From Planctomycetota bacterium (GTDB lineage: Bacteria; Planctomycetota; UBA1135; GCA-002748355): DNA of 64,000 nt. Below the pieces are notes generated by a model, which was not told the DNA's origin, did not search any database, and saw nothing but the letters and a program-made list of their open reading frames with translations. The DNA lies in NCBI GenBank assembly GCA_027021385.1, contig JALUUL010000052.1, positions 19,567 through 83,566 on the forward strand, read 5' to 3'. The translations under genes and the position numbers were made by a program. Positions within the stretch are counted from its first letter, which is position 1. Each line of letters starts with the position of its first letter. Below are positions 1 to 64,000 of this stretch, in pieces.

Positions 1-1
1 G

Positions 2-1909
2 GACATCGACGAGCTGCATGAGGTCACTCATGTCGATCCCTGGTTCCTCGACCAGATCCGGATGCTGGTCGAAGAAGGGAAGCGGTTGGGAAGGATCCTC
101 GAGGAGGGGCTCTCTCGGATCGACGCCGCGACGATGCGGCGCGCCAAGCAATCCGGATTCTCCGACCGTCAGATCGGAAACATGGCCGGAGTCGGGGAGC
201 GAGTCGTCGCCAGGAGGCGGAAGGACCTCGGCGTCCACCCGACCTACAAGCTCGTGGACACCTGCGCCGCCGAATTCGAAGCCCATACCCCGTATTACTA
301 CTCGACCTGGGAGCAGGAGGACGAGGTCAGGATCTCCGACAAACCCAAAATCGTCATCATCGGCGGAGGCCCGAACCGGATCGGCCAGGGGATCGAGTTC
401 GACTACTGCTGCTGCCACGCGGCCTTCGCCCTTTCCGAACTCGGGTACGAGACCGTCATGGTCAACAGCAACCCCGAAACCGTCTCGACCGACTTCGACA
501 CCTCCGACCGCCTCTTCTTCGAACCTTTGACCCTCGAGGACGTTATTCACATCCATGAGAAGCTCGAGCCGGAAGGCTTCATCCTCCAGTTCGGCGGGCA
601 GACGCCGATCAACCTGGCCAAGGGTCTGAAAGAAGCCGGTGTGCCCTTGCTCGGAACCCCCGTGGACAGCATCGATCTCTGTGAGGATCGGGAGCGCTTC
701 CAGAGATTGATCCGGAAACTCGGGATCCGACAGCCTGCGAACGGGGTCTCCCGGAACGCGGAGGAGGCTCTCCGGATCGCTGAAGACATCGGATATCCGG
801 TCGTCGTCCGCCCTTCCTATGTTCTCGGCGGGAGGGCGATGGAGATCGTCTACGACGGAGAATCCCTCCAGCACTACATGAAAGAGGCCGTCCAGGTCAG
901 CGAGGAGCACCCCATCCTGATCGATCGCTTCCTCGAAGAGGCCATCGAAGTGGACGTGGACCTCATCGGGGACGGCGAGACCTTCGTGATCGGGGGGATC
1001 CTCGAACACATCGAGGAGGCGGGGGTCCACAGCGGTGATTCTTGCTGCTCGCTCCCGGTCTTCTCCCTGAGCGACGACATGCTCCACGAGATCCGCAAGC
1101 AGACCTACGCGCTGGCGAGGGAGATCGGAGTCGTCGGCCTCATGAACGTCCAATGGGCAGTAAAGGGCAACCATCTCTACGTCCTCGAGGTCAACCCTCG
1201 CGCCTCCCGTACGGTCCCCTTCGTGGCCAAGGCGACGGGAATCCCCCTGGCCAAACTCGCCGCGAAGGTCCAGGCCGGACGGAAGCTCCCGGAACTCGGG
1301 TTCACCGAAGAGATCGTCCCCGAGCATTTCGCGGTCAAGGCGCCGGTCTTTCCGTTCATCAAATTCCCCGGGGTGGACACCCTCCTCGGACCCGAGATGA
1401 GATCCACGGGCGAGGTCATGGGGATCGACGCACATTTCGGAACCGCGTATGCGAAGGCCATGGAAGCCGCGGGCGTGGAACTTCCGAAGGACGGCAGGGT
1501 CTTCCTCTCGGTCAAAGATTCCGACAAGCGCAACACGGTAGGCCTGGCCGCCCAGCTCGTCGCGATGGGTTTCAGGATCGTCGCGACCTCCGGGACCTGG
1601 AAGGCGATCCACAACCAGGCGATCCCGGTCGAACGGGTCAACAAGATCCACGAAGGCCGGCCCCATGTCGTCGACCTCATCAAGAACCGGGAGGTCGACC
1701 TGATCGTGAACACCCCCTCGGGGAAACAGGAGCGCTCGGACGACAGGCTCATCCGTTCGACCGCGGTGGCCTACAAGGTTCCGTGCATCACGACGATGGC
1801 GGGGGCCGCCGCAGCGGTCCAGGCGATCGCGAACCTCCGGAGAGGCGGGAGTTCCGTCGTCCGGCTCCAGGACCTGCATTGTTTCGATCCCATGAAGGCG
1901 ACGAGATGA
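2..1909 (+). CDS. carB: Carbamoyl-phosphate synthase large subunit, C-terminal ~635 aa (5' end outside window)
   Basis: The frame is open from base 2 (DIDELHEVTHVDPWFLDQIR precedes the tracked ORF 62..1909). It carries second ATP-grasp half motifs (IIGGGPNRIGQGIEFDYCC, VVVRPSYVLGGRAMEIV, LEVNPRASRTVPF) and an MGS-like allosteric tail (GFRIVATSGT). Confidence 0.95.
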   Translation, partial: DIDELHEVTHVDPWFLDQIRMLVEEGKRLGRILEEGLSRIDAATMRRAKQSGFSDRQIGNMAGVGERVVARRRKDLGVHPTYKLVDTCAAEFEAHTPYYYSTWEQEDEVRISDKPKIVIIGGGPNRIGQGIEFDYCCCHAAFALSELGYETVMVNSNPETVSTDFDTSDRLFFEPLTLEDVIHIHEKLEPEGFILQFGGQTPINLAKGLKEAGVPLLGTPVDSIDLCEDRERFQRLIRKLGIRQPANGVSRNAEEALRIAEDIGYPVVVRPSYVLGGRAMEIVYDGESLQHYMKEAVQVSEEHPILIDRFLEEAIEVDVDLIGDGETFVIGGILEHIEEAGVHSGDSCCSLPVFSLSDDMLHEIRKQTYALAREIGVVGLMNVQWAVKGNHLYVLEVNPRASRTVPFVAKATGIPLAKLAAKVQAGRKLPELGFTEEIVPEHFAVKAPVFPFIKFPGVDTLLGPEMRSTGEVMGIDAHFGTAYAKAMEAAGVELPKDGRVFLSVKDSDKRNTVGLAAQLVAMGFRIVATSGTWKAIHNQAIPVERVNKIHEGRPHVVDLIKNREVDLIVNTPSGKQERSDDRLIRSTAVAYKVPCITTMAGAAAAVQAIANLRRGGSSVVRLQDLHCFDPMKATR

Positions 1910-3177
1910 AAGACGACGACCCGAGAAGACCCGGCACTCCCCTCGCTGCGGCCGTCCGCGACTTCTGTCTGTCACAGAAGAACGCAACCGGCCCCGCGCG
2001 GTCCTTTCCCTCGAACGAGGCCTGGAGGAGGCTCAAGGAGTTCGGAACCGAACTCTGGCTGGACACCGGGGACCTGGAGGAGGCCGAGGAACTCTGGTGC
2101 GGGGAGTTCTCCGCGCTGACGACGAACAACACCCTTCTCAACAGGGAGGTCCAGAAGGGCATCTACGACGCCCTCGTCCCCGAGGCGGACCGCCTCCTCA
2201 GGGACCGCTGCGGGGAACTCTCCGAGAAGGAGCGGATCCTCGAGATCGCCTTCATCCTGAACGCCGTCCACGGACTCGAGCTGGCCGGCAGGTTCGGGGC
2301 GAAGGTCTCGGTCGAACTGCACACCGACTTGGCCCATGACGTCGAGGCCAGCGTCGCCTACGGGCTCCGGTACCATGAGATCCACAGGGAAGGATTCATC
2401 GTCAAGGTCCCCCTGACCCCTTCGGGGCTGGTCGCCGCGCGCAGACTCGGCGATGCCGGGGTCCCGGTCAACTTCACGCTCGGTTTCTCCGCCCGCCAGA
2501 ATCTCCTGATTGCGAGACTCGCGAGGCCCCGCTGGTCCAACGTCTTCATGGGCAGGATCAACGCCTTCCTGGCGGATGGAGGGCTGGGAGACGGGAGAAA
2601 CGCCGGAGAACGCGCGACCGCCGCCTCACAGGCCGCACTTTCGGAACTCCGCGAACGCGAGGGGGCTCCCACCCGTCAGATAGGGGCCTCGATGCGCGGT
2701 CCGAGCCAGATCGTCGACCTCGCGGGACTCGACGTCTATACGATGCCTCCGAAGGTCGCGAAGGCCTTCCTCGAACAGGACCTCTTCGAGGCTCTCGAGA
2801 AAGGGCGGCTCGAAGGTGATCACGATGTCGACTTCGGTCCCTCCGCCGACCCTCTCGAAGACCGACTGAACGTTTTCTGGGACATCGAACCCGCCTTCGA
2901 TTCCCTCTGTCGGGACCTCGCCTCGAGGGAGGAGCTCGACGCAGCAGGCATTCGGGAATCCCTGGAGGCCTCGGGACGAGGGGATCTCTTCCCCCGCTTC
3001 GAGGGTTCGGAGGAGGAAGAACTCGCCGCCCACGGCAAGATTCCTTCCTTCGAGCGCTGGCGGGAGGCCGTCAGGAAGGGACGAATGTCCTGGGACGGGC
3101 TGTTGACCTCGGCCGGTCTCTCGAGCTTCGCAGCCGATCAGGAAGCCCTGGACAAGAGGATCCGCGAGCACCTCTGA
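1906..3177 (+). CDS. tal: Transaldolase-family protein, long form (424 aa) with ~130-aa C-terminal extension
   Basis: The ATG at 1906 overlaps the carB stop (ATGA, 1906-1909). Motifs are LWLDTGD, TTNNTLL and the Schiff-base lysine context FIVKVPLTPSG. The tracked ORF 1042..3177 is a spurious 5' extension across carB. Confidence 0.85.
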   Translation: MKDDDPRRPGTPLAAAVRDFCLSQKNATGPARSFPSNEAWRRLKEFGTELWLDTGDLEEAEELWCGEFSALTTNNTLLNREVQKGIYDALVPEADRLLRDRCGELSEKERILEIAFILNAVHGLELAGRFGAKVSVELHTDLAHDVEASVAYGLRYHEIHREGFIVKVPLTPSGLVAARRLGDAGVPVNFTLGFSARQNLLIARLARPRWSNVFMGRINAFLADGGLGDGRNAGERATAASQAALSELREREGAPTRQIGASMRGPSQIVDLAGLDVYTMPPKVAKAFLEQDLFEALEKGRLEGDHDVDFGPSADPLEDRLNVFWDIEPAFDSLCRDLASREELDAAGIRESLEASGRGDLFPRFEGSEEEELAAHGKIPSFERWREAVRKGRMSWDGLLTSAGLSSFAADQEALDKRIREHL

Positions 3178-3190
3178 ACCGCTTCCGCTC

Positions 3191-6100
3191 TCACATCCGG
3201 AGCGAACCGCGGATCGACGAGAGGTCGGGGAGCACGCGGCGGTCGAAGACCATCCCCGCGGCTTCCCGGTCCTCGGATTCTGCCCAGGCCAGGATCAGCA
3301 GGAGCCGTTCCCCCTTCCGGAACAAGAGACGTCGCTCTTTGCGGTAGCGGGGTTTTCGGAACTTGATCCAATCCCGGACGAGGCGGCATTCCTCGCCCAG
3401 GATCTCTCCCTCCGCATCTCCGACCGGCAGGGCCCTCCGCGAGGACACCCGGAAACCGAGGTCCTCTCCCGCTCTCATCCTCGAGATCTCGCGGTCGAGC
3501 GAGGGTGGTCCCTCCCCCTCGGCGGGGCCCCGGGTCTTCCTTCCCAGGATCAGAATCCCGGCTTCGGCCCCGACCTCCCGTCCTCCTCCGGTCACCCGCA
3601 TTTTCGCCCGGGGGCGAAGCTCGACCTGTACTTCCCCCGGGCGCCCGGACAGCGGACGCCCCCACCAGAAGGCCGGCCATTCGAAAGAGAGGCCGAGGAA
3701 CGGGGCTCGATAGGCCCTTCCCGAGACTGTCCCCGCGTCATGGCCGCCCCTCGGACGGAAATCGAGGAGATGCCAGTCCCGGCCCTTCGAGCGCTCCAGA
3801 AGGAAGATCCAGGGCCCCACCCCCAGCGGGTTTCGGATCCTCCCGTCCAGAACCGCTTCGATCCGGAGCAGGGGACCGATGCCGGAGAGGAGGCGGGTCG
3901 CCTCGAAGGAGATCCCCGGACGGACCTCGTCGGGCATACGCCGCATCACGGGCCTCAGGCCGGGCCAGGCTTCCGCCGCAGCTCCGAAGGTGAAGCTCCC
4001 GGCTTCGACGACCCTCTCGATCCCCCCCTCGATTTCTCCGCGGTTCCAGGAACGGGTGAAGACCTGGAGCGTCTCGAAGGCCGATCCCAGCGAGAAACCG
4101 CCCTCAGCGACCCCATCGAGAAGGAAGACGAGGTCGAGCCACCTGCGTCCGGAATCCCTCGCCGTTCCCTCGAAGAGCCAGGCCACCCGGCGGACCCTTC
4201 CCTCGATCCGGTTCCGGACCGGAGCGGGCTCCGCCTTCAGGAGCCTCGACTCGGCCGGGAGTTCGAGGAACACGAAGCGGCGGACCGCGGGCCGCAGATC
4301 GAGAGGGAGCTGCAGAACGAAACCGCCGGGTTCGGCCCGCAGCGCTTCCTTCGGAAAGCCCCGCCGAAGGACCCGGACCCGGAGACGCCCATCGCTCCCG
4401 ACGAGCCCCTTTCCGGTGAGGACCTGGACCAGGGAACGGTGCGGATCGTCCCCGTCCTGGACGAGGACCGCGCCTTCCGGGGATTCCACGACCGGAGAGG
4501 TCGACAGGGCCAGATCGGCCCGTCCGAGCGGAACCGCGATCTGGCGGATCCCCCGATCCTCCCGGGCCAGGGTGCCGGTGATCCGGTCGGTGACCTCCAG
4601 GACGCCGTCCCTCCCGAAGCTCAAGTCGGTTCGTTCCTGAGGTCTGCCTCTTGCGATTCCGGAGGTCCACTCCTCTTCGAGCCCATCGCCTTCTTCCCCC
4701 GCAATCCGGGGAAAGGGCATCGACCACGCGACCCGGAACCCGAGATTCGAGGCGGGGCGGGGCGGAGACCGCGGGCGGCTCCTTTCCAGACCCAAGTCCT
4801 CGAGAGGAGAATTCCAGGCTCCACCGAAGACGACGATCCCGGAATCCCCGTCGAAAGCCCACTCGGCGAGGTTCCCGACGAGGTCCTCGACTCCATTGCA
4901 GGCCCTGCCTCCGGGCCGCCCGCCGCCCATCGCGGGCCCGTGGAGCCCGTTCCGGCGGTGGGCGATCCGCTTCGGATCCCACTCCATCCCCCAGGGGAAA
5001 CGCCAGGGAAGCCCGAGGTTTCCGGCGAAGGCCAACTCGTCCTCCGCGGGGAGCCTTCCCCCCCGACTCCTCGCGAAGGCCTCCGCGCCCTGGACCGGAA
5101 CACCCCCGACCGGGAGCGAGGCTTTCCCCGCCGGCGGGTCGTCGCCCTCCCAGTCGAGCGGACGAAAGACCGCCCGGCGGACCGGATCCACGATCGTCTT
5201 CAGAAAGGCGGAATACTCCTTGCCGGTGACCTCCCGCTTCATCAGGAGGAAGGGAGGCATCCGGCCGTCCCCGCTTCCGGGAATCCAGGCCGCTCCATCC
5301 GGAACCTCCGATTTCGGCAGGGCCCGGAGTACGAGCTTCAGGTCCTGGTCCCGCTTCAACCGCAACTGGTAGATCCCGTCCAGACAGCCCGGCGCGCGGA
5401 CATGGAGCCTCCATTCCCCGAGCGGGAGGAAGCCGCCCGAGGCCAAGACCGCGACCGGACCCGGGGAAGCGTCGGGCCGGATCCTCCGAGCCAGGACCTT
5501 CGCGGACGGCGGTTCGAGGCGGAAACGCAGGCGCGCTCTCCCCTCGGCCCTGGAAAGGGCTTCCACGATCGCCGGATCGTCCGCGAACGGACCGGCGGCC
5601 CGGCGGAGCAGGGAACCGGCTCTCTCGTATTCGCCCCGCGCGTAGAGGGTCGCGAAACTCCCGAGGAGGGCCCGCACCCAATCCCCCCGGATCCGTTCGG
5701 GGGCCAGACGCTGCAGGACCTCCCGCAGGCGGGCGGCCGCCCGGTCCGGCCTGGCACGCCGAAGGGCATCGAGAGCCGTCGCCAGCGCGTCGCCGCCCTG
5801 CATGGCCCGACGACTTCCCTGCCACCAGATGAACCCCGCGCCCGCCATCGTGACGAAGACCGCTCCGGCCAGGGAGGCCGAGATCCAGGCCCTCCGCCTC
5901 CGGATCCCCGATTGGAGGCGATGGACCATGCCCGGAGCGCGGAGGCCGACCTGTTCCCCCTGGAGGAACCTCCGCAAGGAGATCGCGAGATCGCGGGCGG
6001 ACGCGAAGCGGTCCTCGGGTCTCTTCGCGAGGCATTTCAGAAGGATCGCGGCGAGGTCGTCGGGGCAGGCGGGGTTGAAGCGGCGGGGGTCCCTGACCTC

Positions 6101-6799
6101 CTCCTCGAGAATGCTGCGCATGACGTTCGCGGGATCCCTTCCCTCGAAGGGGGGCTTCAAGGTCACGCATTCGTAGAGCGTGGCGCCCAGGCCGTAGACG
6201 TCCACGCGCCTGTCGAGATCGTACGATCCTCGCGCCTGTTCGGGAGCCATGTAGGAAGGGGTCCCGACCGCATCCCCGGTCCGTGTGAGCCCTGCCTGGT
6301 TCAGATCCCGGGCCAGGCCGAAATCGACGAGGACCGGCGCCCCGTCCTCTCTGAGGAGGACGTTGCTGGGTTTCAGATCCCGGTGGAGGACCTTGGCCCG
6401 ATGGGCCGCCTCCAGCGCGTCGGCGAGGGCCGCCCCCCAGGCCGCGACGGAGGCAAAAGGTGGAGCCACCGGGGAGGCGGGCAACCACGACCCACGTTCG
6501 AAACCGGCCTCCTCGAGGAGAGTCGCCTCGAAGGTCTCGGGTTTCCGGCCCCGCAGTCTGCGGCAGACCTTTTCGAGAGAAGGCCCCTCGACGAGTTCCA
6601 TCGCGAACCAGGGACAACCCTCGACCTCCCCGACGACGTGGACTCCCGCGATCCCCGGATGTCGGAGCTTCGCCGCGGAGGCGGCCTCCCTCCGGAAGCG
6701 TTCGAGGGCTCCGGAATCCAGGGTCAACTGGGACGGCAGGACTTTGAGCGCGACCTTGCGCCCGAGTCCCTTCTGCCGGGCTTCGAAGACGACCCCCAT
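3191..6799 (-). CDS. Ser/Thr protein kinase with TM segment, FGE-sulfatase (SUMF1/EgtB-like) domain and ~500-aa uncharacterised C-terminal region; N-terminus interrupted by apparent frameshift
   Basis: Kinase motifs are VALKVL, HRDLKPSNVLL, DFGLARD and GTPSYMAPEQ. A TM segment follows (ISASLAGAVFVTMAGAGFIWW). The FGE-type motifs are MKREVTGKEYSAFL, RLPAEDELAFAG, VGNLAEWAFD, GGAWNSP and NLGFRVAW. The first 24 residues (MVGDGRKLREIGDFEILRELGRGG) are encoded from ATG 6870 in another frame (see finding). Confidence 0.9.
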   Translation of the reverse strand: MGVVFEARQKGLGRKVALKVLPSQLTLDSGALERFRREAASAAKLRHPGIAGVHVVGEVEGCPWFAMELVEGPSLEKVCRRLRGRKPETFEATLLEEAGFERGSWLPASPVAPPFASVAAWGAALADALEAAHRAKVLHRDLKPSNVLLREDGAPVLVDFGLARDLNQAGLTRTGDAVGTPSYMAPEQARGSYDLDRRVDVYGLGATLYECVTLKPPFEGRDPANVMRSILEEEVRDPRRFNPACPDDLAAILLKCLAKRPEDRFASARDLAISLRRFLQGEQVGLRAPGMVHRLQSGIRRRRAWISASLAGAVFVTMAGAGFIWWQGSRRAMQGGDALATALDALRRARPDRAAARLREVLQRLAPERIRGDWVRALLGSFATLYARGEYERAGSLLRRAAGPFADDPAIVEALSRAEGRARLRFRLEPPSAKVLARRIRPDASPGPVAVLASGGFLPLGEWRLHVRAPGCLDGIYQLRLKRDQDLKLVLRALPKSEVPDGAAWIPGSGDGRMPPFLLMKREVTGKEYSAFLKTIVDPVRRAVFRPLDWEGDDPPAGKASLPVGGVPVQGAEAFARSRGGRLPAEDELAFAGNLGLPWRFPWGMEWDPKRIAHRRNGLHGPAMGGGRPGGRACNGVEDLVGNLAEWAFDGDSGIVVFGGAWNSPLEDLGLERSRPRSPPRPASNLGFRVAWSMPFPRIAGEEGDGLEEEWTSGIARGRPQERTDLSFGRDGVLEVTDRITGTLAREDRGIRQIAVPLGRADLALSTSPVVESPEGAVLVQDGDDPHRSLVQVLTGKGLVGSDGRLRVRVLRRGFPKEALRAEPGGFVLQLPLDLRPAVRRFVFLELPAESRLLKAEPAPVRNRIEGRVRRVAWLFEGTARDSGRRWLDLVFLLDGVAEGGFSLGSAFETLQVFTRSWNRGEIEGGIERVVEAGSFTFGAAAEAWPGLRPVMRRMPDEVRPGISFEATRLLSGIGPLLRIEAVLDGRIRNPLGVGPWIFLLERSKGRDWHLLDFRPRGGHDAGTVSGRAYRAPFLGLSFEWPAFWWGRPLSGRPGEVQVELRPRAKMRVTGGGREVGAEAGILILGRKTRGPAEGEGPPSLDREISRMRAGEDLGFRVSSRRALPVGDAEGEILGEECRLVRDWIKFRKPRYRKERRLLFRKGERLLLILAWAESEDREAAGMVFDRRVLPDLSSIRGSLRM

Positions 6800-7104
6800 C
6801 CCCCCCGACCCAATTCTCGGAGGATCTCGAAGTCGCCGATTTCCCGGAGCTTCCGCCCGTCTCCGACCATCTCCCCTTTATCGACCGGGGAAAGGGCCCA
6901 CCCTGACTTCCCCGCCGGAGCCGTCCGGCGGCCTCGGAACTGGACCCGGGGGCCGGCCCGTCCCGATTCCTCCCTTCTTGCAAAAAATATCCGGAATCCC
7001 TAGGATCTCTCCGCTTTTCCGCCTTCCAGACCCGCGGATTTCCCTCCTCCGAGGGAGGGTCTGGGCGGCTCAGTTTTCTCCACGTCAGCCGGACGAACAA
7101 GGCG

Positions 7105-7335
7105 ATGTCGAATCCGAACCCGAAAACCGCCCTCAAATCCCTTCCCCTCCAGCTGATGGAAGAGGTCAACGGCTCCTTCAGGAAGACCGTCCTCTTGCAG
7201 AAACGGGTCCGTGAACTGGTCAGGGGGCAGCGTCCCCTGTTCGAAACCCGCGAGACGAACCCAATCGCCATCGCCCTCGAAGAGATGCGCAGGGGGCTGA
7301 TCGAACTCTCCGGGGACGAACCCCCCTCCCTCTAG
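7105..7335 (+). CDS. Hypothetical small protein (76 aa)
   Basis: ATG-started ORF in the gap between two minus-strand genes. Its composition (K, N, E, L, I) is unlike the Arg/Pro/Gly-rich shadow ORFs. No recognisable motif. Confidence 0.4.
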   Translation: MSNPNPKTALKSLPLQLMEEVNGSFRKTVLLQKRVRELVRGQRPLFETRETNPIAIALEEMRRGLIELSGDEPPSL

Positions 7336-7368
7336 GATTCAAACGGGTCTCGGGTCCTTAGGGATTCC

Positions 7369-8400
7369 TCAGAGATCCCGGGTTTCCGCGAGCCCCTGGA
7401 AGTCCGCCCAGTTCCGGAGTTCCGAGGGGACCTCCCCCCTGCGACTCACGAGGACGAAATGGAGGAGGACCTGGCGCGCTGAAGCGGGCCCGAGGATTTT
7501 CGACTCGAACCCGTGGGGAAACCCCGACCCCGTATCGCTGCGGATGCTCCAACGGGCGATTCCATGCTCCTCCCCGGCCAGGTTGCTCGCGACGGCGAGC
7601 CCTCGGTGCGCGAGAAGTCCGTTCCGGGTCCTCTTCGGATCCATAGCGAGCTCGAAACCCGGAGGGACGGCGTTCGTCGTTCCGCCGCTGTCGACGACCA
7701 GGAAGGCCGAAGGGAACGGGTCCCCGGGCCGCCACAGATGCCGGACGGGAGGAAACGGCAATGCGGGATCCTGCGGGTTGTCTCCATTGAAGAGATGGAC
7801 CAGCAGAGCGGTCCTCTGCCCCGGATCGGAGATCTCCTCCACCTGGTTCCGGTCTGCCAGGGGCACGGAGACCCAACGGACGAAATCCAGGCTTCCAATC
7901 CGCTTCCCGGGGTCGCTGCCCGGGATCGGACGGAGATACCAGACAACCAGCCTGTAGACGTTCGTGCGGCGGAGTTCCCCCGAACCGGTCAGGTCGAACA
8001 CGTCGGTCCGATCATGCACGGCCATGAGAAGGAGATTCCCGGCCGTCTCCCCGCCGGCTATGTCCTTCTCGAAAAGCAGAGAGGTGTCGAGGACCGGAAG
8101 ACGGGAGTTTCCGAGGGGAGGGGCGGAAGAACGGTCCAGGCCGGATAGATAGGCGGCGCCCTCGGTACCGGCGACGAAGAGCCGGAAGGCCCGTCCGACA
8201 TCCCCCCGGATCGCTTCGAGGATGTCCTGCCCCGCACCGGTCAGAGAAGTATCCGTCTCGGCGAAGACTTGCGCCCTCTCGGTCCGGAGGAGCACACCGA
8301 AAATCGCCCCCGACAGGACGACGAGGAGCGTCATGACGATGATGAGTTCGACCAGGGTCAACCCCCGGACTCCTCCCTCGGTTCCTCCTCGATGCTCCAT
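7369..8400 (-). CDS. Pseudopilin / prepilin-type N-terminal cleavage-methylation domain protein (343 aa, GspJ-like size class exceeded)
   Basis: Class III signal peptide: GGVRG|LTLVELIIVMTLLVVLSGAIFGVL, with G at -1, E at +5 and a hydrophobic helix. It starts 3 nt after the stop of the upstream gene. Confidence 0.8.
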   Translation of the reverse strand: MEHRGGTEGGVRGLTLVELIIVMTLLVVLSGAIFGVLLRTERAQVFAETDTSLTGAGQDILEAIRGDVGRAFRLFVAGTEGAAYLSGLDRSSAPPLGNSRLPVLDTSLLFEKDIAGGETAGNLLLMAVHDRTDVFDLTGSGELRRTNVYRLVVWYLRPIPGSDPGKRIGSLDFVRWVSVPLADRNQVEEISDPGQRTALLVHLFNGDNPQDPALPFPPVRHLWRPGDPFPSAFLVVDSGGTTNAVPPGFELAMDPKRTRNGLLAHRGLAVASNLAGEEHGIARWSIRSDTGSGFPHGFESKILGPASARQVLLHFVLVSRRGEVPSELRNWADFQGLAETRDL

Positions 8401-8403
8401 GAT

Positions 8404-11400
8404 TCACCTCTGAAGGAAGATCTTCGTCCGGTGGAAGGAGTAGTGCAGAGTCGACCCATTGCGATAGGCCTCCACCTGCAACAGGTACGACCCCTCCGGG
8501 AACTTCCCCGAAGGCGTCGCCCAGAGATAGGTCTCGTCGCCAGGCCCCGTATCGGCGAGGAGGAGGAAGGGATCGGCCGGCCTCTCGCCCGGGGTCGCGG
8601 GGGAATCATCCTGGACGTATTTCCAGGTCTTCCCTCCGTCCACGGAATAGGAAAGCGTGTATTCCAGATCGTTCTCGTTCCCCGTATAGCCCGAGGGGAA
8701 AGAACCCGCGTACTTCTTTCCATCCCACCGCTTCCACGAGATCGTCCAGGTTATGGGGACATCCGAGGGATCCTTCAATTCCGTGATGTCGGTTGGAGAT
8801 GCGATCTCCACCCTCGGCGGAAGGGAGATCGGATCGGCCAGGGTTGGGTTTCCCGCCTCGAAGAACGAGTGCAGGAGACTGAGAACGGAGAATTTCGCGA
8901 TGAAGGCGGAACCCGATTCCGTGGTCCTGTCCAGACCGTTCACCACGATGTGGGCGACCTCTCCGGAAGGAGAGGTAAGCCCTACGAGCGAGGATCCCTC
9001 CCTTCCGCTCGAATGCCGATAGTACGTCTTCTCGATCACGGCCGAGAACTTCGGGAAATCCCCGTTGAAGAAAAACTCGTCCCCCACCCACCCCGAATAG
9101 TTGATCGCGATGTCGAAGGGGCGACTGATCTTCGTAGTCGTCGGCAGCGGGAAGTTGTAGTTCTGGGCGATCTCGGTACCTGCTCCGACGAGGGTGCCGT
9201 TCGTTCCGCTCGCGAACTGGTGATGGAAGGTCGAGGAGGTGGATCCGATATTGAAGACGGAAGTGCAACCTTCGGTCGCCGTCCTGCGATTGGCGTTATA
9301 GAGCCGGGTCCCTTCCGGCAACCCGACCGTGATGTCATATCTCTGATCCCGGTAGAATTCCCCCAAGGCGTTTCCTGCTGGGAGGTTGCCCGTCGATTCC
9401 CAGATCGCAGCCATCGAGTCGGGATAGAGTTCGCCTAGCCAATAGCGACCCCACCAGTAGTTTCCGCCCCCACCCTCGCGGATGATCTTCTGGTAGCGAT
9501 ATTTCGAGTTGCCTCCTCCCGAGATGTTGTCGATGTAGCCCCATCCGGAAGCCCCGTATGGAGCCAGGTTCAGGGGAATCGAATTGGGATAACCGTTCGC
9601 GGAGTCGTACCCGATCTCATTGCCGAGACCGACATAGTAGTATGAGAACCCTGTAAGGGTCGTATAGACGGCCCGCGACTTTGTAAGCGATGTGCGGAGC
9701 AGCTGCGCATACCGCGCGTAATTGATCTCGACCCGCCCCCGCCAGCGGTCCCGAAGCCGGGAGGGATCGAAGCCGGGCCACCAAGACTTCCTGTTCTTCG
9801 TATACGAGAAATTGTCGAAGAACCAGTTGTATCCATTCGGGAAGTTCGCACCTCCGTTTTTCAGATCCGCGTAGGGGCAATGTCGCGGATCCCCCAGGAA
9901 CTGATAGCGCTCGGTGAAGGGCACGCTCTCCTTGTTCGAGGTCCAGTAGACCCAGGTCCGGCTCAGGTTGTCAGGCTGATAGGGGGTCGGGAAAGCCTTT
10001 CCCGTCGTCAAGTCCGTCCCGATCCGTGTCCTGACTTCGAGAACGTGGTCGGAGAGGTCCAGCCGCGATCCCGTGGTTGCTCCATCCAAAACCTCCTTCG
10101 GGATCTGGATCCTCCAACGAGCGGTGTTCTTCTCGACCTTTCCGGAAGTCGAAAGATCCGTGGAAAAATCGTTCGCGGACTCGGTCGAACAAGGGATGTA
10201 TTCCATCCCGTACAGCCTCCGCGAGGAATAGAGCCCCTTATCCTTCGGGGAACTCCCCTGAACGGGCGCGATCGACGGAGTGTTGTGGAGTTCGAGGAGA
10301 GTGTAGGATTCCCCCCCGGTCCCCGACCCATCCACGAAGTCGGCCCTGAACCACATCTCCCTGGGTCGAAAGCCCGAAGGGGCCGTCGGTGCATCCGCGA
10401 AGGGCTTGTACGTCATGTCCCCGTTTCCTGGATCCACGCCTCCCTCGAGGCGCTGCACCCGAAGCGTCAGGGGGCCGGTCCCTTTTCCGTTCACGTTTTT
10501 TGTCAAATCGACATTCATGATTTGCAGGGTGATCGGATCCCCTTCGGTCCTCCCGTCCCCGGGTTTCGATGGATCCCTGCGCCAGGCGTAGACCCGGAAT
10601 GTGACATCCTCGGATCCCGAGACCGTCGAAGCCCGGAGATACCGCAATCGTTCGGGATGGGTGACGACGCGCAATCCCGGATGCTTCAACGGAGCCTTCG
10701 CGGCATCCGAGTAGTTCCGCATCGCCGGCATCGGCAGGAGTTCACCGTGTAGATTGATCAGGATCGCATTTCTGTATTTCGAGGGATTCGTCGCCATGTC
10801 CTCGAGAAGCAATCGCCAGGTCGGCGTGTCGGGATCCTCGAGACCGGCTGCGACCCTCGCATCGAAGAGTTCGCGTTCCTCGGGAAGCCGCATCGCGTGA
10901 TTGAAACGATCGGCGAGAGCGTAAGGGTAGGGGTTCTCGGAGGCGTCATAGTCGTTCACGAAGGCTCCGTCGACCCTCACCCTCGCCTGGAAGAGGTCCG
11001 GCACGTAGTACCAGGAACTCGCGGACCCCGTGGGCATCTTGCCCGGATAGAAATAGACCTCGGGAATCAAGGCCTTGGAATCCGTCGCCTTGTTGAGAAA
11101 CGGCGCGTAGAGCCGGTTCCTCCCATAGGCGCTCTTCGTGATCCAATGCGTCCGGAACTTGACCCCCGGATTGCGCGCTTCCAGGTCGGTGATCGTGGAC
11201 TCGACGAAAGGCCGGATCGCGTCCATGAACACCCACCATCCCGGTACGTTCTCGAGGGCGAGGAGATAGACGTCGTAGACCTGGGAAGGAGGATAGTTGT
11301 CCCCCACGGAGTTGACGACTCCCGACAGTTCGGCAAGCCCGACGTAATTCCCGTCCCCCTTGTCCTTTCCGATCCGGATCGTCACGTACCGGACGTTCCG

Positions 11401-11799
11401 GTTGTTCAAGCCCGGGAAAGGCTTTACGGTGATCCTCCTCGCCCACAGCCATCTCCCGTCTCTCTTTAGATTCCCTGAAAGAGGATGGTCGGGTTCGATC
11501 GGCGCCCCCCCCTTCTCCGCGATCGACAGGACCGGGTTCCAGACGACGCCGTCATCGAAGGAATCGAGGCTGTTCGCGGAGGCCCCCTCCGTCCTGTCCA
11601 CCCACGCCTTCATCTCCGCCAGGAGGGCGGCCGCCCGCCCATAGGCGAAGGCCTTGTCCTTGTGGTTACCGTTCTGCCGGTAGACCGTCGTCATGTGACC
11701 GGCGAGGGTCATCGCCACCGTGACCAGGATCACCAGGGCAAAGGTGATCTCGACGAGGCTGAATCCTCGGGGATGCACGTGATTCCGATGTTCGAACAT
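8404..11799 (-). CDS. Giant modular pseudopilin (1131 aa): prepilin leader + large uncharacterised extracellular body with C-terminal Asp-box containing beta-rich domain
   Basis: The N-terminus MFEHRNHVHPRG|FSLVEITFALVILVTVAMTLAG matches the canonical G/FxxxE prepilin motif. AGGAG lies 7 nt upstream of the ATG. The body is rich in Y, W, N and T, unlike shadow ORFs. A BNR/Asp-box, SYSVDGGKTW, is encoded at 8623-8652. Confidence 0.8.
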   Translation of the reverse strand: MFEHRNHVHPRGFSLVEITFALVILVTVAMTLAGHMTTVYRQNGNHKDKAFAYGRAAALLAEMKAWVDRTEGASANSLDSFDDGVVWNPVLSIAEKGGAPIEPDHPLSGNLKRDGRWLWARRITVKPFPGLNNRNVRYVTIRIGKDKGDGNYVGLAELSGVVNSVGDNYPPSQVYDVYLLALENVPGWWVFMDAIRPFVESTITDLEARNPGVKFRTHWITKSAYGRNRLYAPFLNKATDSKALIPEVYFYPGKMPTGSASSWYYVPDLFQARVRVDGAFVNDYDASENPYPYALADRFNHAMRLPEERELFDARVAAGLEDPDTPTWRLLLEDMATNPSKYRNAILINLHGELLPMPAMRNYSDAAKAPLKHPGLRVVTHPERLRYLRASTVSGSEDVTFRVYAWRRDPSKPGDGRTEGDPITLQIMNVDLTKNVNGKGTGPLTLRVQRLEGGVDPGNGDMTYKPFADAPTAPSGFRPREMWFRADFVDGSGTGGESYTLLELHNTPSIAPVQGSSPKDKGLYSSRRLYGMEYIPCSTESANDFSTDLSTSGKVEKNTARWRIQIPKEVLDGATTGSRLDLSDHVLEVRTRIGTDLTTGKAFPTPYQPDNLSRTWVYWTSNKESVPFTERYQFLGDPRHCPYADLKNGGANFPNGYNWFFDNFSYTKNRKSWWPGFDPSRLRDRWRGRVEINYARYAQLLRTSLTKSRAVYTTLTGFSYYYVGLGNEIGYDSANGYPNSIPLNLAPYGASGWGYIDNISGGGNSKYRYQKIIREGGGGNYWWGRYWLGELYPDSMAAIWESTGNLPAGNALGEFYRDQRYDITVGLPEGTRLYNANRRTATEGCTSVFNIGSTSSTFHHQFASGTNGTLVGAGTEIAQNYNFPLPTTTKISRPFDIAINYSGWVGDEFFFNGDFPKFSAVIEKTYYRHSSGREGSSLVGLTSPSGEVAHIVVNGLDRTTESGSAFIAKFSVLSLLHSFFEAGNPTLADPISLPPRVEIASPTDITELKDPSDVPITWTISWKRWDGKKYAGSFPSGYTGNENDLEYTLSYSVDGGKTWKYVQDDSPATPGERPADPFLLLADTGPGDETYLWATPSGKFPEGSYLLQVEAYRNGSTLHYSFHRTKIFLQR

Positions 11800-11808
11800 G
11801 ACAGACTC

Positions 11809-13224
11809 CTAATCCGACCGACTTCCCCGGAGAAGCGGAGGCCGCACCGCACCTCCGATCCGATACTGCCCGACCTCGACCATCAAGCTGTTCAGCACTC
11901 CGTCGTCGAACTCGAGTTCGGAGTAGTCCCCGAGGCCGCTGAAGGACGTGGACCCCCGGATGATGATCGTCCCCCGCAAGAGGGAAGGCGCCTTGACGAC
12001 AAGATTCCCCGTCACGTAGAGCAGTCCGTTGAAGAAGGAATTGGATCCGGCCTCGATCGTTACATTTCCCTCCACATAGACGATGCCAGTCCCCTTGAGC
12101 GGCCGGGAGGCGTCGAAGACAAGATCCGTCTCGCAGAACAGGAGATAGTTCGTAGGAATGACCGAGGGGAACGCCTCGTTTTGGCCGATGCGGTCATCCG
12201 CGAGGGATCGAAGTTGTTCGCGATCCACCCCGAAGACGGCCGGGACAGAATCGTCGTATCCCGAGATCGAGGCGACGGGGGGCATGCCCGAGATCTCGCC
12301 CGAGATCGATGGAGAACCCGTTCCCGATCCGTACGCGATGCCCGCTCCCGTCCCCCCTAGGATCCTCCCTTTGGCCCCAAGAGTCACCCCGTCTCCGCGC
12401 TGTGAACACAAGGCGGCCTGCGCTGGTGGAGCGAGGGTCAATCTCCGGATTTCGGTTTCGAGGACATCGATCGCGAGGACATGATTCGGAGACTCGTTGA
12501 AAGGCTTCGTCGCATCAACCCTCCGGAAGACGAAACTCCGGCTGACCAGCCGCCAGACCGTCCCCGGAGTCACCGCGCCCCGTTCTTCGGAGATATCCTT
12601 GACCTCCGGTTCGAGGGGAGACTGGCCCGGTTCGTATTTCCGGACTTCGTACCTCCCATAGATACCATGGCCGATCTCGAATTCGCGGACGATGCCGATC
12701 GAAGGATCGTCGGTATCGAGGATCGGGGGAACCGCACCCTTGTCCAGTTTCGGATCGAAGACCGTCACCGGCTGGCTCGTCTGCCTCCGGAACCAGGCGA
12801 GACCGTCGGTCAATCCCGCCTCCGCGAACTGTCTCGCCTGACCGAGGCGGAGGAAGGTCGTATTCGTTTTCTTCTGGGAGGATTCCATGACCGTGACCCC
12901 GGAAAGGACGATGCCGAGGACCATGATCGTGAGGAACATCGCGAAAACCATCGCGATCCCCCGTTCTCCATGCCGTGGATCGATCGAACTTCCGAAACGT
13001 TGCTGCCGCCGATGAGCGGGTTCCATTCCTTCGTCCTCCCCGCCCTCTATCGGCCACGGCCTCTCCGCGGAAGCGGGATTCTCTCCCTCACAATCGCAGT
13101 TTCCCATGTCATCGGGCGTCCTAGACAGGCGGCTTTCCGTCTCCGCATTCAAGTCCGAAGGCCATTCCGCTCCGGCCCGATCGATCCGCCGGAACCAGCC
13201 CGGGAACCTCGAGGAAGGACTCAT
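11809..13224 (-). CDS. GspK/PilX-like minor pseudopilin with beta-helix-like C-terminal region (start uncertain: 13224, 13107 or 13026)
   Basis: The hydrophobic N-terminal helix is preceded by GERGIAMVFAMFLTIMVLGIVLSGV, the RGIA-type leader typical of GspK/PilX N-termini. The C-terminal part has repetitive G/N/V/T beta-strand motifs (GTGIVYVEGNVTIEAGSNSFFNGLLYVTGNLVV). The tracked start at 13284 would overlap the upstream gene by 47 nt. Confidence 0.65.
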   Translation of the reverse strand: MSPSSRFPGWFRRIDRAGAEWPSDLNAETESRLSRTPDDMGNCDCEGENPASAERPWPIEGGEDEGMEPAHRRQQRFGSSIDPRHGERGIAMVFAMFLTIMVLGIVLSGVTVMESSQKKTNTTFLRLGQARQFAEAGLTDGLAWFRRQTSQPVTVFDPKLDKGAVPPILDTDDPSIGIVREFEIGHGIYGRYEVRKYEPGQSPLEPEVKDISEERGAVTPGTVWRLVSRSFVFRRVDATKPFNESPNHVLAIDVLETEIRRLTLAPPAQAALCSQRGDGVTLGAKGRILGGTGAGIAYGSGTGSPSISGEISGMPPVASISGYDDSVPAVFGVDREQLRSLADDRIGQNEAFPSVIPTNYLLFCETDLVFDASRPLKGTGIVYVEGNVTIEAGSNSFFNGLLYVTGNLVVKAPSLLRGTIIIRGSTSFSGLGDYSELEFDDGVLNSLMVEVGQYRIGGAVRPPLLRGSRSD

Positions 13225-13237
13225 TCGTTCCCTCCGG

Positions 13238-14107
13238 TCAAGAAACCGGGAATGAGCGGAAGAACCCGACATCGGAAGGATCACGGTCTCTCAGTCCCCA
13301 GGCCTCGAGGGTCGGGTTCGCCGGCCCGTCGGGACGGAAGAGGACCTCGGGGACCTCGACGGACGGCCGCACCGGCACCGACCCCAAGTCCTGCGGTTTC
13401 CGGATCCACACCCCGCCTCCTTCCTTCCGGGCCGAGGAGCGGGGGTGATGCGTGAAGTGGTAGTAGTGCAACCTCGGGCACCAGAGCGTGCGTGAGGAAG
13501 ACTGGATGTAGACCCCTCCCGTCTCCAAGTACCCGTGCCGGCCCCATTCGAGCCCGTTCCCCCTCAAATTGCAGAGTGAGCTGATCCGGATCGCGAAGTT
13601 GTAGCAGCCGTGATCTCCGTCGGGCTGCAGGAGGTCCTGGGGGATCGAGGTCCCCGGGCCCTCGTATCCCGGATGCACCGGACGGAATCCGATGTTCTTC
13701 ACGAGGATCCCGTCCGTCGGGCTGTGGTCCCCCGGGACCTCCGGGTTTCGCGGCGGATCGGGAAGAGGAGGTTCGTGCTCCGTAACCTCGAGGAGCCTCC
13801 TCGCGAACGCGAGGTGGGCACCGATATGAACCTCGTCCCCATCCAGGAAGAGGACGTGGGTTCCACCCGCCTCCCGCGCGGTCTCCAGGCATCCCTCCCT
13901 GTTGGCCTGCTCGCTCTCCCCTCCGTATTCGGGATGGATGCGCAGGCGGTCCCCGAGATGTTTCATCCCGCGGACGATCTCCAGGGTCCTGTCCTCGGAG
14001 TGGTTGTCGAAGAAGTGGATCTCATCGACCCAGGGCTGGACCGAGGTCAGGGCGTACCAGATCCAGTATTCCTCGTTCTTGGCCATACAAAGCGCGATCA
14101 GCTTCAT
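13238..14107 (-). CDS. Glycosyltransferase family 2-like protein
   Basis: MKLIALCMAKNEEYWIWYALTSVQPWVDEIHFFDNHSEDRT has a GT-A N-terminal pattern, and a DxD-type motif is present (FLDGDEV). The internal ATG at 14107 is preferred over the tracked 14197 start because the extension is Arg/Pro-rich. Confidence 0.7.
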   Translation of the reverse strand: MKLIALCMAKNEEYWIWYALTSVQPWVDEIHFFDNHSEDRTLEIVRGMKHLGDRLRIHPEYGGESEQANREGCLETAREAGGTHVLFLDGDEVHIGAHLAFARRLLEVTEHEPPLPDPPRNPEVPGDHSPTDGILVKNIGFRPVHPGYEGPGTSIPQDLLQPDGDHGCYNFAIRISSLCNLRGNGLEWGRHGYLETGGVYIQSSSRTLWCPRLHYYHFTHHPRSSARKEGGGVWIRKPQDLGSVPVRPSVEVPEVLFRPDGPANPTLEAWGLRDRDPSDVGFFRSFPVS

Positions 14108-14496
14108 TCCGGGCCTGCACCCTTTCGACTCGAGGACTCTTCGGGGAACGGACGGCGGGGGGAGGGAGCCCCGGTACAATCGGAACCGGGGGCGCATACG
14201 TTTCCTTATCGGCCGCCGCCCTTACGAACCTTCGTCCGGGTTCCAAGGGAAGAGCGAACTCGTTGAGGAGAGGGCCCGAATCCGAGGCCCCCGGGGCCGG
14301 GGTTCACGGGGACTCTCCCGAAGAGGCTCTTCCAAGCCTCGGCAACACCACGGCAACCCACTGTAGATCAAAGAGTTACAACGGAGACGGCCCGAACCCC
14401 GAGGGCTTTTCCATTCGATCCTTGAGGAAGCGGGGCCTCGGGCCGAAATTGCTTCGCCTTTCCCCGTAATCCGACGATCCCGCAACCGAGGACGAA

Positions 14497-14823
14497 ATGG
14501 CACAGGTCGAGGAGCTGGTGGACGACAACTTTCAAACCGCGGTCGAGGGCGCGGAGGTTCCGGTCCTGGTGGACTTCTCCGCGACATGGTGCCAACCCTG
14601 CAAGGCCCTGACACCCTTGATCGAGCAGATCGCGACGGAATACGAAGGTAAGCTCCTCGTCCGCAAGGTCGACATCGACAAGGCCCGCCAGACCGCCATC
14701 CGCTTCGGGATCCAGGGAGTCCCGACCTGCGTCTTCTTCAAGAATGGGGCCGAGGTGGACCGCTTCATCGGAATGAAGGACATCCGGGAGATCCGCAACC
14801 AGGTCGACAAGGTCCTGGACTGA
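14497..14823 (+). CDS. trxA: Thioredoxin
   Basis: 108 aa with the thioredoxin fold pattern VLVDFSATWCQPCK...GIQGVPTCVFFKNG. The active site reads CQPC instead of the usual CGPC. Confidence 0.93.
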   Translation: MAQVEELVDDNFQTAVEGAEVPVLVDFSATWCQPCKALTPLIEQIATEYEGKLLVRKVDIDKARQTAIRFGIQGVPTCVFFKNGAEVDRFIGMKDIREIRNQVDKVLD

Positions 14824-14838
14824 CGCCGGCCTCCCCCC

Positions 14839-15741
14839 TCAGGGAAGCCCCCCGCTCCCCTCGACGGGACGCCCGTCCTTCCACTCGTAGAAACCCCGCC
14901 CGACCTTCCTGCCCAACCGCCCCTTGGCCACGAGATCCTCGAGGAGTCTCGGGGGGGCGAAGCGGGCCTCGTCCAGTTCCGCAGAGAGGTAACGGGCGAT
15001 CGATAGCCGGACATCCAACCCCACGAGGTCCGTGAGTTCCAGAGGACCCATTGGATGCCGGTACCCGAGCTTCATCGCCTTGTCGATGTCCGATGGGCTC
15101 GCGACGCCCTCCTCCACCATGCGGACCGCTTCGAGACCCAGGGCGAGACCCAGTCTCGAACTCGCGAAACCCGGAGAATCCCGGACGAGAATCGGCTCCT
15201 TCCCTTGTCGGAGCGCGAACTCCCGCGCGAGATCCAGGATCCGGGGAGAACTCCGTTCCCCCCGCACGATCTCGAGCAACTTCATCAAGGGCGGAGGATT
15301 GAAATAATGCAGCCCGACGAACCGTTCCGGTGCGACGAGATCCTTCGCGATCTCGGAAACGGAGAGAGAGGAAGTGTTCGTCGCGAGGAGGCAATCCCGG
15401 TCGACGAGTTCCTCGACCCTCCCGAAGATCTCCTTCTTGATCTCCATCCGCTCCGGCGCGGCCTCGATCACCGCCCCGGCCCCGAGACAAGCCTCATCGA
15501 GCGAGGCGGTCGTCGAGATCCGACTCAGGGCGGAACGCATGTCTTCCTCCGACACCTTCCCCAGGGTTTTCCCCTTCTCGAGCATGACCTCGATCCGGCG
15601 CTTGCCCTCTTCACACAGCCGTTCCTCGAGGTCGTACAGGACCACCTCGAAGCCCGCCTGCACCAGGACCTGCGCGATTCCGTGCCCCATCGTCCCCGCA
15701 CCGAGAACCGCGATTTTCCGGAGATCCTCGATCCCCTTCAT
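14839..15741 (-). CDS. hbd: 3-hydroxyacyl-CoA / 3-hydroxybutyryl-CoA dehydrogenase
   Basis: The Rossmann N-terminus is KIAVLGAGTMGHGIAQV, and the motifs NTSSLSV, HYFNPPPLMKLLEIV and GFASSRL are present. The ATG at 15741 overlaps the upstream stop (ATGA). The tracked start at 15891 is an extension. Confidence 0.9.
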   Translation of the reverse strand: MKGIEDLRKIAVLGAGTMGHGIAQVLVQAGFEVVLYDLEERLCEEGKRRIEVMLEKGKTLGKVSEEDMRSALSRISTTASLDEACLGAGAVIEAAPERMEIKKEIFGRVEELVDRDCLLATNTSSLSVSEIAKDLVAPERFVGLHYFNPPPLMKLLEIVRGERSSPRILDLAREFALRQGKEPILVRDSPGFASSRLGLALGLEAVRMVEEGVASPSDIDKAMKLGYRHPMGPLELTDLVGLDVRLSIARYLSAELDEARFAPPRLLEDLVAKGRLGRKVGRGFYEWKDGRPVEGSGGLP

Positions 15742-16535
15742 GCGCTCCCTCCTTCCTTGCCCCCCCGCTCCTTTTCTTTCTGTTTCCGTTCGAGGAAGGC
15801 CCTCATCCGCCGGCGCTTCTCCTCCGACTCGAAGAGGACGGCCTGCGCTGCGCTCTCGAGGGCGAAGGCCTGATCCGGGCGAACCCGCCACAGGGCGTTC
15901 AGGACCCGCTTGGCGAGCCGGGACGCGAGAGGGGCCATGCCCGCGATCTCCCGGGCCGCTCCACGCGCTTCGTTCAGGACCTCGTCGTCCTCAACGACCC
16001 GGGAGACGATGCCGAAGCAGAGCGCCTCCTCCGCGCTCAGGATACGGCCGGTCAGGATCAGGTCCTTCGCGACCCCCATCCCGGCAAGGGCCGGAAGCCT
16101 GTGCATACCGCCCGCGGCCGGGAGGATGCCGAGCCGGAGTTCGGGCTGCCCGAAACGGGCGGACTTTCCCGCAATCCTCAAGTCGCAGGCCATGGCGAGT
16201 TCCATGCCCCCGCCGAGCGCCCACCCCCGGACGGCGGCCACGACCGGGACCGGATGCTCCTCGATCCGGGTGAAGAGCCGGGCATTGATCCCCGCGAGGG
16301 ATTCGAGAGCTCCCCGTCGCTCGAGTTCGGCGATGTCGGCCCCCGCGACGAAGGCCCGTTCCCCGGCCCCGGCCAGTACGACCGCCCGCACGGTCTCGTC
16401 GCCGGCCAGATCCTCGAAGGCGCGATGGAGCGCCTTTACGGTCTCGAGGTTCAGGGCGTTCCGTTTCTCCCTACGGTCGATCGTCACTTCCGCGACGTCG
16501 CCTTCCTTCAGGACCGTTACGGGTTTCGGACTCAT
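15738..16535 (-). CDS. Enoyl-CoA hydratase (crotonase family)
   Basis: Crotonase signature: RNALNLETVKAL, VVLAGAGERAFVAGADI, AAVRGWALGGGMELAMACD, GQPELRLGILP. Confidence 0.9.
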   Translation of the reverse strand: MSPKPVTVLKEGDVAEVTIDRREKRNALNLETVKALHRAFEDLAGDETVRAVVLAGAGERAFVAGADIAELERRGALESLAGINARLFTRIEEHPVPVVAAVRGWALGGGMELAMACDLRIAGKSARFGQPELRLGILPAAGGMHRLPALAGMGVAKDLILTGRILSAEEALCFGIVSRVVEDDEVLNEARGAAREIAGMAPLASRLAKRVLNALWRVRPDQAFALESAAQAVLFESEEKRRRMRAFLERKQKEKERGGKEGGSA

Positions 16536-16544
16536 GCTTCCTCC

Positions 16545-17693
16545 TTAGTCTCCCTCCGGAGAGGACGAACCCTCCCCGAGGTCGATGACGACCTTGCCGA
16601 AGACGGCCCTCTCCTCGAGCAGGCGATGGCCCTCGGGAAGGGTTTCGAGCCCCACGAGGACCTTTCCCAGCCTGGGCTTCAAGGCGCCATCTGCGACGAG
16701 GGAGGCGATACGGTGCAGGGATCCCTTGCTCCCCATCGTCGCCCCGAGGATCGAGAGGCTCTTGTAGAAGACGTGTCCGAGATGGATTTCCGCTTCCGGC
16801 CCGGAGGTCGCGCCACAGGTCACGAAACGCCCTCCCCGGCCGAGGCATCGGAGCGACTCTCCGAAGGTCTCCCTCCCGCAGTGGTCGACGACGACCTCGA
16901 CCCCTTCCCCGGCCGTCCATTCCCTGACCTTTGCGGCGATGTCCTCCTCCTCGTGATTCCAGGCGTGCTCCGCCCCTTCCTCGAGGGCCTTCGCGCATTT
17001 CCCGGGGCTTCCCGCGGTCGCGGCCACACGCGCCCCGAGAAGCCGGGCGATCTGCAGAGCCGCGACGCCCACTCCGCTCCCCGCCGCCCGGATCAGAACC
17101 CGTTCACCGGGGGCGACACGGGCCCGCTCGACGATCATGCTCCACGCGGTCTGGTAGGTCAGCGGAAAGGCCGCGGCGATGTGGGGATCCATGCCTTTTG
17201 GGCGGAGGGCCAGGTTCGAGGCGGGGAGGACGACATCTTCCGCTCCCAACCCGTCCCGAGCCTCGCCGAGGATCGCGTACTCCCGGCAGAACATGTCCTT
17301 CCCCGACTGGCAGGGACGGCAGCGCCCGCAGGAGACCCCCGGCCAGATCAGAACGGGGTCGCCGACCTGGACCCCCCGGACACCGGCTCCGACCTCCACG
17401 ACCCGTCCGGTACCGTCCGATACGGGGATCAGAGGCAGGGGGAACCGATGCCCCCTCACCCCGCGCCGGACCCAAAGGTCGAGGTGGTTGAGGGCGAGGG
17501 CCTCGATCCGGACGCGGACTTCTCCCGGCCCCGCCTCGGGTTCGGGGATCCGGACGAGTTCCAGGACCTCGAGCCCCCCGTGTTCCTCGATCCGCCAGGC
17601 CCTCACCCCGCCCCCCCCCCGGATGGCCGACCTTCCCGCCGGATCCCCTTCTCCCTCATATTCGATCCTTTCCACAACGGTCCGCGACGGCAT
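16545..17693 (-). CDS. Zinc-type medium-chain dehydrogenase/reductase (alcohol dehydrogenase / quinone oxidoreductase-like)
   Basis: The GroES-like N-domain shows GEVRVRIEALALNHLD. The structural-zinc Cys cluster is CGRCRPCQSGKDMFC, and the nucleotide-binding motif is RAAGSGVGVAALQIA. Confidence 0.85.
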   Translation of the reverse strand: MPSRTVVERIEYEGEGDPAGRSAIRGGGGVRAWRIEEHGGLEVLELVRIPEPEAGPGEVRVRIEALALNHLDLWVRRGVRGHRFPLPLIPVSDGTGRVVEVGAGVRGVQVGDPVLIWPGVSCGRCRPCQSGKDMFCREYAILGEARDGLGAEDVVLPASNLALRPKGMDPHIAAAFPLTYQTAWSMIVERARVAPGERVLIRAAGSGVGVAALQIARLLGARVAATAGSPGKCAKALEEGAEHAWNHEEEDIAAKVREWTAGEGVEVVVDHCGRETFGESLRCLGRGGRFVTCGATSGPEAEIHLGHVFYKSLSILGATMGSKGSLHRIASLVADGALKPRLGKVLVGLETLPEGHRLLEERAVFGKVVIDLGEGSSSPEGD

Positions 17694-17818
17694 CGAATCC
17701 GGACGGGGCTTCCCGCCGGCCGCTCATTGAGGCAGGGCGGGCGGCGCTTTACAAGGGGGCGCTTTTAGGGGGTGGAACGCCTCTTCCCCTCCCGACTCCC
17801 CCTTTCCGCGGCCAGGCG

Positions 17819-18040
17819 ATGCGCATACGGAGCATCCGGATCGAAGATGGCTGCATCTCCTGCAGCCTCTGCCAGGACTACGTACCCGAAGTCTTCCTCG
17901 TCGAGGACGGGGAGAACTGCGTGATCCGTGAGGATGCAACCCTCTGGTTCGAACGCAGGCTCGAGGATCTCCTCACTGCGGCCGAAGACTGCCCGGTCGA
18001 GGTCATCCGCATCGACGGAGCCGGACCCGGACCGGCCTGA
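17819..18040 (+). CDS. Small single-cluster ferredoxin
   Basis: 73 aa with CISCSLC ... DCP cluster ligands (CxxCxxC...CP). Confidence 0.8.
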   Translation: MRIRSIRIEDGCISCSLCQDYVPEVFLVEDGENCVIREDATLWFERRLEDLLTAAEDCPVEVIRIDGAGPGPA

Positions 18041-18056
18041 AGAGCCCGGCTCCCGT

Positions 18057-18965
18057 TCAGGGGACGACCTCCTCCCTTAGGATCTCCTCGAGGGCCTGGT
18101 CGAGGGTCGGATACTCGAAATGGAATTCGATCTCCTGCAACCTCGCAGGTAGGACCCGCTGCCCGGTCAAGACGACCTCGGCCCCTTCTCCGAGGGCGAG
18201 CTTCAAGGCGAAACCTGGAGCCGGCAACCAAGACGGGCGGTTCAGATGCCTTCCAACGGCGGCGGCGAAATCCTTCATCCTCTCGGGCCTCGGCGCGGTC
18301 CCGTTGAAGGCTCCCGCGAGGTCCTCCCGATCGAGGAGACAGAGCAGGATCCGCGTCAGGTCCTTCCGGTGGATCCAGGACACCCATTGGCGCCCGTGAC
18401 CGAGCGGACCTCCCAGCCAGCGCCGGAACATCGGGATCATTCTCTCGAGCGCTCCGCCGCTGCGGTCGAGCACGACCCCGATCCTGCAAAGGCAGACCCT
18501 GACCCCCAAGATTTCGGCCTCCCTCGCCCTCGCCTCCCAATCCCGGCAGAGTTCGGAGAGGAAACCGGATCCCGGTTCGGATTCCTCGGTGAGGGCGACA
18601 TCGTCCACTCGCGGCCCGTACCACCCGACCGCGGAGGCGGAAACGAGGGTCCTCGGGCGCGTCGAGGCGGCCTCGAGCGCCTCGACGATCCTCCTCGTCC
18701 CCGCAAGACGGCTTTCACGGATCCGCGCCTTGTGTTCTTCGCTCCAGCGCCGCGCAAGGAGATTCTCGCCCGCAAGATGCACGACGGCCTCGAAACCGGA
18801 GAGGTCCAGTCCATCCCAGGACATCGTCCCCGCCAGCCCGCGGAAGGGAATGGGGAGGCTTTCCGGCCTCCGACTCAGGATCGTCACCGCGTCCCCCCGT
18901 TCGATCAGGGCCTCGACGAGAGAACGCCCCAGAAACCCGGTTCCGCCGCTGACCAAGACCTTCAT
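18057..18965 (-). CDS. TIGR01777/YfcH-type NAD-dependent epimerase-dehydratase family protein (with DUF1731-type C-terminus)
   Basis: MKVLVSGGTGFLGRSLV is a Rossmann N-terminus. The C-terminal pattern RVLPARLQEIEFHFEYPTLDQALEEIL is typical of this family. Confidence 0.85.
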   Translation of the reverse strand: MKVLVSGGTGFLGRSLVEALIERGDAVTILSRRPESLPIPFRGLAGTMSWDGLDLSGFEAVVHLAGENLLARRWSEEHKARIRESRLAGTRRIVEALEAASTRPRTLVSASAVGWYGPRVDDVALTEESEPGSGFLSELCRDWEARAREAEILGVRVCLCRIGVVLDRSGGALERMIPMFRRWLGGPLGHGRQWVSWIHRKDLTRILLCLLDREDLAGAFNGTAPRPERMKDFAAAVGRHLNRPSWLPAPGFALKLALGEGAEVVLTGQRVLPARLQEIEFHFEYPTLDQALEEILREEVVP

Positions 18966-19144
18966 CTCCGCCTCCTCACGTTCGACCCTCGCCGCGGGAT
19001 TCTATCCCCTCGGGGAGAGGAAGTCGTGGGGAGGCGCATCCAGGGGATTTCCTGGGGATCGGCGGGGATTCCGATAGAATCCGCGGAGCCTCCCGGCGGG
19101 AGCTGCCCGTTTCCCTTCCGGAAGGCGGAGAGGGAGACCGGCGC

Positions 19145-19504
19145 ATGAAGGAAGAGCCCGAGAACACGACGATCTTCGGGAAGATCCTCCGCGGAGAGAT
19201 TCCGGCGGAGGTCGTCCACGAGGACATCCACTGCCTGGCCTTCAAGGACATCCAGCCCGTCGCGCCCCAGCACATCCTGATCATCCCCAAGCGCCACATT
19301 CCGAGGTTGTCCGAGGCGACCGAGGAGCAGCGCACGATCCTCGGACATCTCCTCTTCGTCGCCGCGAAGATCGCCCGGGATCTAGGATTGGACCGGGAGG
19401 GCTTCCGGGTCGTCGTCAACGACGGCGAGCGTGCATGTCAGTCCGTCTTCCACCTCCACCTCCACCTGCTCGGCGGCAGGGACTTCAGCTGGCCGCCCGG
19501 TTGA
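19145..19504 (+). CDS. HIT-family (histidine triad) nucleotide-binding protein
   Basis: TIFGKILRGEIPAE at the N-terminus and the histidine triad HLHLHLLGG. Confidence 0.9.
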   Translation: MKEEPENTTIFGKILRGEIPAEVVHEDIHCLAFKDIQPVAPQHILIIPKRHIPRLSEATEEQRTILGHLLFVAAKIARDLGLDREGFRVVVNDGERACQSVFHLHLHLLGGRDFSWPPG

Positions 19505-19562
19505 ACGGTTCCCCCCATTTCCGGGAAGCGACCATTCGGTTCCGAATCGAAAAGGGATCGCG

Positions 19563-20144
19563 ATGCTGAATCTGCAGACGTATTTCGTCCGCGAACACGT
19601 CGGGATGTTCAAGCTCCACGAGGCCTACGACATCCTGGACCCTTCGACAGGAAACGTCATGGCCACCGCGGTGGAGGAGGCCTCCCCCCTCCGCAAGATG
19701 CTCAAGGTCTTCCTCGACAAGCGCATGCTGCCCTTCAGGATCGAGCTGAAAGACCCGCAGGAGAGGACCCTGCTGGTCATCGAGCGCGGATTCACCTTCC
19801 TCCGCTCGAGAGTCCGGGTCCTCGACGCCCAGGGCAACCTCCTCGGCACGTTCAAGCAACGCCTGCTCTCGATCGGAGGCCGTTTCGACATCCTCGACAA
19901 TCAGGACAATCCCGTCGCCCAACTCCGGGGCAACCTGATCGGCTGGGAGTTCCGCTTCCTCGACTCCGAGGACAACGAACTGGGCCAGATCACGAAGAAG
20001 TGGGCGGGCGTCGGAAAGGAACTCTTCACCTCAGCCGACAACTACGTCGTCAGCCTGGCCGAAGGAGTGGACCCGGAAGCCCTCGGCCCCCTGATGCTGG
20101 CGGCGGCTCTCTGCGTCGACATGGTCCTGAAAGAGGGGAAGTGA
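19563..20144 (+). CDS. Scramblase / LURP-one-related family protein
   Basis: A 12-stranded-barrel family pattern is visible by eye (FRFLDSEDNELGQITKKWAGVGKELFTSADNYVV) plus a C-terminal hydrophobic helix. The ATG at 19563 is preceded by AAAGGGA. The tracked start at 19431 overlaps the HIT gene. Confidence 0.7.
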   Translation: MLNLQTYFVREHVGMFKLHEAYDILDPSTGNVMATAVEEASPLRKMLKVFLDKRMLPFRIELKDPQERTLLVIERGFTFLRSRVRVLDAQGNLLGTFKQRLLSIGGRFDILDNQDNPVAQLRGNLIGWEFRFLDSEDNELGQITKKWAGVGKELFTSADNYVVSLAEGVDPEALGPLMLAAALCVDMVLKEGK

Positions 20145-20315
20145 CCCGGAACGTCCCTTCTCAGGCCTTCCAGGAAAGGAAGGGGTTCGGCGGCGCAATA
20201 GGGGTTCCGGATCGAAAAGAAGCCCTTCGAAACCAAGGCGGCGGGAACCCCTTATGGCAACGGAGGTAGGACCGGACTTTCCATCCACGATGTCCCTTCC
20301 GCCGAAAGGCGGAGC

Positions 20316-20573
20316 ATGGACTTCGCCGCCCTGGTCTGCATCGAACTCAGCCCGGATCGATACGTCGCCCGCTTCAGGTTCCGGAACGGGGAGGGAACCG
20401 CCTTCGGGTATCTGCCCCACGTGCCCGGCTTGAACCCCTATCTCCTCCAGGAGGGGGACGAAGTCGAGGCGTGCGTCCTGATGTACGGCGGCCGCCTCGA
20501 GGTCATCGCGGTCCGCGGACAGGGGGAGCGGCTGTCCGACCCCCACGATCCGGCCCCCGAACGGGTCCTTTGA
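20316..20573 (+). CDS. Hypothetical small protein (85 aa)
   Basis: ATG ORF with protein-like composition. No recognised motif. Confidence 0.35.
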   Translation: MDFAALVCIELSPDRYVARFRFRNGEGTAFGYLPHVPGLNPYLLQEGDEVEACVLMYGGRLEVIAVRGQGERLSDPHDPAPERVL

Positions 20574-20731
20574 GGCCCGGGAGTTCTCCACCCCCCCGCT
20601 CCCGGTCGGCACGCCCCCCTGACGAAAAGGGAGATCCTCCCTGGAGGTTCCGGAAACGGGAATCCCGCTTCCCGGTTTCGGGAGGGCGACGGCGCCCTCC
20701 CGGAATCATCGAATCCAAAGGGGGAACGAAT

Positions 20732-21145
20732 ATGCGCAGCATCATCATGTTTCTGGGGATCCTGGCCCTTCTCTGCGGTCGATCCGCGGCCCAGGTCCGG
20801 TTGACCGGCAGCATCGACGGGAACACCGTGCATTACAAGATCACGGGCCTGAAGGGAGGAGAGAGCTACAAGATCACGATCCAGCACGACCGGAAGAACG
20901 GTCAATCCTCGTCCTCGACCCGGAAGGCCGACAAGAACGGGACCGTCAAGGGAAGCGGCACCCCCGGCAACGACAAGATCAAGCCCGGGGATTCGGTCAC
21001 GGTTTCCGTCGAAGACTCGAAGGGCAGGCAGATCAAGAGCAAGAGCTTCGAGAAACCGGTCCCGAAGGAAGGGGAACAGAGCTTCCTCGATCTCATTCCC
21101 GTACTCGGCTGGCTCGTCCGGCTCGCGAAGGCCCTGGGCGTCTGA
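20732..21145 (+). CDS. Small secreted/anchored protein (137 aa)
   Basis: The signal peptide is MRSIIMFLGILALLCGRSAAQ. A Lys/Ser/Gly-rich beta-type body follows, then a hydrophobic C-terminus (LIPVLGWLVRLAKAL). GGGGGA lies about 6 nt upstream of the ATG. Confidence 0.55.
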   Translation: MRSIIMFLGILALLCGRSAAQVRLTGSIDGNTVHYKITGLKGGESYKITIQHDRKNGQSSSSTRKADKNGTVKGSGTPGNDKIKPGDSVTVSVEDSKGRQIKSKSFEKPVPKEGEQSFLDLIPVLGWLVRLAKALGV

Positions 21146-21157
21146 ACGGAGGCCGGA

Positions 21158-22876
21158 GTGCCGAGGATGGACGGGAAGACGATCCTTGTCCTTGCCTTGA
21201 TCGGCGCGGGTCTCGGCCTTCCCTTCTTTCCAGGAGGGAACGCGGGACCCGCCCCGGCCGATCCCCCTCTCCTCCGGGGCCGCGAACCCCTCCCCGACGA
21301 GCCCCGCGGGCAGCTCGGCGGGACTCCCGTCCTTCTCCGCCACGAGGCGAATACGGGGCGGAAGGGAGGAAGGCCCCTCCGCGGGCCGGGACGAACACGG
21401 GGAACGACCGTCGGGGAGCCCCTGCGGGTCCGTCTCCGGGAATCCACAGGAGCCTTCCCCCGGGAAGCGGTCCTCTTCCTCCTGGACGGCGGCGGCGCGG
21501 TCCTTCGCGGACCCGTCCGGGCGGATTCCGGAGGAGAGGTCTCCCTCAGCCTTCCACCGGCGGCGCGGAGGATCCGCGCCCTTGCGAGAGGATGCGAGGC
21601 GAAGACCTGGAGACTCCCGGCGCCACCTCGACCCCGTGTCCTCCTCCTCGTGCTGGAAAGGGCGCCTCTCCTCCTGCGGGCCCGGGTCTTCGACGCCGAA
21701 CGGCCGGGCGGGGGACTCCCCGGCCTTCTCTTCGAACTCCGGATCGGGGACGACTCGTTCCTCGGCCTCAGCGGGAAGGACGGAGCCCTTCGGATCCACG
21801 GACGTTCCGGACGGAAAGGGACGGGGCATTCCTTCCGCCTCGTCCTCGACGAACCCTCCTGGTGCCAGATGCTCCGGGACCGGAACCTCCCACGGATCCC
21901 CGTGGAGGAGACGCTGCCGGTCCCCCTTCTCCGGTGGTCCTCCCTGCGACTCGATCTGCGGGAACCGGACGGAGCCCCGGTCCGGAAAGGCGAGGTCTGG
22001 GTCTCCCTCGACCCCGGCCGCCTGCCGGGCCTCCCCCCCTCCGCCCGGATCGGGTTTCCGGAGAACGGTCTTCTCTTCCGCTTGCCGGGCCGCGTGCTCC
22101 ATCCCGTTCCGGCCGACGGTGTCGGATGGGCCCTCTTCGACCCCGAATCGAAGACGCGGAGGCTCGAGAGGATCCCCCCCGGGCTCCCCCTCCTCCTCCT
22201 CTTCCGGAGACCGGGGGAGGAACTCAGGCGACGACCCCTCCGACCTCTCCGGCCCGGAGAAACGGCGAAGCTGCGATGGACGCTCCCTGCCCGCCATCGA
22301 GAGTCCCCCCGCTTGACCTTTCTCGTCCTTGATGAAGGGGGAAGACCTCTGCCCGGAGCGCAAGTCTGGCGATTTCTCTCCGAAGAACGTGAAGGGGACC
22401 TCTTCCCGGCCGACCGGAATGGACGAATCGAAATCCCAGCGGGATCGGCCGGAGGGTCCCGTTCCGACGTGAGCTATTGCTTTCGGGCGGAGGGCCGCCT
22501 TCCCCGCGTCCTCCACCTCCACGGAGAGGAGACCGGGAAGCTCCTCCGGGTCCGCCTGCTCCCGAACCCCGCGGTCTCGACCTTTCGGATCCTCGCCCCG
22601 AGGAAATCCGACGGAAAGGATCCTCCCATCCTCCTCGAGGGGACCCGCCTGATCCTGAGGCCCTCGGCTCTACCCGGCGAGGCCTGGATCCCCGAACCTC
22701 CTCTGGTTCTCCTCCTCGATGCGGGCGGGAAGGCCCGCACGGCGGTCCTGGACCCGGGGAGGGAATACGAGGCGGTCTGGACGGACGGACGACGGAGTCA
22801 CCCGCTCGCTCGGATCCGCCCCGGACGCGGTGAACGGACCTTCCGGCTCCCCCGGCGGTTCAGCGCACCGCCATGA
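21158..22876 (+). CDS. Secreted hypothetical protein with repeated beta-sandwich-like (carboxypeptidase-regulatory-like) segments
   Basis: The GTG start has GGAGG 5 nt upstream. The N-terminus is hydrophobic (KTILVLALIGAGLGLPFF). Motifs of the type VLDEGGRPLPGAQVW...ADRNGRIEIP recur. The competing antisense ORF 20438..22522 is Arg/Pro/Gly/Glu low-complexity. Confidence 0.5.
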   Translation: MPRMDGKTILVLALIGAGLGLPFFPGGNAGPAPADPPLLRGREPLPDEPRGQLGGTPVLLRHEANTGRKGGRPLRGPGRTRGTTVGEPLRVRLRESTGAFPREAVLFLLDGGGAVLRGPVRADSGGEVSLSLPPAARRIRALARGCEAKTWRLPAPPRPRVLLLVLERAPLLLRARVFDAERPGGGLPGLLFELRIGDDSFLGLSGKDGALRIHGRSGRKGTGHSFRLVLDEPSWCQMLRDRNLPRIPVEETLPVPLLRWSSLRLDLREPDGAPVRKGEVWVSLDPGRLPGLPPSARIGFPENGLLFRLPGRVLHPVPADGVGWALFDPESKTRRLERIPPGLPLLLLFRRPGEELRRRPLRPLRPGETAKLRWTLPARHRESPRLTFLVLDEGGRPLPGAQVWRFLSEEREGDLFPADRNGRIEIPAGSAGGSRSDVSYCFRAEGRLPRVLHLHGEETGKLLRVRLLPNPAVSTFRILAPRKSDGKDPPILLEGTRLILRPSALPGEAWIPEPPLVLLLDAGGKARTAVLDPGREYEAVWTDGRRSHPLARIRPGRGERTFRLPRRFSAPP

Positions 22877-25800
22877 TGTTGAAGTACCGGGCCCCGGGAT
22901 GGTGAACGATGATCGCCGAGGTCGATTGCTCGGGTTCGAGCTGCCAGTCCTCGGTCAGCGAGACCCCGATCCGATCCGCCCCGAGCAAGGCCAGGATCTT
23001 CTCCTGGTCCTGGAGGTTCGGGCAGGCCGGATACCCGAAGGAATAACGGCTCCCGCGGTATCCCTGGCGGAAGAGCCCCTCAATCTCCAGGCTGTCCTCG
23101 TCCGCAATCCCGATCTGCTGGCGCATCCTCTTGTGCCAGTACTCGGCTAGGGCTTCGGCGGCCTCCACGGAGAGCCCATGGAAATGGAGATAGTCGTCGT
23201 ATCGATCGGCCTCGAAGAGGCGGCGGCTCGTCTCTCCCGCGACCTTTCCCATCGTGACGACCTGGAACCCAACGACATCCGTACGGCCCGAGGACTCGGG
23301 AAGGAAGAAGTCGGCGATGCACAGCCGCCGCCCCTTCGGTTGGCGGGGGAAGGAGAAACGAGCGATCTCGCAGCCGTTCGCGGGATTCAGAACCCTGAGA
23401 TCGTTCCGTTCCGACCAGCAAGGGAACCAACCATAGGAGACCCTGGGCTCGAGAAGGCCCTCCTCGAGCACTTTCCGCTTCCATTCCTCGAATTTTGGTT
23501 CGACCTCTTCACGGATCAGCGCCTCGTAATCCGCCTTGGTCGCCTTCCCCTTCCGGTATTGCCACTGGAAGCGGAACAGCACCTTCTTGTTGATGTAGGC
23601 AAGGATCGCGGGGAGATCGAGTTCTAGGGAATCGACGATCCGGGCCCCGAGGAACGGCGGCTCGGGAACCGCATCACAGGGGGAGACGTCCGTCGGCTCC
23701 GCGTATTCGTCGAAGGCGTGCTCCAAGCGTTTCTCGCGGTCGTAGCGCGTCTCGTGACGCACGACCTTCTTCGGAGTCTCCGCGGTCAGCATCCTCACGG
23801 GCGCGGCGCCGGTGATCTCGTCCATCAGGTGCAGGCCCGAGAATGCGTCCTTTCCGTAGAACACACACCGGTTCCCGTAGGCTTCACGTAGGTCTCCTTC
23901 CACGTAGGCGCGGCTCAAGGCCGCCCCCCCGCAGATCACGGGCGTCTTCCATCCTTTCTCGGCCATGACCTCGAGGTTCTCCTTCATGACGACCGTGGAT
24001 TTGACGAGGAGACCGCTCATGCCGATCGCATCCGCCTTGCACTCCTCCGCGGCCTTGAGGATGGATTCGAGGGGCTGCTTGATCCCGAGGTTCACGACGC
24101 GATACCCGTTGTTCGAGAGGATGATGTCCACGAGGTTCTTCCCGATGTCGTGTACATCGCCCCGCACGGTGGCGAGCACGATCGTCCCCTTGGTCGCGCC
24201 CTCGACCTTGGACATGAAACCCTCGAGGTAGGAGACGCAGGTCTTCATCGTCTCGGCGGATTGAAGCACGAAGGGGAGTTGCATCTCGCCGGACCCGAAG
24301 AGTTCACCGACCGTCCTCATCCCCTCGAGAAGGATCTCGTTGATGACGGCGACGGGTTTGCGGGTCTTCAGGGCCTCGTTGAGGTGCTTCTCGATGTCCT
24401 TCGCGTTCCCGTCGACGATGCGCCGCCTCAGCCTCTCCTCGACCGGAAGGGATTCCTCCTCCTCGCTTCCGGCGGAGGAAGCGACCTTTCGGCTTCCGAA
24501 TCGTTCGATGAATGCAAAGAGAGGATCGTAATCTTCCCTTCTGCGATCATAGATCAAATCGAGGGCGACCTCCCGATCCTCGTCCGATAGGGTGTGGACT
24601 GGAATGATCTTGGCCGCGTTCATGATCGCGGCGTCCAGCCCCCGGGCTCTCGCCTCCTGGAGAAAGACGGAGTTGAGAACCCTGCGGGCATAGGGTTTCA
24701 ATCCGAACGAGATGTTCGAGAGGCCGAGGAGGGTCCTCACTCCGGGGAGAGCCCTCTTGATCTCCTCGATCGCGGTCAGGGTCTGGATTCCCGCGTCCCG
24801 GCTGTCCTCGTCCCCGGAGGCGATCGTGAAGGTCAAGGGATCGAACAGGAGCACCTCCGAGGGGAGGCCGTGACGGCGGGTCGCGATGTCGTGGATCCGG
24901 ACCGCGATCTCGAGCTTTCGCTCCCAGGTCTTGGCCATGCCCTCCTCGTCGATCGTCAATGCGACGAGGACGGAACCGTGCTTCCTCGCGAGACGGCAGA
25001 TCTCGTCGGCTTTCCCCTCGCCGTCCTCGAGATTGATCGAGTTGATGATCGCCCTCCCCGGAACCGTCTCGAGAGCCGCAGCCAGGACGTCGAGCTGCGT
25101 CGTATCGATCATGATCGGGGACTGGACCCGGGTCACGAACCTCGAGAGGACCTCGCACATGTCCCGCTTCTCGTCGCGACCCACGAAGGCCGTGCACACG
25201 TCGAGGACGTGGGCACCCTCCCGGACCTGCTCCTTCGCGATTTCGACGAGCCCGTCCCAATCCTCGGCCAGCATCGTCTCGCGGAACTTCTTGGAGCCAT
25301 TCGCGTTCGTTCGTTCGCCGATGATCAGGGGGCCGGCCTCCTGGTCCAGGGGAACCGCCCCGTAGAGGCTCGCGATGGAGGGGGGATATCTTTCCGGCCG
25401 CGCGGCGGGGGCGAGATCGGCGACCGCCTCCACCAGGACCTTGGTGTGTTCGGGCGTCGTGCCGCAGCATCCCCCGACCGCCCCGACCCCGTAGTCCTCG
25501 ATGAAACGGCGGAGGTGCTCCGCGAGTTCTCCGGGCTTGAGGTCGTAGACCGTCCGCCCCCCGACGTTCCTCGGCAGGCCGGCATTCGGCATGGCGAGGA
25601 CCGTGCGGGTCGAATGCTCCCCGAAGGCGCGCACGTGTTCGCGCATGAGGTCGGGCCCCGTCGCGCAGTTCAGACCCACGATGTCAACCGGGAGAGATTC
25701 GAGCACGACCAGGGCGGCCGCGGCGTCCGAGCCGAGAAGCATCGTTCCGGTCGTCTCGATCGTGACCGAGACGAGGATCGGGACCTCCCGCCCGACGATG

Positions 25801-26378
25801 CTCATCGCCTCTTTGCACGCGGAGACCGCGCAACGGATCTGGAGGAGATCCTGGCAGGTCTCGATCTGCAGGATGTCCACCCCTCCTTCGAGGAGACCCC
25901 GGGCCTGCTCCTGGTAGAAGGCATGGAGATCGGCGAAACTCACGTGCCCCAGGGTCACGAGACGGGTCGTCGGCCCCATCGACCCAGCGACGAAACGCGG
26001 TTTCCCCGGGGTCGAGAACTCCAGCGCGGCCTTCTTCGCCAGTGCGGCCGCCTCGCAGTTCAGCTCGAGGGTCCTGTCTTCGAGGTCGTATTCGGCCAGC
26101 ACGAGGCTCGTCGCCCCGAAAGTATCGGTCTCGATGACATCGGCCCCGGCCTCGAGATACGCGCGATGCACTTCTTCGATCAGATCCGGACGGGTCTCGA
26201 CGAGGATCTCGTTGCAGCCCTCCCTGCCGTCGAAATCCTCCGGCCCGAGCCCGGCCTCCTGGATCATCGTTCCCATCGCCCCGTCCCAAACTAGGACCCG
26301 CGTCTTCAGGGCGGCGAGGATCGGGAACATCCCCGCCCGCTCGGCGGGACGGAAGGCACCGGCTTCCACCCTTGTCAT
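22860..26378 (-). CDS. metH: Cobalamin-dependent methionine synthase
   Basis: All modules are visible. These are the Hcy-binding module (GAMGTMIQ, GGCCGTTPEH), the pterin-binding module, the B12-binding module with DVHDIGKNLV and GMSGLL, and the AdoMet-activation domain (PACPNLQDQ). The ATG at 26378 overlaps the upstream stop (ATGA). Confidence 0.97.
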   Translation of the reverse strand: MTRVEAGAFRPAERAGMFPILAALKTRVLVWDGAMGTMIQEAGLGPEDFDGREGCNEILVETRPDLIEEVHRAYLEAGADVIETDTFGATSLVLAEYDLEDRTLELNCEAAALAKKAALEFSTPGKPRFVAGSMGPTTRLVTLGHVSFADLHAFYQEQARGLLEGGVDILQIETCQDLLQIRCAVSACKEAMSIVGREVPILVSVTIETTGTMLLGSDAAAALVVLESLPVDIVGLNCATGPDLMREHVRAFGEHSTRTVLAMPNAGLPRNVGGRTVYDLKPGELAEHLRRFIEDYGVGAVGGCCGTTPEHTKVLVEAVADLAPAARPERYPPSIASLYGAVPLDQEAGPLIIGERTNANGSKKFRETMLAEDWDGLVEIAKEQVREGAHVLDVCTAFVGRDEKRDMCEVLSRFVTRVQSPIMIDTTQLDVLAAALETVPGRAIINSINLEDGEGKADEICRLARKHGSVLVALTIDEEGMAKTWERKLEIAVRIHDIATRRHGLPSEVLLFDPLTFTIASGDEDSRDAGIQTLTAIEEIKRALPGVRTLLGLSNISFGLKPYARRVLNSVFLQEARARGLDAAIMNAAKIIPVHTLSDEDREVALDLIYDRRREDYDPLFAFIERFGSRKVASSAGSEEEESLPVEERLRRRIVDGNAKDIEKHLNEALKTRKPVAVINEILLEGMRTVGELFGSGEMQLPFVLQSAETMKTCVSYLEGFMSKVEGATKGTIVLATVRGDVHDIGKNLVDIILSNNGYRVVNLGIKQPLESILKAAEECKADAIGMSGLLVKSTVVMKENLEVMAEKGWKTPVICGGAALSRAYVEGDLREAYGNRCVFYGKDAFSGLHLMDEITGAAPVRMLTAETPKKVVRHETRYDREKRLEHAFDEYAEPTDVSPCDAVPEPPFLGARIVDSLELDLPAILAYINKKVLFRFQWQYRKGKATKADYEALIREEVEPKFEEWKRKVLEEGLLEPRVSYGWFPCWSERNDLRVLNPANGCEIARFSFPRQPKGRRLCIADFFLPESSGRTDVVGFQVVTMGKVAGETSRRLFEADRYDDYLHFHGLSVEAAEALAEYWHKRMRQQIGIADEDSLEIEGLFRQGYRGSRYSFGYPACPNLQDQEKILALLGADRIGVSLTEDWQLEPEQSTSAIIVHHPGARYFNIMAVR

Positions 26379-27313
26379 GACTTGACCCCAAGAGCGAGGA
26401 GTAGGGAGAGATGAGGAGCCTTGGGTTCGTGCCCGAGCCTCTCGACCGTGACCCCCGTCATCCCCGCGCCCTCCAGCCAGCGTTTCAGAGATCGTCTACC
26501 GAATCCCGGATGCATATGCCCGTACTCCTCGAGCATTCTTCGGTCTTCATGACGTTCCAGCGTGAGCACGACCGCGCGTCCTCCAAGCCGCAGGAGGCTG
26601 CAGCCCGCCCGGATCGCCGCACGGGGATCCTCCGCGTACTGGAGGCTCTGGAACCAGAGCACCGTATCCGCCTCCAGGTCTTCGAACGGAGGGGATTGCA
26701 TGTCCCCTTCGAGGAACTCTACATTCCGCCACGAACCCTCCCGAGCCCGTTCGCGCCCCCGCTCGACCATTCCCCGATGGGAATCGAGACATAGGAGCCG
26801 CTGGGAGGCGGGCGCAAGGAAGGGCAGGAGAGCCCCGTCCCCCGAACCCATGTCGACGCAGACCCCGAGATCGAGGAGCCGCCCGAGCCCCAAGGCGAGG
26901 GTGGACCAGGATCTTCCGGGGACCCATCTCCGGTCCAGGCTGCCTGCGGCCCGGTCCAGCCAGGTTCCCTCGCGCCTGGCGGCCAGCGTCCTCGCCAGCC
27001 GCTCCCGGTCCGCGGCGAGCCGCGGGTCCTTCTGAAGCCTTTCGTAGCTGAGTTCCCAGATCTTCCATCCGGAGGTCTCGATCGCGGATTCGGCGATCCT
27101 GTAATAGGACCTCGTTCCTTCCTTCCTGTCCTGGACGAAACCCGCCTCCTTCAGGCGGCCGAGTTGCGTCGAAATCGTGGATTGCCGTTGTTCGAGGACG
27201 GCGGCAAGCTCCCCCACGCTCAGTTCCTCCTCCTTCAGGAGCGCGAGGATCCTCAGACGGGTTCCGTCTCCGAGCAGCTTCATGCCCTCGGTCCAGGTCG
27301 GAAGATCATTCAT
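26375..27313 (-). CDS. ArsR-family wHTH fused to SAM-dependent methyltransferase-like domain (SahR-like regulator)
   Basis: The N-terminal sequence LLGDGTRLRILALLKEEELSVGELAAVLEQRQSTISTQLGRLKEAGFV is an ArsR/SmtB HTH. The C-terminal half has methyltransferase motif I (CVDMGSGDGALL). It is translationally coupled to metH. Confidence 0.8.
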   Translation of the reverse strand: MNDLPTWTEGMKLLGDGTRLRILALLKEEELSVGELAAVLEQRQSTISTQLGRLKEAGFVQDRKEGTRSYYRIAESAIETSGWKIWELSYERLQKDPRLAADRERLARTLAARREGTWLDRAAGSLDRRWVPGRSWSTLALGLGRLLDLGVCVDMGSGDGALLPFLAPASQRLLCLDSHRGMVERGRERAREGSWRNVEFLEGDMQSPPFEDLEADTVLWFQSLQYAEDPRAAIRAGCSLLRLGGRAVVLTLERHEDRRMLEEYGHMHPGFGRRSLKRWLEGAGMTGVTVERLGHEPKAPHLSLLLALGVKS

Positions 27314-27322
27314 CGTTCCATC

Positions 27323-27351
27323 TTGATAGACCGATAAAATAAATCGGTCAA
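27323..27351 (-). promoter_or_regulatory. Putative sigma70-type promoter with embedded 7-bp inverted repeat (candidate operator) for the regulator-metH operon
   Basis: The minus strand reads TTGACC-17 nt-TATCAA, then 9 nt, then the ATG at 27313. The repeat GACCGAT (27329-27335) / ATCGGTC (27343-27349) flanks AAAATAA. This is the most AT-rich patch I noticed in the window. Confidence 0.45.
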
Positions 27352-27455
27352 CCGCCCTCTTCCCCGAACCCGGGGCACACGCCGGATCGTATCCGGACGC
27401 GGCGCGACGAGATCAGGGACCCTCCCAAGCTCGGGAGGGGTCCACCCGGCCTCCC

Positions 27456-30065
27456 TTATTTCTCGAGGAGGGCCGGGAAACGGGGCAACCAGCGGTGAAG
27501 GAACCCGGCCCAGGCGCGGGAGAGGCTCTTCGGATGGGGTTTCCCCTCGACGACGAGGGGTCCTATGGCCGTCGCCGGCTCGTTCTCCTCTCGAGACTCG
27601 AAGGGTTGGACAAGGATCAAGGCGCCCCGGGAGGGGAGCTTGGAGGCCTTCATCCGCGCAATCTCCTCTCCGTCTCCTGAGAAGACGACCTCGGCCCCCT
27701 TCCGCGCGATGGTGAACTCCCCATCGTCCTGGAGAACCCCCAGCATCGTCTCCATGGCCTTCTTCCGGATCTTCCTGCTGACCCTCCGCCTACCGTCCAC
27801 GAAGCCGAGCATCCCCCCCCAAGACCAGAGCGTATAGGTCTGGGGCCTCAGCGCATGGAGGAGGATCGGAGGAGGGATCCGAATCGAGTTGTATTGCTCC
27901 CCCTCATCGCTGATCTCGCTCGTGACGAGGACCTTGAACGAAACCTGGAGATCCCCCTCGAATTGCAGCTTGTGGCGGAGGTAGCCCTTCTCCATGAAGA
28001 GAGCACGACCCTCCTTCCGGTCCACCCTCAGGATGTCGTGCGCCTTCGTTCCGAGCGCCCCGAAGGTCGTCGTGAATCCGTCCTTCGCCGGATCGACCGG
28101 GATCCAATCCCGAGCCTGGGAGTCGCTCTTCCAGTCGTATTCGATCCGGACCCGGCCCCTGGGCAAGTAGGTGACCTTTCCTGCGAGACCGGGAAGCCGG
28201 TTCCGGCTGGAATCGAAGGCTTTCCTAAGGAGGAGAGGCAGGCGGCTCCTCACGATCCACCGGAGTTCCGGGCTCGACTTGCCGTCGAGATCCCTTGCGA
28301 GCCCGGCGAGGACCTTTTCCCCGTCCGCAGAGCCGAGGAGGTCCATCCTGGCGGCAAGGAAGAGGTCCAAGAGGTCCAGGGCCGGCCCGGCCTCGCGGAA
28401 GAGTTCCTCCGGCGGAAGCAGACCCCGCTTGGCCGCCCTCTTCTCGGCGGCCTTGCGTCTCGTACCCTCGAGTCCGCGGAGATGCAGACCGACGAGGACA
28501 CGGATTCCGAGTCTCCGTTCCTTCGTAGAGAGGAGTTTCAGCCGATCGAGGGTCTCGCCCAGGAAATGGGGCGGGACCTCCCCGAATCCGAGGACCTTCG
28601 TCTTCCCCTTGCGTTCGACCTGGAAGGTCCGCTCCGAGGGCCTCCAGGCTTTCAGGATCCAGGCGAGGTAGCGCGTCCTCCGGCCGTATTCCGGGAGGAA
28701 GATCTTGACCTTCCGACGACCCTCGAGAGCCTTCGCCAGCTCGCCCATGACATCCTCGATCCCGTCGGCGGCGTCGTCCACGTCGTCGCCGACCCCGAGA
28801 TCCACGGCTTCGACCATCTCCCTCGCACTCTCCAGGTCAAGGTTCCGCAGAGCCATCAAGGCCCGGGCGAGGAGGATCCTGTCGGGCACCTTCGAAAGGT
28901 CCTTTTTCGAAGGCGGTTTCGGAAGCTCCGGTCCCTCGACCTTTTTTTCGGGGAACAATCGGGCCCCTGCCTCCTCGACAAGCACCGCCCCCTTGCTCCA
29001 ATCCTCGGGAAGCTTGGCCGCGATCGTTCCCCTGGGGTCCCGGACGAAACGCGCGAAGAGCCCGGGAAGGGCCGCCTTCTCCGAGTCGGTGAAGGCCTCG
29101 TTGATCGCCCTGGACCCATGGAGGGCCTTCAGGCGGTTTTCCGTGTTGTACTCGAGCGCCAGGATGCGGAGCAGCTTCGGACGGAGGGCTCCGGAATAAG
29201 CACGGTCGAGAAAGGCGACGATCGCATGGGCGCAGCTGTAGAAGAAGCCCATCTGCTGGCTGTAATCCTCCGCCCTCGAGGGATCCGACCCGGTCGCCTG
29301 CATGTAGGCGTTCAGGCTGTCGTAGGTCATCACGTACATCGGATGATGGATCCAAGGCAGCCTCGATTTCCGCTTCCACGAAAAGGGCTTCCGGGCATAG
29401 GGCCGGACCTCCGCGATCTTCTCGAGATCGAGAGCGCCGAACCCCGGATCCTTGTTCAGGAGGAAGGGCTCCTTCGGCCTCGAGGAGAGATGCTCGGCCA
29501 TCCCCTCCATCAACCAGGCGCTCATCGCATTCAGATGGAACGGGACCTTCGGATCCGTATAGGCGTACATGATCTGATGCACGGCTTCGTGCATCGCCGT
29601 TCCGAAGGCCTTGTAGGCGGACTCGGTCGGCGTGTAGTAGGTCATCGTGTGCAAGGCGACCATATGGAAGAAGGCCGCGCTGAACTTGCTGCCCCCTACC
29701 CTCGTATAGGAGGCCCGATCCTTCAGGATCCAGAAGGGGAGAGGCCGCTCCCGGCGTTTCAGCTTCAGCGGTCCTGCGAAGTCCTTCTCGAAGAGGGCGA
29801 CGATGCTGTTCAGCGCATGGAGCCTGAGGTTGACGAGATGCTCGAGATCCCCCCGCCCCTGATCCTCGACGAAGAAGACGAAGGGAAGCCGGTCATACCG
29901 GCGGAACTTCATCGACTTGAAGGGCTCGACGAGCCTGTAGGCCTTCTCGATCTCCTCAGGATCGGTCTTGGTCGCGTAGAGGGGCGTGCGGATCTGGGCG
30001 CGTCCCGGTGAGACGAGAATCGGAACCGCGAGGAGCAGAAGAAAGGGTTTCGTGATGCGTACCAT
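27456..30065 (-). CDS. Secreted putative zinc metallopeptidase-like protein (HExxH; DUF1570/peptidase-MA-like), 869 aa
   Basis: The signal peptide is MVRITKPFLLLLAVPILVSPGRAQ. The motif AMHEAVHQ is followed by WLMEGMAEHL (HExxH ... E). The long C-terminal region is not recognised. Confidence 0.6.
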   Translation of the reverse strand: MVRITKPFLLLLAVPILVSPGRAQIRTPLYATKTDPEEIEKAYRLVEPFKSMKFRRYDRLPFVFFVEDQGRGDLEHLVNLRLHALNSIVALFEKDFAGPLKLKRRERPLPFWILKDRASYTRVGGSKFSAAFFHMVALHTMTYYTPTESAYKAFGTAMHEAVHQIMYAYTDPKVPFHLNAMSAWLMEGMAEHLSSRPKEPFLLNKDPGFGALDLEKIAEVRPYARKPFSWKRKSRLPWIHHPMYVMTYDSLNAYMQATGSDPSRAEDYSQQMGFFYSCAHAIVAFLDRAYSGALRPKLLRILALEYNTENRLKALHGSRAINEAFTDSEKAALPGLFARFVRDPRGTIAAKLPEDWSKGAVLVEEAGARLFPEKKVEGPELPKPPSKKDLSKVPDRILLARALMALRNLDLESAREMVEAVDLGVGDDVDDAADGIEDVMGELAKALEGRRKVKIFLPEYGRRTRYLAWILKAWRPSERTFQVERKGKTKVLGFGEVPPHFLGETLDRLKLLSTKERRLGIRVLVGLHLRGLEGTRRKAAEKRAAKRGLLPPEELFREAGPALDLLDLFLAARMDLLGSADGEKVLAGLARDLDGKSSPELRWIVRSRLPLLLRKAFDSSRNRLPGLAGKVTYLPRGRVRIEYDWKSDSQARDWIPVDPAKDGFTTTFGALGTKAHDILRVDRKEGRALFMEKGYLRHKLQFEGDLQVSFKVLVTSEISDEGEQYNSIRIPPPILLHALRPQTYTLWSWGGMLGFVDGRRRVSRKIRKKAMETMLGVLQDDGEFTIARKGAEVVFSGDGEEIARMKASKLPSRGALILVQPFESREENEPATAIGPLVVEGKPHPKSLSRAWAGFLHRWLPRFPALLEK

Positions 30066-30137
30066 GAGGCGCGTAGCCGTAACGGCTTTCCAACAAGGGC
30101 GGAGGACTGCGCGAGCGAGTCGCTATCCTAACAGAAG

Positions 30138-32039
30138 ATGCTTCCATCCCCCGCACCCGAGCCTTCCTCCCTCTTCGCGGGAACCGCGCGCCGGCGGACC
30201 TTCCTGCTCACGGCCGCGGCCCTGCTCGTCCTTCTCGCGGGTCTCGCCTGCTTTCCGAGGGATCCCTGGGAATGGGACGAGGTCGAGTTCCTCTCCGCAT
30301 TGAAGGACTTCTCAATCCGCGAGAGCCGCCCTCACCCCCCCGGGTTCCCGTATTTCGTCCTGCTCGGCCGAGTCCTCGACGCCTGGATCGGGAACGGCCT
30401 CGCAGCCCTCGTCCTTCCTTCGCTCCTCGGGGCCCTGCTGTCGTTTTTCGGCCTGTTCCGCCTGGCCTCGGGCTGGCTCGGAAATCGTTTCGACCTTGCC
30501 CTTCCGATCGCCCTCTGCTACGCCCTATCCCCGCCTCAATGGTGGTTCAGCGCGGTCCCATTCAGCGATTCCCTCGGCAACGGACTCGCTCTCTTCGGCC
30601 TCTCCCTCCTCGTCCCGGGCCCCAGAAGGACCACGACGAAGGGAGCGGTCGCGGGAGCCCTATGCCATGCCCTCGCCCTCGGGATCCGTCCGCCGGTGGT
30701 GTTCTTTCTCTTCTGGCCCTGGCTCCTGTTCACACTCCACTCCCTGGTCAAGGGTCCCAGGCGCCCCTTCTTCGCGGCCTCCGTCGTCCTCCTCGTGGGC
30801 TGCCTGCCGATCCTCCTGGTTCTGAGCCACAACATCGGAAGCCTCGCCGAGGTGCTCCGCCTGTTCAGGGAATACGACGCGGCCGTCTCCGGGCGGGACA
30901 ATCTGTTCGTCTCCCTTCGGGAATACGGGGTCCTGCGGGTCGGTTACGCCTGGAGCCTGGCCCTCTTCGGCGGACCGGCCCTGGGACTCTGGTTCCTCGG
31001 CTGGGGCCTCCTCGGTCTCCTCCGATCCGGAAGGGAGGCCGCGCCCGCCGTCCGCGCGGCGCTCCTCGCCTGCCTCCCTTTCCTGATCTTTTGCGCCTTG
31101 CGGATGAACTTCCTCTGGTCGAGCCGATACGCCCTGCCGGGGATGATCCTCGGCCCCTTTCTCGCCGTCCTCGGCTGGGAGGCCGTCGCGCGCGGCTCCC
31201 GGATTCCCGTTCTCCTCCCCGCCCTGGTGATCGGAACCCTTGGGGCCCAGGCGTTCCGGATGACCCCCCAGATCCTCCTCGTCCGGAGCGAGCGGCTCCC
31301 CTGGGCCCGGGGGCTCGAATTCTGCGAGCGGGAGGCCGCGAAACCCGGCCCCCCCCTCCTGCTCTGGGCTCCCGGGGAGCTCGGGGGGCACCTCCCCTTC
31401 CTCGTTCCCCGAGCGCTCCTCCTCCTCGACTGGCACCGCGCCCTCGACGACCGGGCGGCCGGAATCGGAACCCATCTCCTGGAAACGTTGGAAGGTCGGG
31501 AACCAAGGGTCTTCCTCCTCTCGACCGAGAAGATCCCGGGGAACAAGCCTCTCTTCGAAGCCGAGTGGCCGAGGCTCGGGTTCCCCGAACTCTCCCGGCC
31601 GCGACTCCTTTACGCATCGATCCATGAGATGCGAAGACCCGCCCTCCCCTTCGCCGGCTGGTTCGCGAGGGAAGCCGACGGCGACGGCTGGTTCGAGGTC
31701 GGCCGGAGGAAATGCAGCCTGCTCCTCCCGGTCGGGAAGCGCCCCCCCGCCCGACTCCGGATCGAGGCCTCCTTCTACCGCCTCCTCGATCGAGAAAGAC
31801 TCACGGGCCGTCTCGCTTTCCGTCTTCTCGAGGACTGGAGGCATCCGGCCGGCAAGACCCGCGGGCCCGCACTCGGGACCTACCTTCTCGAAGGACCGGA
31901 TCTGAAAGAGTTCGAGGTCCCTCTTCCCCCCCTGGAGCCGGGTCTCCATTCGATCCGTCTCGAGCTGCGCTTCTTGGGAGCGGAGCCGGAAGACCCCCGC
32001 GTCCTCGAGGTCCGCGCGCCCCGGCTTCTCCCCGAATGA
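30138..32039 (+). CDS. Polytopic membrane glycosyltransferase, GT-C fold (ArnT/PMT/DUF2723-like), 633 aa
   Basis: About 10 or more hydrophobic segments are present. The first-loop acidic motif is PWEWDEVEF, followed by PPGFPYFVLLGR. A soluble C-terminal domain of about 200 aa follows. Confidence 0.6.
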   Translation: MLPSPAPEPSSLFAGTARRRTFLLTAAALLVLLAGLACFPRDPWEWDEVEFLSALKDFSIRESRPHPPGFPYFVLLGRVLDAWIGNGLAALVLPSLLGALLSFFGLFRLASGWLGNRFDLALPIALCYALSPPQWWFSAVPFSDSLGNGLALFGLSLLVPGPRRTTTKGAVAGALCHALALGIRPPVVFFLFWPWLLFTLHSLVKGPRRPFFAASVVLLVGCLPILLVLSHNIGSLAEVLRLFREYDAAVSGRDNLFVSLREYGVLRVGYAWSLALFGGPALGLWFLGWGLLGLLRSGREAAPAVRAALLACLPFLIFCALRMNFLWSSRYALPGMILGPFLAVLGWEAVARGSRIPVLLPALVIGTLGAQAFRMTPQILLVRSERLPWARGLEFCEREAAKPGPPLLLWAPGELGGHLPFLVPRALLLLDWHRALDDRAAGIGTHLLETLEGREPRVFLLSTEKIPGNKPLFEAEWPRLGFPELSRPRLLYASIHEMRRPALPFAGWFAREADGDGWFEVGRRKCSLLLPVGKRPPARLRIEASFYRLLDRERLTGRLAFRLLEDWRHPAGKTRGPALGTYLLEGPDLKEFEVPLPPLEPGLHSIRLELRFLGAEPEDPRVLEVRAPRLLPE

Positions 32040-32084
32040 GACGAACGCCATCCGTCCCCCCCGCGCCGAGGGAGGAACAAGGAT

Positions 32085-32804
32085 TCACTCCCCCCGATCG
32101 GCAAGGAGGACCGGCGCGAAACCCGTGTAGTCGACCGAGGCCATGACGTAGCGGATCCCGTCCTTCGTCCCGACGAAGCCCGCGGCGTGATCCCGGCCGT
32201 GCAGGTGCCCGTAGACGCAGAGTTCGACCCCGGCCTCGACCATCATCGGCACGAAACCCGTCTCGAGACCGAAGGAATAGAGCGGAGGGTAATGGATCAG
32301 GGCCCAGAGCCGCCGTCCGTGTTTTCCCTCCGCGTCCTGCAGCGAAAGCCGGAAACGACCCAGTTCCCGCTCGTAGATCCTCCGGTCCGCCGGAGAGTAT
32401 TCTCTACCGGGAGCCTCGCAACGACCGGGCGGGTTCCAACCCCTCGTCCCGACGATGCAGGTGCCGTCGGGAAGCACGAAGGAATCGTTCTGGAGGATCC
32501 GGATCGAATCGGGGAGGACGTTCTCGACCTTCCTGCGGCTGTTCCACCAGTGGGCGTGGTTGCCCTTGATCATCAGCTTCTTCCCGGGAAGGCGATGCAC
32601 GAACTCGAGATCGGGGACGACCTCCTCCAAGCGCATCGCCCAGGAAAGGTCGCCCCCCATCAGGACCCAGTCCTCGGGTCCGACGGCCTTCCGCCAGTTC
32701 TCCTCGATCAGGGCGGGATGGTCCCTCCACTGATCTCCGAAGATGTCCATCGGTTTGTCGCTGCCGAAGGAGAGATGCAGATCGCTGATCGCAAAGATTC
32801 TCAT
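32085..32804 (-). CDS. Calcineurin-like metallophosphoesterase
   Basis: MRIFAISDLHL, GGDLSWA, KGNHAHWW and YGHLHG are metallophosphoesterase motifs I-V. Confidence 0.85.
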   Translation of the reverse strand: MRIFAISDLHLSFGSDKPMDIFGDQWRDHPALIEENWRKAVGPEDWVLMGGDLSWAMRLEEVVPDLEFVHRLPGKKLMIKGNHAHWWNSRRKVENVLPDSIRILQNDSFVLPDGTCIVGTRGWNPPGRCEAPGREYSPADRRIYERELGRFRLSLQDAEGKHGRRLWALIHYPPLYSFGLETGFVPMMVEAGVELCVYGHLHGRDHAAGFVGTKDGIRYVMASVDYTGFAPVLLADRGE

Positions 32805-32843
32805 GCGGGAAGCCGGAGGAAGGGGGAGGTATCCTCCCCGGAA

Positions 32844-35129
32844 ATGAGGGGTTCATCGAGTTTCCGGCCGCTCTCCGCCTGGTTCGCCGAGGGACCGATG
32901 GAGGCGGAGGCTCTCCACCGGCTCGCGGCGGAACTCGTGGCCCTCCTCGCAGAACGGCACGCGAGAGGTCTCGTCGAGGGGAACCTGGGAGCGGACCGGA
33001 TCCTCTGGAACGGCCTCGATACGATCCGGTTCCACGAAGAGCCTGGACCGCCCCGAGGAAGGGCGGAAACCCTTCCCGAGGATCCCGGACTTGTCAAGGA
33101 CCCCGCGGCGGACGGACCTGAGGAAGCCCAGGATCGGGATCGGAGGGGATCGGGCGAACCCCTCGACCTCCCTCCGGAATCAGGAGGAGCGTCCCCCCCC
33201 TCGACGACGAGGGTCGAGGTCTGGCAGTTCGGGCTTCTCCTCTATCGCGCGGCGCTCGGGAAGCATCCTCTCCGTCCCGGCGGGGACCTCTCACCATCTC
33301 CCCCGCGCCCTTCCGACCTTCCGCCGATCTCCACCCTTCGCGAGGACCTCGGCCGGGAGTGGGACGGCTTCCTCGCGAACTGCCTCCACGATCGCCCGGA
33401 GGAACGCCTCGTCGACGGCCTGGACCTGCAACGGGCCTACCTCGCCGACGTCGCCCCCTCCCGGCAAAGGCCCGAGGCCTCCAAATCGGAGGGAAACCGG
33501 ATGCCGGGAAGGATCCCCGCCCTCTTCGGGTATCCGGGGATCGCCCTACTCTTCCTCCTCTTCCTCCTGCTCTTCGAACTGCCCCTGCACGGCCGGAGCC
33601 AGGACGACCTCGTCCAGCGCAGGCGGGGGGAGCAGGTCCTTAAATTCTTGGAGACCCTCGACCGATCTCATCTCCCGGCCGGCGACCCGATGGACCTCTC
33701 GAAGGGCGACCGGTATTACGGCCCCCTCGCCGTCACCCTCGCCCTCGCTCTCGGACCCGTCCTCGCCCCTCTGGCCGGCGACCCGTCGAAGGCCCCGTAT
33801 CTCGATTTCCACGCCGGCCTCTGTCCGTGGACGGCCTTCCTCCTCCTCGGCCTGATGTTCCTCGGAAGACGCCTTCTCGGGAACCACGGCGGCGGACTCC
33901 TCGCGGCCCTGGCCTTCTGTTCGTTCCCGAGGCTCTGGGAATTCTTCACCGTCAACCCGGGGGACCTCCCCGCGGCCGCTCTCGGAGTCTGGACCATCCT
34001 GTCCCTCGCTCGCTGGTTCGAACGCCCCTCCCTCAGCCGGCTCGCCGTGGCAGCCCTGTTCCTCGGGGGAACGGCCGCGGTCCGCCCCCCCGACGCGGGG
34101 ATCCTGGCCGTGGCCCTCCTCCTGACCGTCCTCCTCGAGGCCCGGCACCGGAAACGGACCGGGACCCCTCCTCTCCCCCTGCTCCAGGTCCTCGCGGCCC
34201 CCTTCCTCTGCTGGGGGGCCTGGGTCCTCCTCTGGCCGGGGTTCTGGTCCTCTCCGATCCTCGCCCCGCTGGAGGTCGTTCTCGGCTACTTGACGGAACG
34301 GGGCCCCTACGTCACCCAGTCGACGCTCTGGTTCGGAGAACTCGTCGACAGCCCCCGCGGTTTCGTCTGGGTGCAGCTCCTCTTCTCGACCCCTCTCCCG
34401 ATTCTCTTCCTCCTTCTCCTAGGCCTGTCGGCTTCCTCCCGTCTCCCGAGTCCCTTCCGGTGGGGGCTCCTCCTCTGGTTCCTCCTGACGACCGGCAAGC
34501 ATCTGACCGGCATGGCCAACCATGGGGGAGTCCGCCATTTCCTCTCGGCCTTCGTCCCCCTCTCGATCCTCGCGGCCCTGGGTCTCGAGCGTCTCTGCAG
34601 GGGACTCCCCCGCCCGAGGCTCCGAGGCCCCCTCGCGGTGGCCGTCGGACTCGTTCTCGCGTTCTGGGCTCGGAGCACGCACCCCTTCGAGGGAAGCTAC
34701 TACAACGCCTTCCTCGGCGGAACGGAGGGCGCCGCCGGCCGCTTCGATCTCGACCAGGACGGGTCGGCGACCCTTCCGTTGATCAAGGATCTCCTCCCTG
34801 AACTCACGGAAAACGACGCGCTCTTCGTCGTCGGAGGATCCGACCTCGTGACCCAGCTCACCCTCCCGCGCGGGGTTCCCGTCGTCGAGATCCTTCCCGA
34901 CCGCCTGGAGCTTCTCCGTGACCGGAAACTCCGCTCCGGATTGCGGAATCGCAGACTCATCCTCCTCTTCGTCCAGGACCGGCATTGGGGACGCCTGGAT
35001 CCCTTCTTCGCGCGTGGGGAACTCCGGGAGATCCTCAGGGTCGGACCCTCGGGACTCCCCCTCGGGCTCGCCTGCGAGATTCTCGGCAAAGGTTTCTGGG
35101 AACACCTGCCGGAGCTCTTCGAAAGTTGA
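32844..35129 (+). CDS. Pseudokinase (kinase C-lobe remnant) fused to GT-C membrane glycosyltransferase (ArnT/PMT_2-like)
   Basis: The N-terminal ~190 aa keep kinase subdomain IX/XI patterns (VEVWQFGLLLYRAALGKHPL, FLANCLHDRPEERL). They lack the G-loop, the VAIK lysine, HRD (which reads LVEGNLGADRILW) and DFG. A multi-TM GT-C body follows (YYGPLAVTLALALGP..., FCSFPRLWEFF...). The start could also be the ATG at 32898. The tracked start at 32187 runs antisense through the phosphoesterase gene. Confidence 0.7.
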   Translation: MRGSSSFRPLSAWFAEGPMEAEALHRLAAELVALLAERHARGLVEGNLGADRILWNGLDTIRFHEEPGPPRGRAETLPEDPGLVKDPAADGPEEAQDRDRRGSGEPLDLPPESGGASPPSTTRVEVWQFGLLLYRAALGKHPLRPGGDLSPSPPRPSDLPPISTLREDLGREWDGFLANCLHDRPEERLVDGLDLQRAYLADVAPSRQRPEASKSEGNRMPGRIPALFGYPGIALLFLLFLLLFELPLHGRSQDDLVQRRRGEQVLKFLETLDRSHLPAGDPMDLSKGDRYYGPLAVTLALALGPVLAPLAGDPSKAPYLDFHAGLCPWTAFLLLGLMFLGRRLLGNHGGGLLAALAFCSFPRLWEFFTVNPGDLPAAALGVWTILSLARWFERPSLSRLAVAALFLGGTAAVRPPDAGILAVALLLTVLLEARHRKRTGTPPLPLLQVLAAPFLCWGAWVLLWPGFWSSPILAPLEVVLGYLTERGPYVTQSTLWFGELVDSPRGFVWVQLLFSTPLPILFLLLLGLSASSRLPSPFRWGLLLWFLLTTGKHLTGMANHGGVRHFLSAFVPLSILAALGLERLCRGLPRPRLRGPLAVAVGLVLAFWARSTHPFEGSYYNAFLGGTEGAAGRFDLDQDGSATLPLIKDLLPELTENDALFVVGGSDLVTQLTLPRGVPVVEILPDRLELLRDRKLRSGLRNRRLILLFVQDRHWGRLDPFFARGELREILRVGPSGLPLGLACEILGKGFWEHLPELFES

Positions 35130-35141
35130 AGAGAACGGGTT

Positions 35142-36566
35142 TCAGGAGATTCCGCCCTCCTCGCCCCGGCAACCTTCAGGCTCGGGAAGGCCCTCGAGAT
35201 AGGTCCGGTGGCTCTTGCAACGATCCCGTTCGAGGAGGGAGGTGATCCCCCCCTCCCGGAAACATTCCAGCGCCTCGTCCGCGAAGCTTCGCCCTTCCTC
35301 GAGTCTGCGCCGGAGGGGCCGCAGCAGCACGGCATTCCCCGCCGGGAGGGCGCCTTTCTTCTCGAGCCGCCGCAGCCCCGCCTCGGCCAGCCCCAGGAGG
35401 CGATCGCAGGCCGAAGCGAGGTCGAAACCCTTTGGTCCGGAACCGCCGACACCGGCCCGCGCGGCCTCCTCGTGAAGGGCCCGAACCTCTTCCGCATCCC
35501 GAAAGGGATGCAGGGAGATCGCCGCTTCCCGGCTCTCGGGATCATAGAGAAGCCCGGCGGCCAAGGCGCAGAAGGCAGGAGCGACCTCAGGCTCCACGCA
35601 ATCCGCCGAACGGACCTCGATGCCGTTGCGGATCCTCGCGACCGGGAACAAGGTCGTCGAATGGAGGGCGAAGTCCGACAATCTGAGTTCGGGTTCTTCC
35701 TTCCAGAGCTCGAGAAAACTCCGTTCCCCTGCAACTTCGGTGAGTCCTTCACCTCTTTCGAGAAACCAGCATTCTGCATCCAGGGTGTAGCGGATGTACG
35801 CGTCGAAGTCGGCCCCTGGCTCCAGCAGGGGCATCGGCACCCCGCACCGCCCCCCGTCCGTATGCCACCAGGCCTCTTCCCGGAAGGACCGGAACCCGGC
35901 ATCCTGCCCCCCAACGAGCGGGGAATTCGCGAAAAAGGCCGTGATCATCGGCGCAGCGACGGTCGCAGCCAGAAGCATCGAGAAGGCGTCCTCCGGGGAT
36001 TCGACGTCGAGAGTGACCTGCATGCCCGCCGTGGTCCTCATCATGTGGGGTCCCAACCGGCCCCTCCTGCGCAGCCTCCGATCCATAATCTCGTAACGCG
36101 GTTTCGCGCGCAGAGGAATCTCCTCGGGCATTGTCAAGGGTTGATGGCCGAGGTACAGGGCGTGATAGGGTGTGCCTCGAAGCCCCTTCTCGAGGCGGGT
36201 CACGCAGCAATCGAGCTGTTCGACGACATCGAGCGGTGAAGCCTTCGGCGGCAGCGAAACCTCCATCTGACCGCCGGGTTCGAGGGAGAGACTCCCCCGC
36301 CCCACTCGAATCATCGAGAGAACGCCTCCTTCGACGACCTTCTCCGATCTCACGTCTCCAAGACAGGGTACGAGGCTCTCCAACAGGGGTTCGGGACCGC
36401 CCTCGCCTTGGCTCGGGGCCGCGCTTCCGTCCTCGCGGACACGGAGGAACTCGAACTCCAAGCCGAGCAACTTCGGCCGGTCGGGATGCGCGCGCCGTAA
36501 AAAGTAGCTGCGTAGCATCTCGATCAAGGCTTCTTCGTCACGCGGGAGATGCGGATCGGGATTCAT
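35142..36566 (-). CDS. Glutamate--cysteine ligase family protein (GCS2 / plant-type or EgtA-like)
   Basis: LGLEFEFLRV, SLEPGGQMEVS and the overall pattern fit the family. The internal ATG (MNPDPHLPRDEE...) is preferred over the tracked 36695 start. Confidence 0.8.
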   Translation of the reverse strand: MNPDPHLPRDEEALIEMLRSYFLRRAHPDRPKLLGLEFEFLRVREDGSAAPSQGEGGPEPLLESLVPCLGDVRSEKVVEGGVLSMIRVGRGSLSLEPGGQMEVSLPPKASPLDVVEQLDCCVTRLEKGLRGTPYHALYLGHQPLTMPEEIPLRAKPRYEIMDRRLRRRGRLGPHMMRTTAGMQVTLDVESPEDAFSMLLAATVAAPMITAFFANSPLVGGQDAGFRSFREEAWWHTDGGRCGVPMPLLEPGADFDAYIRYTLDAECWFLERGEGLTEVAGERSFLELWKEEPELRLSDFALHSTTLFPVARIRNGIEVRSADCVEPEVAPAFCALAAGLLYDPESREAAISLHPFRDAEEVRALHEEAARAGVGGSGPKGFDLASACDRLLGLAEAGLRRLEKKGALPAGNAVLLRPLRRRLEEGRSFADEALECFREGGITSLLERDRCKSHRTYLEGLPEPEGCRGEEGGIS

Positions 36567-36674
36567 GCAACACCGGGGGGAAACGGAGACCAAGCATAGC
36601 CGGAACCTACCACCCCGGCTTGTGATCAGCGTGGATACCGGATAAGAAGAAAGGAACGAAAACCGGGAACCCCC

Positions 36675-37085
36675 TTGTTCATGACCTCGTTTCAAGACGA
36701 CGAGTACCTCGAATATCTGCGCCGCGTGGAAGAACGGCGGCCCGGATCACGGCCGTTGCACCGCGAGGAGTTCGAACCCCTCCTCGCCCAGCTCGACGAA
36801 CTCTATCTGACCGAGCTGGAGCGGAACCTTCTACCGGAGGAGCAGAGGAGGCTGATGGAGTTGTCCCTCCTTCTCCTCGAGGACATCTGCGAACTCTCAA
36901 GCGAAGAGGATCTCTACGCGGACGAGGAACTCTGGACCGAAGGACCGCCCGAGGAGAGCCATGTCTTTGAGGGATTTGAAGATCCGCCCGATCCGCTCCT
37001 GGAACGGACGGCCCCCCTCCAGGGGTCAGCGCGAGACAGGCGCCGGCGGTGGAGGATGGATCGACGGCGCCGGGAAAGGGGTTGA
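36675..37085 (+). CDS. Hypothetical acidic protein with Arg-rich tail (136 aa)
   Basis: The ORF has a helical, acidic composition (DDEYLEYLRRVEE..., LMELSLLLLEDICELSSEEDLY) ending in RDRRRRWRMDRRRRERG. No recognised family. Confidence 0.4.
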   Translation: MFMTSFQDDEYLEYLRRVEERRPGSRPLHREEFEPLLAQLDELYLTELERNLLPEEQRRLMELSLLLLEDICELSSEEDLYADEELWTEGPPEESHVFEGFEDPPDPLLERTAPLQGSARDRRRRWRMDRRRRERG

Positions 37086-37089
37086 AGAC

Positions 37090-38436
37090 CTAGTCTCCCT
37101 CGATCCTCCGCGTCACCTTCCATATCCCCGACATCCTCGGAGGCCTTTCCCCGACGACCCTTTCTTCGCCGCCCGAGTAGCCGAGTTCGTGAAGGAGCCA
37201 GGCGAGGAACTGTTCGGCCTCGGCGACCATCGTCCCGGTCACGACGATCGGGTGCACGAGCATGACGGCGGGACGGAGGAGCTTCCTGCAGGCCTGGAGC
37301 AATGCGAGGATCGGTTCATGTCCCGCTTCGAGTCTCTCTCCGAAGATCTTTCGGGCGAGATCGCTGAAATTCCACCGGTTCGGAGCCTCGGTCAGTTCGA
37401 GTTCCGAACGGTGGGCCAGCCCATGGTCGAGGAGGATGGACTCGAACAAGGATCCAAGGTGCACGAGACACAGGCGGAGGTCCTCTTGAGCCTTCGCGTG
37501 ACGGTAGGACCGCAGATCGAGCTTCACCTGCGCCCGCACTCTATGGTCATGGATCAACGCAGCTCGGAACCCGGAATCCAGCGGAGTCGGGGGAGGACTT
37601 TGGGGCGCGGTCCGTCCTCGGAACTCGGGCGGACCCTGTGCTTCCGGCTTCCCTTCCAGGTCCGATGCGGCTGATTCCTCCCACGATGGAACGGAGGTCC
37701 CGACCCCGATCTTTTTCGGATACACCGGAAAATGATTCCCCTCCTCGGCATATTCAGCCCTCCGAGGGCCCTCGTTTCCGGAATCGGGAAAAGGCGTTAT
37801 CGAAGGAACCGAGCACCTCCACCCCCCTTCTCTTCCACCCCCGGGGGGAAGCATCATGGGAACCGGATCCCCTCCTCTCTCGAGGGTCTTCCCGGCCCCG
37901 AAGAGAAGGGTGTCTTTTCCCTTCGAGGTTCCGCTTCCTTCGGTATCGCGGAGATTCATGCTGCCGTAGGTGTCCCAGATCCTCCGGTCGACCTCTCCCG
38001 TGTGGAATCTCCGCACGCTCGGGGTGTTCATCGATATCGGGTCTGGGTGGAGGATCGGGCGGATCGGCCGGGTCATCAGCCCGGAGGCCAGGCTGACTCC
38101 GAGCCTCACCTTCTCCTCGATCCACCTCCGCTGATCCGGCGTCACGGACTCCGATAGGATCAAGTGCTCGAGTTCCGCGGCGTAGTGGACCAGGCAGGCG
38201 GCGAGGAGGTTCCGGCCCTCCTCGTCCAGATAGAGTTCCCCGCCGCCTCCTCCGAAGGCCTCAAGTCGTTTCCGCAAGTACGCCTCGAGCCTCCTCACGG
38301 CCGCGAACTGGCCGCCGAGCTCGGGGGGTTCCTTGCATCCCCCCTCCTGTACCCGCGCGAAATAGTTTCGGAGATGGGTCAGCGCGCATTTCGCCGCGTC
38401 CGCGGCAAGCCCCGATTCTCGCAGATCCAAACGCAT
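37090..38436 (-). CDS. Hypothetical protein (~448 aa) with two helical regions separated by a low-complexity linker
   Basis: The ATG at 38436 is preceded by GGAGGA. The tracked start is 38502. The helical N- and C-terminal regions have ordinary composition. No recognised motif. Confidence 0.5.
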   Translation of the reverse strand: MRLDLRESGLAADAAKCALTHLRNYFARVQEGGCKEPPELGGQFAAVRRLEAYLRKRLEAFGGGGGELYLDEEGRNLLAACLVHYAAELEHLILSESVTPDQRRWIEEKVRLGVSLASGLMTRPIRPILHPDPISMNTPSVRRFHTGEVDRRIWDTYGSMNLRDTEGSGTSKGKDTLLFGAGKTLERGGDPVPMMLPPGGGREGGWRCSVPSITPFPDSGNEGPRRAEYAEEGNHFPVYPKKIGVGTSVPSWEESAASDLEGKPEAQGPPEFRGRTAPQSPPPTPLDSGFRAALIHDHRVRAQVKLDLRSYRHAKAQEDLRLCLVHLGSLFESILLDHGLAHRSELELTEAPNRWNFSDLARKIFGERLEAGHEPILALLQACRKLLRPAVMLVHPIVVTGTMVAEAEQFLAWLLHELGYSGGEERVVGERPPRMSGIWKVTRRIEGD

Positions 38437-38556
38437 GGTCCTCCTGGACTCGAACTCTTCCCTCCATCGACCGGGTAACGCAGGACCCTTGACGATCCGC
38501 ACCGTCCCCGATCGAGACGTCTTCTCTCAGGGGGAGGGACGGGCGATGATGCACCC

Positions 38557-40005
38557 ATGCCAAGGGAATCGAGACTCCCTGTCCCGATCCGCAACGCCCT
38601 TCCAGAGGGGCGGATTCTCGAGGATCCCGCCACCAGGCTGGTTTACGAATACGACGCTTGGTCCATCGTCAGGAATCCGCCGCTCGCGGTGGCCTTTCCC
38701 GAGTCGACCGCTGAGGTCCGAAACCTCGTTCGGGCCTGCATCGAATCCGGTGTCGCCTGGACGGCCCGTGGAGCCGGAACCTGCCTGAGCGGAGGCGCGA
38801 CCCCTTCCGGCGGAACCTGCCTCCTTATCGAGACATCCCGGATGGACCGGATCCTCTCCCTGGATCCCGAGGATCGGATCGCCGTCGTTCAACCGGGAAG
38901 AATCAACCTCGAACTCTCCCGGGCCGCCGCGCCTTTCGGCCTTCACTTTGCCCCGGACCCGAGCAGCCAGAGCGCCTCGACTCTCGGCGGGAACCTCGCC
39001 GAGAACGCCGGCGGTCCTCATTGTTTCAAGTACGGCATGACGACCGACCACGTCCTCGGATTGACCCTCGTCGACGGGGAGGGAGAAGTCTGCCGCCTGC
39101 ATCGGGATGACGGGCTGGACCTCTGCGGGCTCGTCGTCGGCTCGGAAGGAACCTTCGGCGTCCTGACGGAATGCGAACTACGCCTGATTCCAACGCCCAC
39201 CGCCGTCCGCACCTTTCTCGCCTCCTTCTCGAGCATGGAGGCCGCCTGCCGCGCGGTCGCGAAGATCGTCTCCTCCGGAACCGTGCCCGCGGCCCTCGAG
39301 ATTCTCGACAGGTTGTCGATCGAGGCGGTCGAGGCGAGCGTCTTCGCCGCCGGCTATCCCAAGGGGGCCGACGCCGTCCTCCTCGTCGAGCTGGACGGCG
39401 AGGAGGACGAGGTCGAGGCCGAACGGATCCCCGTGCTGCGCGCCGTCCAGTCCGAAGCGCCCCTCGAGGTCGAGGAGACCTCCGACCCCGAACAGAGAGC
39501 ACGCCTATGGAGGGGACGCAAGGGAGCCTTCGGCGCGATGGGAAGGCTCAAACCCGATCTCTTCGTCCTCGACGGAGTCGTTCCCCCTTCGAAGCTCGCT
39601 GCCGTGCTGGCCGAAATCACCGCGATCGGAAGGGAACAGGACATCCTCCTCTCCAACGTCTTCCATGCAGGAGACGGAAACCTTCATCCGAACCTCTCCT
39701 TCGACGGACGGAACCCAGGGGAACGGGAGCGGGCGATGGAAGCGGGAAGGAGGATCCTGAAGCTCTGCGTCGACGCCGGAGGAAGTATTTCCGGGGAGCA
39801 CGGGATCGGCTTCGAGAAGATCGAACACCTGTCGTATCTCTTCTCCCCGACCGATCTCGAGATCCTCGGCGAGGTTCGACGCTGCTTCGACCCGGCGGAG
39901 CGTTGCAACCCGGGGAAGGTCCTTCCGCTCGGGCGTGCCTGCGGGGAAGGGAGTTCGGCGCGCAGGCCCGGGATCCTCCCCTCCCGGGAAAGGGAGGATC
40001 CGTGA
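38557..40005 (+). CDS. glcD: Glycolate oxidase subunit GlcD (FAD-linked oxidase)
   Basis: FAD_binding_4 pattern (ARGAGTCLSGGATP, VQPGRINLELS, GGNLAENAGG) and C-terminal FAD-oxidase domain (SGEHGIGFEK). Confidence 0.9.
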   Translation: MPRESRLPVPIRNALPEGRILEDPATRLVYEYDAWSIVRNPPLAVAFPESTAEVRNLVRACIESGVAWTARGAGTCLSGGATPSGGTCLLIETSRMDRILSLDPEDRIAVVQPGRINLELSRAAAPFGLHFAPDPSSQSASTLGGNLAENAGGPHCFKYGMTTDHVLGLTLVDGEGEVCRLHRDDGLDLCGLVVGSEGTFGVLTECELRLIPTPTAVRTFLASFSSMEAACRAVAKIVSSGTVPAALEILDRLSIEAVEASVFAAGYPKGADAVLLVELDGEEDEVEAERIPVLRAVQSEAPLEVEETSDPEQRARLWRGRKGAFGAMGRLKPDLFVLDGVVPPSKLAAVLAEITAIGREQDILLSNVFHAGDGNLHPNLSFDGRNPGERERAMEAGRRILKLCVDAGGSISGEHGIGFEKIEHLSYLFSPTDLEILGEVRRCFDPAERCNPGKVLPLGRACGEGSSARRPGILPSREREDP

Positions 40006-41072
40006 CCTCCCCCCTCTTTCCCGGAGACCCTGTCGAACTCGCGGACTTGCTCAAGGAGGGCGCGGCGCAGGGACGGAAGGCCTTCGTCGCGGGAAGGGAT
40101 TCCCGCGCGGGATTCGGCGCGGATCCCGGACCTATCGACCTGCGCCTTCGGCTCGAACGGATGACCGGGTTCCTGCGCTTCTCCCCCGAGGACCTGACCT
40201 GCAGCCTCGGACCGGGGACGACCCTCGGAGAGTTCGAGGAGACCCTGTCCGAAGAGGGCCTCGCCTTCGCTCCCGGTCCGTTCCACGGATGCCGGGAGAG
40301 GACCCTCGGCGGCCTCCTCGCGGAATCCCCCCCGAATCCCCGCGGCTTCGACCGGGCCCACCTCCGTTCCCAGTGCCTGGGTTTCGAAGCGGTCGACGGA
40401 CGGGGGCGACGGTTCGCGGCGGGAGGACGAGTCGTCAAGAACGTCGCTGGCTACGACCTCATGAAGCTCTTCGTCGGGAGCGGGGGAGCCTTGATGGCCG
40501 TGACCCGCCTCGAACTCCGATTGATCGCGCTCCCCCCCGTGATCCTCTGCCTGCGCTCCGACTGGCTCCCCCCCCTCGAGGCGGCGGGGGTCTGGCGGAA
40601 GTTGCGGCGGAGACTCCCGACTCCGTCCTGGCTCGATCTCGTGCTCGACGGCGGGCGGGCCTGCGTCGAACTCGGCCTGGCCGGCGCAGCCTCCCACGTC
40701 ACCGAACTCGCTCGCGGGAGCGGACTCCGGACCGTCGCCGAGGGGCTCGAGGCCTGGAGGGGCGGGGGAGGAACGGAGATCCCGGCCGGAGGAGAAGTCC
40801 GGGGAAGGGTCCGACCCTCGGAGGTCGGAAGCTTCCTCGAATCGCTCGGCGGGAATGCCCGCGGGCGGATCCACTACCAGGGAGCCTTCGGGCTGGAAGT
40901 CGGGTACCCCGACTCCCTTCCTCCTGCGTTCCGCGGCCCCCCCTCTCTCGAGCCCGCAGCGGCGAAGATCGCCCTCCGGCTCAAGGACCGCCTGGGAGGA
41001 ATCCTCGCCCCTGGAAGGCTCTCGTTTCGGATTCCCCGGCCCCTCCCCGAGAGGGGGAGGCGGGTTCGATGA
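40002..41072 (+). CDS. glcE: Glycolate oxidase FAD-binding subunit GlcE
   Basis: The GTG at 40002 overlaps the glcD stop (GTGA), with GGGAAAGGGAGG upstream. The FAD-binding PCMH-type pattern is VVKNVAGYDLMKLFVGSGGAL. Confidence 0.8.
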   Translation: MTSPLFPGDPVELADLLKEGAAQGRKAFVAGRDSRAGFGADPGPIDLRLRLERMTGFLRFSPEDLTCSLGPGTTLGEFEETLSEEGLAFAPGPFHGCRERTLGGLLAESPPNPRGFDRAHLRSQCLGFEAVDGRGRRFAAGGRVVKNVAGYDLMKLFVGSGGALMAVTRLELRLIALPPVILCLRSDWLPPLEAAGVWRKLRRRLPTPSWLDLVLDGGRACVELGLAGAASHVTELARGSGLRTVAEGLEAWRGGGGTEIPAGGEVRGRVRPSEVGSFLESLGGNARGRIHYQGAFGLEVGYPDSLPPAFRGPPSLEPAAAKIALRLKDRLGGILAPGRLSFRIPRPLPERGRRVR

Positions 41073-42457
41073 TTCCGACCGACGAGCCCTGTCTCTCCGC
41101 AGCCGACCCCGGCTCCCCTCCCCCGCCGACGGACCTCCCGCAGGACGCCGCCCTGGAAATGCTCCGCTCCCCCTACGAGAGAAGTCTCGACTGCGTGCAC
41201 TGCGGGCTCTGCCTCCCTCCCTGTCCGACCTACCGCGTTTCGGGACACGAATCCGATTCCCCGAGAGGCCGAATCCTCCTGATCCGGGCGATGGCCGAGG
41301 GACGCCTGTCTCCCGACGACGCGAGCGGATGGGAGGCCCTCGACGGTTGCCTCGACTGCCGGGCCTGCGAGAGCGCCTGCCCCTCGGGAGTCACCTACGG
41401 CCGCATCCTCGAGGAGACGAGAAGGGAACGCCCTCGGCTCGCGCGCGGTTCCCTCCGGGAGCGGAGCCTCCGCTTCCTACTGGATCGATTCATCGCCTCC
41501 CCTCGAGGCAGGAAGGCCGCTCTCGAAGCGGCGGTCCTCCTGCGGGCCCTCGGTCTCGACCGGCTCCTCTCCCGCCTTCCCGTCCTTCCCGGTCTCCTCC
41601 GCCACGCCCTCTCCCTCGGTCGATCCCTTCCCCCCCGCTCCTCCCGGAGACCGATCCCTCCCGGCCTCTACCCGGCCGAGGGTCCCCCGAAGGCGCGGAT
41701 CGGGCTCTTCACGGGCTGCTTGATGGAGGATTTCTTCGGAAACGCGAACCGCGCGGCCCTCTCTCTCCTCCGCCGCTGCGGTCTCGAAGTGCTGGTTCCC
41801 TCGGACCAGGGATGTTGCGGCGCCCTGCATCTGCACCAGGGATTCGAGGAGGCCTGCGTCCGGCTCCTCGAACGGAACTTCGCGGCCTTCGAGGGGGTCG
41901 ACTTCATCGTCTCGACCGCAGCCGGCTGCGGGTCCACCCTCCGCGAAGCGGGGGCGATCCGTGGGAACGACAGGGCCTGCGCCTTCTCTTCCCGGGTCCT
42001 GGACCTGAGTGTCTGCCTGGATCGCTTCGGCCCTCCTCCCCGCCCCCGGGCCGTTCCTCTCCGGGTCGTCTGGGACGATCCCTGCCACCTCCGCCACGCC
42101 CAGGGGATCACAGAGGAACCCCGAAGACTCCTGCGCGGCATCCCCGGACTCCGTCTCCTGGAGGTCGAAGCCTCCGAATCCTGCTGCGGAAGCGCGGGGA
42201 TCTACAACCTCCGCCGCCCCGAGACGGCCGACGCGATCCTCGAGCGGAGGCTCGAGGCCCTTCTCGGTTCCGGCGCCGAAGCCGTCGTCACGGGGAACCC
42301 CGGTTGTCAGCTTCAGATCGCGAACGGCCTCCGGGCCCGGAGGAGCCCGCTCGAGGTCTTCCATCTCGCGGAGATCCTCGAGCGGGCCGCGGGGGGCGGG
42401 GAGACCGCCCCGAAGGCCCCCGCCCTCAACGGGTCTCGATCGTCACGGCCGGCGTGA
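41069..42457 (+). CDS. glcF: Glycolate oxidase iron-sulfur subunit GlcF
   Basis: The ATG at 41069 overlaps the glcE stop (ATGA). Two 4Fe-4S motifs are present (CVHCGLCLPPCP, CLDCRACESACP) along with two CCG-type Cys-rich domains (GCCGALH, ESCCGSAG). Confidence 0.9.
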   Translation: MIPTDEPCLSAADPGSPPPPTDLPQDAALEMLRSPYERSLDCVHCGLCLPPCPTYRVSGHESDSPRGRILLIRAMAEGRLSPDDASGWEALDGCLDCRACESACPSGVTYGRILEETRRERPRLARGSLRERSLRFLLDRFIASPRGRKAALEAAVLLRALGLDRLLSRLPVLPGLLRHALSLGRSLPPRSSRRPIPPGLYPAEGPPKARIGLFTGCLMEDFFGNANRAALSLLRRCGLEVLVPSDQGCCGALHLHQGFEEACVRLLERNFAAFEGVDFIVSTAAGCGSTLREAGAIRGNDRACAFSSRVLDLSVCLDRFGPPPRPRAVPLRVVWDDPCHLRHAQGITEEPRRLLRGIPGLRLLEVEASESCCGSAGIYNLRRPETADAILERRLEALLGSGAEAVVTGNPGCQLQIANGLRARRSPLEVFHLAEILERAAGGGETAPKAPALNGSRSSRPA

Positions 42458-42911
42458 AGGTCGGGAGCACGCCCGAGGTCCAGGCCGTCATCTGCAAGGC
42501 CTGGAGACTGAAGCGAAAGCCCTTCGGGAGCAGCGGGAGCTTCCACTTCAAGACATGCAGGCCTCCAGGACAGGCGAGAATGCGGTCCGGCGTCGACAGG
42601 GAACCGGCCGCCGCCGGGAAGACCGGGAGATTCAGGATGAGCCCGTTCTTGATTCCGGGAATCCTCGCGCAGGCGGAGGCGCGGAAGCCGAGCAGGAGCC
42701 AGAACGGCTGCTTGAAGGTCCCTCGGAGGGAGACGGTCAGGACCGCCGCCCTCCTGACTCGCAGGACGTAAGGGGTGCAGGTGAATCCCCGGCACAGGTT
42801 CCCGGCGGCCGAGGTCCCGTTGGTCACCGAGATGCCGTTGTCCCCGGGGCGGATCTGCGCGCCGAGGGATGAAACGAGGAAGAGAACGGCGGACAACAGG
42901 ATCGAACGCAT
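42426..42911 (-). CDS. Secreted hypothetical protein (161 aa), stand-alone copy of the module shared with the next two genes
   Basis: The signal peptide is MRSILLSAVLFLVSSLGAQ. The pattern LTVSLRG...FWLLLGF...LKWKLPLLPKGFRFSLQALQ parallels the neighbours. The 3' end overlaps the glcF 3' end convergently by 32 nt. Confidence 0.55.
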   Translation of the reverse strand: MRSILLSAVLFLVSSLGAQIRPGDNGISVTNGTSAAGNLCRGFTCTPYVLRVRRAAVLTVSLRGTFKQPFWLLLGFRASACARIPGIKNGLILNLPVFPAAAGSLSTPDRILACPGGLHVLKWKLPLLPKGFRFSLQALQMTAWTSGVLPTFTPAVTIETR

Positions 42912-42941
42912 CGTTTCCTCCTTTCCCCGATGGATCGGGGT

Positions 42942-44000
42942 TCAGCCGATCAGGAGGCGGAGCGCGTCGGAGAGGGTCAACGGAACGGGCCTCTTGCTCC
43001 CGGGATCCACGACCCCCCACTGCACGTAGAGACTCTGCCCCCGGAGGGAGGGAATCGCGGGGATGCTAAAGGGCACGGAACCGGAGCCCATGCCTGGAGC
43101 CCCGCCGACCGTCGGCGTCGTGAAGATGAAATCCGCGCCCGCATAGAGCGTGCACCCCGGGATCCCCGCGTTCTTCAGGGGCAGCGGCAAGGTGAAACCT
43201 CCCCACTTCGTCGCGCTCAGGCCCAAGAAGAGCAGGGCCGTGGACTGGGGCCGGGCGCCGGAGACCAGGATCTTGAACGAACGGTTCCCGACGACCGGGA
43301 AGCCGTTGAGGGTGTCGATGCGCGGCGTCCGGTTCCCATCCCCGGGGCAACCCTTCCCGTAACGGAGAGCCACGCCGAGAACGTACGAGAAGCGAACGAC
43401 GAGCCCGACCCCGTTCTGATTGAAGGTCGCGGTCGTCGCGTTCGGACCGGTAGTGGAATACAACCGTTTCGTCGGTCCGGCGACGACCCCGTCGAACTGG
43501 TAGAAGAAGGAGCGGTTCCGGTTGGAATTCCCATGGATGCGGACGTCGAGGACGAAGTTGGACTTCCCGTCCCAGGTGAACTCCTTGCGGAAGGGGATGT
43601 TGAGCACCCAGGCACCGGCGGTGGAAGTCGGAAGAGTGATCGAGGCCTTCGGGAAGACCGGGACCGGATTGATCAGGTTGCTGTTGAAGAAGCTGCTGAT
43701 CGTGCTGGAGGCCTTTCCGATCCAGACCTCCATCGTGACGGAATGCCCCTTGAGACCGGTCATCTTCGCGCGGAAGGCGACGCCTCTCAGGCGGGCCGGA
43801 GACTTGAGAACCTTCGCGAGGTCCGCGCCCTGGATGACCTGCTGGTAGCGCATCGGCGAACCCGCGAAGGGGAACGACGACTGGCTGTTGCCAACTTTCT
43901 TCGCCCAGGACGGGAAGACCGCCGTCTGGAGGGTCTGGGCGCCGGCCTGGGAGAGCGCGGCGACGAGGGCAAGGGGACACAGGAGATGGACGGTTCGCAT
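42942..44000 (-). CDS. Secreted hypothetical protein (352 aa) with C-terminal shared module
   Basis: The signal peptide is MRTVHLLCPLALVAALSQAGAQ. The beta-rich body has N, S, T and F-rich composition. The C-terminal segment is YGKGCPGDG...FKILVSGARPQSTALLFLGLS...VPFSIPAIPSLRGQSLYVQWGVVD. Confidence 0.65.
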   Translation of the reverse strand: MRTVHLLCPLALVAALSQAGAQTLQTAVFPSWAKKVGNSQSSFPFAGSPMRYQQVIQGADLAKVLKSPARLRGVAFRAKMTGLKGHSVTMEVWIGKASSTISSFFNSNLINPVPVFPKASITLPTSTAGAWVLNIPFRKEFTWDGKSNFVLDVRIHGNSNRNRSFFYQFDGVVAGPTKRLYSTTGPNATTATFNQNGVGLVVRFSYVLGVALRYGKGCPGDGNRTPRIDTLNGFPVVGNRSFKILVSGARPQSTALLFLGLSATKWGGFTLPLPLKNAGIPGCTLYAGADFIFTTPTVGGAPGMGSGSVPFSIPAIPSLRGQSLYVQWGVVDPGSKRPVPLTLSDALRLLIG

Positions 44001-44238
44001 CGGGTTTCTCCTCCGGGAATCCTCCGCGGAACAGGAGGTCGGGGTCCCGTCTCGACGGCGGAACGGGGAATCTCGGAATTCTACTCCCGGATCCGCCCGG
44101 CGGGTCGATCCGAGACGGAAACCCCCTTCGGGGCGTCCTCTGCCGATATAGGCGCGGAGAACGCGACCGCAACGGGGGGACCGCGATCTTCCCCGAAACC
44201 TCTCCCCAAGGGGATGGGATGGGCCCGGCTTCCCGGAG

Positions 44239-45771
44239 TCAGGGGAGGAGGAGTTCCCAGGTGTTGACCGCCGTGCCCGAGGCGCCCGTCCCTCCCCCGA
44301 TGACGATCGAAGCCCCGGCCCCGCCGAGGAATCCCGCCTGCCCCGCGCGCCCGACCTTCATCGAGGGGAGGGCCGCCCAGGTTCCCTTCACGGGATCGTA
44401 GACCTCGCATCCGGTCAGGGCCTTCGGGGCGAGGAGCGTCCCCTGGGCCCCGCCGAGGACCCGGATCCGCCCGCCGGAATCGACGAGGGTCGTAAAGAGC
44501 CCCCGCGCCGAGGCCATCGAGGCGGCGGCGCTCCAGCGGCCCGTCCTCGGGTCGAAGAGTTCGCAGGAGGATCGAGCGCTGCCCCCGCTCGTGATCGGCC
44601 CCCCGACCCCGCCGATCGCCAGCACCTTCCCGTTCGCAAGCTGCACGAGGGAATGGAGCCCCCGATCGGTCGCCATCGGAGACACGGCCGTGAAGCGGTT
44701 CGTTTTCGGGTCGTAGATCTCGCAGGTCTTCGTGATCGAGGGGACCTTGAAGAAGAAGATCGTCTTCCAGGTCACCCCCCCGGAGAAGAGCACCCTCCCG
44801 TCCTTCAAGAGGAGGGCCTGGTGTCCGGCCCGCGGAATCGTCATGTTCGGCCCGCGGGTCCAGGCCCCGGTCCTCGGATCGTAGATCTCCGTGCTCTTGA
44901 GGGCGGAAGACAGGGCGGTGAGCTGGTTGTTGAGATCCGAGAGCCCCCCCGCGACCAGGACCTTCCCGTTCGGGAGGAGGGTCGCGCTGTGCTCCATCCG
45001 CTTGAAGGACATCGGTTTCGCGGCGAGAAAGGTCCCGGTCTTCGGGTCGAAGAGTTCGCAGGAGGTCTGGGGATCGTTCAGGACATCGACGCCCCCGGCG
45101 AGGAGCCACTTCCCGCTCGGGAGCCTCGTGGCCGTGTGGACGGCCCGGACCGCGCGCATCGTCGGCCCCCTCTTGAAGCTCCGATCCAGTTCGTCGAACC
45201 ACTCGGTCGTGTTCGTGGCGGTCAGGCCGAGCAGGCTCCCGGTGCCGCCCCCGGCGATCAGGTGGCGGCCGTCCCCGATCGGGATCTCGACCGCCCAGGC
45301 CCTCTTCTGGATCAGGAAGGTCTTCGCACTGAGTCTCCAGGCGCCGCCGAGATCGAGCATCGTCGTTCCGACCGGCGAAACCTGATCGAAGGTCCTTCCG
45401 ATCCCCGGAAGGCTGATCGCCTGATGGACGAGCCCCTGTCCGGCCAGGGCGGCCGTGTTCGGAACGGGCAGGAGGATCGTCGCCTTCCCCGCGGCGGAAA
45501 AGGACCCGACGATCCAGAGGCCGGGTTGGTCGAGCCCCACTTCGAGAAAGCGGGAATCCCTCGGATCGATCAACGAGAGCGGAAAGCGGGCGCGCTTTCC
45601 GGAGCTCAGGAGCAGGAAGGGGAGGAAGCCCCTCTTCTGCGCCAGATCGAATCGAAGGGTCTTGCCGAGCGCCCCCCCGTCGATCGACAGACGCATCTGG
45701 CCCGGCAGGGCGGCGGCGCAGGCGAGGGCGAGGAGGAAGGAAGGAACGGAATGAGAGAGGCGGTGAGGCAT
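44239..45771 (-). CDS. Secreted Kelch-repeat beta-propeller protein with N-terminal shared module (511 aa)
   Basis: The start is MPHRLSHSVPSFLLALACAAALPG. The N-terminal module is LRFDLAQKRGFLPFLLLSSG...ILLPVPNTAALAGQGLVHQAISL. Repeated Kelch blades then follow (LPSGKWLLAGG, LPNGKVLVAGG, LKDGRVLFSGG, LANGKVLAIGG, GGRIRVLGG). The tracked ORF up to 46455 is an extension across the opposite-strand adenosyltransferase gene. Confidence 0.85.
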   Translation of the reverse strand: MPHRLSHSVPSFLLALACAAALPGQMRLSIDGGALGKTLRFDLAQKRGFLPFLLLSSGKRARFPLSLIDPRDSRFLEVGLDQPGLWIVGSFSAAGKATILLPVPNTAALAGQGLVHQAISLPGIGRTFDQVSPVGTTMLDLGGAWRLSAKTFLIQKRAWAVEIPIGDGRHLIAGGGTGSLLGLTATNTTEWFDELDRSFKRGPTMRAVRAVHTATRLPSGKWLLAGGVDVLNDPQTSCELFDPKTGTFLAAKPMSFKRMEHSATLLPNGKVLVAGGLSDLNNQLTALSSALKSTEIYDPRTGAWTRGPNMTIPRAGHQALLLKDGRVLFSGGVTWKTIFFFKVPSITKTCEIYDPKTNRFTAVSPMATDRGLHSLVQLANGKVLAIGGVGGPITSGGSARSSCELFDPRTGRWSAAASMASARGLFTTLVDSGGRIRVLGGAQGTLLAPKALTGCEVYDPVKGTWAALPSMKVGRAGQAGFLGGAGASIVIGGGTGASGTAVNTWELLLP

Positions 45772-45957
45772 ATGCGTTCTCCGATCGGAGGGACGGCGGG
45801 ATTCTACCGCCCGAGCCCGCCCCGGACAGGGGCCCTCCGAGAATCCTCTCCGTTCCGGGGAGGCCGCCCCCTTTCCGGGCTCCCGGGAGCGGGACCTCCC
45901 GCCCGGGGCTAGACTGGAAGGCCGACCCCATGGAGGTCGTGGAGACGGACGGCGAAC

Positions 45958-46515
45958 ATGCGCATCTATACAGGAACCGGCGACGACGGCGAGACCGGGC
46001 TCTTCGACGGGAGCAGGGTCCCGAAGGAATCTGCCAGGGTCGAGGCCTACGGCGCCCTCGACGAACTGAACAGCCTGCTCGGCCTCCTTAGGGCCGAACC
46101 CCTCGCAGAGGAGGTCGACGAGGGACTTCGGGAGATCCAGCGCGACCTCTTCGAAATCGGGGGGGACCTCGCGACCCCGGGGAGCGAAACCTGCCTCGCC
46201 TTCCTGCCGGAGAGGATCCGCGCCCTCGAGGCTTGGATGGACCGCCTGACGGCCTCGCTCCCCAGCCTGCGGAGCTTCGTCCTTCCCGGGGGTTCGCGTT
46301 CGGCGGCCCTCGCCCAGGTCGCCCGGACGGTCTGCCGGCGGGCCGAACGCAGGGCGTGGAGTCTCGCCCGATCCTCGGCCCTGCCGAAGCCCCTCCTCGT
46401 CTACCTGAACCGCCTCTCCGACCTCTGCTTCCTCCTGGCCAGGTCCGAGAACCACAGGGCGGGGATCGCCGAGGCCCCCTGGGAACCCAGGTCCCGCTCC
46501 AAGGACGGGACCTGA
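45958..46515 (+). CDS. PduO-type ATP:cob(I)alamin adenosyltransferase
   Basis: MRIYTGTGDDGETGLFDGSRVPK, EAYGALDELNSLLG, FVLPGGS, RTVCRRAER and YLNRLSDLCF give the canonical PduO/MMAB N-terminal domain pattern. Confidence 0.9.
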   Translation: MRIYTGTGDDGETGLFDGSRVPKESARVEAYGALDELNSLLGLLRAEPLAEEVDEGLREIQRDLFEIGGDLATPGSETCLAFLPERIRALEAWMDRLTASLPSLRSFVLPGGSRSAALAQVARTVCRRAERRAWSLARSSALPKPLLVYLNRLSDLCFLLARSENHRAGIAEAPWEPRSRSKDGT

Positions 46516-46569
46516 ACCCGGCCGGGCCCGCGCAGGTCCCGATCGCCCCCTCGCCCGGACCTTCCCGTC

Positions 46570-47652
46570 TCAGGAGCGGGGCTCGAGTTCGACCCAGACC
46601 TTCGCCTCGGTGCCGTCCTTCTTGCGGAAGGTCAACTCGACGAGGTCGCCGGCCACGTGCCGGCCGATCTGGTCCTGGACGTGCATCGCGTTGCGCGAGG
46701 GCTCCCCGTCGACCTCGAGGAGGAGATCCCCCTTCGACAGGCGCGCGTGGTGGGCGGGCGTCCCGCGCTGCACGCTGAGGATCCTCGCGCCCGGACCGAG
46801 AAAGGAGGGGTCCATCCGGAGCCCGACGAGGCCGCGCCGGAAGACCTTCCCCTCTCTCATCCCCTCGAGGATCGGATCGAGGCCGTCCAGCGGCACGGCG
46901 AATCCGATGCCGGAGTCGTACCAGTCCGCACCCGCCATGTCCCCCTTCGGGGAGAGCGGAACGACGAGGCCGAGCACCCTCCCCTCGATGTCGATCAACG
47001 GCCCCCCGTAATTCGCGGGCGATGTGTAGGCGTCACACTGGATCGCCTTCCCCTGGATCCGATCCAGCGCGGAGAGGATGCCGCAGTGCGCGGTCGGGAC
47101 CCTCGGACCGAAGGAGCGGCCGAGGGCGGCCACCCATTGGCCGACCCTCATTTCGGATCGCGGAACGATCGGGGGCGGCGTGAGATCCCGGGCCCCGATG
47201 CGGAGCAGCGCGATCCCCCTCGTGCGGTCCTCGCCCTTCCGCTCGGCCGTGAACTTCCGGCCGTCGGGAAGGGTCACGATGATCGTGCTCGGGTTCCAGT
47301 TGAGGACGAAGCGGGTCGTCAGGATCCAACCTTCCCGCCCGACGACCAAGCCGGTGCTCGTCCCCTGGGCCTGCAGGAAGCCGGGGATCTTCAGGGGGCC
47401 GAGCCCCTTCTTCGGGGACGGCTTGGGCTTTCGCTTCCCGTCTCCGGATCCGACGGTGCTCCGCCGGGTTCCACCGAAGGTCTCGACCGCCACGACGTAG
47501 GGGGCGGCCTTCCGGACGGCCTCCTCGAGGACCCTGCTCAAGAGGACCGCCTCGGGTTCGCCGCCGCCTCCTTCCGTCTGCGCGGCCGCGGGAGGAAGCC
47601 CCGAGAACAGGAGGGCGGCTGCGCAGAGCCCCATCGCGCGGAAAGCCCTCAT
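46570..47652 (-). CDS. HtrA/DegP-like trypsin-fold + PDZ protein with all three catalytic residues substituted (predicted pseudoprotease)
   Basis: A signal peptide is present. The fold motifs are kept but the His box reads ILTTRFV, the Asp box reads RGIALLRI and the Ser box reads SPANYGGPL. The PDZ is GARILSVQRGTPAHHARLSKGDLLLEVDG. The ATG overlaps the upstream stop (ATGA). Confidence 0.8.
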   Translation of the reverse strand: MRAFRAMGLCAAALLFSGLPPAAAQTEGGGGEPEAVLLSRVLEEAVRKAAPYVVAVETFGGTRRSTVGSGDGKRKPKPSPKKGLGPLKIPGFLQAQGTSTGLVVGREGWILTTRFVLNWNPSTIIVTLPDGRKFTAERKGEDRTRGIALLRIGARDLTPPPIVPRSEMRVGQWVAALGRSFGPRVPTAHCGILSALDRIQGKAIQCDAYTSPANYGGPLIDIEGRVLGLVVPLSPKGDMAGADWYDSGIGFAVPLDGLDPILEGMREGKVFRRGLVGLRMDPSFLGPGARILSVQRGTPAHHARLSKGDLLLEVDGEPSRNAMHVQDQIGRHVAGDLVELTFRKKDGTEAKVWVELEPRS

Positions 47653-50585
47653 CTCCGGTCCTCCGTCAGCTTCATCGAAACCTTCATCACCCTAGCCCCC
47701 CTCTTGAAGGTCACGTCGACGCTCGTCCCGGGAGCATAATGCCGGAGGACCCGCCGGAACTCCGCGCAGGTGCGGACCGGAAAATCATCGATACGAACGA
47801 TCAGGTCGTCGGGTCTGAGGCCCGCCTCCCGGGCCGGGGACCTGGGCAGGACGCGGTCGATGTAGGCGGGCGGCGATCTGCGCCTCCCCGTATCGAAGAG
47901 GACGATCCCGTGGAAGACCTTCCCGTGCGCTTCCCGATCCCGCCTCCCCTCCTCGATCCTACGGGCGAGTTTCTTGTCGCCGAGACACCAGGCGACGAAG
48001 GAGGAGAGGGCGTGGGAGGGGATCGCGAGGAAGAGCTGGGTGTTCGTCTCGCGGGACTCGACGAGCGGCGCAAGAAGACCGAGGAGCCGGCCGTCCTGGG
48101 TAAAGACCCCGCCGCCCTGGGTGCCCGGGTTCGAAGGCGCATCGAGAAGGTAGACCCGCCCCTTGTAGGGGAAGTTCCGCAGGTTCAACCTGAGATCCGA
48201 ACTGACGACCCCGACGACGACGCCCATCGTCACCGACAGGCGCTCCTCGAATTCGGCGAGTTTGTTCGCGTTGCCGATCGAGAACACGAAGGTCCCCGTT
48301 GGAGCGAAGCCCTCCTTCTCCGGGAAGGAGAGCGGTTCGAGCAGCGATTCCTTCCCGCGGGGATCGATCTTCAGCATCGCGACGCCGAGCTCCTCCTGCT
48401 TTCGGACGATCCGCGCCTCATGCACCGAACCGTCGCGGAGCGTGACCTTGATCTGTCCCGGCTGCAGCATGATGTGGTTCCAGGTCAGGATGTGCCCCTC
48501 CTTGCTGCAGACGAGCCCGGTGCCGTAGCCCTCGATCCCGCGCACCCCGCTCGCCCCGTTGATCTTCACGACCGAAGAGAAGAGCGGATCGAGGCGGGCC
48601 TCGACGGAGGCCTTCGGGAGGGGCTTCGGCGCCTCCCGGAAGGCCCGGAAGACGGGCGCGTCGCCCTGCTCGGGAAACTGCAGGATCTCCACGAGCCTCC
48701 CGTCGATCCGCTTCTCCGCGATCTCGGGCCGCATCTCGGCCCCCTTCCTCCTCCAGGACCGGACCTGCCACTCGACGAGACCCCGTTCCGCCGGACTCCG
48801 GTAGCGGCAACCGACCGGAACGAAGGTCTCCTGGTCGAGATACACCGCGCGTTTCCCCGGTCCCCGGAGCGCGAGGACCCAGACGACCCCCTTCCCGATC
48901 CAGGCGCCCCCCTCGAGCCATGAATCCTCGAGGGCCTCGAGGGCCCGGTCCGGCCTCAGGAAGGGAACGAGGTCGCGTTCCCGCTCGAGGCTCGTGCGTT
49001 CGTCCACCTCGTCCGGGTCGAGAGCGGAGAGATCCCGGACCTTCCCTCCCCCCTCGTAGCGGAGGGAATCCCCCTCGAGAAGATACCGGCGCTCCCCGAG
49101 AGGACGCCGGAGCCCCTTGCGCACCCGGAGCACCTCGACCGCGAACCTCCGTCCCTTCGAGGGATCATAAGGAGGAAGGGTTCCCTTCAGCCGGCTCCGG
49201 AGTTCGGCCACGACCCCGTCCATGAAGTCGAACAGCGCGCGTTCGCGGACGAGGTCGCGGGGCGGTTTCTCGTCACTCCCCTTGACCTTGACCTTGCCGC
49301 GCCATTCCTTCGGAATCCGGCGGCGCCAGTCGCGGGGCAGCCCCTTCTCCCACTCCTTCGGAAGTTTGCGGCCCTTCGGCACGAGGAGATCGGCAAGGGT
49401 CAGCTTTTTGGCCTTCTTCCGCGCGGCCCGCGCCTTCTGTTCGGCGAGGAGACGCTCGAAGTCCGGACGCTTCCGGAAATCGGGGACATTGGGCCGGTCG
49501 TTCCGCTTCGAGCCCGTATCCAGGGGAGCCAGCGGGAAGCGCGCGAACCGTACCGGCCCGTAGGAGCGCGTCCGTTCGAGGAAACGGCGGAACCCGAGTT
49601 CGACGATGAAACCCGCGGGCATCGAGCCGACCTGCTTCCCGAGCTGATTCGCGGTGCGGATCGGGTCCCCGTTGAAGGAGACGAGCATGTCGCCGAGACG
49701 GACCCCGTGTTTCGCCGCGATCGAATCCTCGAGGATGCCCTGCACGAAGACCCCCATCCTCCCGCGGCCGAGGTTCGGGTCCTCCATGTACCACGCGTTC
49801 AGGTCCATCGTTCCGTGCTCGGCGTGTTTCCCCGCGAGCAGATCCGGCAGGAAGCGCCGGATCTGGTTGATGCTTACCGCGAAGCCGATTCCGGTATTGA
49901 CCCGCCCTCGATCCCGGATCGTGATCCTCCCGTTGATGCCGACGAGGAGTCCGTTCTCGTCGAAGAGAGGTCCGCCCGAATTCCCCGGGTTCACGGGAGC
50001 GTCCACCTGGATGCAGTCGGGGTAGACCAGCATGCGGCCGTTCGGCCCCGTCCCCTTCTGGAACCTGTGGATGCCCGAGATCACCCCCATCGTCACGGTC
50101 GGTTTGAAATCGGTGGCCAGCAGGAAGGGATTCCCCATCGCGTAGGCGAAACCGCCGAGCCTGAGCTTGTCGCTATCGCCGAGCCGGACGGAAGGCCAGA
50201 GCCCCCCCTCGAGGGGACCCTTCCCCCGGAGCGCGCAGACGGAGATGTCCCCCCCGGGATCGATCCCGACGACATCGGCCAGATAGAACTTCCCGTCCGG
50301 AAGGCCGATCTTCATGACCTTGTTCCTCCCGGTCACGTGGAAGTTCGTCAGGATCCATCCCCTCGGATGGAAGACGACCCCCGATCCGCCGCCGGGGCGA
50401 CTCAGGCTCATGACGGCGCAGACCGCGGGGGAGACCTTCGCGATCAAGGCGGCCCTCTTCTCCTGCAGGAGCTTCAAGCGGGCGAGAGCCCCGTCGCCGC
50501 CTTGTATGGAGCCCGCCGGAAGGGAGGGGCAGAACAGGAGGAGCGGGAGGAGGAATCTCCCCGCCGGTTCGCATCGGCTCAGCAT
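47649..50585 (-). CDS. Tandem HtrA-like protein (979 aa): active trypsin domain-PDZ, long linker, degenerate trypsin domain-PDZ
   Basis: Domain 1 reads ILTNFHV / GGDISVCAL / NPGNSGGPLF (intact H-D-S). Domain 2 reads ILTWNHI / ELGVAMLKI / NPGTQGGGVF (Ser to Gln, Asp to Glu). The two PDZ-like segments are LGDMLVSFNGDPI and LRPDDLIVRIDDFPV. The start at 50585 (MLSRCEPAGRFLLPLLLF) is preferred over the tracked 50939. Confidence 0.85.
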   Translation of the reverse strand: MLSRCEPAGRFLLPLLLFCPSLPAGSIQGGDGALARLKLLQEKRAALIAKVSPAVCAVMSLSRPGGGSGVVFHPRGWILTNFHVTGRNKVMKIGLPDGKFYLADVVGIDPGGDISVCALRGKGPLEGGLWPSVRLGDSDKLRLGGFAYAMGNPFLLATDFKPTVTMGVISGIHRFQKGTGPNGRMLVYPDCIQVDAPVNPGNSGGPLFDENGLLVGINGRITIRDRGRVNTGIGFAVSINQIRRFLPDLLAGKHAEHGTMDLNAWYMEDPNLGRGRMGVFVQGILEDSIAAKHGVRLGDMLVSFNGDPIRTANQLGKQVGSMPAGFIVELGFRRFLERTRSYGPVRFARFPLAPLDTGSKRNDRPNVPDFRKRPDFERLLAEQKARAARKKAKKLTLADLLVPKGRKLPKEWEKGLPRDWRRRIPKEWRGKVKVKGSDEKPPRDLVRERALFDFMDGVVAELRSRLKGTLPPYDPSKGRRFAVEVLRVRKGLRRPLGERRYLLEGDSLRYEGGGKVRDLSALDPDEVDERTSLERERDLVPFLRPDRALEALEDSWLEGGAWIGKGVVWVLALRGPGKRAVYLDQETFVPVGCRYRSPAERGLVEWQVRSWRRKGAEMRPEIAEKRIDGRLVEILQFPEQGDAPVFRAFREAPKPLPKASVEARLDPLFSSVVKINGASGVRGIEGYGTGLVCSKEGHILTWNHIMLQPGQIKVTLRDGSVHEARIVRKQEELGVAMLKIDPRGKESLLEPLSFPEKEGFAPTGTFVFSIGNANKLAEFEERLSVTMGVVVGVVSSDLRLNLRNFPYKGRVYLLDAPSNPGTQGGGVFTQDGRLLGLLAPLVESRETNTQLFLAIPSHALSSFVAWCLGDKKLARRIEEGRRDREAHGKVFHGIVLFDTGRRRSPPAYIDRVLPRSPAREAGLRPDDLIVRIDDFPVRTCAEFRRVLRHYAPGTSVDVTFKRGARVMKVSMKLTEDRR

Positions 50586-50613
50586 CGGAGGTTTCCGGTT
50601 TCGAGGAAGGGTA

Positions 50614-51867
50614 TCAACCTTGGAGGCAGAGACGCGGATCCCCGAGCACGACCTGGGACCCCGCGTCGAGATCCGTTCCGCATTCGAAGACCAGTTCCAG
50701 CGTGCCGATCCCGTCGATCGGGACCTCGAGTTCGACGGGGCCCCGTTCCTGGTCGAGAATCCGGGGGGGAAGGAGGTCCCCGCCGTCCCCGAGCAGGCGG
50801 AAGCGGACCCCGCCGAAGCGGGAAGGAACGAGTCCGAGGGTCGCGCGGAGGACGCCTTTCTTTCCCGCGACCGACACGCGGATCCTGCGCGGGGGGACGA
50901 GCCAGAAGCCGTGCCGGAAGACCCGCCGGCCCAGAGCAAGCGGCGCCCCTCCAGGTCCCCGATCCCGGAAGAGAGGCCAGGTCCTCGTCAGGGCCGCCCC
51001 TCCCTCGGTCTCGAAGCCGGGAAGGTCGCCGAGGAAACGGAGCTTCGGACCGGCCAGCTCCACGTCCCTCGAGAGGTTCACCGGAACCCGGAACTCGAGT
51101 CCTTCCAGACTGCGGAACCTCCAACCCCGCGCCGAATCTCCCTCGAGGAGGCGGCCGCGGAGGATCCTCCCGTCGCTCAGGGTCAGGAGATCGGGGGGGG
51201 AATCCGGATCCGGAACGGCTTCGAGACCGCTGCTCTCCGCGAAGACGAGCCCGTAGATCCGGGCCAGAGGGAGCGACCGCTCCCGCCCTCCGATCTCGAG
51301 GAGGATCTCCGCGCCCTTCCCGCCCAGCACCTTGCAGGGGATCCTCTTGACCCTCGGCTTTCCGCCGTCCGAAGTCTTCGCGTCCCCGCCCTCCGCCAGG
51401 TAGAAGCAGAGATCCTCCTTCAATGGAGGGTCCGCGAGCGCCTTCCGGAAACCCGCGTCCTCGGTCAAGGGGCCCTCGGGCCTGCACAGCAGGCCCTCCA
51501 GGAAACGGAGCGGGACCTCCTGAGCCTTGCCGAGGAGGTCGGGTTCGAAACGGAGGAAGCCCCTGCCGCCCCCGCGGAGGCGGGCCGAGACCTCGAGGCC
51601 GCCCCGGAGCCGGTAGAAGGGCCCCGCGTCCGGGTTCGGGAGGCTCCGGATCCGGGTCCGCCCCCGGAGGACCCAGCAATCCTCCCGGGGAAGGACAGTC
51701 TCGACCCCGAGGGCGAGCCCCTTCAAGCGCCCTTCCCGCAGACTCCACTCGGTGAGAACCCGGGCGCGGCCTTCGAGATCAAGTACCGAGAGCCCGCCTT
51801 CCTGGGCGGAGGCGTCCGTCGCCGGAAGGAACAGCGGAAAGAAGAGGAAGAGAACGGACCCGCGCAT
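50614..51867 (-). CDS. Secreted protein with C-terminal NPCBM/NEW2-like domain (418 aa)
   Basis: The signal peptide is MRGSVLFLFFPLFLPATDASAQ. The C-terminal pattern is FLGDLPGFETEGG...GRRVFRHGFWLVPP...VRFRLLGDGGDLL...GTLELVFECGTDLDAGSQVVLGDPRL. The ATG shares 1 nt with the upstream stop. Confidence 0.6.
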   Translation of the reverse strand: MRGSVLFLFFPLFLPATDASAQEGGLSVLDLEGRARVLTEWSLREGRLKGLALGVETVLPREDCWVLRGRTRIRSLPNPDAGPFYRLRGGLEVSARLRGGGRGFLRFEPDLLGKAQEVPLRFLEGLLCRPEGPLTEDAGFRKALADPPLKEDLCFYLAEGGDAKTSDGGKPRVKRIPCKVLGGKGAEILLEIGGRERSLPLARIYGLVFAESSGLEAVPDPDSPPDLLTLSDGRILRGRLLEGDSARGWRFRSLEGLEFRVPVNLSRDVELAGPKLRFLGDLPGFETEGGAALTRTWPLFRDRGPGGAPLALGRRVFRHGFWLVPPRRIRVSVAGKKGVLRATLGLVPSRFGGVRFRLLGDGGDLLPPRILDQERGPVELEVPIDGIGTLELVFECGTDLDAGSQVVLGDPRLCLQG

Positions 51868-52898
51868 CAACGCCGCGACCGGTTGACCTTCTTGTAATAA
51901 TTCTCGAGAAGGACCCTGTAGCGCTCCGGCAACTTGGCCTGGATCTCGTTCAGGATCTTCTCCCGGTCCCGGTCCTTCATCTCGCCCCATTTGTCCTTGA
52001 CTCCCCGGGAGCCGTGCAACTGCCCGACCCGGCCCTTCCCCGCGCTCAACTGGGAATTGCTGGCCGGACCCTTGGAGGGTCCGTTCCCTCTGGGTGGGCC
52101 GCCTCCCTGCTGCTGCTCCTGCTCCTCGAGCTGCTTGATCAGTTTCGTCAGCTTCTCGACGATCTCGAGCTGCTTGGTCTCGACCTGCTTTCCGGTCTGT
52201 TCCTTCCGGAGTTTCCGCTCGCAGTACTTCATCTCGTCCGCGATCGCGTGCAGCGGACTGTCCCATTGGGCCTCGAGTTCGTCCAGAAGCTGTCGGGCGT
52301 TGGCCCGATAGCGTTCGGGGGCCTCCCCGTAGAGTTCGAGGAATGCTCGGAGGTTCGCGATCGCCCGGGCAGCGTCCGGAATCAAGGAGAACGAATAGCC
52401 GAGGTAGAAGGCGGCCTCCCCGTCGAGCAGGGAACGCCCCCGGTCCTCCCGGATGAACTCCGCGAAGAGGCTCGCCGCCCCTTCCGGGTCGTCCTCGTCG
52501 AGGAGGGCCTTCGCGAGGAAGAAGCGCGCATGCGCGCGGATCCACGGATCCTCCGTCGAGGCCAGGACGCGTGCCAGGAGAAGGACCCCCTTCGGCTCCC
52601 CGTCCTCGACCTTCGCCATCGCCCGCCGGTAGGGCGCATGGAATGCCCGGATCGCCCGGTCCGTGACGCGGGAATCGGGCCCGGCCTTCCAGTCCTCCTC
52701 GAAGACCCGCAGGACCTCTCCGGAGGCCTTCTGTTTCTTCAGCCAGGCCAGGAAGTCCTCCGCGCGGAAACGGGGAGTCTCCTTCGCGACGGCCTTCCCT
52801 TCCTGAGCCCTCGGGGAAGTTCCGGAACCGTCTCCGGCCCCCTGGGCCGGAAGCGGGAGAGCGAAAAGAAGCAGGATCGTGCAGACCGTTCGGATCAT
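51867..52898 (-). CDS. Secreted helical-repeat (TPR-like) protein with charged C-terminal tail (343 aa)
   Basis: The signal peptide is MIRTVCTILLLFALPLPAQG. Helical repeats are visible (HARFFLAKALLDEDDPEGAASLFAEFI, AAFYLGYSF). The tail is Gln/Glu/Lys-rich. The start overlaps the upstream stop (ATGA). Confidence 0.6.
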   Translation of the reverse strand: MIRTVCTILLLFALPLPAQGAGDGSGTSPRAQEGKAVAKETPRFRAEDFLAWLKKQKASGEVLRVFEEDWKAGPDSRVTDRAIRAFHAPYRRAMAKVEDGEPKGVLLLARVLASTEDPWIRAHARFFLAKALLDEDDPEGAASLFAEFIREDRGRSLLDGEAAFYLGYSFSLIPDAARAIANLRAFLELYGEAPERYRANARQLLDELEAQWDSPLHAIADEMKYCERKLRKEQTGKQVETKQLEIVEKLTKLIKQLEEQEQQQGGGPPRGNGPSKGPASNSQLSAGKGRVGQLHGSRGVKDKWGEMKDRDREKILNEIQAKLPERYRVLLENYYKKVNRSRR

Positions 52899-54820
52899 TT
52901 TCCGTCACCTCCGTCCCCGTCGCCCTCCTCCTTCTGGAGCTTGTCGGCGAGCTTTCGGGTCAGGTTCTCGACCTTCCCCTCCTGTTTCGCGGCCCGGTCC
53001 GCGAGGTTCTTGCGGACCTTCGATCCCTTCTTCATGCGATCGAGGATCTTCGTCTTCTTGTTCACGGACTTCTGGAGAGTCCGGAGCATCCGGAGTTCCG
53101 CCGAGAGCGGGACCAGGGATTGGTCCTGGTCGTCGCAATTCGAGTTCTGGTTCTCGTTTTCCTTGTACTCGATCGTCCGGGTCAGGGCGTCGAGGAGATC
53201 TGCGAGCATCCGCTCGATCTCCTTCTGGTATTCCTGGACGGCCTTCCCGGTCTCGTAGCCCTCGACCAGTCTCCCGACCTGTCCCAGCTCCCCGGCGAGT
53301 TCTCCGACGATCTCCGGGAACACGGCGGTCGACCCCTCCTCCTTCAACAGGGCGAGAGCATCCTTGGCCTCGTCGCGAAGCATGAACTCGCCTTCTGCGA
53401 TCTTCGCGCAGGCGGCCTTGACGGAGGAGGGAACGATCCCCTTCTTTGCCAGAGCCTCGGCCCGCCCGCGCCTCTTCTCGGTCAGCGCGGTACGGAGAGT
53501 CAGTTCCTTCTGCCTGGCGAGCATCGCGGAGAATCGCTCCTCGAGGGCCTTGAGGACCTCCTCCTGCAACTCCTGGCGGAGTTGGGCCAGGGCATCCTCA
53601 AGCTTCTTCTTGGCCTCGTCGAGGTCGTCCTCCGCATCCTTCTGATCGTTCTTGGCCTTCCCGGGTTCACGTTTCTTCAGGGACCCCGCGGCGTTCCTCT
53701 GCTTCGGAACCGCCTGCTCGAGGTTCTTCCGCCCGGGGATTGGTTCGCCCTCCGAGCCTTCCCCGCCCTCCGAGGTCTCCGCCTTCTCCATCTCCTCGGC
53801 GAGGTCGTCGGTCTTCTTCATCGTCTCGAGCTGGGCCCTCTCGAACTGTTCGAAGGGGATCTCCCGAAGGCGCCGCCGCGCCACCTCGGCCATCTCCTCG
53901 AGGGCCTCCCGGGCCTTCTTCATCTCGTCCAGGGCGTCCTCCTGGTCGTCGAGGGCGGCCTCCGGGGCGTTCGCCCCGAGCTTGGTCCCCGCGTTGTCCA
54001 TGGATTCCGCGGCCTTCCCCATCGCGGCCCCGGCGGCCCCCGTTCCCTCTCCTGCGGCTCCGGGCTTCCCGGAACCCTCCTCCTCGGAAAGTTCCCGCGC
54101 CTCGGACTCGATCTCGGTCAGTTCGGCCTCGAGATCCTCCGCCCGCCTCCCCAGGTCGCTCTGCCGCTCCGCCAGGTCACGGTTTCCGGGACCCTTCCTC
54201 GGCTGGTTCCTCGTCCGTTCGAGAAGATCCTTCTGCTTCGCGACGAGGTCGTCGATCTTCTTCTTGGCCTTCGCGATGTCCGCGAGATGCTTGCGGATCG
54301 CCTCCGCCTTCACACTGGCCTCTTTCTCGGCGCGTTGCTCGGCGAGGAGGTTCTCGACCTCGTCCTTGAACTTCTCGAGCTTCTCGATCCTCTCCATCAA
54401 CTCCCGGAGATCCACGTCCCGGTCGAGGAGGAGTTGGAGGAGTTCGTCGAGGTTCCTGCGGACCCCGTCCATCGTGCGGATCGCCTCGTCCCAGGCCTTG
54501 TCCTCGAGAAGGGAGGCGACCTCCGCCATCCTCTTCTCGATTCCGGCCTCGGCCATGTACCGCAGACCCGCCTGGATGCGCTTGGCCTTGTCGGGCTCGC
54601 GCTCCGCCATCTCCTCCTTGAGCTGGCGCATCGTGTTCTGGAGCTCCTTGAACTTGGCGAAGGCTTTCCGTTGGAGCGAGGCAGGATCCTGGACGCTCTT
54701 CTCCTGCCACACCCGCGGAGGAGAGGGAATCCGCGGGGAGGTGGCAGCCGTGCCGTCGCAGAGGAACAGGTGCAGCAGGACTCCGAGCGACCCCGCCTTC
54801 CGCAATCCGAGTCTCGACAT
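52895..54820 (-). CDS. Long coiled-coil protein (642 aa) with N-terminal signal/anchor
   Basis: After MSRLGLRKAGSLGVLLHLFLC, nearly the whole sequence has E/K/A/L/R heptad-like composition (KELQNTMRQLKEEMAEREPDKAKR..., KKKIDDLVAKQKDLLERT..., KKLEDALAQLRQELQEEVLKALEE...). The tracked start at 54931 would overlap the upstream gene. Confidence 0.7.
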   Translation of the reverse strand: MSRLGLRKAGSLGVLLHLFLCDGTAATSPRIPSPPRVWQEKSVQDPASLQRKAFAKFKELQNTMRQLKEEMAEREPDKAKRIQAGLRYMAEAGIEKRMAEVASLLEDKAWDEAIRTMDGVRRNLDELLQLLLDRDVDLRELMERIEKLEKFKDEVENLLAEQRAEKEASVKAEAIRKHLADIAKAKKKIDDLVAKQKDLLERTRNQPRKGPGNRDLAERQSDLGRRAEDLEAELTEIESEARELSEEEGSGKPGAAGEGTGAAGAAMGKAAESMDNAGTKLGANAPEAALDDQEDALDEMKKAREALEEMAEVARRRLREIPFEQFERAQLETMKKTDDLAEEMEKAETSEGGEGSEGEPIPGRKNLEQAVPKQRNAAGSLKKREPGKAKNDQKDAEDDLDEAKKKLEDALAQLRQELQEEVLKALEERFSAMLARQKELTLRTALTEKRRGRAEALAKKGIVPSSVKAACAKIAEGEFMLRDEAKDALALLKEEGSTAVFPEIVGELAGELGQVGRLVEGYETGKAVQEYQKEIERMLADLLDALTRTIEYKENENQNSNCDDQDQSLVPLSAELRMLRTLQKSVNKKTKILDRMKKGSKVRKNLADRAAKQEGKVENLTRKLADKLQKEEGDGDGGDGK

Positions 54821-54824
54821 CGTC

Positions 54825-57059
54825 CTAATCCTTGTCTTTCTTCCCGCCCTTGCCGAACAGTTCCTCCATCTCCCGCTCGAGCCGGGCCTTCGCCTCGGCG
54901 GCGGCCTGGTCCTCGAACCGGATGACTTCACGCAAGGTGTTCAAGATCCTCGTGAAGGTCTCCAACTGCGTCATGTGCCGAAGCACGAGCCGCATCAAAC
55001 GAGCGACCTCATCATATCCGCTTTCGGTCTTCCGGCGGTCTTCGGGCCGTTCCGAACGGGAATAGAGCGCCAGGGATTTCGCGAGCGCGGGCATGTGACG
55101 GGAACCCAGGGCCTCGAGGGGAAGGACGATCCGGCTTCGCAGGCGGTTCAGCTTGGACTCCTCGGCGAGGCGGTTGTTCCCCATCTCATCCAGGATCTGC
55201 CGGTAGCGGCGTTCGATCGTCAGCACGGTCCGGGCGAGGTGCCGTTCGTGACGTCCGAGCGCCCGGATCCTTCTGGAGATCGCCTCCTTCTGCGCTCCGG
55301 CGTCTCCGAGATCCCTGAAATCGCGGAAATCCGCCGCATCCTCCTCATGACGTTTGAGCACCTTCGCGAACTCGAGCCGTTGTTCGTTCTGCCTTCGGAG
55401 GAGTTCCTTCAACAGTTCCGAGGGTGTCACGACCTTGAATGTGTAAGCATCGGAACGGGAAACCTGCCCGACTCCACCCCCCTCGAGGGGCTTCCGATCC
55501 CGGGCCTCGAAACGGATCGCCAAGAAGTCGCCGGGAAGAACCGGATTGCCGGGATCGAGCAAGGCCTCCGAATTCTTCATCATCGGAAGGAGATCGAAGA
55601 CGACCTTGCGGTCGAAGGCCGGAAGCCCGGCCTCGAAATCCTCGAGCCCGGCCGCTTTCCCTTCCTCGAACCGGGCCCCGCCGCTCCCGACGGCGGCGCT
55701 CTTCCCCTTCGCCCAATCGAGCCGGATCCCTCCCAACCCGAAATCGTCGGTCACGGTCAATTCGACCGGGATCCTCGCCATCGGTGTGATCCTCGTCCCC
55801 AGCCCCCGGACCCGCGCCCGGAGTTTCGGAGGCCGGTCGTCAACAACCCGAAGGAGCAACTGCCGTCCCGGACCCTCGGTCAGGCCGTCCTCGTCCAACA
55901 TGCGGATCTTGAAGAGTCCGCTCCTGCCGGGCTCGATCCGACCGCGGATCCCCCGGCCGTCCGGGGAGAGTTCCGCCGCGGTCCCCCCGCCGTCGCCGAC
56001 GGCGAGCGCCGCCTTCACGAGCCGCTTCGACGACCGGGCCTCGACTTCGAGCACAGCCCCCCGGGGAAGGGTCAGCTCGGCCGCATCCTCGGACACGCGA
56101 TGAGCATCCTTCGCCATGTAGGCCGGATATCGGAGGAGCAGTTCGAGGGACTCGGGTACGGGCCGGTCGACGAGGACGACGTGGAGGAACGGGGTCTGCC
56201 CGTCCCCCCCCTCCGCGCGGACCCGGACCGGGTCCATCAAGCCCGGGAAAGTATAGGTGAAGACGTCCTCGCCCGTGTTCTGGATCATGGGCTCGGTCGC
56301 GCTCCCCCCGTTCTCGAAAGCGTACTCGAGGAAGACCTGCTCGGGAACGACCCCGCCCGCCCGCACCCGCAGGGTCAGATCGTCCCCCCGAGGGGCGACG
56401 AGCCGCCCCTCCCGGACTCCCAGAAAGGAGAGCCGCGTGAACCTCGGCCATTCGACCGAACTCGAAAGGAGGAGGTTGCGCCGCGCCCAGATCGCAAAGG
56501 TCGAGGGATCGACGGCCCAGCCCGCCGCGAGGACGGCGGAAGCGAGGAGGGCGATCGACCCGGCCCGGCGCACCTTCTCCCTTCTCAAGGCCCTGTCCAT
56601 GTCCGGCGCAGCAAGGGCGGCCGGGAGGGCCGCGACCGCGGCGGCCATCAAGGCGGGGGAATCCCCCCGCGTCTCCCCCGACTCCAGGCGCTTCGCGAAC
56701 TGGATCGCGGAGATGAAGCGCTGGCCGAGCCCCGGGCTCGCGCGCTCGACGGCGAGGGCGAGTTCCTCGTCGACGAGAGAGGACCGGAGAGGGCGCACGA
56801 CGAGGCGGAGGAGGCGGCGGACCGTCCAGGCGGCCCAAAGAGCCAGGAGAACGGCTCGGGCCGGCGTCTCGAGCCGGAGCCATCGGTCGAGCCAGAGGGT
56901 CAGGAGCCAGTAGCCGAGAAAAACGGGCAGTAAGAAACCCGCCCCTTCGAGCAGAACGCCGCGGCGGACCCTCGATCGAAGCACGCCGAGTCTCCCGCGG
57001 AAGGGCGCGAGCACGTCGTCGACCCGGCTGAAACCCTCGGGAAGAACGGTTTGACTCAT
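54825..57059 (-). CDS. Membrane-anchored hypothetical protein (DUF4175-like architecture), ~745 aa
   Basis: An N-terminal pair of TM helices is present (GVLLEGAGFLLPVFLGYWLLTLW, AVLLALWAAWTV). A large beta-rich periplasmic body and a helical C-terminus follow. The start at 57059 (MSQTVLPEGF) avoids overlap with the upstream gene. Confidence 0.65.
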   Translation of the reverse strand: MSQTVLPEGFSRVDDVLAPFRGRLGVLRSRVRRGVLLEGAGFLLPVFLGYWLLTLWLDRWLRLETPARAVLLALWAAWTVRRLLRLVVRPLRSSLVDEELALAVERASPGLGQRFISAIQFAKRLESGETRGDSPALMAAAVAALPAALAAPDMDRALRREKVRRAGSIALLASAVLAAGWAVDPSTFAIWARRNLLLSSSVEWPRFTRLSFLGVREGRLVAPRGDDLTLRVRAGGVVPEQVFLEYAFENGGSATEPMIQNTGEDVFTYTFPGLMDPVRVRAEGGDGQTPFLHVVLVDRPVPESLELLLRYPAYMAKDAHRVSEDAAELTLPRGAVLEVEARSSKRLVKAALAVGDGGGTAAELSPDGRGIRGRIEPGRSGLFKIRMLDEDGLTEGPGRQLLLRVVDDRPPKLRARVRGLGTRITPMARIPVELTVTDDFGLGGIRLDWAKGKSAAVGSGGARFEEGKAAGLEDFEAGLPAFDRKVVFDLLPMMKNSEALLDPGNPVLPGDFLAIRFEARDRKPLEGGGVGQVSRSDAYTFKVVTPSELLKELLRRQNEQRLEFAKVLKRHEEDAADFRDFRDLGDAGAQKEAISRRIRALGRHERHLARTVLTIERRYRQILDEMGNNRLAEESKLNRLRSRIVLPLEALGSRHMPALAKSLALYSRSERPEDRRKTESGYDEVARLMRLVLRHMTQLETFTRILNTLREVIRFEDQAAAEAKARLEREMEELFGKGGKKDKD

Positions 57060-57070
57060 TCCAGACGACC

Positions 57071-59548
57071 TCAAAGGAGATTCCAGCGTTTGCGAAGGAC
57101 CCATTCGATCGTCAGAAAGAAGACGACGAGGGCGAGAAGGACCCAGTTGTCCCAGATCGAGGTCGGAAGGGCGAACACCGCGGTCTGGGACATCGAGGGG
57201 ACCCCCTCCAGAGCCTTCGAGAGTTCCCCGGGCGCGAGGAGGACTCCTCCCGCCGCTTCGGCGAAGCGCCTGAGGGCCGCGCGCGCCATCGGCCCCTTGC
57301 TTTCGAGTTCGGAGCGCATGACCTCGAAACTCGCCGGTGGAGAGGTCCCCTCCCCGGTCAGGACGAAAGCCTTCCAGATCCCGATCGCATTCGGCCGGAA
57401 GCGGCCGACGAACCTCCCCGCCTGCCCCGAAGCCTTCAGTTCGAGGTCTTCGCTATGCCCGTCCGGTCCCTGCATCCTCACCGACACCGTGTCGGCGACG
57501 AGCGGTTCGAGTCGCTCGTCGAGGGCACGGAGATAGACTTCGACCTGCTTGCCGAGCATGACTCTGTCCGCGGAGAGGCCCAATCGGAGCCTCGAGGACC
57601 CCCCGGCCAGACGCCCTTCACAGAGGTAGCGGATGCCCTTCAGCCAATAACTGTCGTACTGGGACTCCGCCACCCCGAACCAGCGGTAGATCTCGTCCGT
57701 CCCCTGGAAGGTCACACGGCCCGCGCCGACGTACTGCGTCACGAGAATCGGTCTCGGACCATCGGAGGTCGTCAGCACGGGGTTGGGGTGCCTGCACAGG
57801 ATCTGCGCGGCCGGTTTCTTCCGGAGGACGGGAAAGGACCAGTAGAAGCCCGGCAGCCCCTTCCACATCGTCTCGTTGAGCATCGTGTCCTCGACGAGCC
57901 TCAGCATCCGGTGCTCCCTTCCCTCGGGAGTCAGGGTCCAGGGCCAGGGAGTCTTGTAGTAGTTCCCGTATCCGAGTTCGTGCTCCGCGGTTGTCAAGTC
58001 GGGAACGATCGGAAGGAGTTCGACGAGGGGAGAGAGGATGGAACCCTCCTTCATCGCGTAGAGGGAGAACTTCTCTCCCGCGATCCACCAAAGCCCCGTC
58101 CCTCTCTTCACGATCGCCTCCGCGAGGTTTCTCGCGAACTCGGGGGGGAGGAGCACCGGGTCGGGATCGATGAGAATCACGACGTCCCAGGCGTCGAGGG
58201 CCTCCGCGGAGGAGGGGAGGGCCTTCAATGTCGTGTTCCCGTCCTGAGGGAAATCCTTCGAGGCGTTCTCGAGCCAGGTCGCGACGTGGACCGTGTCGTC
58301 GCGGATCAGCTGCGTCTTCAAGGTCCGGAACTCGTGACTGGGTCCGCCCGCCACGAGTAGGACCTTGAGCTGAGACCCGATGACCTGGACCTTCTGGGCC
58401 CGGCGGTGCTTCTCCGGATCGAAGGCCTCCCCCTGCGGAGGATCGACCTCGACCACGAGCAGGTGCTCGCCTTCACGATCGAGCTTGACCGGGGGGAAGA
58501 CCGCCTCCACGGAGGGGCGCGATCGACCGACCTCGACCTGGACGCTGGCGAGGACCTTTCCTCCGCCTCCCTTCGGATCGTCCTGCTTCAGGCGCACGGT
58601 CACGCTCTCGTCCTCGTACCCCTGCGCGCTGACGACGGCGGTGACCTTCAGCGGATCCCCCTTGAACACGCGCTCGGCGGCCTGGACGTCCCGGAGTTCG
58701 AGGCTCCAGGTCTCTTCCGGGTCTCCGATCCCCACGACGAGGAGGCGGCCGGCCTTCCTCCGGGCGAGGAAGGCTCCCGCCTCCTCGGGAGCCCCCCCAG
58801 CATTGATCCTTCCGTCGGTCAACACGAGGACCGCGGCGATCCTCGCGTCGCGGGCCTCCTCGAGCGCCTGCCTCAAGGAAGCGGTCAGGTTCGTGCTCCC
58901 CTCCTCCGGCCGGCATCTCGCCCATTCGATCCGAGGCGCGGGGGGGAGGACCCCTGCCTTCCTCTCCCCTTCGATCCCCTCCGCCTCCTTCTCCCCCTTC
59001 TTCTTTCCTTCCCCCCCGGAGAGGGGCATCGCGCGCAACCCGGAGCCGAAGAGATAGGGTCGCACCAGGTTCTTCGCGGCGAGGCGCTCGAGGACCTTTT
59101 CGCGCTCCAGGAGTCGCCCGACCAGATCGAAACGACTCGCGGCCGAGGGTTCCTCGACCCCCAGCGCCTTCCAGGCGGCCGCGAGGTCCTCCGACCGGGC
59201 GTATCGGTCCCTGTGCCCCATCGACTGCGAGGCATCCACGAGGATCAGCACCTGGCCGGGCCGCACGTGCCTCCGAATCCGCACGACCGTCGGTTCGAGC
59301 AGGAGGATGCAGACCAAGGCAAGGGCCGCGAGCCGGAGGATCGCGAGAAAGGCTCTCCTTCCCGGAGAGAGCCGGCTGGCGTCCCTGCGGTAGATCCACA
59401 GGATGCCGAGAACGACCCCGGCGAAGCCCGCCAAGAGAAGGAGGGCCAAGGCCCCCTCGGGCATGGAGGCGAATTCGAAGCGGAGCGTGTCTCCGGGAGG
59501 AAGCTCCTCCGATCCGAAGCCCGCCAGCCATTTGAGGATCTGTTCCAT
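57071..59548 (-). CDS. Membrane protein with VWA-like domain (MIDAS DASQS) and C-terminal TM anchor, 825 aa
   Basis: The N-terminal TM pair is ALALLLLAGFAGVVLGILWIY and AFLAILRLAALALVCILLL. The MIDAS motif is VLILVDASQSMG. The C-terminal helix is NWVLLALVVFFLTIEWVL. Confidence 0.75.
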   Translation of the reverse strand: MEQILKWLAGFGSEELPPGDTLRFEFASMPEGALALLLLAGFAGVVLGILWIYRRDASRLSPGRRAFLAILRLAALALVCILLLEPTVVRIRRHVRPGQVLILVDASQSMGHRDRYARSEDLAAAWKALGVEEPSAASRFDLVGRLLEREKVLERLAAKNLVRPYLFGSGLRAMPLSGGEGKKKGEKEAEGIEGERKAGVLPPAPRIEWARCRPEEGSTNLTASLRQALEEARDARIAAVLVLTDGRINAGGAPEEAGAFLARRKAGRLLVVGIGDPEETWSLELRDVQAAERVFKGDPLKVTAVVSAQGYEDESVTVRLKQDDPKGGGGKVLASVQVEVGRSRPSVEAVFPPVKLDREGEHLLVVEVDPPQGEAFDPEKHRRAQKVQVIGSQLKVLLVAGGPSHEFRTLKTQLIRDDTVHVATWLENASKDFPQDGNTTLKALPSSAEALDAWDVVILIDPDPVLLPPEFARNLAEAIVKRGTGLWWIAGEKFSLYAMKEGSILSPLVELLPIVPDLTTAEHELGYGNYYKTPWPWTLTPEGREHRMLRLVEDTMLNETMWKGLPGFYWSFPVLRKKPAAQILCRHPNPVLTTSDGPRPILVTQYVGAGRVTFQGTDEIYRWFGVAESQYDSYWLKGIRYLCEGRLAGGSSRLRLGLSADRVMLGKQVEVYLRALDERLEPLVADTVSVRMQGPDGHSEDLELKASGQAGRFVGRFRPNAIGIWKAFVLTGEGTSPPASFEVMRSELESKGPMARAALRRFAEAAGGVLLAPGELSKALEGVPSMSQTAVFALPTSIWDNWVLLALVVFFLTIEWVLRKRWNLL

Positions 59549-59567
59549 ATCCGTCCGTGCAGGAAGA

Positions 59568-61814
59568 TCAGTGATGTCCGAAGCGCCAGGCGAGGAGGCT
59601 CTCGGAAAGGAGGAAGAGAAGGAGGGCGAAGGCGAGGACGCGCCAGATCTCCCCCTCCTCGGCGAAGATCCCCGCCTGCGCCTCCCCCGTCCCCTCGATC
59701 CAACGGGAGTTCTCCGCGAGATCCCGAGGGAGCCGGGAGAGGATCTCCCCGCGACGGAGGATCTCGACCCGTCCTTCCTCCGGCCAGGGTGAAACCGTGA
59801 AGAACCGAAGTTCCTTCGCTCCGTCGGTCCGCGCGAGTTCCAGCTTCAAGGGCCCCGCCCCGGGCCAGGACCGGCCGTCCTCGGGGGATACGGACAGATC
59901 GAGGAGATCGGGCTCGTCCGCCCGGGGGACCGCGTGGACCAGCCGCTCCCCGAACCCGTCGTCCCGTTCGACCGCGGGCAAGAGACGGACCTCGCTCGAA
60001 TACTCGGCTGCGGCCAAGTCGAAGCGCCGGACTCCCCTAGGACCCAGATTTCGTGGGGAGAGGTCCTCCTTCCTCATCAGGGTGTCCACGAGGCGAGAGC
60101 AGAGGACCGGATACGAGAAGTCCGCCGGCCAGTTCGTCCAGGAGGCGTCGGCCGTCGTCGTCATCAATCCGACCCTCCCCTTCCCGAAGCGTCCCTCGAT
60201 CAGGAGGGGAGGCCCCGACTCGTCCCGCAGCCTGAGCACGACCCGGGCCTCGTCGCCGAGCCTCGGGGCCCCCTTCGGGTCCGCCGCGATCCGGTTCCAG
60301 CGACCGATCCGGACGAGACGGAGGAGCCCCTCCATCAGGTCTCCGATCTCGGAAACCAGAGGATGCTCGGAATCCACGAGGACGGGGGGGACCGGATGGT
60401 CCAGGTCTCCTCCGATCTCCGCGAGGGCCGCGGGGAGGAGCCCCCTCCCTTCCTTCCAGAAGAGGCGGTTCCAGGTCTCCGGGTCCACCTGGTCCCCGGT
60501 GAAGAAGAAGAGGCCGCCTCCTCCGCGGACATAGGCCTCGAGGTCCGCGAGCTGTTCGTCCGAGACCGATGCGACGTTGGCGAGGACGACGAGGTCGAAG
60601 CCCTCGAGCGGGCGGTCCCCGAACTCGTTGTCGTCCATCCGAGTCACGGCCGCGCTCGAGGTCCCGTCCTCGGTCGGATCCAGGGCCGAGGACAGGTAGA
60701 ACGTCTCGGAAAGCTCCTCGCGCTCGCCTGGATCGCCGTCGACGAGGAGGACCCGGGCATGGGGCGCGACGGGGAAGGCGAGCGCGCGCCGGTCGTCGAT
60801 CGGCAACCGGTCCGCGGGAAGAGAGGCCTCGACGAAATGGTCTCCCTCGGTCTCAAACCCCACGCGGAAGACGACTCCGACCTCCCCCCCCGGGGGAACG
60901 GCGGGAATCCGCCGCACGAGACGCGTCCCCCCGTCGAGACGGAATCCGAGTTCGCAACCTTCGGTCGCGCGCCGTCCGAGGTTCGCGACGGTGACCTCGA
61001 AGCGCGCCTCCACGTTCTTCAGCACACGGGCGCCTAGGAGTTGGATCCTCGTGACCGCGAGGTTCCGATCCGCGCCTCGCAGGACGGGCAGGAGGAAGAA
61101 CCGGGTCTCGCCTCCTCGAAGGGCGCGAAGCCCCTTGACGATTCCCTCGTCCAGCCCTCCGTTCCGCCCTTCGAAATCGACCTTGCGGAAATCGCTCACG
61201 AAGTAGAGGGAGAGACGCTGCGCCCTCTCTCCCACGATCTCGTCCAGCTTGCGGACCCTCTCCAGGACCTCGGCGGGACGGAAACGATCCGGGGTCGCGC
61301 GCGGCTCCCGGAGGATCTCGTTCATCTCCGCCCCGAGGTCCAAGGTCACCGGACGGGCGTGGAGGAGGGGCTTTGCGCGGGAAGCGAGGAGCACGGTCAG
61401 AAGGTCCCCGCTCCGGGTCCGGGAGAGCCCGGTCACGAGCTGCAACACCCGCCGCCGCCCCTCATCGAAGGCCGTGCCCGCGCCCGAGGATGCGGTCATG
61501 CTCCCCGAATCGTCCAGGACGATGCAGTGGTGCACGACCTTGCGGGCCAAGCCCAGGAAATCGTCGGAAGAGGCCTTCGGCCTCGCGAGGAGGAAGGCGA
61601 GCAGGGCCGGGATCGCCATCCGCAGGAGGAGCAGCAGCAACTGCTCGAAGCGGACTCTTCTCCGGTTCTCCTTGAAGGCGCGGAGGAGGAACTCCATCGC
61701 CGCCCAATCGAGGATCCTAAAGCGCCTGCGGTTGAGGATGTGGATGATCAGAGGGACGGAAGCGAGCCCGGCGCCCCAAAGGAGAAAAGGATTGAGAAAG
61801 GAGAATCCGATCAT
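59568..61814 (-). CDS. BatA-N (N-terminal double-TM, TIGR02226-type) + VWA domain protein, 748 aa
   Basis: MIGFSFLNPFLLWGAGLASVPLIIHILNRRRFRILDWAAMEFL is the aerotolerance-regulator N-terminal motif. The MIDAS motif is CIVLDDSGSMT. A C-terminal TM helix is present (WRVLAFALLLFLLSESLLAW). Confidence 0.8.
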   Translation of the reverse strand: MIGFSFLNPFLLWGAGLASVPLIIHILNRRRFRILDWAAMEFLLRAFKENRRRVRFEQLLLLLLRMAIPALLAFLLARPKASSDDFLGLARKVVHHCIVLDDSGSMTASSGAGTAFDEGRRRVLQLVTGLSRTRSGDLLTVLLASRAKPLLHARPVTLDLGAEMNEILREPRATPDRFRPAEVLERVRKLDEIVGERAQRLSLYFVSDFRKVDFEGRNGGLDEGIVKGLRALRGGETRFFLLPVLRGADRNLAVTRIQLLGARVLKNVEARFEVTVANLGRRATEGCELGFRLDGGTRLVRRIPAVPPGGEVGVVFRVGFETEGDHFVEASLPADRLPIDDRRALAFPVAPHARVLLVDGDPGEREELSETFYLSSALDPTEDGTSSAAVTRMDDNEFGDRPLEGFDLVVLANVASVSDEQLADLEAYVRGGGGLFFFTGDQVDPETWNRLFWKEGRGLLPAALAEIGGDLDHPVPPVLVDSEHPLVSEIGDLMEGLLRLVRIGRWNRIAADPKGAPRLGDEARVVLRLRDESGPPLLIEGRFGKGRVGLMTTTADASWTNWPADFSYPVLCSRLVDTLMRKEDLSPRNLGPRGVRRFDLAAAEYSSEVRLLPAVERDDGFGERLVHAVPRADEPDLLDLSVSPEDGRSWPGAGPLKLELARTDGAKELRFFTVSPWPEEGRVEILRRGEILSRLPRDLAENSRWIEGTGEAQAGIFAEEGEIWRVLAFALLLFLLSESLLAWRFGHH

Positions 61815-61826
61815 CGATGCAACCCG

Positions 61827-62912
61827 TCAGCGCTGCAGGATCGGGAGGCGGGCATAGGGCAACTGCAGGATGACCAGCGCGATCGCCGTCCCGTAGGTGT
61901 ACCCGACGCCGTCCCCCATCCAGGACCCGTCCGAGCGTTGCTGCTTGAGCAGCCAGCGCGACTTCCTTTCGTAGTAACGTTCCCAGTCCTTTCCTCCGGC
62001 CTGATAGAGGGCCTGAGCGAGGTAGAGATGCGCGTAGTAATGGTGTCCGCCTCCGCCGCCGCTCGGCAGGGTGCGTTTCGCGTAGGCCAGGGCGCGGGTC
62101 CCCATCTCGTGGTCGTATTTCCCCGCGTTGTAGAGGACCGCACAGGCCGCCGCCGTGATCGCCGGACGTGACGGCCCCTGGAATCGTGCTCCGTATCGAA
62201 TCCCCCCGTCAGGGTTCACCGAATCGGCGATGTACTGGACGGCGTTCTTGATGACCTTGATCGGGACAGAGAGTCCGGCGTTGCGACAGGCCCGAAGCCC
62301 CTGCACCTGGGTCACGGTCACGCTCCCCTCGTCCGAGGAGTCCTCGGGAGCGTAGTTCCAACCGCCATAGGAAGATTGGCTCCGCGCGGTGAGCTTGATC
62401 GCGTTCTCCAGGACGCGACGCAGTCTCCGTTGCATTTTGAGGTCCACCTCCATGCCGTAGACCTCGGCGAGGAAGAGCATCGCGAAGCCGTGCCCGTACA
62501 TCGGCCGTTCTTCCTCGGCGATGACCGTGATGAGTCCGTTCTTGAGCTGCCGCCTCAGAAGGAAATCCACGGCCCTACGGACGTTCGGCGCGTAAGGGCC
62601 GCGGGTCGTCGTCGAGCCCGTCGCGAGGAGGGAGAACCCCGCGAGGGCCGTCATCGCGACGGGATAGCCGTTGTAGCCTCCGTTCGCCCTCCAGGATCCG
62701 TCCCGGTTCTGCGTCCGCGCGAGAAAGCGCGCACCCCGCGATATGGCCTTCTCGATCTCCGGCGTGACCCCCTTCGGGAGGAACCGCCCGGAGGGGCCCG
62801 TCGCGGGGATCCGTTTCTTTCCCCCGTCCTCCTGCGCGGAGAGTGGACCGGCGAGCCCCGGGAGGGTGAGACAGGCGACCGTGAGAAGAGCGAATGAATC
62901 CGAAATCCTCAT
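61827..62912 (-). CDS. Secreted prenyltransferase/squalene-oxidase-repeat (terpenoid cyclase beta-domain-like) protein, 362 aa
   Basis: The signal peptide is MRISDSFALLTVACLTLPGLAG. Recurrent QxxDGSW-type repeats are present (TQNRDGSWRA, SQSSYGGWNY, VNPDGGIRY, QQRSDGSWMG). The ATG overlaps the upstream stop (ATGA). The tracked start at 63257 is an extension. Confidence 0.8.
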   Translation of the reverse strand: MRISDSFALLTVACLTLPGLAGPLSAQEDGGKKRIPATGPSGRFLPKGVTPEIEKAISRGARFLARTQNRDGSWRANGGYNGYPVAMTALAGFSLLATGSTTTRGPYAPNVRRAVDFLLRRQLKNGLITVIAEEERPMYGHGFAMLFLAEVYGMEVDLKMQRRLRRVLENAIKLTARSQSSYGGWNYAPEDSSDEGSVTVTQVQGLRACRNAGLSVPIKVIKNAVQYIADSVNPDGGIRYGARFQGPSRPAITAAACAVLYNAGKYDHEMGTRALAYAKRTLPSGGGGGHHYYAHLYLAQALYQAGGKDWERYYERKSRWLLKQQRSDGSWMGDGVGYTYGTAIALVILQLPYARLPILQR

Positions 62913-64000
62913 TCCCGTCCTTTCCCCTTCCCGGCCGGCCCCAGATTCATCAGGGAGAGCTTCTCCTTCAACCTCCGCAGTTCGGCCGTCCTCTCTCCGG
63001 CCTTTTCGAGCAGGAGGACCCGGTGGAGGAGGAGGACGGGGTCCGCTTCCATGCCGAGGATGCGCTGCGCCTCGTCGAGTCTCCGCAGGGAGGCCTCCAG
63101 GCCCTCCCTGGCGAGTCCGGCCTCCGCGAGTTCCCCGCTCAACCTCGCGAAGAGCGCCCCCCAGCTCTCCCCCGTCAGGGGGTCTCCTCCCGCCGACGCC
63201 GGCCGGTCGCCCGGACGCAGGCTCCCCTCCTCCAGGGCCCGCCGCAATGCCGTCCATGCTTCGTCGATCCTCTGGAGGGCGAGCAGCCGGCAGACCCGGC
63301 TCCCCGGATCCTTCGCGTGATCGATCAGGTCTTCCGGAACCGCGTAGGCGTCGATCCCGGCTTCGGACACGACCAGCAGAAAACGGTCCGCGAGTTCAAG
63401 GGTTGCCGGCAGCGCTTCCTTCTCTTCTCCCAGCGGGGGCGCGAGCCGGTAGACCGCATCCTGGAGGCCGTCCTCGACCCGGAAGCGGAGGATCTCCTCC
63501 CCGGAGGGCAGGTAGACCCGCCCCGCGACCACCATGCCCCGCCCGCTCGGGGGCCTGTCGAGAGGAGTCTCCCAAAGACGCTTGCCGCTGACCAGGTCGA
63601 CGCATTGCAGGTGGCTGCCCGTGAGGAGGATCCGGTCCCCCTCGACCCCGACCAGGTCATGGAGTTCGATCTCACGGATCCCTTGCTCGACCCGCGGAAG
63701 CATCCAGAGGACCTTCCCCGAATTCGCGTCCAGACAGAGGAGGGCATCCGAATCCGTCGGGAAGATCAGAACCCGGCCCTTCCGCAGGATCGGGGGATGC
63801 GGCGCCCACTTCCGCAATGGAACCTCCCGGACCCCCCACCATCTCCCTCGGGGGATCGAGCGCGTCCGGATCCGGTCCTGATGCCGGGTTCGGGTCTCGT
63901 AGCGCCGGAGCCAGAGGAGTTCGAGATCCGGGAGGCGGAACGCGGCCACGACCCCGGCGTTCGTCTGGTGGATCAGGAGGTCCCCGCTCCTCACCGGGGG
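62909..64000 (-). CDS. PQQ-like beta-propeller repeat protein with helical C-terminal region (5' end outside window)
   Basis: Repeats of the type LCLDANSGKVLWM and CVDLVSGKRLWET are present. The frame stays open to base 64000 (PPVRSGDLL...), so the tracked GTG start at 63994 is probably internal. Confidence 0.75.
   Translation of the reverse strand, partial: PPVRSGDLLIHQTNAGVVAAFRLPDLELLWLRRYETRTRHQDRIRTRSIPRGRWWGVREVPLRKWAPHPPILRKGRVLIFPTDSDALLCLDANSGKVLWMLPRVEQGIREIELHDLVGVEGDRILLTGSHLQCVDLVSGKRLWETPLDRPPSGRGMVVAGRVYLPSGEEILRFRVEDGLQDAVYRLAPPLGEEKEALPATLELADRFLLVVSEAGIDAYAVPEDLIDHAKDPGSRVCRLLALQRIDEAWTALRRALEEGSLRPGDRPASAGGDPLTGESWGALFARLSGELAEAGLAREGLEASLRRLDEAQRILGMEADPVLLLHRVLLLEKAGERTAELRRLKEKLSLMNLGPAGKGKGRE

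What the first reader, a model, noticed from the sequence alone, without database searches (positions are those of the whole stretch)
46570..50585. One live and two dead HtrA-type protease domains encoded back-to-back
Reading the catalytic boxes directly:

| Domain | His box | Asp box | Ser box | State |
|---|---|---|---|---|
| 979-aa protein, domain 1 | TNFHV | GDISVCAL | GNSGGP | Intact triad |
| 979-aa protein, domain 2 | TWNHI | ELGVAML (Asp to Glu) | GTQGGG (Ser to Gln) | Degenerate |
| 360-aa protein (ATGA-coupled) | TTRFV (His to Phe) | RGIALL (Asp to Gly) | ANYGGP (Ser to Tyr) | All three replaced |

In the 360-aa protein the surrounding fold motifs and the PDZ domain are conserved.

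Dead HtrA paralogues retained next to a live one suggest substrate-capture, chaperone or regulatory subunits of a hetero-oligomeric cage, not decaying genes.
Basis: seen in the sequence. Interest (0 to 1): 0.55.

Follow-up and report, generated by a model that had tools for sequence, protein, structure and literature searches.

The report
Conserved one-live, two-dead HtrA protease trio
Two overlapping genes encode one working and two catalytically dead HtrA-type envelope proteases, and this trio is kept in the same order across the phylum Planctomycetota, which points to a three-part protease complex with a single active site that does not seem to have been described.

Summary
Gene A (47649-50585, minus strand, 978 aa) carries a live HtrA module (H83/D113/S203) and a dead one. 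Gene B (46570-47652, 360 aa) is a fully dead HtrA and overlaps A by ATGA. One correction: in A's second module the Asp column is Gly734, not Glu.

These are not decaying genes. The dead-B family occurs in at least 596 species-representative genomes. In 57 of 61 loci with enough upstream DNA the order is live D1, dead D2, dead D3, usually as three genes with 4-bp overlaps.

- **D1:** always keeps His-Asp-Ser.
- **D2:** its triad columns drift freely.
- **D3:** has fixed Phe and Tyr (99%) at the His and Ser positions.

D1-D2 fusions, as in this window, sit in three separate places on a D3 tree. Three proteins fuse all three modules in one chain.

Between D1 and D2, gene A carries a domain predicted to have a LolA/RseB-like fold. 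The trio closes a conserved Bat-like operon.

Best reading: an asymmetric hetero-oligomeric periplasmic HtrA, probably a 1:1:1 trimer. This is inferred, not shown. I rate it a new variant of a known kind; DEG7/Nma111 and MamO are the closest precedents.

The parts
47649..50585 (-). Gene A, 978 aa. A fusion of the live module D1 and the dead module D2, which are separate genes in most relatives.
   Evidence: ORF and translation. Same gene call on the public contig. Pfam Trypsin_2 x2 and PDZ x2. AF2 model pLDDT 81.4, pTM 0.77.
50496..50585 (-). N-terminal hydrophobic signal or anchor of A (aa 1-30, ...FLLPLLLFCPSLPAG...).
   Evidence: Read from the sequence. Disordered in the model, pLDDT about 30. 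The signal-peptide call is an inference; no predictor was run.
49836..50423 (-). D1 protease domain (aa ~55-250) with an intact triad: H83 (50337-50339), D113 (50247-50249), S203 (49977-49979).
   Evidence: Alignment to DegP. Codons checked. HDS in all 18 full-length orthologues and in 63 of 65 D1 genes, the other two being cut short. The triad columns are among the most conserved.
49533..49817 (-). D1 PDZ domain (aa ~257-351).
   Evidence: Pfam PDZ second stretch. Aligned to DegP PDZ1. Secondary structure in the model.
49266..49508 (-). Lys/Arg-rich linker (aa ~360-440). A helix is modelled at 376-392; the rest is low confidence.
   Evidence: pLDDT 45-52 for aa 391-440 and low conservation of 0.28-0.38 over aa 391-480.
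48666..49253 (-). LolA/RseB-like domain (aa ~445-640) between the two protease modules. It corresponds to the C-terminal tail of stand-alone D1 proteins.
   Evidence: No Pfam or PDB sequence match. AF2 of aa 440-660: pLDDT 94.9, pTM 0.88. The top 29 Foldseek PDB hits are all LolA-superfamily proteins (LolA, LolB, RseB, MucB, DUF1329); best E 7.9e-6, TM 0.45. Tails of distant D1 proteins link to it by hhalign, probability 94.5%.
47985..48608 (-). D2 pseudoprotease domain (aa ~660-867). H704 (48474-48476) is retained; the Asp column is G734 (48384-48386); the Ser column is Q823 (48117-48119).
   Evidence: Alignment to DegQ. Codons checked. No D2 has a full triad, and these columns rank 172-232 of 302 in conservation.
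47670..47906 (-). D2 PDZ domain (aa ~894-972).
   Evidence: Pfam PDZ_2 906-973. Alignment to DegQ PDZ1.
46570..47652 (-). Gene B, 360 aa, = D3. A dead HtrA with its own signal peptide (aa 1-24, ...AAALLFSGLPPAAAQ).
   Evidence: ORF. Pfam Trypsin_2 plus PDZ. 1343 proteins match at E<=1e-10 (this count may include ordinary HtrAs). At least 596 species-representative genomes hold it. The signal peptide is read from the sequence.
46843..47370 (-). D3 pseudoprotease domain (aa ~95-270): F115 (47308-47310), G146 (47215-47217), Y215 (47008-47010) at the His, Asp and Ser columns.
   Evidence: Alignment to DegP. Codons checked. Tyr 99% and Phe 90% conserved; the Asp column varies (G, M, K).
46582..46836 (-). 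D3 PDZ domain (aa ~273-357) with an R-G-x-L-G carboxylate-binding loop.
   Evidence: Pfam PDZ_2 285-347. Alignment to DegP PDZ1. R273 and G277 are nearly invariant or invariant.
47649..47652 (-). ATGA overlap between the stop of A and the start of B (translational coupling).
   Evidence: Sequence. The same 4-bp overlap occurs at 45 of 72 D2-D3 junctions in related loci.
50614..61814 (-). Upstream same-strand genes that travel with the trio: BatA-N-terminal protein (59568-61814), weak-VWA protein (57071-59548), 759-aa protein (54825-57104), DUF4175-like protein (52895-54931), 343-aa protein (51867-52898), NPCBM-like protein (50614-51867).
   Evidence: Pfam and NCBIfam. The DUF4175-like, 343-aa and NPCBM-like genes lie directly upstream of D1, in that order, in most related loci. 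An eight-gene string with 4-bp overlaps is seen in L085.

Best explanation
Genes A and B encode the three subunit types of one asymmetric periplasmic HtrA complex. The most likely form is a 1:1:1 heterotrimer built on the usual HtrA trimer plan, with a single active site.

- **D1** is the only catalytic protomer. In this lineage it also carries a LolA/RseB-like domain, which could hold hydrophobic clients or ligands such as lipoprotein acyl chains, lipids or unfolded envelope proteins.
- **D2** is a structural protomer whose former active site is no longer under selection.
- **D3** is a pseudoprotease with a re-fixed Phe/Tyr pocket and an intact DegS/DegP-type PDZ peptide-binding loop. It probably acts as a sensor or allosteric partner that gates D1 through the inter-subunit loop contacts known in HtrA trimers.

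In this genome D1 and D2 are fused into one chain. B is made by translational coupling. The trio is the last part of a conserved Bat-like envelope operon and probably works with it.

**Shown:** the domain identities, the triad states, their conservation, the gene order, the coupling, the fusions and the predicted fold.

**Inferred:** physical assembly, stoichiometry, sensing, ligand binding and the link to the Bat-like proteins.
For: - **Triad states:** read from HMMER alignments to solved HtrAs.
- **Spread:** the D3 family is in at least 596 species-representative genomes, and the 80 inspected are all Planctomycetota or unclassified.
- **Gene order:** D1, D2, D3 in 57 of 61 loci with enough upstream DNA.
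- **Coupling:** 4-bp overlaps at 45 of 72 D2-D3 junctions and 26 of 63 D1-D2 junctions, plus 11 one-base overlaps (gene calls).
- **Age:** the three modules are only 24-29% identical to each other, so they are old, separately maintained paralogues.
- **Different selection per module:** D1's triad is invariant; D2's triad columns rank 172-232 of 302; D3 has Tyr at 99% and Phe at 90%.
- **D1-D2 fusions:** they fall in three separate places on a D3 tree and are common in the protein searches (43+16+2 of 240 proteins; 96 of 99).
- **Triple fusions:** three single-chain D1-D2-D3 proteins, 37-43% identical to each other; the two whose contigs were looked up come from different samples.
- **Export:** stand-alone D2 and D3 have their own signal peptides, so all three are exported.
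- **Model:** the AF2 model of A has pTM 0.77, which suggests the domains pack in a defined way.
- **Middle domain:** a LolA-superfamily fold is predicted.
- **Operon:** the upstream Bat-like genes are conserved with the trio.
Against: - No direct evidence of physical association. Multimer modelling was not available and model coordinates could not be inspected.
- Characterised bacterial HtrAs are homo-oligomers.
- Three loci have D3 with no D1 or D2 within 7 kb (L066, L069, L072), and one lacks D1 (L075).
- The LolA-like domain is missing from a Phycisphaerae group of D1-D2 fusions with 40-84 aa linkers, so it is not essential to the trio.
- The fold match is moderate (TM about 0.45), with no sequence-family support.
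- The junction analysis picked the start codon nearest the upstream stop, which biases towards short gaps.
- The three triple fusions are known from single short contigs.
Confidence: 0.55

Rival explanations
1. The genes encode three independent homo-oligomeric proteins that are merely co-expressed. D1 is an ordinary quality-control protease. D2 and D3 are stand-alone protease-dead holdase chaperones, like DegP S210A, which keeps chaperone activity.
For: Known HtrAs assemble as homotrimers, and DegP has protease-independent chaperone function (established knowledge). Each module keeps its own PDZ. In split form each has its own signal peptide. A few loci carry D3 without D1 or D2 nearby.
Against: Independent proteins would not be expected to keep strict order and 4-bp coupling across a phylum. 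Nor would they be fused repeatedly, including all three in one chain. D2's relaxed pocket and D3's re-fixed Phe/Tyr pocket show two different specialisations, not two copies of one chaperone.
Confidence: 0.25
2. D3, and perhaps D2, is still an enzyme that uses non-canonical residues. Candidates in D3 are the invariant Tyr215 or the conserved Ser211, His189 and Asp207. On this reading the modules are not really dead.
For: D3 has nearly invariant Y215, S211, D207 and H189, and keeps the N-x-G-G oxyanion-loop motif.
Against: The His column is Phe in 90% of D3s and the Asp column varies (G, M, K), so no acid-base partner sits at the canonical positions. D2's three columns drift freely. D207 belongs to the general HtrA 'QTDA' motif, which live HtrAs also have. 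No model of B was made, so the geometry is untested.
Confidence: 0.07
3. D2 and D3 are negative regulators. They co-assemble with or bind D1 only to hold it inactive or dilute its active sites, and they have no client-binding or sensing role.
For: A design with one active site in three cuts proteolytic capacity. Pseudoenzymes often act as dominant-negative partners (general knowledge). The operon and fusion data fit as well as they fit the main explanation.
Against: D3's PDZ keeps a canonical peptide-binding loop, and its pocket residues are under strong selection. That is more than a passive plug would need. This rival overlaps the main explanation and differs only in the sign of regulation.
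Confidence: 0.1
4. The dead modules are decaying duplicates, that is strain-specific lesions or pseudogenes.
For: None beyond the loss of catalytic residues. Two loci (L056, L083) have D2 split into two ORFs.
Against: Intact ORFs, 50-72% identical orthologues and phylum-wide retention with conserved non-catalytic motifs.
Confidence: 0.01

Closest known systems
DEG7 (plants) / Nma111p-Ynm3p (fungi): tandem HtrA with one active and one degenerate protease domain
   Same: One chain holds an N-terminal live HtrA module and a C-terminal module that lacks the triad but keeps the fold. In DEG7 the degenerate domain has become the oligomerisation element (PMC3194040). Gene A has the same live-then-dead layout.
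   Different: DEG7 arose by internal duplication of a two-PDZ gene, has up to four PDZ domains, and was reported only from fungi, plants and algae. Here the modules are 24-29% identical ancient paralogues, are separate genes in most relatives, and have one PDZ each. There is also a third, separately encoded dead module and a LolA-like insert. This is an analogue, not an orthologue.
MamO / MamE of magnetotactic bacteria: a dead HtrA that promotes a live HtrA paralogue
   Same: A catalytically dead HtrA-family protein is encoded in the same gene cluster as a live paralogue and is needed for that paralogue's proteolysis. Pseudoproteases were retained independently in several clades (PMC4794232).
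   Different: MamO carries a transporter domain and a di-His metal site, and it serves biomineralisation. It promotes MamE through that transporter domain, not its protease domain. No such domain is present here. The MamO NCBIfam model scores far below its cut-off (30.9 and 14.1 bits against 800). Here two different dead paralogues accompany one live one in a fixed order.
DegS with RseB (E. coli), AlgW with MucB (Pseudomonas)
   Same: An HtrA trimer has PDZ domains that sense C-terminal peptides. It works with a LolA-fold periplasmic protein that senses lipid or LPS signals (established knowledge). RseB and MucB are among the structural matches of the middle domain. D3's PDZ keeps the R-G-x-L-G loop.
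   Different: In E. coli the LolA-fold protein is a separate protein that binds the substrate RseA, and DegS is a homotrimer with three active sites. Here the LolA-like domain is covalently joined to the protease and two of the three protomer types are dead. No anti-sigma or sigma-E genes were seen next to the trio. The DegS NCBIfam models score below their cut-offs.
Deg5-Deg8 hetero-oligomer of the chloroplast thylakoid lumen
   Same: It is a precedent for HtrA paralogues working together in one compartment (PMC3640471 abstract). That they form a mixed complex is from my own knowledge.
   Different: As far as I know, both Deg5 and Deg8 keep the catalytic triad, and they are not encoded in an operon. 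This comparison rests on memory and the paper's abstract only; it was not tested here.

Membership tests
HtrA/DegP family (MEROPS S1C; Pfam Trypsin_2 + PDZ) | Chymotrypsin-fold protease domain of the Trypsin_2 type | tested here: met
   All three modules match. Pfam: A has 2 stretches, E 2.8e-46; B has E 4.9e-22. PDB phmmer to DegP and DegQ gives E 1e-21 to 1e-41. The top Foldseek hits for the model of A are DegP, DegQ and DegS.
HtrA/DegP family (MEROPS S1C; Pfam Trypsin_2 + PDZ) | At least one C-terminal PDZ domain after the protease domain | tested here: met
   One PDZ follows each protease module.
HtrA/DegP family (MEROPS S1C; Pfam Trypsin_2 + PDZ) | His-Asp-Ser catalytic triad | tested here: not met
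   Met only by D1 (H83/D113/S203). D2 has H704/G734/Q823 and D3 has F115/G146/Y215. D2 and D3 are therefore non-peptidase homologues.
HtrA/DegP family (MEROPS S1C; Pfam Trypsin_2 + PDZ) | Score above the curated cut-off of a named NCBIfam HtrA family (DegP, DegQ, DegS, HhoA, MamE and others) | tested here: not met
   The best model is TIGR02037. A scores 303 bits and B 126 bits against a cut-off of 416. All equivalog models are also below cut-off.
HtrA/DegP family (MEROPS S1C; Pfam Trypsin_2 + PDZ) | Trimer as the basic assembly unit | not testable with these tools
   Only single-chain prediction was available, and coordinates and PAE were not returned.
DEG7 / Nma111p tandem HtrA | Two protease domains in one chain, the first active and the second degenerate | tested here: met
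   Gene A.
DEG7 / Nma111p tandem HtrA | Origin by internal duplication of a two-PDZ gene, giving up to four PDZ domains | tested here: not met
   One PDZ per half. The halves are 24% identical and are separate adjacent genes in most relatives.
DEG7 / Nma111p tandem HtrA | Trimerisation through the degenerate domain | not testable with these tools
   Needs biochemistry or multimer modelling.
MamO-type HtrA pseudoprotease | Degenerate active site in an HtrA fold, encoded beside a live paralogue | tested here: met
MamO-type HtrA pseudoprotease | C-terminal transporter domain and sequence membership in the MamO family | tested here: not met
   No such Pfam domain. NF040961 MamO scores 30.9 bits (A) and 14.1 bits (B) against a cut-off of 800.
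LolA / LolB / RseB superfamily (for A aa 445-640) | LolA-type fold (open beta-barrel with helices) | tested here: met
   The AF2 model has pLDDT 94.9. The top 29 Foldseek PDB hits are all LolA-superfamily proteins; probability up to 1.00, best E 7.9e-6, but TM only 0.45. This compares a predicted structure and is not an experimental result.
LolA / LolB / RseB superfamily (for A aa 445-640) | Match to a sequence family (Pfam LolA, LolB, MucB_RseB, DUF1329) | tested here: not met
   No Pfam hit even at E<=10 and no relevant PDB sequence hit. phmmer against 1.84 billion representative proteins finds only 3 relatives.
LolA / LolB / RseB superfamily (for A aa 445-640) | Hydrophobic cavity that binds acyl chains or lipid | not testable with these tools
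Needs binding assays.

The most novel reading that the evidence does not exclude
Planctomycetota use an obligate, asymmetric HtrA heterotrimer. It has one catalytic protomer that often carries a LolA/RseB-like ligand-binding domain, one purely structural pseudoprotease, and one pseudoprotease with a re-engineered Phe/Tyr pocket and a peptide-sensing PDZ. This complex is the dedicated proteolytic arm of the phylum's conserved Bat-like envelope operon. If so, it would be the first bacterial HtrA whose trimer is built from three different gene products with a single active site.
Probability: 0.4. Interest if true: 0.75.

Novelty: new variant of a known kind. Interest (0 to 1): 0.6.

Why it matters
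HtrA proteases are the textbook ATP-independent quality-control and stress-signalling proteases of the bacterial envelope. They are understood as symmetric homotrimers whose protomers activate each other.

A natural, phylum-wide version would be a ready-made system for two questions:
- how much of HtrA allostery needs catalytic neighbours;
- how pseudoenzymes are recruited as scaffolds and sensors.

In this version the three positions are filled by three different paralogues, only one is catalytic, and each dead one is under a different kind of selection.

It also gives the first functional handle on two other things. One is part of the large, unexplained HtrA/PDZ expansion in Planctomycetes (about 11 HtrA-family proteins per genome in PMC6411480). 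The other is the Bat-like operon, whose function is still unclear in any phylum.

In practice these genes are annotated as 'trypsin-like peptidase' or 'serine protease Do'. For two of the three modules that is wrong.

Tried and rejected
1. **Strain-specific lesions or pseudogenes.** Rejected. The substitutions are family-wide.
Rejected. The aligned column is Gly, and the nearby Glu is not conserved.
3. **Sequence identification of the 310-aa middle region.** Pfam at E<=10 found nothing. PDB phmmer gave only a weak coiled-coil hit to the basic linker. phmmer against 1.84 billion representatives gave only 3 relatives. Only structure prediction plus Foldseek gave an answer.
4. **Foldseek with the full-length model.** It returned only HtrA chains and nothing for the whole architecture.
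5. **Literature.** Searches for a description of this trio or of an HtrA-LolA fusion found nothing relevant. The library covers only open-access papers, so absence is not proof.
6. **Recent duplication of D1 as the origin of D2 and D3.** Rejected. The modules are only 24-29% identical to each other.
7. **Promoter and terminator scan of 46300-50800.** No promoter-like site, and terminator-like sites no more frequent than in shuffles. This fits co-transcription but does not show it.
8. **Source names for the two window proteins.** The collection holds none.
9. **dN/dS.** Not attempted. The nearest orthologues are 60-72% identical at the protein level, so synonymous sites are probably saturated.

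Full report
**1. What is in the window.**

Two minus-strand genes fill the reported interval. Gene A runs 47649-50585 (978 aa) and gene B runs 46570-47652 (360 aa). B's ATG overlaps A's stop as ATGA. The stop-to-stop frame of A continues upstream to a TTG at 50939. The public gene call on the same 186-kb metagenomic contig starts at the ATG at 50585, 28 bp after the preceding gene.

Pfam finds Trypsin_2 twice and PDZ twice in A, and Trypsin_2 plus PDZ in B. No curated NCBIfam HtrA model reaches its cut-off for either protein.

**2. The catalytic columns.**

I read these from HMMER alignments to solved HtrA chains and checked the nine codons directly.

| Module | His column | Asp column | Ser column |
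|---|---|---|---|
| A module 1 (D1) | H83 | D113 | S203 |
| A module 2 (D2) | H704 kept | G734 | Q823 |
| B (D3) | F115 | G146 | Y215 |

In D2 the Asp column is Gly.

**3. These are family traits, not lesions.**

- B has 1343 matches at E<=1e-10 (this count may include ordinary HtrAs). Among the best 120, down to 43% identity, the three columns read F (119 of 120), G (115 of 120) and Y (120 of 120).
- Eighteen full-length orthologues of A (34-62% identity) all keep H-D-S in module 1. None has a full triad in module 2.
The 80 loci returned span Pirellulaceae, Planctomycetaceae, Gemmataceae, Thermoguttaceae, Phycisphaerae and Brocadiaceae, including Kuenenia.

**4. A conserved three-gene module.**

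I built profiles for D1, the middle region, D2 and D3 and scanned six-frame ORFs of all loci. The order D1, D2, D3 on one strand appears in 57 of 61 loci that have at least 5.5 kb upstream of D3.

In most of these, D1 (about 550-600 aa) and D2 (about 350 aa) are separate genes. Gene calls in L001, L003 and L085 show 4-bp overlaps between neighbours. Across loci the nearest in-frame start gives a 4-bp overlap at 45 of 72 D2-D3 junctions and 26 of 63 D1-D2 junctions. That method favours short gaps, so the numbers are somewhat generous.

Stand-alone D2 and D3 each begin with their own signal peptide.

The three modules are only 24-29% identical to each other. They are therefore ancient paralogues, not recent copies.

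**5. Three kinds of selection.**

Across the species-representative loci:
- **D1** is H-D-S in 63 of 65 genes; the other two are truncated. These columns are among its most conserved.
- **D2** shows 27 different residue combinations among its 70 complete sequences, such as SEA, QGY and GQP, and never H-D-S. Its three columns rank 172-232 of 302 in conservation, while flanking motifs stay conserved. The old active site is simply unconstrained.
- **D3** has Tyr at the Ser column in 83 of 84 matches, and the exception is a separate canonical HtrA gene in L058. It has Phe at the His column in 76 of 84. Its Asp column varies (G, M, K). D3 has therefore fixed a new aromatic pair where the nucleophile and base used to be.

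D3 also keeps the N-x-G-G loop and an R-G-x-L-G PDZ carboxylate-binding loop that aligns with DegP PDZ1.

**6. Fusions.**

The window's A is a D1-D2 fusion. On a neighbour-joining tree of D3, fused loci fall in three separate places among split ones: the window clade with L004 and L005, then L046, then L063. Fused forms are common in the protein searches.

Three proteins carry D1, D2 and D3 in a single chain with the expected live, dead, dead pattern: P0207 (1071 aa), P0159 (1227 aa) and P0258 (1203 aa). They are 37-43% identical to each other. The contigs of P0207 and P0159 come from different samples; P0258's contig was not looked up.

By the usual gene-fusion argument this favours a physical complex with equal stoichiometry. 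The caveat is that each triple fusion is known from one short contig.

**7. The middle domain.**

Residues about 345-655 of A match no Pfam family and no solved structure by sequence.
- The full-length AF2 model (pLDDT 81.4, pTM 0.77) shows a Lys/Arg-rich, mostly low-confidence linker at about 360-440, followed by a well-folded domain at about 445-640.
- Modelled alone, that domain reaches pLDDT 94.9.
- Its top 29 Foldseek hits in the PDB are all LolA-superfamily proteins: a LolA-superfamily protein NE2245, Porphyromonas LolA3, LolB and LolA, DUF1329, RseB and MucB. The best E is 7.9e-6 and TM about 0.45.

Stand-alone D1 proteins all carry a tail of about 150-580 aa after the PDZ, typically 220-300 aa. 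Tails from distant clades link to this domain by profile-profile alignment, with probability 94.5%.

A Phycisphaerae group of D1-D2 fusions has only 40-84 aa between the modules and so lacks the domain. It is common but not universal.

**8. Wider context.**

Upstream of A on the same strand, with small gaps or overlaps, lie:
- an NPCBM-like protein (50614-51867);
- a 343-aa protein (51867-52898);
- a DUF4175-like protein (52895-54931);
- a 759-aa protein (54825-57104);
- a weak-VWA protein (57071-59548);
- a BatA-N-terminal double-transmembrane protein (59568-61814).

The first three sit in the same order directly upstream of D1 in most related loci, including distant clades. L085 shows an eight-gene string with the same sizes, several of the junctions being 4-bp overlaps. 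The trio is therefore the distal part of a conserved Bat-like envelope operon. The function of Bat proteins is unsettled in the papers I found.

The rest of the window is ordinary chromosome: MetH, carbamoyl-phosphate synthase, and a Ser/Thr kinase fused to an FGE-sulfatase domain.

**9. Most likely mechanism.**

*Shown:* one live and two differently dead HtrA modules, all exported, co-ordered, translationally coupled and repeatedly fused.

*Inferred:* they form one asymmetric HtrA oligomer, most simply a 1:1:1 heterotrimer. HtrA trimers are held together by their protease domains, and activation passes from one protomer's sensor loop to the next protomer's active-site loops (established for DegS, DegP and HtrA2). 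In such a ring:
- D2 would serve as scaffold;
- D3 would serve as a PDZ-driven sensor or gate for the single D1 active site;
- D1's LolA-like domain would hold hydrophobic clients or ligands.

I put about 0.55 on the hetero-oligomer and much less on the individual roles.

The rivals are set out with their tests in the Rival explanations section. They are co-expressed independent homo-oligomers or chaperones (about 0.25), purely inhibitory partners (about 0.1), a cryptic non-canonical enzyme (about 0.07), and decay (refuted).

**10. Comparison and novelty.**

The closest precedents are DEG7/Nma111p and MamO.
- DEG7/Nma111p is a live-plus-degenerate tandem whose degenerate domain drives trimerisation. 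It was reported only from fungi, plants and algae (PMC3194040).
- MamO is a dead HtrA that promotes MamE proteolysis (PMC4794232).

The window's system works like these in principle but is not a member of either family. It has a different origin, a different PDZ count and different extra domains, and its scores fall below family cut-offs.

The DegS-RseB pair is a functional echo, because a LolA-fold partner is involved.

I found no paper describing this trio, an HtrA-LolA fusion, or inactive HtrAs in Planctomycetes. One survey notes only that Planctomycetes have about 11 HtrA-family proteins per genome (PMC6411480).

Verdict: a real, conserved feature and a new variant of a known kind, with interest of about 0.6.

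Noticed in passing
window 50614-61814 (-); L004-L083 upstream of D1; L085 1-7089: The HtrA trio is the last part of a larger conserved same-strand gene string: BatA-N-terminal protein, weak-VWA protein, an unannotated ~760-aa protein, a DUF4175-like protein, a ~345-aa protein and an NPCBM-like protein. Many neighbours overlap by 1-4 bp. The last three are found directly upstream of D1 in most related loci, including distant clades.
   Followed up: partly
P0207, P0159, P0258 (loci L087 424-3639, L086 915-4598): Three single-chain D1-D2-D3 triple fusions with the live, dead, dead pattern. P0207 has almost no linker between D1 and D2. P0258 appears to end without a D3 PDZ. Each is known from one short Logan contig.
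   Followed up: partly
proteins P0242-P0311 (Phycisphaerae), about 640-770 aa: A large Phycisphaerae group has D1-D2 fusions with only 40-84 aa between the modules. They lack the LolA-like domain that other D1 proteins carry.
   Followed up: partly
window 49266-49508 (-), A aa ~360-440: A strongly basic, mostly low-confidence linker with repeated PKEW/RDW-like motifs lies between the D1 PDZ and the LolA-like domain. It is poorly conserved even among close orthologues, and stand-alone D1 proteins of L001 and L003 lack it.
   Followed up: no
L036-L083 (Pirellulaceae, Planctomycetaceae), D3 ORFs of about 650-700 aa: In these clades the D3 reading frame is nearly twice as long as B. It gives a second weak PDZ-like match and has an unassigned C-terminal region.
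   Followed up: no
L056 5698-6737; L083 5485-6823: D2 is split into two adjacent ORFs in these two loci. This could be a frameshift, an assembly error or a real pseudogene. D1 and D3 are intact.
   Followed up: no
L066, L069, L072 (D3 at ~7001); L075: D3 has no D1 or D2 within 7 kb upstream in three loci, and in L075 D2-D3 has no D1. I do not know whether the partners are elsewhere in those genomes.
   Followed up: no
L058 8061-9503 (-): A canonical HtrA with an intact H-D-S triad is encoded on the opposite strand immediately downstream of D3.
   Followed up: no
L001 16915-17703: A stand-alone LolA gene (PF03548) lies about 6 kb downstream of the trio in this locus. It is probably a coincidence.
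   Followed up: no
window 8404-11799, 27456-30065, 30138-32039, 32187-35129, 37090-38502: Several large ORFs with coding-type GC3 (470-1131 aa) have no Pfam match at E<=1e-4.
   Followed up: no
window 3191-6799 (-); also L001 1-944: A Ser/Thr protein kinase is fused to an FGE-sulfatase domain (1202 aa). The same kind of protein occurs near the trio in L001.
   Followed up: no
window 61827-63257 (-) and 62909-63994 (-): A protein with squalene-cyclase/prenyltransferase-like repeats and a PQQ/BamB-like beta-propeller ORF overlap in different frames just upstream of the BatA-like gene. The gene boundaries here are unresolved.
   Followed up: no
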